Of a stretch of 21,556 nucleotides of DNA, positions 1 through 21,556 are shown piece after piece. Every line of letters starts with the position of its first letter. The first letter of the stretch is position 1. The DNA is from an uncultured Dehalococcoidia bacterium (GTDB lineage Bacteria; Chloroflexota; Dehalococcoidia; Lucifugimonadales; CAZEDC01): positions 1 to 21,556 of the forward strand of contig CAZEDC010000086.1 of NCBI GenBank assembly GCA_964510985.1, read 5' to 3'. The translations under genes were made by a program, and so were the position numbers. Under the pieces are notes generated by a model. The model was not told the DNA's origin. It was given only the letters and a program-made list of their open reading frames with translations, and did not search any database.

Positions 1-203
1 CCCCAGGTCGGCACACAGTCGGTGGCCTCGAAACGCAGTGTCCGTAACGCCCTCTCATAGCCGTTCATAGCACATAGACCCTTTCATTGCGGCTGCACTA
101 ATGGTTACCGTCGCTGAAGCTGTATTGAGGCCTACAAAGGCATCGCTCACGATTTGGTCCTACTAACGCTTATGGTGTGAATCCATCAGGGAGCACACGG
201 GGG

Positions 204-1391
204 CTAGACCGACGACGGTCCTGTATTGCCTGATATCCGAGCCAAGACCTCAACGAGCGCACTGGCATACCGGACTACTGAATCCACATTCACCGCGTCG
301 GGCCATCTGTCGGCTTCCTGATGGAAAGTCGCATGGCCTCCCGCAAGAGATATATAGCGACCACCCTTTTCGTGAATGTCTCTCGACTCTCCACCGGGCA
401 CCACGCCCATTGGGACGATCTCAGGCATTTCGATGGCATGCCCAACCAGGACCTCCGCTGCGAGCTGCTGCAATTCCTTGCTTAAGGCTGCGAGTCGAGG
501 GGTTGGGTCTTCTGCAGCTCCGATGGACGCGCCCAGGTGGATCCACGCTAAAGCGCCAGTGGCAAGATTGGGATTCCGGCGAAGGTAAGCCTTGAGTCCA
601 AGGTGTCCAAGTTCATGACCACTGGTCGCGACGAACCTAACATCCCTCGACGGTCGGTTGTCGCCGAGCGATCGGATCATCTCAAGCCAACAGGCGATCC
701 CTCCACCGCGCTCGGAGGCGCACCGCCACCATCCGCTTCGAGGCGTCATGACAATAACCGGTGGCAAGCTCGGATCGTGCCCATGGACGATTGTGGTCAC
801 GTTAACGGCCTTGACATCGGTACGTTTGACCTCTGCTACGACCTGGCATTGGGCCTGTTCATTGGCCTTTTCGAACAGCCAGCCACGGATCTCGGTGTCG
901 ACCTGTAACACCGGTGGTCCAAACGGCGCGGCGAAACTCGGAGCATTCTGCGGTGCGAGACCCGGTTTGCTACCAGGTGGTAGCGTGACAGCGATCAATG
1001 CCCGATGCCTGCCGGAGCTTCTCGCCTGCTCCAGGGCGTCATGTGGGTACATCGGCGATACCTCTGCCAGTCCGATTTCAGCCTGGGAGTTCAGAACGCC
1101 GAGTTTACCCTGAATGCCGCGGTCACCGGTAAACGAGCCATCAAAAAGCGGGAGGCCGTCGATTTTCGTTCCGTCAACATCCAGGAAGTTCCGTACAGGA
1201 GTGATTCGGCTCAGGTCAAAGGTCTCCTGATGTGCCTCGAAACCGTTGGCGTTCACCTGCTGTGCCAGCCATGTGGCGGACATCAAATCGATTTCAGTCC
1301 CGGTCCGGTGCCATCCCTGGGCATCGTATGCTCGGATGTAATTTGCGACTCGTTCATTCATCTCGTGTTTAGAGTTTCCATTTTTCGGCAT
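204..1391 (-). CDS. M28-family zinc metallopeptidase (aminopeptidase-like); an alternative start at the internal Met codon ending at 1361 is possible
   Basis: 395-aa ORF. Motifs typical of M28 peptidases, including HGHD...(D/E)...SGHELGHLG-type zinc-ligand blocks (VHGHDPSLPPVIVMTPRSGWW, ATSGHELGHLGLKAY). No strong Shine-Dalgarno sequence before either candidate start. Confidence 0.75.
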   Translation of the reverse strand: MPKNGNSKHEMNERVANYIRAYDAQGWHRTGTEIDLMSATWLAQQVNANGFEAHQETFDLSRITPVRNFLDVDGTKIDGLPLFDGSFTGDRGIQGKLGVLNSQAEIGLAEVSPMYPHDALEQARSSGRHRALIAVTLPPGSKPGLAPQNAPSFAAPFGPPVLQVDTEIRGWLFEKANEQAQCQVVAEVKRTDVKAVNVTTIVHGHDPSLPPVIVMTPRSGWWRCASERGGGIACWLEMIRSLGDNRPSRDVRFVATSGHELGHLGLKAYLRRNPNLATGALAWIHLGASIGAAEDPTPRLAALSKELQQLAAEVLVGHAIEMPEIVPMGVVPGGESRDIHEKGGRYISLAGGHATFHQEADRWPDAVNVDSVVRYASALVEVLARISGNTGPSSV

Positions 1392-1490
1392 CCGGCCAAG
1401 GATGAGCGAGGTATGTATCGTGGGGTCTATAGCTTGGACTGGCCAGAGTCCCGATGGCTGTGGCAGATATCTTCACCCCCATAATTGGCC

Positions 1491-1514
1491 CATTATCGCT
1501 GATGACCTAGACTC
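1491..1514 (-). promoter_or_regulatory. CATTATCGCTGATGACCTAGACTC motif (minus-strand sense ...CATCAGCGATAATG), a -10-like box ~100 nt upstream of the M28 peptidase start
   Basis: Same extended motif (C[AG]TCAGCGATAAT) as in copies A, B and C and at 4320. No convincing -35 hexamer at a 16-18 nt spacing in any copy. Confidence 0.35.
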
Positions 1515-1675
1515 GTTAGCTCTCGTGTTTTCTCGTCGCTGAATGAGTCCCATTGTCGCAATTGGACTACACCTGGACACGATCTGGAACCTCCTGACCG
1601 GGGGAAGGATACACGCCAGTCAGAAGGCCTCAGGTGAGTCACTCGTCACTCTTCACCAGGCCAACGCTGGAGGGA

Positions 1676-2503
1676 TTATCGTGCTCTTACCGCCGGCTCA
1701 ATCTCCGGCATGGCCGTTGCGGGCTCGCCCTTGATGCTCTCCACAATTTCAAATGCCGTCAGGACCGCGTTATCGTCGCCCTCCAATGCCAGGATCACCG
1801 CGCCCTCCGATCCGCCAACACCACCGGAGGAGACATGCGTGGCGGTTACCCCAGCGAGGACCTCGATAGCCTCCACCTCGGTGACCACCAGTGCGTTGAC
1901 GACGGGATTCAGTCCGACGAAGCTACCCATTGCATACTTGAATAGCCGGGTCCCGCACCTCATGGCCGCATCAATGACCGAGGGGATAAGCTTCTCGAGA
2001 CCAACGGGTATGATGAGATAGGAGCCTCTAGCGGTGAGCGTGGGCCAGATGGAGCCGATGGTGCCACCCGCTTCGTTCCCCACCAGGATGCCGGCGTTGC
2101 CTTCGATGTCAACTGCGTTGGCCCCCTTGATAGAAACGTCAGTGCTCTTAAACTCCTGCAGCACATCGTACGCTTCTTCTTGCACCAGCTTTCCCTGGCG
2201 GAATACCCATGGTCCCATTTGTCTCACCGTTCCCCCCAATCTCCGGTCGGTGACGACGCCGGAGGTGCAGTGGGGCCTATCGAGCCCCTCTACCCCCAAC
2301 TCTTCGACTATGAAAGAGGGGGTGATTCCACGGGATACGATGAACAGGCCGTCGTCGAGTGCGCGCCGGACTTCGGGGAGCTTCAAGACCGCTTTCGCGA
2401 TCAGACGCTTGGACTCGGAAGGGGCCAGAACTACTATTGCATGGGTCCGGTCGTCTCGCGTTCTTTCCAGGGGTTGTCTAAACGAGCTCGTATCGTAAAA
2501 CAA
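1676..2503 (-). CDS. Hypothetical protein, 275 aa, no confident family assignment. Gly-rich motifs VGNEAGGTIGS and SSGGVGGSEG give only a weak resemblance to a PurE/LarB-like nucleotide-binding fold.
   Basis: Long ORF with TTG start, confirmed by translating caa at 2501-2503 on the reverse strand. Protein-like composition. Preceded by conserved element A 152 nt upstream. Confidence 0.6.
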   Translation of the reverse strand: MFYDTSSFRQPLERTRDDRTHAIVVLAPSESKRLIAKAVLKLPEVRRALDDGLFIVSRGITPSFIVEELGVEGLDRPHCTSGVVTDRRLGGTVRQMGPWVFRQGKLVQEEAYDVLQEFKSTDVSIKGANAVDIEGNAGILVGNEAGGTIGSIWPTLTARGSYLIIPVGLEKLIPSVIDAAMRCGTRLFKYAMGSFVGLNPVVNALVVTEVEAIEVLAGVTATHVSSGGVGGSEGAVILALEGDDNAVLTAFEIVESIKGEPATAMPEIEPAVRAR

Positions 2504-2650
2504 CGCGTACTACTCCTTTCTTCTTCTGGCTTCCTTCAGCGGCGGGCAGGTACCAAGCGCTCCTATTAAAACCCTCACCCCGGTGTCCCCCTCCCCCTGG
2601 TGTATCAACTGGAGACACGGTGGGCGGGTTTTCTGGGACATGGTGATGAC

Positions 2651-2762
2651 CTGCCCCATCTTTGTACCACCTGTCACGGTAGCCCCACAAGGACGGGAAC
2701 CGTGTCGGTACCGATACCGGTCAGACCCGAGCATCCTCGACCCGGGAAAGATTATCGCTGAC
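2651..2762. repeat. Conserved intergenic element, copy A: a ~45-nt core (2655-2697) plus a palindromic block TCGGTACCGATACCGGTCAGACCCGA and a GATTATCGC (-10-like on the minus strand) box at 2750-2758
   Basis: The core CCCATCTTTGTACCACCTGTCACGGTAGCCCCACAAGGACGGG aligns with copies B-E. The flanking blocks are 14/14 and 26/27 identical to copy B. Located 152 nt upstream of the TTG start at 2503. Confidence 0.7.
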
Positions 2763-2829
2763 GTCCAACACACAAGGCTCATGATGAGAACCGCATGTGG
2801 GCCGACTTCTGTGGGTGACACAAGCTCCG

Positions 2830-3942
2830 TTAATGCCCTTTGGACCGGTTACCAACTGCTCTCCCGCAGTCCTTGTATGCGCTGAGAAGCGCATTCACAT
2901 TCTGTAGAGGTGTGTCGGCCTGGATGTTGTGGGATGTGCACAGAATGTAGCCACCACGAGGAGCAAGTGCCTGAATTCTGTCCTCAACTTCCCTGCGGAC
3001 ATCCTCGGCGGTGCCGAAGGGAAGGGTCCTCTGGATCGAAATACCTCCATGAAACGCGAGTCGGCCACCGAACACAGCCTTCAACTCGCGAGGCTCCATG
3101 CCCGGCGCCTCTGGTTGAAGCGACTGAAGTATATCCAGCCCGCGTTCGATCATGAGCGGTATGAACGGTCGGACAGCCCCGCATGTGTGATGCATCACAC
3201 GAATGCCGTACCCCTTTGCAATACCCACGTATTCTGTAAAACCTTCCCCGAGGAAGTCCAACCACATTGTTGGAGAGATCAAAGGCCGATCCTGAGCGCC
3301 AAAGTCATCCCCCGTGAGTAGGATATCCATCTTCCCTTTTGCGGCATCAAAGATCCTCTCGGCGTAGGAACAGTAAAAACCGCGAATGTTGGAAAGAATT
3401 GCTTTGGCAAGGTCAGGGTTAGAGCCCATGTCAACAAATATCGCTTCGATGCCGCGAATGTACATGGCAGGCTTTAGCTGCGAGACGCGATTCAGACGGT
3501 CCCCCATGAAGACGACGACTCTCTCTTGCTTACGGATTCTCTCGCACTGCGCCTCTATGTCGCTGTAGTCGAACCAATCGGCAGAGGGCCAGTGGCCATA
3601 GTCTAAGACCTCTTCAACGGTCGTCGCCGAAGCCAGAGGAGACTCCACCACTTCCTCGTAACTTTCTGCCCCGCCGTCTGTCGGCACCACAACTGTCTTG
3701 CGGCGTACCCCCCAGAGATCATCGGATGACCCGTCCGAAAAGTTTTGCAGTGGTGGCCCAATGTACCTGGGACCCGCGATATACCGAAAATCGATATCGT
3801 GAGAGTCGAGAAACATGTCCTCGGTCACTCCCAACACCGATTCGAGCTTGCGTTTGAATCCTTTGGACATCCAGAAGTCAACGGGAACCCTGTCGGGCTG
3901 CTCAAAATTTAGTGCTAGAAACGTACGTTCTCGCGAGTTCAT
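2830..3942 (-). CDS. Uroporphyrinogen-decarboxylase (URO-D) family protein, MtaA/CmuA-like methyltransferase/decarboxylase
   Basis: 370-aa ORF. N-terminal RERTFLALNFEQPDRVPVDFW is typical of the URO-D/MtaA family. ATG at 3942 with an AAGGT Shine-Dalgarno ~11 nt upstream. Confidence 0.8.
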   Translation of the reverse strand: MNSRERTFLALNFEQPDRVPVDFWMSKGFKRKLESVLGVTEDMFLDSHDIDFRYIAGPRYIGPPLQNFSDGSSDDLWGVRRKTVVVPTDGGAESYEEVVESPLASATTVEEVLDYGHWPSADWFDYSDIEAQCERIRKQERVVVFMGDRLNRVSQLKPAMYIRGIEAIFVDMGSNPDLAKAILSNIRGFYCSYAERIFDAAKGKMDILLTGDDFGAQDRPLISPTMWLDFLGEGFTEYVGIAKGYGIRVMHHTCGAVRPFIPLMIERGLDILQSLQPEAPGMEPRELKAVFGGRLAFHGGISIQRTLPFGTAEDVRREVEDRIQALAPRGGYILCTSHNIQADTPLQNVNALLSAYKDCGRAVGNRSKGH

Positions 3943-3972
3943 TCGGTTAAACCTTGGTTTCCGGCAATGCCT

Positions 3973-4224
3973 TTACCAGGACTTAAAAACATTCGGTTGC
4001 GTCCAGGCGCGAGCGCCGTTCGAGAAGATGACGGAATCGCGGAAGTAGGACTCGTCGTCATCTGGACGGCAGGCGGCTTTCAGTCCGAAGGCCTCTTTCA
4101 GCGTCATCCGATGGGCACCGACAATCCGTGTGGTGAAGAGAGCATCACCCTCCTGACAAATCCGCACCTCTACCTCGTCCGACCCCTGCTTCGGAAATGG
4201 TACAACTCTGGATATTGGATGCAC
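3973..4224 (-). CDS. Small hypothetical protein (83 aa), possibly co-transcribed with the downstream URO-D-family gene
   Basis: GTG start at 4224. Lies 30 nt upstream of the URO-D gene on the same strand. A GCGATAAT -10-like motif (4320-4328) sits ~90 nt upstream. Composition is protein-like, but in high-GC DNA an ORF of this length can arise by chance. Confidence 0.3.
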   Translation of the reverse strand: MHPISRVVPFPKQGSDEVEVRICQEGDALFTTRIVGAHRMTLKEAFGLKAACRPDDDESYFRDSVIFSNGARAWTQPNVFKSW

Positions 4225-4310
4225 CTAAAAGGAAGCCTTTTGGTGCGAAGGAATCGGCTGTGAAGGGGTGACCTGATCTCAATTCAGAGGCCAGGTCCGA
4301 GCCGAGGAGG

Positions 4311-4328
4311 CCCGGGAAAGATTATCGC
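4311..4328 (-). promoter_or_regulatory. Second exact copy of the 18-mer cccgggaaagattatcgc (minus-strand sense GCGATAATCTTTCCCGGG); candidate -10-like promoter element or operator
   Basis: Identical 18-mer at 2741-2758 (in element A) and at 4311-4328. Here it lies just downstream of the oxidoreductase stop and ~375 nt upstream of the URO-D-family start, with the 83-aa ORF in between. Confidence 0.4.
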
Positions 4329-4357
4329 GTCTTACTCGACGCCGAGCGGCAGGTGAC

Positions 4358-5917
4358 CTAAGAGGCCGTCCTTTGCAGGTCCTTAAGAATTGCATGGGCC
4401 GCGTTGTGCCCAGGAGCGCCCGTCACAGCGCCCGACGGATGGGTACCCGCACCGCACATGTAGAAGTTTTGGATGGAAGTCCGGTAAGGCTGGCGCTGGG
4501 ACAGTAACTGACTGGGAATCTGGTCAAGGTGGCAGATGTTGCCATCGGTCAAACCCACCCTCGTCTCCATGTCCAGAGGGGTCTGGAAGGTCCAGTCCAG
4601 AAGGCTGTCACGGAAGTTGGGCGCGTATTCGTTGAACGCGTCGATGATCTGCTCGCCCACCTCCTCTCTGGCATCGTCCCAGGTGCCGTCTTTCAAGCGA
4701 GGGGGCTCCCATACGACCCAGTTGGACATCACATGGCCACTGTGGCGAACGAGGTCGGGGTCCACCAGGCTGGTAAGCTGGATATGCATGACGGGGCAAG
4801 TTGTCGGCTTGCCATTGATGGCGTCGACCCAGCTCTGCTGGTAGTACTCGACCGAAGGCGCTACCTGAATGGTCGGTATCGAGGTCGGGTCGTAACCGTT
4901 TCCCAGATACCGGGAAAGATCAGGAAGCTCACTTAGCGCCGCCAGGAATTTCGCGTTTCCCGCGTTTGTCTTCCACCTCTTCACGCGTCTGACGGTCTCC
5001 TCGCCGACCTCCTCGGGCTGGAACAGGGTGGTGAAGGTACGCTTTGGGTCCGCATTGGATACGACGAGGTAGCTCAGGATCTCTTCTCCGTTTTCAAGCC
5101 GCACTCCCCTGGCCACCCCGTCCTCCACGATGACCTCCTTGACCGGCGCCCCGGTCCTGATCTCCGCTCCAAAACTTCTGGCGGCTCTGGCAATGGACTC
5201 CGAGACGGTCCCCATGCTCATCTTGGGGATGCCCCGGTCAACATCCCTGGTGAAGCGGTCGCAGTTGTACATGGCGATACCCAGCATACTTCCAGGGGAA
5301 GACGGGTCGGCCTGAATGCCAGCCCTCATGAAATGCGCCTTGACATGTTCCTCCTCGAAGTGGTCTTCCACCAGGTCGATAAAGCTCCAGGTCAGGAGCT
5401 TCTCCAGGACCTCTTCCCTACGTGTCCCACGGACGCTGACCATCAGGTCGGAGATTGTGGGAGGCTCCGTCATGAAGTAGGGATAGACGATTGCCGACGC
5501 CTCCTCCCAGAAGGAGACCCAATCGAAATAGGTGCGCGCGTCGTGCTCCGAAAAATTGCGGATCTGCTCGGCGGTGTCATAGTTGTTACTGATACCGGGA
5601 CCACCCAGGAAGGTCCCATCGGGGAAGAGGTGGATGGTTTGCGACAGGTCGGCTTTCGTGTGACTGTATGCCAACTCGAAGCCGTGCTCTCTGAGCTTGA
5701 GTTCGTCAATGACCTTCCCCTGGAGAAGGTGGACTATGTAGGCGCACATTGGACCCGAGAATCCCGGTGAGAACTCGTCGGTCGTCGAGGCGCCGCCCAC
5801 CTTGTCCAACCGCTCCAGGACCAAAACGGAAAGCCCGTCTCTGGCAAGGTAGCCGGCAGTCACCAGCCCGTTGTGGCCTGCGCCAACGATGATTGCGTCG
5901 TACTGATTTTCGGCCAT
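4358..5917 (-). CDS. FAD/NAD(P)-dependent oxidoreductase, phytoene-desaturase (CrtI/CrtD) family
   Basis: N-terminal Rossmann motif DAIIVGAGHNGLVTAGYLARDGLSVLVLE. C-terminal GAGTHPSGAVTGAPGHNAA, typical of the CrtI family. The ORF track begins at a TTG at 6022, but the ATG at 5917 is preceded by GGAGGAG 10 nt upstream and is the likelier start. Confidence 0.85.
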   Translation of the reverse strand: MAENQYDAIIVGAGHNGLVTAGYLARDGLSVLVLERLDKVGGASTTDEFSPGFSGPMCAYIVHLLQGKVIDELKLREHGFELAYSHTKADLSQTIHLFPDGTFLGGPGISNNYDTAEQIRNFSEHDARTYFDWVSFWEEASAIVYPYFMTEPPTISDLMVSVRGTRREEVLEKLLTWSFIDLVEDHFEEEHVKAHFMRAGIQADPSSPGSMLGIAMYNCDRFTRDVDRGIPKMSMGTVSESIARAARSFGAEIRTGAPVKEVIVEDGVARGVRLENGEEILSYLVVSNADPKRTFTTLFQPEEVGEETVRRVKRWKTNAGNAKFLAALSELPDLSRYLGNGYDPTSIPTIQVAPSVEYYQQSWVDAINGKPTTCPVMHIQLTSLVDPDLVRHSGHVMSNWVVWEPPRLKDGTWDDAREEVGEQIIDAFNEYAPNFRDSLLDWTFQTPLDMETRVGLTDGNICHLDQIPSQLLSQRQPYRTSIQNFYMCGAGTHPSGAVTGAPGHNAAHAILKDLQRTAS

Positions 5918-6058
5918 GAGTCGTTGCTCCTCCACGTCAGCGCTATCGGCGGCGAGTTCCTTAAAGCGGGAGGTCGACCGCCAGGATGGGGCGATTGTAG
6001 TCAGACCGCGGCAGGCCGTCAACTAGAAGCCCGATCGCGTCTATCCGGGTAGCTACAG

Positions 6059-6183
6059 CCTGCCCCCCCATCTTTGTACAACTCGATATATTCGTCCCAT
6101 AAGAGCAGGGATCGTCTCGGTACCGATACCCGGTCAGACCCGAATTGAGGAAGCCTGGATTAGATTATCACAGTCCCATTATC
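6059..6183. repeat. Conserved intergenic element, copy B: core (6067-6110) plus the same palindromic block (6114-6143) and two GATTATC/CATTATC boxes at 6163-6169 and 6177-6183
   Basis: CCCATCTTTGTACAACTCGATATATTCGTCCCATAAGAGCAGGG, followed by GTCTCGGTACCGATACCCGGTCAGACCCGA. Contains the perfect palindromes TTGTACAA and TCGGTACCGA. Located 150 nt upstream of the ATG at 5917. Confidence 0.7.
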
Positions 6184-6344
6184 CCTGATGTCCTACGTGC
6201 ACGGGCACAGGATAGGGGTAGGCGCTTGGAGTGCGGGGCGAAGTCCTACTGCGCCATCGAGGGCCCTATCAAAACACTTGAGAACCTAGAGGACTACGTC
6301 AGCTATCCGCACAAGCAAGTCGTTTATTGGGTCCCATGGGGGAA

Positions 6345-7190
6345 TCAGCGGCCCTTCCAGACCGGTTTCCGCTTCTCCACAAACGCCCGTGGCCCCTCCC
6401 TTGACTTCCAGTCCGCCGATTGGCGTAATGTCGCTCCGACAATGTCGTCCAGGTCCCACGCCCGCAGCCCTCGGTCGTCCAGGTACTCAAGCGGCCGGTC
6501 CAGGCTCTTTGTCGCCAGCTCCTTGGTGACGCGGGTCGCGACCGGCGAGTTCTCGTTGATCTTGTCCGCCATCGCTATAGCTTCTTCCATGAGCCTGTCA
6601 GGAGGCACCACCTTGTTTATCAGACCTACCCGTAGGGCTTCCTCGGCGGTGATGTGCTCTCCGGTGAGGAGCATCTGCATTGCGATCTTGAGAGGGATCT
6701 GTCGGGGAAGACGATGGATCCCACCGGACCCCGGATAGGTGCCGACGTTCCTGATCTCCGGGACCCCGAAGCTGGCGGTCTCAGAGGCGATGACGATATC
6801 GCAGGCCATAGCTATTTCCAGACCACCTCCCAGACAGTAGCCGTTGACGGCTGCGATGATTGGTTTCCAGATCTCACGATGGACCAGGCCTCCTTCCTGG
6901 ATTGGGGAATCGCCGGCCTCTCGCTCAGACACGGGCATCACCCTCTGTTCTTCGGTGAGGGTGGTCATCGCTTTGATGTCAGAGCCCGCGCAGAAAGCTT
7001 TATCGCCCGCGCCCGTGATGATCGCTACCCACACCTCTGGGTCTTCGTCGAAGTCCGTCCAGACGTCGTAGAGCTCCGAGTTGGTCTCGTAGCTTACCGC
7101 GTTCATCACGTGTGGGCGATTGATGGTCACGAAAGCCGTCCTGTCCCTCTTCTCGTAGAGAACATCTTTGTACGCCATCATACCCTCCAT
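6345..7190 (-). CDS. Enoyl-CoA hydratase/isomerase (crotonase) family protein. The true start may be the Met codon ending at 7178, which has a GGAGG 5 nt upstream.
   Basis: Crotonase-fold motifs: FVTINRPHVMNA, ITGAGDKAFCAGSDIK, AAVNGYCLGGGLEIAMACD. It is the last gene of a four-gene minus-strand operon with 67-86 nt spacers. Confidence 0.85.
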   Translation of the reverse strand: MEGMMAYKDVLYEKRDRTAFVTINRPHVMNAVSYETNSELYDVWTDFDEDPEVWVAIITGAGDKAFCAGSDIKAMTTLTEEQRVMPVSEREAGDSPIQEGGLVHREIWKPIIAAVNGYCLGGGLEIAMACDIVIASETASFGVPEIRNVGTYPGSGGIHRLPRQIPLKIAMQMLLTGEHITAEEALRVGLINKVVPPDRLMEEAIAMADKINENSPVATRVTKELATKSLDRPLEYLDDRGLRAWDLDDIVGATLRQSADWKSREGPRAFVEKRKPVWKGR

Positions 7191-7259
7191 ATTCCTGAGA
7201 ACACGCTGCCGCGTTCGAGCCCCGGCACTGCCTCGGAACTGCCCTGCGTCGGCCTTCTG

Positions 7260-8477
7260 CTAGATCACCTTTTCTATCCTCAGAGCGTCCACCTCTTCCC
7301 GGGTATAACCAATGGACAGCAAGACCTCGTCGTTGTGCTGGCCCAGGGTAGGTGGAGCAGTCCGGATCTGGGCCGGTGTTTTAGAGAGTTTGTAGGGGAC
7401 GCCGGGCAGTTTCAGGGGCCCAATCGGGCTGTCAACCGTGACCACCATCTCGTTGTGTAGTACCTGGGGATCGGAGAAGACTTCGGGGAAGCTGTTCACC
7501 GGCGCCGCCCACAGGTCTGCCTCTTCCATGAGTGGCAGCCATTCGGCGGTGGTCTTCCGGCCCAGGGCCTTCTCGATCAGCCTTCCCAACTCCACTCTGT
7601 TCTTGTAGCGTTTGAGCGGAGTATCGAACCGCGGGTCCTCCGTCAGATCGGTTGTGCCCAACACCTTTGATAGCGCGGGAAACAGGTGGCCTCCGGATAT
7701 TGCGATGGAGTCATCCTTGGTCTTGTAGACTCCGTATGGGGCCGGCTGGTAAGGACAGCCATGTTCCGGGGCGCCTCGCTGGGGCTCAATCCCCGTGTTC
7801 AGGAAGTGTACGGCCATCTCTGATAGCCCCGCGACGGTGCTACTCAGCAAATTCACGTTCACCTGTTGACCTTCGCCCGTGAGATTCCGATGGAAGAGTG
7901 CGCCCAGCACACCGAACGCGCCATACATGGCCCCCAGCAGGTCGGAGAGCGGGAACCCAACAGCCGTAGGGCGCCCATCCGCTGTCGCGTTCATGGTGTC
8001 GAATCCACCTAGCGCCTGGGCCAGCATATCCTGTCCCGGTCTGCGGGCGTAAGGGCCATCAGCACCGTAGCCGGTAGCCGAAGCGTAGATTATCGATGGA
8101 TTTATCTCGCAACAGTCCTCGTATCCGAAGCCGAGGCGGGACATGACTCCCGGTCGAAAGTTCTCGTACACCACGTCGCAGGTCTCGAGGAGCCGACGCG
8201 TGATTTCTTTCCCTTTTTCCTGTTTCAGGTCAATGGTTATACTCTTCTTGTTTCGGTTGTGAGCAAGGAACGTTGCCGGCGCGAACGTACTGTCCTCCTC
8301 GGTCTTACCGTAATCGCCGTGTAGACCGTAGCGCTCATCCACACGGCCGGCGGGCAACCCGGGCCTTTCGACCTTGAAGACCTCAGCTCCCAGGTCACTC
8401 AGCATCTGCGTCGCCTCAGGGCCCTGCATCATGATGGTGAAATCTAGGATTCTTATGCTATCCAGTGGCAATGCCAT
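7260..8477 (-). CDS. Class III CoA-transferase (CaiB/BaiF/formyl-CoA transferase family)
   Basis: N-terminal LDSIRILDFTIMMQGPEATQMLSDLGAEVFKVERPG is the family-III signature. ATG at 8477 is preceded by GAGGTGA 5 nt upstream; the GTG at 8480 listed in the ORF track is probably not used. Confidence 0.85.
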   Translation of the reverse strand: MALPLDSIRILDFTIMMQGPEATQMLSDLGAEVFKVERPGLPAGRVDERYGLHGDYGKTEEDSTFAPATFLAHNRNKKSITIDLKQEKGKEITRRLLETCDVVYENFRPGVMSRLGFGYEDCCEINPSIIYASATGYGADGPYARRPGQDMLAQALGGFDTMNATADGRPTAVGFPLSDLLGAMYGAFGVLGALFHRNLTGEGQQVNVNLLSSTVAGLSEMAVHFLNTGIEPQRGAPEHGCPYQPAPYGVYKTKDDSIAISGGHLFPALSKVLGTTDLTEDPRFDTPLKRYKNRVELGRLIEKALGRKTTAEWLPLMEEADLWAAPVNSFPEVFSDPQVLHNEMVVTVDSPIGPLKLPGVPYKLSKTPAQIRTAPPTLGQHNDEVLLSIGYTREEVDALRIEKVI

Positions 8478-8566
8478 CACTCACCTCGTAAATCGGGTTC
8501 TAACTGAGTGCGCCGGGGAAGCCGGCTACGTTCCGCAACATCCGCTGTCGGCGTATGCCGGGCCGG

Positions 8567-9595
8567 TCAGGCTTTCCGCGATGGCAGGCTGACAACCGCC
8601 TGGCCTATGGTCACCTTCCGGGCCTCCTGGTTCTCGGCCCACACCTCGAAGTCAACCAGGTTCTCACCGCCCTCTTGGCGCTTTCCGGTGACCACACCCC
8701 TGGTGGTAAGCACGTCGCCGGGGAAGCTGAAGTATCGGTACTGGACCCTGATCTTCCTCAGGAAGCCGTCCGGTGCGTACCAGTCGCTGAGCATGCTGAC
8801 GATATAGGCCGCACTCAGAGCCCCTTGGCCTATCACATCGGGCATACCGCGTGCTCTCATCAGTCTGTAGTCGTAATGGATCGGCGTGAGGTCGTTGCTG
8901 GCCTGGGCATACCGTACGAACCGCTTCGGCGTTTGCAGCATAGATATCGGCAGTGGCTCGAACCCTTTTGATATGTCCTCGAAGTAGACTCGCCTCGTCC
9001 ACATTCTCTCCCGTACGGTGGTAGAGGACGCCTGGCCGGCATCCGTTGGGTTTGGCATTTGTGGAGCATCGACCTGCTCCTCACCTCCATCGGTCGGACC
9101 CTCAAACTGTACACGGGTCCACCGGCAGATGGACACGATTTCGTTCCGCTGGTTGCGGTATGTCTTGTCGTACCTGGTGAATAGCATGCGACCCACACCG
9201 GGCCGTCCCTGTTTCTCGAACATATCGCCTATGTCGGTGGTCGCTGTGATTACGTCGCCGGGACAGACCGGCCGGTGGATCTCGTATTCGTCGCCCGCGC
9301 TGGCGCCCTGCTTGAAGGGTGCATCGATCGGCAAAGGCCCACCGAGATAGCCCTGGGAGTTGTCGTCTGCCAGCACGTAAAACGGGGTGAACCGGTCGAC
9401 GAACGTCGGTGGCGCAATGATGCCTCGCCAGCGGGTAGTCGCAGCGTAATCCGCGTCAAGCCACAATGGGTTGTTGTCGCCCACCGCCGTGGCGAACTTG
9501 CGGATATCCTCAACATGCACCACTCCACCGACGTAAGGCTCGCCCTGCCACGTCCCAACCAGGGCTCTCATTTCGTCTGTGATCACCTTTGACAT
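8567..9595 (-). CDS. MaoC-like double-hotdog (R)-specific enoyl-CoA hydratase/dehydratase, mesaconyl-CoA / itaconyl-CoA hydratase-like
   Basis: 342 aa with two hotdog halves (N-terminal MaoC_dehydrat_N-like, C-terminal MaoC). GGGAGG Shine-Dalgarno 13 nt upstream of the ATG at 9595. Confidence 0.8.
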   Translation of the reverse strand: MSKVITDEMRALVGTWQGEPYVGGVVHVEDIRKFATAVGDNNPLWLDADYAATTRWRGIIAPPTFVDRFTPFYVLADDNSQGYLGGPLPIDAPFKQGASAGDEYEIHRPVCPGDVITATTDIGDMFEKQGRPGVGRMLFTRYDKTYRNQRNEIVSICRWTRVQFEGPTDGGEEQVDAPQMPNPTDAGQASSTTVRERMWTRRVYFEDISKGFEPLPISMLQTPKRFVRYAQASNDLTPIHYDYRLMRARGMPDVIGQGALSAAYIVSMLSDWYAPDGFLRKIRVQYRYFSFPGDVLTTRGVVTGKRQEGGENLVDFEVWAENQEARKVTIGQAVVSLPSRKA

Positions 9596-9662
9596 CTTTG
9601 CGGTGCCTCCCTTATCGAGTAATCCCTTCCGGCGTAACCAGAGAGGCTACTCTCGATAACCA

Positions 9663-10676
9663 CTATAGGGCCGCCGTCCCATAAGGATTACCGGCCAAGA
9701 TATACGCCTGGTCGATGAGACGGACGGCGCGGTAGCAGTCGTTGACACTGATGGGCGGCTTGTCGCCTCGGGCCGCCGCGTCCAGGGCCTCCCGCAATAC
9801 CATCGCCGAGAGGTTGCCGGGAGGCTCCGACGGCAAGACCTGTTCGCCTGACGCTGTGTTCAGCTTCAACACGTCGTCTTTGAAGGTCAGCAGGGCGTCG
9901 CGGAACGCAACCTTCCACTCGCCGTCTGTACCGTCCCTGGGAAATCCGTTGCCCACCTCGATTGTCCCAACCACCCCTTGACCGGACCTGACCAGCACCG
10001 AGGCGTAGTCCTCCACCGGCTGGTCGTGGGTGCTCCAGGAGAGTTGCGCTCCGGTCACCTCAACGTCCTCGCCCTCGCCGGTCAGGAGCACGAATGCGTC
10101 CAGCCCGTGGGAACCGAGATTGCGCAGGCATCCACCGTTGGCGATCTTGGGGTCCAGCATCCACCCGGCGTTCCAGGTCGGGTACCGCCCTGAAGTCGGC
10201 CTGTTCATCCTTTCGTAGAAGTGGGTGATCGGGCCGTACGTGTCGTCCTGGATCAGCTTTCTGGCCTGCTTTATCACCGGTAGATGCCGGCAGCTCAGAG
10301 GGACCGCCGCGAACCCATCGGTCACCTCTGCCCTCTCTAACACCTCTCGAAGCTGCCGTGCGCTATAGCTCATCGGCTTTTCCATTAGGAAAGGCATCTT
10401 GTTGTCCAGGAGGTGGAGTGCGGTTCGCGCCATGGTATCGTGCCGCCCCAGAGCCAGCACGAAGTCCGGCCCGGCCTCGGACAGCATCCGCTTGTAGTCG
10501 GTGAAGGTGGGGATACCGCCGCCCAGCTCCCCCGCTCGATGATCCGCTATCGTCTGATCATCGTCCTGGATGCCCACGATCTCCACGTCGTCCATCAGGG
10601 CCAAGTGGCGGAGATAGGACGCATCATACAGTGAATGCCAGTGGCACACCCCGATAGCCGCTACGCGAATAGACAT
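9663..10676 (-). CDS. Gfo/Idh/MocA-family NAD(P)-dependent oxidoreductase
   Basis: N-terminal Rossmann IRVAAIGVCHWH. EKP motif FLMEKPMSYSARQ, characteristic of Gfo/Idh/MocA. The ATG at 10676 has a GAGG Shine-Dalgarno 9 nt upstream; the track's GTG at 10691 is less likely. It is the first gene of the operon; element C lies 143 nt upstream. Confidence 0.85.
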   Translation of the reverse strand: MSIRVAAIGVCHWHSLYDASYLRHLALMDDVEIVGIQDDDQTIADHRAGELGGGIPTFTDYKRMLSEAGPDFVLALGRHDTMARTALHLLDNKMPFLMEKPMSYSARQLREVLERAEVTDGFAAVPLSCRHLPVIKQARKLIQDDTYGPITHFYERMNRPTSGRYPTWNAGWMLDPKIANGGCLRNLGSHGLDAFVLLTGEGEDVEVTGAQLSWSTHDQPVEDYASVLVRSGQGVVGTIEVGNGFPRDGTDGEWKVAFRDALLTFKDDVLKLNTASGEQVLPSEPPGNLSAMVLREALDAAARGDKPPISVNDCYRAVRLIDQAYILAGNPYGTAAL

Positions 10677-10818
10677 GCTCGATAACCTCACCCTGGATTA
10701 TGATACTCTGTGATTTCCTGTCTCTTGTCTCGGACCGGCCGGGTAATATCCAGGTTTGGCGCGCGTTACCAATCAGCAGGTCTGAGCGGTGTCGTGGCCG
10801 AGCAAGACTGGACTACCT

Positions 10819-10930
10819 CCCCGTCTTTGTACCACTCGTTATTGTGTCCCACAAGTGCAGGGCAGTTCCGGCGGGCAAGTCGCCTCTACACTCTCGGGTT
10901 TTCTATTCCTCAGACGTGATGCTCATTATC
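10819..10930. repeat. Conserved intergenic element, copy C: core (10819-10862) plus a CATTATCGC box at 10924-10932. It lacks the TCGGTACCGA block.
   Basis: CCCCGTCTTTGTACCACTCGTTATTGTGTCCCACAAGTGCAGGG. Located 143 nt upstream of the ATG at 10676, the first gene of the four-gene operon. Confidence 0.7.
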
Positions 10931-11136
10931 GCTTACGGCTTACACTCACTGCCCGGAGTCCGGAGTACAGAGATGGCTGTAGCAGGTCATTCTCATCAGC
11001 CTCAGCACACACAGCTACTACCAGCCTGGATCTTGCCCCTCGACCATGCCCTGTCGATCCAGAACATGCGTGCAAATATCGCTTTGAAGGCATTAGGGCC
11101 TCCCGCATGACCTCCGCCTGTTGGCGGCGACGACGC

Positions 11137-13026
11137 TCAGTAGTAGAAGCGCTGTAGCCGCTTCTGGTCATCGTATTCTGCCCGGAGACCTTTCGTAATC
11201 GAGTCGGTGGTTGTCTCGGCGACGGCGAGGTCCCACCAGACTCCCGTGGACGGCACGTACCGGTGCTTTTCGGTTTCCGCCACGATGACGCAAGACCGCG
11301 TGTCCTCACGAGCCTCTCGCAGGGCTATGCGAAGCTCATCCGGTGTTGTCACGTGCCACGCTCGAGCGCCCATGCTCTCTGCGTTTTTGGCGAGATCGAT
11401 CTTCAGATATTCGCCCTCGAGCCGGTTCGTCGTGGCATCACGGGCCCTGAACTCGTTGCCGAAGCTGTGGCCGGTACGGTCCACCTGAAGAGCGCGGATC
11501 GACTGAAGGCCGTGGTTCTCCGAGATGACAACGGTGACTTTCAGATTCTCCTGCATCGCCGTCACCAGTTCGGTCGGGTTCAACAGGTATGTCGCGTCTC
11601 CAATAAACGCGTACACCTCACCTTTCGGCTGGGCCATGCGGACACCTAATGCGGCCGGCAGTGCATACCCCATCGTCGAGTTGCCGAACTCGAGGTGACA
11701 GGTCGTGCCGTTGCTAACATCCCAGAGTTTGTGCAGGTCGTGGGGGAGAGTGCCGGCGTCGCCAATGACGGTATCACCCTCTTTCGTCTCTTCATTGAGC
11801 ACGCCGATCACCTGCCCCTGATTCATAGCCTCGCCGGCGACCTGCCGGAATATTCCTTCTCTGGTCTGCCTCCAGCTTTCCTTTGCCGCCGAGATCTCCT
11901 CAAGGTAGGCAGGATCGGGTGCGAGACCGGCGTCCTTCGCCGCCACTATCAGCGCCCGCAACGCTTCGCGGGCGTCGGCAACGATTGGCAGCGAGCCCAG
12001 CTTATGCGCATCGTAGGCGCACACGTTGATGTGGATGAATCTGACCCGTGGGTGCTGGAAGGAGGAACGGGAACCCGTAGTGACATCGGTCAGGCGAGTG
12101 CCAATGGCGATAACCAGGTCCGCCCGCTCCGCAATCTCCGTGGTGATGGGCGTGCCGGGGGTGCCGTGGCTGCCGAGAGACAGCGGAGAGTTGTTCTCAA
12201 GCGCGCCGTGACCGGCGAACGTCTCACCCACCGGGATGCCGAGTGGGTCGGAGAGTTCCCGTAGCTCCTCGCACGCCTCGGAGTAGAGCACCCCGCCGCC
12301 GGCGATGATCAAGGGCCGCTCTGCCTCCCCGAGCAACGTTACCGTTTGGTTTATGTGGCGTGGGTCCGGCGCCCGCCGATCGACACACCAGGTCCGGTCC
12401 TCGAAGAAGTGGGCAGGGTAGTCGTAGGCCTCGGCCTGGACGTCCTGAGGCAGCGAGAGTGTGACGACTCCCGTTTCGGCCGGATCGGTCAGCACGCGCA
12501 TCGCTTCGGGCAATGCGGTGAGCAGTTGCTCGGCTCGCGATATGCGGTCGAAGAAACGACTCACGGGCCGCAGGCAATCGTTGACGCCCACATCGGCCGA
12601 GACCGGGTGCTCGAGTTGCTGCAACACCGGCCCTTGGTGGCGGGTCGCGTAGTAATCGGACGGCAACAACAGCACGGGCAGCCGGTTGATGGTCGCTGCC
12701 GCCGCTCCGGTAACCATATTTGTCGCCCCAGGCCCAATGGACGACGTGCAGGCTATCGTTGCAAGACGGAGATTGGCTCTGGCGAATCCAGCGGCTGTGT
12801 GGACCATCGCCTGCTCATTGCATGGCCGATGGTACGGTAGATCTGCACCGTATTCATAGAGGGCCTGACCCAGGGCATGCACGTTCCCGTGACCGAAGAT
12901 GCCGAACATGGCTGGAATCAAGCGGCGTCTCCTGCCGTCGTGTTCGCTGTACTGGACCTGCAGATACTTCACCAGCGCCTGCGCCATCGTCAGGCGCAAC
13001 GTTTCTCCGTGATGAGATTCACGCAT
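11137..13026 (-). CDS. iolD: TPP-dependent enzyme of the IolD / cyclohexane-1,2-dione hydrolase family (3D-(3,5/4)-trihydroxycyclohexane-1,2-dione acylhydrolase-like)
   Basis: 629 aa. The N-terminus LRLTMAQALVKYLQVQY...FGIFGHGNV...NEQAMVHTAAGFA...DPAETGVVTLSLPQDVQAEAYDYP and the C-terminus STGVWWDLAVAE match the IolD pattern as I recall it from Bacillus subtilis. ALS-like three-domain TPP architecture. Confidence 0.8.
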   Translation of the reverse strand: MRESHHGETLRLTMAQALVKYLQVQYSEHDGRRRRLIPAMFGIFGHGNVHALGQALYEYGADLPYHRPCNEQAMVHTAAGFARANLRLATIACTSSIGPGATNMVTGAAAATINRLPVLLLPSDYYATRHQGPVLQQLEHPVSADVGVNDCLRPVSRFFDRISRAEQLLTALPEAMRVLTDPAETGVVTLSLPQDVQAEAYDYPAHFFEDRTWCVDRRAPDPRHINQTVTLLGEAERPLIIAGGGVLYSEACEELRELSDPLGIPVGETFAGHGALENNSPLSLGSHGTPGTPITTEIAERADLVIAIGTRLTDVTTGSRSSFQHPRVRFIHINVCAYDAHKLGSLPIVADAREALRALIVAAKDAGLAPDPAYLEEISAAKESWRQTREGIFRQVAGEAMNQGQVIGVLNEETKEGDTVIGDAGTLPHDLHKLWDVSNGTTCHLEFGNSTMGYALPAALGVRMAQPKGEVYAFIGDATYLLNPTELVTAMQENLKVTVVISENHGLQSIRALQVDRTGHSFGNEFRARDATTNRLEGEYLKIDLAKNAESMGARAWHVTTPDELRIALREAREDTRSCVIVAETEKHRYVPSTGVWWDLAVAETTTDSITKGLRAEYDDQKRLQRFYY

Positions 13027-13308
13027 GCTTTCACTTTCTTCGGATTGTCAAGTTAGCCGATGCCTGCACGTACCGCACGGTGGCCCCCCGGAGTAGGGTG
13101 GTTGCTTGCCTCACGCAGCTTGTTAGTGACCGGCTCGTGTATGTATCACCTTTGGCGAGTCTCCCTTTTTCTCCGGCCAAGGGGACTAACATAACACCTG
13201 GGCCTGTTTTGGGAGGCAGGCCACCGAGCAGACACGGGGTTATCATACTTCCAAGCCTGCTGATTGACGGCGACTCAGAAGTCAGAAAAGGTCCTCCCGT
13301 TGCCCTGC

Positions 13309-13995
13309 TTACTCCGGCCTCTGTATCTTGCGCAGGCCCTCCAGCGAGAAGTCGTCGCTCTGGGCGAAGTTCATTATCTGCTTCTCTCGGTATGCTATCT
13401 CCGCTGCTGCCTGAGGCACTTTGCCCGCTATCTCCAGCGGGATTTTGACCACGCCGTTCTCATCGCCGTGCACAAGGTCACCGGGGAGCACCTCCACCTC
13501 GCTGACCACAATCGGTACACCGACATCCACTACCTGGAACTGCCCGTGGGCCGGAGTCATCCCTGGCGCGAAGTACTGGAACCCAAGCGCCCGTACGCCC
13601 TCAATGTCCCGCACGCCGCCATCGGTGACCAGACCGATGGCCCCCAGTTTGCTGGCGATGGTGGCCATCACGTCGCCGCAGTGGCATGAGTGAGAATTAC
13701 GCGGTGAGATGTCCTTAAATACCAGCACCACGGGCTTGGGCGATGCATCCACGGCCTCCCACAAACGCATCATCGGCTCCCGACTCTGTTGGCGCGAGGG
13801 TGTCATCGTGTCAAGGGTGGCGGTGACGGCGTATCCCAGCATCACTCCCATCTCCGGGAACTGGCAACGGATGTTCCAGCCCATAAACCCCTCCGAGTTG
13901 CGTCGTACCTTCAACGGCTCGATGGCATTGCAGATGGTAGGCGTGTCGATGCGTTTTAGCGCGTCGAACTGCTCCTGTGTCAGTACCTTAGACAT
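13309..13995 (-). CDS. RraA-family protein (class II 4-hydroxy-4-methyl-2-oxoglutarate / 4-carboxy-4-hydroxy-2-oxoadipate aldolase / oxaloacetate decarboxylase-like)
   Basis: Motifs GDVMATIASKLGAIGLVTDGGVRD and C-terminal GDLVHGDENGVVKIP align with RraA/HMG-CHA aldolase. The ATG at 13995 has a near-perfect AAAGGAGG 7 nt upstream. The track ORF extends to 14178, but that upstream 61-aa extension (MVRSLDAGSLKLKTRPDNRP...) does not look protein-like. Confidence 0.85.
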   Translation of the reverse strand: MSKVLTQEQFDALKRIDTPTICNAIEPLKVRRNSEGFMGWNIRCQFPEMGVMLGYAVTATLDTMTPSRQQSREPMMRLWEAVDASPKPVVLVFKDISPRNSHSCHCGDVMATIASKLGAIGLVTDGGVRDIEGVRALGFQYFAPGMTPAHGQFQVVDVGVPIVVSEVEVLPGDLVHGDENGVVKIPLEIAGKVPQAAAEIAYREKQIMNFAQSDDFSLEGLRKIQRPE

Positions 13996-14192
13996 AACGA
14001 GTCCTCCTTTGAAATCTGGGTCGACCCCGCCCACGGACGATGGGCCGGACTTCTTGTATTGGGCGTGATTTTGCGGGTGCCTTTTGTTGCCGTGATATCC
14101 TGATTCTAGCAGAGCTAGAGGCCGGTTATCTGGCCGAGTTTTCAATTTCAAACTGCCAGCGTCCAAAGAACGCACCATCCGTGACGTTGACG

Positions 14193-14253
14193 ATTGTACG
14201 TGACCTACCCCAATTTTTGGATCACTCGTTATTTAAGTCCCGCGGGGGCAGGG
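14193..14253. repeat. Conserved intergenic element, copy E (divergent): TTGTACGTGACC followed 16 nt later by TTTTTGGATCACTCGTTATTTAAGTCCCGCGGGGGCAGGG
   Basis: Shares the 10-mer CACTCGTTATT exactly with copy C and the terminal GCAGGG. Sits in the divergent region between the RraA-like gene (minus strand) and the DUF1445 gene (plus strand). Confidence 0.5.
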
Positions 14254-14396
14254 AAAGTGTCGGCAGACCGGATGATCTGCTCTGGAGTATGCTTTTTCCT
14301 TGGTATTTCTCCTTCTGCACCCGGACCAGTTTTCTGGGCGCAGGTCAATCAGCGATACAGTATACTTGCTTTGGCCAACACCGCTGAGGTGTTCTA

Positions 14397-15197
14397 TTGA
14401 AAATGAAGCCAGAGAATCTTCCCCAGGATCCAAGACAACTGCGTGCTGCCATCCGAGAAGGCACGTGGACACGGACCACAGCTGGGTTGGCGCCGGGCTA
14501 CGTTCAGGCCAAACTAGTTATTCTACCCGGCGACCTAGCCTTTGACTTCCTCCTGTTCTGCCAACGGAACCTCAGCCCATGCCCCGTTCTGGAGGTAGTT
14601 GAGGCGGGTTGTGCGGAGCCGAGATACTCCGCTCCAGGAGCGGACCTGAGGTCTGACCTGCCCCGTTACATCATCTATCAGCAAGGCGAGCTGACCCACG
14701 AGTTGGCTGACATACGCGAATACTGGCGCGACGACCTTGTCTCGTTTCTCCTTGGGTGTGCCTTCAGCTTCCAGGAAGCCCTGACACAGGAAGGCATACC
14801 TGTTCGTCATCTCGAGGAGGGCAAGAGCGACCCGACCTTTGTCTCCAATATCGAGACGACTCCCGCGGGTGTGTTCTCCGGCCCGATGGTCGTCTCCATG
14901 TGGCCTATTCATCGGCAAAGTTTGAGTAGAGTAGTCCAGATCACCACACGGTTCCCCGCCTTGCACGGTGCGCCAGTGCACATAGGAGATCCCGGTGTCA
15001 TAGGCATCAAGGACCTGAGCAGACCGGACTACGGCGACGCGGTGGAGCTGAGGAGTGGAGAGGTGCCGGTGTTCTGGGGGTGCGGCGTCACCCCACAGGA
15101 AGTGGCCCTCCGTAGCAAACCGTCGCTGATGATCACACACTCCGCAGGTCGGATGTTCATTACCGACCTGCGATACACAGAGCTGGAGGTGTTCTAG
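14397..15197 (+). CDS. DUF1445 / UPF0317 'putative hydro-lyase' (C-terminal domain of D-glutamate cyclase-like enzymes)
   Basis: The N-terminus LRAAIREGTWTRTTAGLAPGYVQAKLVILP is the characteristic DUF1445 opening. TTG start at 14397 with GAGGTG 9 nt upstream; the ATG at 14403 is an alternative start. Confidence 0.8.
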   Translation: MKMKPENLPQDPRQLRAAIREGTWTRTTAGLAPGYVQAKLVILPGDLAFDFLLFCQRNLSPCPVLEVVEAGCAEPRYSAPGADLRSDLPRYIIYQQGELTHELADIREYWRDDLVSFLLGCAFSFQEALTQEGIPVRHLEEGKSDPTFVSNIETTPAGVFSGPMVVSMWPIHRQSLSRVVQITTRFPALHGAPVHIGDPGVIGIKDLSRPDYGDAVELRSGEVPVFWGCGVTPQEVALRSKPSLMITHSAGRMFITDLRYTELEVF

Positions 15198-15292
15198 TGC
15201 TTTTTCGTTACAAATCGATATCCGGTCCCGGAGCGCACCCGAACGTTCCCTACAAGGTCTGATAGTTCCAGGTAGCTAACCCGGGGGTAGCG

Positions 15293-16159
15293 ATGACAGA
15301 GACAAACAGGTCGCAAGAGTCGATAGAGGATATCATCCTGTGGCACGACGAGCGGGGCATGACCGCGCTGCGTCCCCATCTGCCGCCGGACTACTGCGTG
15401 CAGGCGGCACGGTTCATCTACGAACGGCCGGGGACGGTTCTCGTCGTGACCGGCTTTTATGAAATCGAACCTCATACGATCGAAACCGACGGTCCACCCG
15501 GTGCTCTGGCGGTAGGTCGTGCCCTCCAGGACTGCGACCGAGACGTGGTCTACATAAGCGACAAGTACGCGGTGCCTTACCTGGAGCCGGAAGCCCGAGG
15601 AGCCGATGTTGTAGAGTTCCCCATCACCGGGGCTGAAGAAAGCCGCGCGTTCGCGCTCTCTCTGCTCGACCGGTACAGGCCGTCTGTGGTCATGGCGTTG
15701 GAGCGATGCAGCGCAACCCAATCGGGCCGGTACCTGAACATGTCTGGGAAAGATATCACCATCTACACCGCTCGTGTCGACTACCTGTTCACAGAGCATT
15801 CGGCCACCGTCGGCGTGGGCGATGGCGGAAACGAGATCGGCATGGGCAAGCTTGCCCATATCATCCCCACGGTACCATCCCTGCCCGATAAGCCGGCCCT
15901 GACTTCTGCTACCCATCTGGTCGTGACCAGTGTCTCCAACTGGGGCGGCTACGGACTTGCCGCAGGTCTCTCCATCCTGGCAAGGCGAGACCTACTGCCG
16001 TCCAGAGAAGAGGAGGCGGGCCTGATTCGACGAATGGTGGATAGGGGTGCCGTGGATGGAAAACTCATGAAACCGGTACCCGGTGTCGACGGCTACACCC
16101 TTGAAGAAAACCTGGACATACTGGACAGGCTTCGACAGCTGGTGGCGGCCTCAATGTAG
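15293..16159 (+). CDS. Probable DUF4392-family protein, the separate-gene partner of DUF1445 (N-terminal domain of D-glutamate cyclase in animals)
   Basis: 288-aa ORF 95 nt downstream of DUF1445 on the same strand. Gly-rich GVGDGGNEIGMGK motif. The family call rests on recalled domain architecture (DUF4392+DUF1445 fused in DGLUCY), not on a search. Confidence 0.6.
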   Translation: MTETNRSQESIEDIILWHDERGMTALRPHLPPDYCVQAARFIYERPGTVLVVTGFYEIEPHTIETDGPPGALAVGRALQDCDRDVVYISDKYAVPYLEPEARGADVVEFPITGAEESRAFALSLLDRYRPSVVMALERCSATQSGRYLNMSGKDITIYTARVDYLFTEHSATVGVGDGGNEIGMGKLAHIIPTVPSLPDKPALTSATHLVVTSVSNWGGYGLAAGLSILARRDLLPSREEEAGLIRRMVDRGAVDGKLMKPVPGVDGYTLEENLDILDRLRQLVAASM

Positions 16160-16240
16160 CCCGCCTGTACCGAACCGTGACCGCATTCGCATTTTTGAAA
16201 ACGCTGTTGACCTGCCCCCAGGGGCACACTCATGCGGAGT

Positions 16241-16246
16241 TATAAT
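16241..16246 (+). promoter_or_regulatory. TATAAT -10-like hexamer 140 nt upstream of the HpcH-aldolase gene
   Basis: Perfect TATAAT in an AT-rich spacer. A TTGACC lies 28 nt upstream, too far for a canonical -35. Low confidence. Confidence 0.2.
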
Positions 16247-16385
16247 CGGAACCCCTTTCAACTAGGATATCCTGAATGCTCATAGATGCCGAATTGCCGT
16301 TAGACCGTGAGACTGAGTCGAGTTTTGGTTTATCGAGGAAATTGATCAATCACAGAACTTTCATGTCATATTAGGAGAAGTATAA

Positions 16386-17132
16386 ATGCCCAATATTAGA
16401 CAAAACAAAATCCTGGCAAAAAACCGTGAAGGTAAGCTGGGAGTGGGTCTGGGATTAGTGTTCCCCAGTGCTGAATCAATCGGACTGGTGGGCTTACTTG
16501 GGGGGTTCGATTTCATTCACTTGGATGGCGAGCATGGACTGTTTTCCCCTGAAAGCATAGACGCAATGGTACGCACAGCGGATGGATACGGACTGACCGT
16601 GACGGCCCGTGTTCCCAACATAGAAAGTTCAACAATCAACCGGTTCCTTGACCGGGGCGTAATGGGCATCCTTGGACCGCACATCGAAACGGCAAAGCAG
16701 GCGAGGCAGTTGGTGGATGCGTGCAGATTCGTTCCTAAAGGTCAGCGGTCCTGGGGCGGTGGCCAAGGAACGTTTTACAACGATGGCCGTTTGCTGGACC
16801 AGCCCGGACTGAGGCGCACCGAATGGATGGCAGCGACAAATGAAGAGATGGTAGTGTCGGCCCAACTTGAAACAGCACTGGCCTTCGAAAACTTGGGCGA
16901 TATTTTAGCGGTTGACGGATTAGACGCCTTTGCATGGGGTTCGAATGACCTTGCCCAGTCGATGGGCCTGCCTGGTCAACCCGACCATCCTGATGTCAAA
17001 GCAGCCGAGGCATCCGTAGAAGCTCGGATACACGCAGAGGGCCGTAAGATGCTCTGGGATATGCAGACGGCGATAACTTTGCCATCACTTATACTCGATG
17101 GCGCAGATGTATTCGCTAAAGCTAACGCATAA
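16386..17132 (+). CDS. HpcH/HpaI-family class II (pyruvate-specific, metal-dependent) aldolase, HpaI/GarL/RhmA-like
   Basis: 248 aa. Metal-site motif FIHLDGEHG and C-terminal VDGLDAFAWGSNDLAQSMG are diagnostic of the HpcH/HpaI aldolase family. Strong AGGAGAAG Shine-Dalgarno 9 nt before the ATG. The gene has distinctly lower GC and AT-rich codons compared with its neighbours. Confidence 0.85.
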   Translation: MPNIRQNKILAKNREGKLGVGLGLVFPSAESIGLVGLLGGFDFIHLDGEHGLFSPESIDAMVRTADGYGLTVTARVPNIESSTINRFLDRGVMGILGPHIETAKQARQLVDACRFVPKGQRSWGGGQGTFYNDGRLLDQPGLRRTEWMAATNEEMVVSAQLETALAFENLGDILAVDGLDAFAWGSNDLAQSMGLPGQPDHPDVKAAEASVEARIHAEGRKMLWDMQTAITLPSLILDGADVFAKANA

Positions 17133-17337
17133 CAAATATGACCCGAAACCACAGATACTCACCTCACAATAGCCTTATATGCATTAATAGTTGTAAGGTT
17201 TTTGGTCCGTGTTGAGAAGTCTCTGTGATCCTCCGAAGGCCTTTTGAGCTACTCATGTGACCCGCTCCGTCTAACCTTGACTCGTGTAAGGTTTCGCGTA
17301 GGGGTCTGGGCATCTCTCGCTTAATAAGAAGACAGAG

Positions 17338-17649
17338 GTGAGTCTCATGAGCACCAAAGGACAGGTCACCCAGATTCCCATGCCTGGGATGCCAGTACGG
17401 GCCGTCGTACACTCGACTGTTAACCGCCACAACATCGCCCAGGGACAAGAGGTCGCGTATCTGGGCCCGATGGGTACAGGGCCCCACTACGAGTTTCGCG
17501 GATCGGTTAAACGCGTTCTTCCGTGCGACGTGATCGTTGACATGGGCACCAGCGGGACCTGGCAGATACGGTTAATTTCCTTTACTTCCCAGCTGGCCAT
17601 GAGGCGGCCTAATCCGGCTGGGCAGCCTTTTTATTCCCCAAAGGGCTAG
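17338..17649 (+). CDS. Small hypothetical protein (103 aa)
   Basis: ATG preceded by GAGGTGA 6 nt upstream. No recognisable family. The overlapping minus-strand ORF 17164-17487 has no ribosome-binding site and is less likely to be real. Confidence 0.4.
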   Translation: MSLMSTKGQVTQIPMPGMPVRAVVHSTVNRHNIAQGQEVAYLGPMGTGPHYEFRGSVKRVLPCDVIVDMGTSGTWQIRLISFTSQLAMRRPNPAGQPFYSPKG

Positions 17650-17932
17650 TAACCGCGATCGGCTGACCGCGTCTTATGCCCGAACGGCGAATCGACTTAT
17701 TCCAGACTCTTGATCTACCCCCTCAACATTTGTATCACCCGTTCTCATAGTTCGGCAGGAGCAAGTCAGTGACGCGAGAGTGGCTAATGATGGGCCGGTT
17801 GAGACAAGCCGGTTCCTGCGTACTTGATGCAAGAATATTGCCGCTTCGCCATAAGAGTCCTCCGTTGCGTCCATGAGGTAGTTCATGGGTTAAGGCAATG
17901 CGGTCACTTACAATTTACGGACTTCCCTCAAC

Positions 17933-17968
17933 TTCGTACAACTCGTTATATAAGTACCACAGAGCAGG
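17933..17968. repeat. Conserved intergenic element, copy D (core only): TTCGTACAACTCGTTATATAAGTACCACAGAGCAGG
   Basis: Aligns with the cores of B and C (GTACAACTCG...TAT...ACCACA.AGCAGG). Overlaps the hflKC stop codon. No GATAAT box or palindromic block nearby. Confidence 0.5.
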
Positions 17969-19841
17969 TCAGGACCGCCCGCGGCGTGGTTCGAATTTCA
18001 GGTCGTGGAGCATTGGGAACAATAGGCAGAAACTTTGAGGTGATCATACCCTTGGATACTTTGTATGCCTCCAGACCGCGCTGATAACGGGACAACTCAG
18101 GCTCTTGAGCCAAGGCCTCGATGAAGATGTCTATGGCCGCTGATTCTCCCTCGTCCAGCAGGATGTTGGCGTCCCGCTCCGCCTCGGCCAGAATTATGGC
18201 TACTTGCTTATCCACGTCGGCGGTGATGGTCAGGTACACCTCCTCGCCCTCGGCGCGGAGCCTGGCCGCGTGGAAGGCACGCTCCGCCCGCATCCGATCA
18301 AATATGGACTGTTCAATATCTGGAGGGAAAGAGATCCTTTGTAGCCGAACGTCCACGATCTCGATGCCGAACTCGTTCTCTGAGGCCCTGACCTTCTGAT
18401 TGGCTCCCTGCACGACGAGCTGCATCATCGCCGCCCGAGTGGGGGTGCCATTCGCCATCATCCTGGGCTGGACGATGATGGACCCGTCATCCAGGACGAT
18501 GGTGTTGCCGCCGATGACGTCCTCCTGGGTTCGAAGGGCGACCTCCGCCCTGATCGCCGCGTTGACTATGTTGCCTACACGCGAATGGGCGGTGGACTCG
18601 GTCCCAAGCGTCGCAAGGAACTGCTCTGGGTCTGTGATCCTGTACCGGACGTAGGCGTCGACGATCAGGCGCCTCAATTCCAGGGTCAGCAGTGTGTCAG
18701 GAGACAGGTCGATGAGAAGCAGGCGATCGTCGAGGGGGGCGCCCGAATTGAAGAAGGGTAACCTGGCGGTTACCGCGGGGGCGTCAACAGACCCTGCGCC
18801 CTCGCTGTATCGCGTGAGAACAACCCGCTGCATGGGTGTCAGGGTGACGCGACGACTGGAGAGGAGATGGCCGCGAGGCCTTATGCCTTGAGCGCTATTT
18901 GATGTGGATTGGACTGCTTCTATGAACTCAGTGATACCGGGCAGGATACTCTCCAGGGATTCCAGATGAAGCCCCCTAAAAGTTGCGTCCTCCTCCTGAT
19001 CGTATGCGCAAAGAATCGACACAAAGCGATCCGTCTCCTCCTCGGCCTGGATGATGCGCACAGCCTTGGAAACTTCAGCCTCCTGGATGGTCTGGGCGGC
19101 CTGGACCACGACCGCAGGTATCTGGTCCCGCTCGTAGGCCAGGGCCTCGTGGATGCGCCTCTCCTTATCTACTCGTGCTCGTGCCATGTCGTCATAGGCG
19201 TCCCGGACCTCATCGGGCGGGCGCGCCGTCTGGAGCGCCACGTCCAAGACCTGGATCCCCGTTCTGTAGTCGTCCAGGATCTGCTGGAGCAGCAACCGGG
19301 TTTCGGCCCCGACCTCCTCCCCGCTTTCAGTGAGGATGTCGTCCATGCTACGCTGGCCCACCACCTGGCTTAGGGCCGCTTGAGTTGCATCTCTCAACGT
19401 GCGTCCATCGGGGCATCCCTCTGGGTCGGCCACGTTGGACACGAAGACATTCAGCTCTTTTATACGGTACTGGACCACCAGTTGCACATCGAGTATGTGC
19501 CAGTCCCCGGTGATTATCAGGGCCTCTGCCCGGACAGGCATGGTTGCGCCTGAGTCTGTGGTGCGGAAGCCAAGCTCCAAGGCCCAGACCTTCTCTGTGA
19601 GCGAACCCATGTCCTGGCCTGTTTCGCGCTCACACGGCGTCAGCGTTAGGGTTGCGGTTGCGGCTGCGGCTGCGGCTGCGGCTGCGGCAGGAGTATGCGT
19701 CGGTGTGGGCATGAGGATAGGAGAGGGTATAGGTGTGGCAGTCGGTGTAGGTGCCGGAGTGAGAGTAGGTTCAGCTTGATCGCATGCAGCCGCGACTGTC
19801 ACGAGTAGCCCAAGCATGACGAGGATGAAGCACCTTTTCAT
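17946..19841 (-). CDS. hflKC: Secreted or lipid-anchored protein with two SPFH/band-7 domains: an HflK-like domain followed by an HflC-like domain (apparent HflK-HflC fusion)
   Basis: The first half matches HflK (LDVALQTARPPDEVRDAYDDMARARVDKERRIHEALAYE). The second half matches HflC (GIEIVDVRLQRISFPPDIEQSIFDRMRAERAFHAARLRAEGEE...YQRGLEAYKVS). The N-terminus MKRCFILVMLGLLVTVAAAC is a signal peptide or lipobox, followed by a Pro/Thr/Ala-rich linker. The ATG at 19841 (AAGAGGTGG 3-5 nt upstream) is the likely start rather than 19856. The stop codon at 17946 lies inside element D. Confidence 0.75.
   Translation of the reverse strand: MKRCFILVMLGLLVTVAAACDQAEPTLTPAPTPTATPIPSPILMPTPTHTPAAAAAAAAAATATLTLTPCERETGQDMGSLTEKVWALELGFRTTDSGATMPVRAEALIITGDWHILDVQLVVQYRIKELNVFVSNVADPEGCPDGRTLRDATQAALSQVVGQRSMDDILTESGEEVGAETRLLLQQILDDYRTGIQVLDVALQTARPPDEVRDAYDDMARARVDKERRIHEALAYERDQIPAVVVQAAQTIQEAEVSKAVRIIQAEEETDRFVSILCAYDQEEDATFRGLHLESLESILPGITEFIEAVQSTSNSAQGIRPRGHLLSSRRVTLTPMQRVVLTRYSEGAGSVDAPAVTARLPFFNSGAPLDDRLLLIDLSPDTLLTLELRRLIVDAYVRYRITDPEQFLATLGTESTAHSRVGNIVNAAIRAEVALRTQEDVIGGNTIVLDDGSIIVQPRMMANGTPTRAAMMQLVVQGANQKVRASENEFGIEIVDVRLQRISFPPDIEQSIFDRMRAERAFHAARLRAEGEEVYLTITADVDKQVAIILAEAERDANILLDEGESAAIDIFIEALAQEPELSRYQRGLEAYKVSKGMITSKFLPIVPNAPRPEIRTTPRAVLTCSVVLI
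19651..19689. repeat. Hexanucleotide simple-sequence repeat (GTTGCG)2(GCTGCG)5 encoding the poly-Ala/Thr tract of the HflKC linker
   Basis: Tandem gcggttgcggttgcggctgcggctgcggctgcggctgcggc read directly from the sequence. In-frame, translating to AAAAAAAAATAT on the minus strand. Confidence 0.9.
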
Positions 19842-19890
19842 CGCCACCTCTTCCATTCACCCGATTGTGTGCAGTCCGTTGCCACCGGTA

Positions 19891-19986
19891 CTACAGGGCG
19901 ATAAACATTGCCAGGACGCGGGGCTTGTCCAGTGAGATGTAGCTGACAGCCTCCTCCGCAGAGTCGAACTCGACCTTCTCATCCAT
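19891..19986 (-). CDS. Candidate small ORF (31 aa, MDEKVEFDSAEEAVSYISLDKPRVLAMFIAL) directly upstream of hflKC
   Basis: ATG at 19986 with an AAGGAAAG Shine-Dalgarno 5-6 nt upstream. Ends ~50 nt before the hflKC start on the same strand. Not in the ORF track because it is shorter than 60 aa. The region overlaps a TTGTACC/CTTATCGA motif shared with the intergenic element family. Confidence 0.25.
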   Translation of the reverse strand: MDEKVEFDSAEEAVSYISLDKPRVLAMFIAL

Positions 19987-20286
19987 TGTTCTTTCCTTAT
20001 CGATCAAAGTTGTACCTCTGAGACGCGATGTGCGTCAGCCACCGTCATTATAGGTTGAGGAAGGGGGTGGTAGCGGTGGAATATGGTTACGTCTGAGGGT
20101 GAATCAGCAGGTAAACATTCAAACTCCGCTGGCACCTTACCCTACCTTCGTTGCCAACTCCAGGCAGAAACGAAGCCTGCGGTTTCACAAGTGTAGACTT
20201 GGCCGGCGGTATCACGCATGTGGATGTGTCCCACTATCACCGGCGTTCAACACCCGTAAAGGTTTGGTATAAACTGACTACAAATA

Positions 20287-21556
20287 CTATTTAGTCGAAT
20301 CGAGGTTCTTGAGTTGTGAATCGACTCCCTCTGCCTCTAATGATAACCTCCCCCATTCCTCCAAAAGGCAATGCGACTCGTTAGTGAGAACCTTATACTG
20401 TTCGCCCAATGCGGCCAACTGAGCTCTGTCACCGATCTGGTCTGGATTGGAAAACAACGCCTCCATCTGGGTGATCTGAGCCTCGTGGCTGACCAGAGTG
20501 GCATCGATTTTCTCTATACGAATAGCTAGCGTTCGGGCTTCCTTGCCGAGACTGCGACGCAACCTGTTTTCCAGACTCCGGGTTGATTCACGCCGTCTCT
20601 TGGTCGAACGACTGCGTACAGGGCCGGTCTTGGATGTGTTGTCCCCCGCGCCATCGTCAGATATACGAGAATTACCATCGGTGGTTTCTAGTTGTTTTCG
20701 ATGCAAGTAACTGTCGTAGTCCCCCGGGAAGATAGTTGCCTTGCCGTTCTTGATCTCAATGATCTTATTGGCGACCTGTCGTATGACAGTGCGATCATGG
20801 GTTATGAAGCAAATGGTTCCTCGGTAATCGCTGAGGGCATCGGTGAGGATCTCCCTTGACGTTATGTCCAGATGGTTAGTTGGTTCATCCAGGAAGAGCA
20901 AGTTGCTTCCTTGAACCAACAGCTTAGCCAACGCAACCCGCGCCTTTTCCCCACCTGACAATACGGATATGGACTTGCTGACGTCGTCGCCACTGAACAG
21001 GAACCCACCAAGGATATGTCGTAAATTCTGGTCGGATTCCACTGGTGCGGCCTGCTGGAGTTCCTCGATCAGGGTATTTGCAGGATTGAGAAGATCGAGT
21101 AAATGCTGAGCGTAGTAGGCTGTTATAATGTTGTGCCCAGTTCTCCTCTCACCTTCATCAAAAGGCAATACCCCTGCGAGTATTTTCAGCATGGTAGATT
21201 TTCCCGCACCGTTGGGTCCAACCAGGGCAATTCGGTCGCCGCGCTCCAAGATGAGGTCGAGACCGCGGTACACGGTGTGGTCGCCGTAGGCCTTACTCAC
21301 GTTAGTAAGAGAGATTACCACTGCGCCGCTTCGGGATGGTTCCGGGAAGGAATAATGAACCCTCTTGGTCGCCCTGGGTAGTTCAATGCGTTCTACGCGC
21401 TCCAGTTGCTTCAAACGGCTTTGCACCTGGGTGGCCTTCCGAGCTTTCGAGCGAAAACGCTCTACGAAGCGCATTTGCCTTTCGACCTCGCGCTGCTGCC
21501 TGGCGGCGGCCGACTGTTTGATCTTCAAGGAACGCTCACGGGCGACAATATAGTCA
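20287..21556 (-). CDS. ABC-F family ATPase (Uup/EttA/YheS-like), 5'-truncated by the window edge. Visible are the inter-domain linker, the second ABC domain and a C-terminal coiled-coil extension.
   Basis: Walker A (GPNGAGKST), signature ([11 protein letters not shown]), Walker B ([12 protein letters not shown]), H-loop (ITHD). The reading frame stays open to position 21556 (…LYIVARERS before the track's TTG), so the gene continues beyond the window. Arg/Lys-rich linker and a charged C-terminal tail. Confidence 0.85.

Follow-up and report, generated by a model that had tools for sequence, protein, structure and literature searches.

Gene content of the locus

In the window, which appears to be a whole contig of 21,556 bp, a gene for an IolD-like enzyme lies beside an operon for CoA-ester chemistry, and the locus raises the question of whether the two form one catabolic pathway. 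All five open reading frames of the interval (crotonase, CoA-transferase, hydratase, Gfo and IolD) lie on the minus strand, and their positions and family assignments, as originally predicted, hold by Pfam, NCBIfam and catalytic motifs. Together with neighbouring features, they are:

16386..17132, plus strand: HpcH/HpaI class II aldolase (Pfam E 1.5e-24; HpaI/GarL-type matches below cutoff)
13309..14178, minus strand: RraA-like (HMG/CHA-aldolase family) gene (Pfam RraA-like E 4e-25; start may be M62 at 13995)
11137..13026, minus strand: iolD, TPP-dependent hydrolase of cyclic 1,2-diones (three TPP domains; TIGR04377)
10692..11136, minus strand: 445-nt spacer separating iolD from the Gfo operon, containing one element copy at 10813-10870
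9663..10691, minus strand: Gfo/Idh/MocA oxidoreductase (Gfo; Pfam), first gene of the operon (likely start ATG at 10676, 337 aa)
8567..9595, minus strand: double-hotdog (R)-specific enoyl-CoA hydratase/dehydratase (MaoC; Pfam FAS1_DH_region + MaoC), marker gene of the cassette
7260..8480, minus strand: class III (CaiB/BaiF) CoA-transferase (CoAT; Pfam CoA_transf_3, E 2e-109)
6345..7190, minus strand: crotonase-fold enoyl-CoA hydratase (ECH; Pfam ECH_1, E 3e-65), last gene of the operon
4358..6022, minus strand: CrtI/CrtO-family FAD oxidoreductase, a separate unit (Pfam Amino_oxidase, DAO, NAD_binding_8; likely start M36 at 5917)

The Gfo-MaoC-CoAT-ECH genes form a real, co-oriented and tightly spaced unit (67, 86 and 69 nt between genes), as had been proposed, whereas iolD, described at first as immediately upstream, is set off from it by 445 non-coding nucleotides (10692-11136). 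The ORFs of this spacer have no Pfam match, and the spacer itself gave no Rfam match and no structural signal (folding z-score 0.22). On balance, and with little more than even confidence, we read the interval as two separate units that happen to be neighbours in one marine SAR202-type (Dehalococcoidia) lineage.

The IolD-like protein and its usual neighbours

On TIGR04377, the NCBIfam IolD equivalog, the protein scores 789.7 bits where the cutoff is 715; the best acetolactate-synthase model gives 226 bits, and an NJ tree likewise groups it with IolD, in agreement with the original prediction. Cyclohexane-1,2-dione hydrolase (CDH) and acetolactate synthase (ALS) were considered as its identity and excluded by the same tree and by bit scores (81 bits to CDH, PDB 2pgn; 120-144 bits to plant ALS). 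Judged from the tree and the identities, it belongs to an IolD lineage of its own, apart from those of Bacillus and Rhizobium, with homologues from Chloroflexi, Planctomycetes and Acidobacteria at 67-81% identity and plasmid-borne homologues, some annotated iolD, at 37-52%. By family membership, the enzyme would open a cyclic 1,2-dione, the likeliest substrate being the inosose-derived trihydroxycyclohexane-1,2-dione, with 5-deoxyglucuronate as product. The gene is probably co-transcribed behind the RraA-like gene, whose NCBIfam matches all fall far under their cutoffs and whose counterpart in sister strain L009, called as a 228-aa product, is 91.7% identical.

Scans with Pfam and NCBIfam of 26 window ORFs, including all those of at least 240 aa, detected no IolB, IolC/PfkB, IolE/AP_endonuc_2, IolJ or IolA on the contig, which bears out the predicted absence of canonical iol partners, and tblastn with the IolE-like partner proteins of relatives found no remnant there. 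We compared six other contexts of IolD orthologues in stretches of 13-22 kb (L001-3, L004-8, L033, L034, L035 and NGR234). In four of them, L001-3, L004-8, L033 (with two copies) and L034, iolD has an IolE-like TIM-barrel gene (AP_endonuc_2) next to it; in NGR234 this gene is on the other strand at a distance of about 2 kb, and the L035 context holds PhyH genes and an MFS transporter. This partner is itself divergent (63.9 against 290 bits on the IolE model), and its absence from the window leaves IolD an orphan on this contig. Genes for Gfo, SGL (lactonase), 2-Hacid_dh or HpcH are frequent around the orthologues, and the HpcH genes that adjoin iolD in L001-L003 and L034 are nevertheless only 31-32% identical to that of the window. 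Pairing of this lineage with IolB, IolC or IolJ was not seen in the stretches inspected, and neither inspection nor tblastn revealed MaoC, CoAT or ECH beside iolD in any of the six contexts. The nearest long genome contig bearing iolD (P0002, 4.3 Mb) would appear to be absent from the MaoC-family clusters, in which the longest contig measures 173 kb.

The CoA-transferase cassette

The operon's Gfo has a degenerate Rossmann motif (AAIGVCHWH) and, at 25.9 bits against 355 on the IolG model, is not IolG-like. It is not related to the Gfo that accompanies IolD in L034, and shares 75% identity with the one that directly precedes MaoC-CoAT in L028, a locus in which tblastn detected no IolD; for this reason we assign it to the cassette. 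Because the protein is not IolG-like and travels with MaoC-CoAT, the diol-to-dione step once proposed to feed IolD finds no specific support.

The hydratase consists of two hotdog halves (FAS1_DH_region, residues 14-154; MaoC_dehydratas, 222-309) with the catalytic D235/H240 present in SNDLTPIH. Its homologues make up about 30 clusters at identities of at least 61%, below which identity falls to 36% or less, and five of five genome loci come from MAGs of SAR202 or Dehalococcoidia. The transferase carries the catalytic Asp151, within DMLAQA, and by sequence it is nearest to dicarboxylate-type enzymes, with succinate-glutarate CoA-transferase as best NCBIfam match (246.6 bits, cutoff 750) and human SUGCT as best PDB match (252.7 bits); copies 74-86% identical adjoin MaoC in L011, L020, L028 and L030. 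Both catalytic glutamates of the crotonase are intact (GGGLE, PE); no NCBIfam model reached its cutoff, and its counterparts in L011 and L032 share 90% and 75% identity with it. From these families we infer a β-oxidation-like side route for an unusual acid. A donor such as succinyl-CoA would supply the CoA that the transferase attaches to a carboxylic acid, probably a hydroxy acid or a dicarboxylate. Water would be added or removed at the 2,3 bond by the hydratase, with (R) specificity, and by the crotonase, with (S) specificity, and Gfo would oxidise a hydroxyl either before or after CoA activation.

C5-dicarboxylate metabolism had been offered as an alternative. The cassette would then be an itaconate- or mesaconate-type module unrelated to IolD, its transferase and hydratase forming citramalyl- or methylmalyl-CoA. 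At the family level the resemblance stands: Ict/Ich and Mct/Mch share the architecture of a CoA-transferase with a double-hotdog hydratase, the mesaconate CoA-transferase (Mct) model matches with 206.6 bits, and the contig carries an HpcH-family gene. That score, however, compares with a cutoff of 700, mesaconyl-CoA isomerase reaches 61.5 against 725, and no mesaconyl- or itaconyl-CoA hydratase model was matched, the matches of the hydratase being weak and confined to mycobacterial HadAB/ChsH-type dehydratases. Moreover, the HpcH gene lies 5.7 kb away on the opposite strand and scores as an HpaI/GarL-type enzyme rather than as a CitE-type CoA-ester lyase, and in all its other contexts the cassette has no accompanying lyase. 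We therefore regard a C5 module as very improbable and retain the side route for an unusual acid.

Here, the double-hotdog hydratase together with the class III CoA-transferase, with or without the crotonase, was found only in SAR202/Dehalococcoidia, and its head gene varies between an FAD oxidoreductase, Gfo and an ALS-like TPP enzyme. The closest relative, L011, has ALS-like TPP-MaoC-CoAT-ECH; L028 has Gfo-MaoC-CoAT-SDR-AKR; L030 and L032 have FAD_oxidored-MaoC-CoAT; L014 has FAD_oxidored-MaoC-ECH-ACAD-CoAT; and in L013 MaoC is divergent from CoAT-ECH. The L011 TPP enzyme is non-orthologous to IolD (29-31% identity) and is the sole ALS/IolD-family gene in about 271 kb of MaoC-selected SAR202/Dehalococcoidia DNA (partly redundant). 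For about 8-9 independent contexts of the cassette, the presence of two TPP enzymes nearby exceeds a rough estimate of chance (post hoc, p about 0.01-0.02).

A repeated upstream element and deletions in the sister strain

A promoter-like element of ~60 bp stands in front of each of three units: the RraA-like gene followed by iolD, the operon headed by Gfo, and the FAD gene. Besides the copy in the spacer, the window contains:

14201..14262, minus strand: element copy upstream of the RraA-like gene (53.4 bits and E 8e-15 with the nhmmer core model; E 1.4e-7 on first detection)
6061..6120, minus strand: element copy upstream of the FAD gene (nhmmer E 9e-15; 20-mer match)
2647..2708, minus strand: element copy between a URO-D-like gene and a 275-aa gene (nhmmer E 3.6e-12; 20-mer match)

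Both units thus carry their own copy and none directly precedes iolD, nhmmer with the core model finding no copy between the RraA-like gene and iolD; L011 has a single copy in 21 kb, in front of its cassette operon. The arrangement is compatible with co-regulation, and we propose that any connection between IolD and the cassette is at most regulatory, via this common element. A sigma-70-like site occurs at 6022-5994, near the copy at 6061..6120; the FAD gene downstream scores 240.8 bits against 1000 on the CrtO model.

Two clean deletions in the sister strain have removed IolD residues ~124-629 and the MaoC C-terminus together with CoAT, ECH and the FAD gene, while genes between and around them are intact. 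The iolD deletion spans 1.49 kb within the gene, at a TACTAC microhomology. The truncated MaoC form belongs to a cluster with members on many contigs (one member on 11), and at least the cassette deletion is therefore common in nature. These losses are what might be expected if IolD were a leftover remnant that now does little or nothing, its IolE-like partner lost by rearrangement and the gene itself being eliminated from the population; the lack of any AP_endonuc_2 gene or remnant on the contig, where such a gene is adjacent in four contexts and ~2 kb off in a fifth, points the same way. However, the window copy is full length and frameshift-free, with intact TPP domains, a score above the equivalog cutoff and 81% identity to its nearest orthologue, and the absent partners may sit elsewhere in the genome. 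We consider a remnant quite unlikely.

One pathway or two units

If the genes did act together, Gfo would make a 1,2-dione from a cyclic diol or cyclitol, IolD would open the ring to an oxo-acid or dicarboxylate, and this product, once esterified by the class III transferase, would pass as a CoA ester through β-oxidation-like steps of the FAD enzyme, MaoC and crotonase, a CoA-dependent, non-phosphorylative alternative to IolB/C/J. In support of this, the genes share one strand and the upstream element, the sister strain is deleted for both parts, cassette and TPP gene are co-transcribed in L011, the transferase is nearest to the glutarate/adipate-type SUGCT, iolB, iolC and iolJ are absent from the contig, and one article proposes alicyclic-compound degradation for SAR202 (PMC5395668). 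Nevertheless, the adjacency is seen only in the window lineage and its 93-95%-identical sister strain, outside of which both parts pair with other genes, contrary to the conservation that had been looked for: the IolD orthologues that are 81% and 76% identical have retained the IolE-like partner and have no CoA genes, and Gfo goes with the cassette where IolD is undetected. The ALS-like nature of the L011 enzyme, the 445-nt gap and the lack of a thiolase and a 3-hydroxyacyl-CoA dehydrogenase in the block argue further against a common route. A single pathway is thus poorly supported and, in our judgement, unlikely, even if the element, the co-deletion and the TPP head in L011 keep a functional link between the units possible.

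Two neighbouring but separate units remain our preferred reading. Five SAR202 single-cell genomes encode 62 CaiB/BaiF transferases, according to that article (PMC5395668), and with dozens of them carried by SAR202 genomes a transferase operon beside any given gene would not be rare. As the units are separate and their adjacency is not conserved, the combined IolD and CoA-cassette pathway stays an unproven lead.

Comparison with known systems

Both juxtaposed modules are of known kinds. The window gene shares IolD family membership with the canonical myo-inositol clusters (Bacillus iolABCDEFGHIJ; Rhizobium/Salmonella iolCDEB) and is about as distant from Bacillus IolD (43% identity) as is Rhizobium IolD (44.7%), whereas its contig lacks iolB, iolC, iolE, iolG, iolJ and iolA and is unlike the Bacillus mycoides reference locus, where iolG-iolC-mmsA-iolD-iolE-fba-iolB occupy 9 kb. 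CDH of Azoarcus (PDB 2PGN) resembles IolD as a TPP enzyme of three-domain, ALS-like fold that hydrolyses a C-C bond of a cyclic 1,2-dione, but its score to the window protein is lower than that of plant ALS and far below that on the IolD model.

The itaconate (Ict-Ich-Ccl) and mesaconate (Mct-Mch) modules are like the cassette in that a class III CoA-transferase adjoins a double-hotdog MaoC-type hydratase; the cassette differs in having no equivalog-level match and no CitE-type lyase, and in its extra crotonase and variable head oxidoreductase. Among structures and NCBIfam models alike, the transferase matches SUGCT best and has the catalytic Asp in common with it, but the score is far from the equivalog cutoff. 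As the window enzyme lies at roughly equal distances from Frc, YfdE and Mct, a substrate cannot be transferred by homology. In Landry et al. (2017; PMC5395668), term searches for MaoC, enoyl-CoA hydratase, thiamine and acetolactate gave no hit, and the article does not appear to describe the cassette or a TPP-enzyme neighbour. In clade and enzyme families, the cassette nonetheless matches the CaiB/BaiF and oxidoreductase paralogue expansions of SAR202 set out there, whose transferases are predicted to feed unusual carboxylates into β-oxidation-like routes.

Gene organization of the locus

All main ORFs from 204 to 14178 lie on the minus strand. Pfam and NCBIfam scans covered 26 window ORFs, including every one of at least 240 aa.

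Main genes of the window (Pfam/NCBIfam)
13309-14178, minus: RraA-like, aldolase-family gene
11137-13026, minus: IolD
9663-10691, minus: Gfo/Idh/MocA
8567-9595, minus: double-hotdog MaoC-type hydratase
7260-8480, minus: class III CoA-transferase (CoAT)
6345-7190, minus: crotonase (ECH)
4358-6022, minus: CrtI/CrtO-family FAD oxidoreductase
2830-3942, minus: URO-D/MtaA-like gene
1676-2503, minus: 275-aa protein without a family
beyond the 275-aa gene in right-to-left order, minus: M28-like peptidase
14397-15197, plus: D-Glu_cyclase/PRK05463 'putative hydro-lyase', adjoining the GLUCM-like_C gene
15293-16159, plus: GLUCM-like_C protein (Pfam: D-glutamate cyclase-like, C-terminal), followed by an HpcH aldolase

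The original prediction joined IolD, a TPP enzyme opening a cyclic 1,2-dione, and the Gfo-MaoC-CoAT-ECH genes into one cyclitol or alicyclic route. The genes do adjoin as claimed, but IolD is not contiguous with the operon: it is separated from Gfo by 445 nt, compared with spacings of 67, 86 and 69 nt inside Gfo-MaoC-CoAT-ECH, and at least 322 nt lie between the crotonase and the FAD oxidoreductase. Folding of the 445-nt spacer indicated no structure (z-score 0.22), and the ORFs lying in this and the other spacers, at 10700-11110, 10789-11157, 6145-6738 and 13264-13689, have no Pfam match. Scans of the window against Rfam at the gathering threshold and for tRNAs gave 0 matches each, GC content is uniform across the region, and a consensus promoter/terminator scan performed at or near chance and carries little weight. 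The window appears to be an entire NCBI contig of 21,556 bp. On the plus strand, the split D-glutamate-cyclase-like pair and the HpcH/HpaI aldolase are divergent from the RraA-like gene.

Some of the flanking genes deserve mention in their own right. The URO-D/MtaA-CmuA-like protein (2830-3942, minus) has a methyltransferase-type fold, while the sole family match of the 275-aa protein (1676-2503, minus) is a sub-threshold LUD-domain hit; sequence conservation in the sister strain is 96-98% for both. A 636-aa protein (17946-19856, minus) matches HflK over residues 108-306 and HflC over 357-601, a tandem arrangement suggestive of an HflK-HflC fusion, and has an alanine run in its N-terminal region.

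Identity of the IolD-family enzyme

The IolD equivalog model TIGR04377 matched the protein with 789.7 bits (cutoff 715), residues 11-626 covering model positions 1-615/616, whereas the best acetolactate synthase (ALS) model, TIGR00118, gave 226.3 bits against a cutoff of 538, which places the protein outside ALS. A neighbour-joining tree united Bacillus IolD, Rhizobium IolD, the NGR234 homologue and the window clade in one group, on a long branch from an ALS-like outgroup; group members share 42-46% identity with one another and 26-29% with that outgroup. Since the comparison that could have grouped the protein with ALS did not do so, we call the gene IolD, and the expectation that it is IolD-like and outside the ALS and other non-hydrolase clades holds. 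From its sequence, the product is predicted to be a TPP-dependent 3D-(3,5/4)-trihydroxycyclohexane-1,2-dione (THcHDO) hydrolase of the IolD family. Window and Bacillus IolD are 43% identical, Rhizobium and Bacillus IolD 44.7%, and in the tree the window clade is a third lineage inside the family. Chloroflexi (SAR202 included), Planctomycetes, Acidobacteria and Latescibacteria contain many homologues at 67-81% identity, and plasmid-borne homologues, annotated iolD genes among them, are 37-52% identical to window IolD.

Cyclohexane-1,2-dione hydrolase (CDH) was considered as an identity and rejected: its structure (2PGN) scored 81 bits (E 9e-22), beneath ALS (120-144 bits), glyoxylate carboligase and HACL. 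Oxc structures scored only 69-81 bits, and the best PDB match of IolD was BbmA.

Neighbourhoods of this IolD lineage

No iolB, iolC or iolE was found in the window, either by Pfam and NCBIfam on the 26 ORFs or by tblastn with IolE-like proteins, which bears out the proposal that IolD stands here without other iol partners. At E up to 10, tblastn also detected no degraded gene in the window for an IolE-like protein, the 187-aa partner described below, Gfo, 2-Hacid_dh or Aldedh. That IolD is an orphan or a decaying gene at this locus seems to us distinctly unlikely.

Elsewhere the lineage keeps other company. Contigs of 4.3 Mb and 0.8 Mb carry the 81% orthologue behind a 187/188-aa gene and AP_endonuc_2, together with a convergent HpcH aldolase; a 76% SAR202 orthologue likewise lies behind the 187/188-aa gene and AP_endonuc_2. 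An Ardenticatenaceae genome has two IolD copies with AP_endonuc_2 beside each, one of them also with GntR, 2-Hacid_dh, Aldedh and an ABC transporter. An Acidobacteria contig has the order IolD-AP_endonuc_2-Gfo-HpcH. On pNGR234b of Sinorhizobium fredii NGR234, the 52% homologue has as neighbours three Gfo genes and genes for an SDR, an SGL lactonase and a LacI regulator, and AP_endonuc_2 lies on the other strand at a distance of about 2 kb. One further context contains PhyH dioxygenases and an MFS transporter. The AP_endonuc_2 partner matches the IolE model weakly (63.9 vs 290 bits), and the window HpcH aldolase shares just 31-32% identity with the HpcH proteins linked to IolD. When window proteins were mapped onto the loci, MaoC, CoA-transferase and crotonase were absent beside IolD orthologues in every context inspected. 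The expected conservation of the IolD-operon neighbourhood was thus not found; IolD orthologues and the operon genes have different conserved partners.

Taken across the fetched loci with homologues 52-81% identical (L001-L008, L033, L034 and L038; Chloroflexi, Acidobacteria and a rhizobial megaplasmid), a divergent AP_endonuc_2 lies beside or near IolD, and Gfo, SGL-lactonase, 2-hydroxyacid dehydrogenase, aldehyde dehydrogenase or HpcH genes are frequent. The inspected stretches of 13-22 kb showed no IolB, IolC or IolJ near this lineage, which may serve a non-canonical cyclitol route.

A hydratase-transferase cassette with an exchangeable head

The double-hotdog family is narrow, with about 30 clusters at 61% identity or more before a fall to at most 36%. 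All five of its genome loci are SAR202 or Dehalococcoidia MAGs, and nine further loci are metagenomic. Contexts of the cassette, that is, the double-hotdog hydratase and CoA-transferase with or without crotonase, were read from window proteins mapped onto all loci together with Pfam tables.

Cassette contexts in comparison loci (identities to the window proteins)
L011: ALS-like TPP enzyme-MaoC-CoAT (86%)-ECH (90%)
L028: Gfo (75%)-MaoC (74%)-CoAT (74%)-SDR-AKR
L030/L020: PF12831 FAD_oxidored-MaoC-CoAT (77%)-Amidohydro_2
L032: DHDPS-FAD_oxidored-MaoC-CoAT; second unit, single-hotdog MaoC-CoAT (70%)-ECH (75%)
L014 type: FAD_oxidored-MaoC-ECH-ACAD-CoAT
L013: MaoC divergent from CoAT-ECH

Because of this survey, we define the conserved core as hydratase plus transferase, with or without crotonase, and the preceding gene, or head enzyme, is exchangeable. 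The window Gfo is one such head enzyme; an orthologue accompanies MaoC-CoAT in a locus without detected IolD. The transferase, hydratase and crotonase have all kept their catalytic residues. The transferase is closest to dicarboxylate-type enzymes, yet lies far under every equivalog cutoff. AlphaFold modelling of the double-hotdog protein, based on 13 aligned sequences, reached a mean pLDDT of 48.6, too poor for a fold search.

As to the head enzymes themselves, the window Gfo (9663-10691, minus) has a degenerate dinucleotide-binding motif, VAAIGVCHWH, replacing GxGxxG, with the EKP motif kept, and its cofactor binding may be atypical. In L011, the ALS-like TPP enzyme (8243-9934, plus) is of PRK06112 type (436.5 vs 673 bits), with BbmA as its best PDB match; it has the orientation of MaoC-CoAT-ECH, ends 66 nt before MaoC and lies behind the upstream element common to both loci. 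No other observation hints as strongly that the cassette can partner a TPP-dependent C-C bond enzyme.

A shared upstream element

Comparison of intergenic regions revealed an 18/20 match between the sequences upstream of Gfo and of the FAD gene. Four occurrences of this 20-mer were counted in the window, where none was expected, and profile searches with nhmmer extended it to an element of about 60 bp with six window copies, all on the minus strand.

Copies of the element
Window, 17977-17919 and 17774-17714, minus: in a non-coding stretch
Window, 14262-14201, minus: upstream of the RraA-like gene
Window, 10870-10813, minus: upstream of Gfo
Window, 6120-6061, minus: upstream of the FAD gene
Window, 2708-2647, minus: upstream of the 275-aa gene
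Sister strain L009: 5-60, 1888-1943 and 5305-5366
L011: 8093-8149, directly before the TPP-MaoC-CoAT-ECH operon

The L011/L012 copy is the sole one in those 21 kb, and across some 0.6 Mb of fetched sequence the nhmmer profiles found no copies beyond these loci, the window and the sister strain. IolD itself, URO-D, HflKC, ABC-F and the plus-strand genes are not preceded by a copy, and the COX gene stretch of L009 lacks one as well. The core, CCCTGCnCTTGTGGGACTAnnATAACGAGTGrTACAAAGATGGGG, seems to resemble a -35 box, an 18-nt spacer and an extended -10 box, and a perfect palindrome, TCGGTACCGA, lies about 25 nt further upstream of the FAD-gene and 275-aa-gene copies. RNAalifold gave -3.4 kcal/mol with an unfavourable covariation term, supporting no conserved RNA structure; on these grounds a riboswitch or leader RNA was rejected in favour of a DNA-level promoter or operator.

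The element is probably a specific promoter/operator, and on this reading the simplest arrangement is co-transcription of IolD with the RraA-like gene, the Gfo operon being a separate transcript. The units may share a regulator. On a wider reading, which we consider quite improbable, RraA-like to IolD, Gfo-MaoC-CoAT-ECH and the FAD gene would be one regulon, its three units marked by the element, for a CoA-dependent, non-phosphorylative route replacing IolB/IolC/IolJ. In such a route a cyclitol or alicyclic compound would yield a cyclic 1,2-dione whose ring the TPP enzyme would open, the class III CoA-transferase would pass the oxo- or dicarboxylic acid so formed into beta-oxidation-like breakdown, and the L011 ALS-like enzyme would be a non-orthologous replacement in the same ring- or C-C-cleaving role.

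Two of the copies fall in 17133-17945, a stretch of 813 nt without a convincing ORF, where GC content is lower than elsewhere in the window (0.526 for 17001-18000); they may drive a small unannotated gene or RNA.

Natural deletions and the case for and against one pathway

Contigs L009 and L010, from the sister strain, are 93-95% identical to the window in DNA and collinear apart from two gaps. The first removes 11143-12633 and leaves a 195-aa IolD stub, joined at a 6-nt TACTAC microhomology; no long direct repeats were found at this junction. The second, which is also the one gap shown by the independent contig L019, removes 3979-8745, truncating MaoC at residue ~282 and eliminating the transferase, crotonase and FAD gene. 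The sister-strain RraA-like, Gfo, URO-D, 275-aa and M28 genes remain 92-98% identical to the window, and members of the truncated-hydratase cluster occur on many public contigs, one member on 11. Two clean deletions in the sister population indicate, therefore, that both units are dispensable; their joint loss is a single observation, compatible with coupling.

This double deletion is one of three points suggesting that IolD and the cassette act together in a single pathway, the others being the element common to the units and L011, where an ALS/IolD-family gene heads the cassette. As no second gene of that family occurs in the roughly 271 kb of cassette-selected DNA, two TPP enzymes by some 8-9 independent contexts exceed a rough post hoc estimate of chance. 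Against a single pathway stand the spacing (445 nt vs 67-86 nt), the lack of conserved adjacency, the other conserved partners of each unit, the membership of Gfo in the cassette and the high background of transferase paralogues, SAR202 genomes carrying dozens of class III CoA-transferases (PMC5395668). On balance, we regard a single pathway as unlikely and lean towards IolD and Gfo-MaoC-CoAT-ECH being separate modules that have become juxtaposed.

Significance

SAR202 bacteria, abundant in the dark ocean, are regarded as oxidisers of recalcitrant dissolved organic matter; to our knowledge, hardly any substrates have been assigned to their expanded enzyme families. Cooperation between IolD and the cassette, if real, would represent a new CoA-dependent finish to cyclitol or alicyclic ring degradation and would give one SAR202 CoA-transferase family a concrete substrate class. 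As it stands, a tempting operon-based inference is corrected, a cassette with an interchangeable first enzyme, seen here solely in SAR202/Dehalococcoidia, is delimited, and one IolD lineage is shown across several phyla without canonical IolB/C/J neighbours. The element and the natural deletion haplotype offer tools for testing co-regulation and dispensability.

Comparison with known systems

The Bacillus mycoides iolD belongs to a classical iolG-iolC-mmsA-iolD-iolE-fba-iolB cluster, and in Rhizobium the gene comes straight after iolC. An inositol catabolic gene cluster (IolCatGC) has been defined as at least three of iolB/C/D/E within 10 kb (Weber & Fuchs 2022, PMC9430895); by this published criterion the window, in which iolD is the sole one of the four present, is not such a cluster. 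Gfo scored 25.9 bits on the IolG model TIGR04380 (cutoff 355), outside the IolG-type dehydrogenases.

The cassette shares with Mct-Mch and Ict-Ich-Ccl a double-hotdog MaoC hydratase beside a class III transferase, an architectural likeness only, and it was on this likeness that a C5-dicarboxylate module had been offered as the alternative. The window transferase scored 206.6 bits on the mesaconate CoA-transferase model NF041294 (cutoff 700), and no CitE/malyl-CoA-lyase-type lyase adjoins the cassette in the window operon or in the other loci; the sole HpcH-family window gene is 5.7 kb off on the other strand and matches HpaI/GarL/RhmA aldolases. We judge a C5 function very improbable. Carnitine CaiB-CaiD differs as well (CaiB model, 93.4 bits vs 413; crotonobetainyl-CoA hydratase model, 190.8 vs 500), as does oxalate Frc-Oxc (Frc model, 223.9 bits vs 504). 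The cassette falls below the equivalog cutoffs of every known pair compared, and its predicted enzymes are all of known kinds. Literature searches on SAR202 together with inositol or enoyl-CoA hydratase gave no earlier description of the arrangement, and what is new relative to these systems is the lineage-restricted cassette, the IolD lineage with non-canonical neighbours and the common upstream element.
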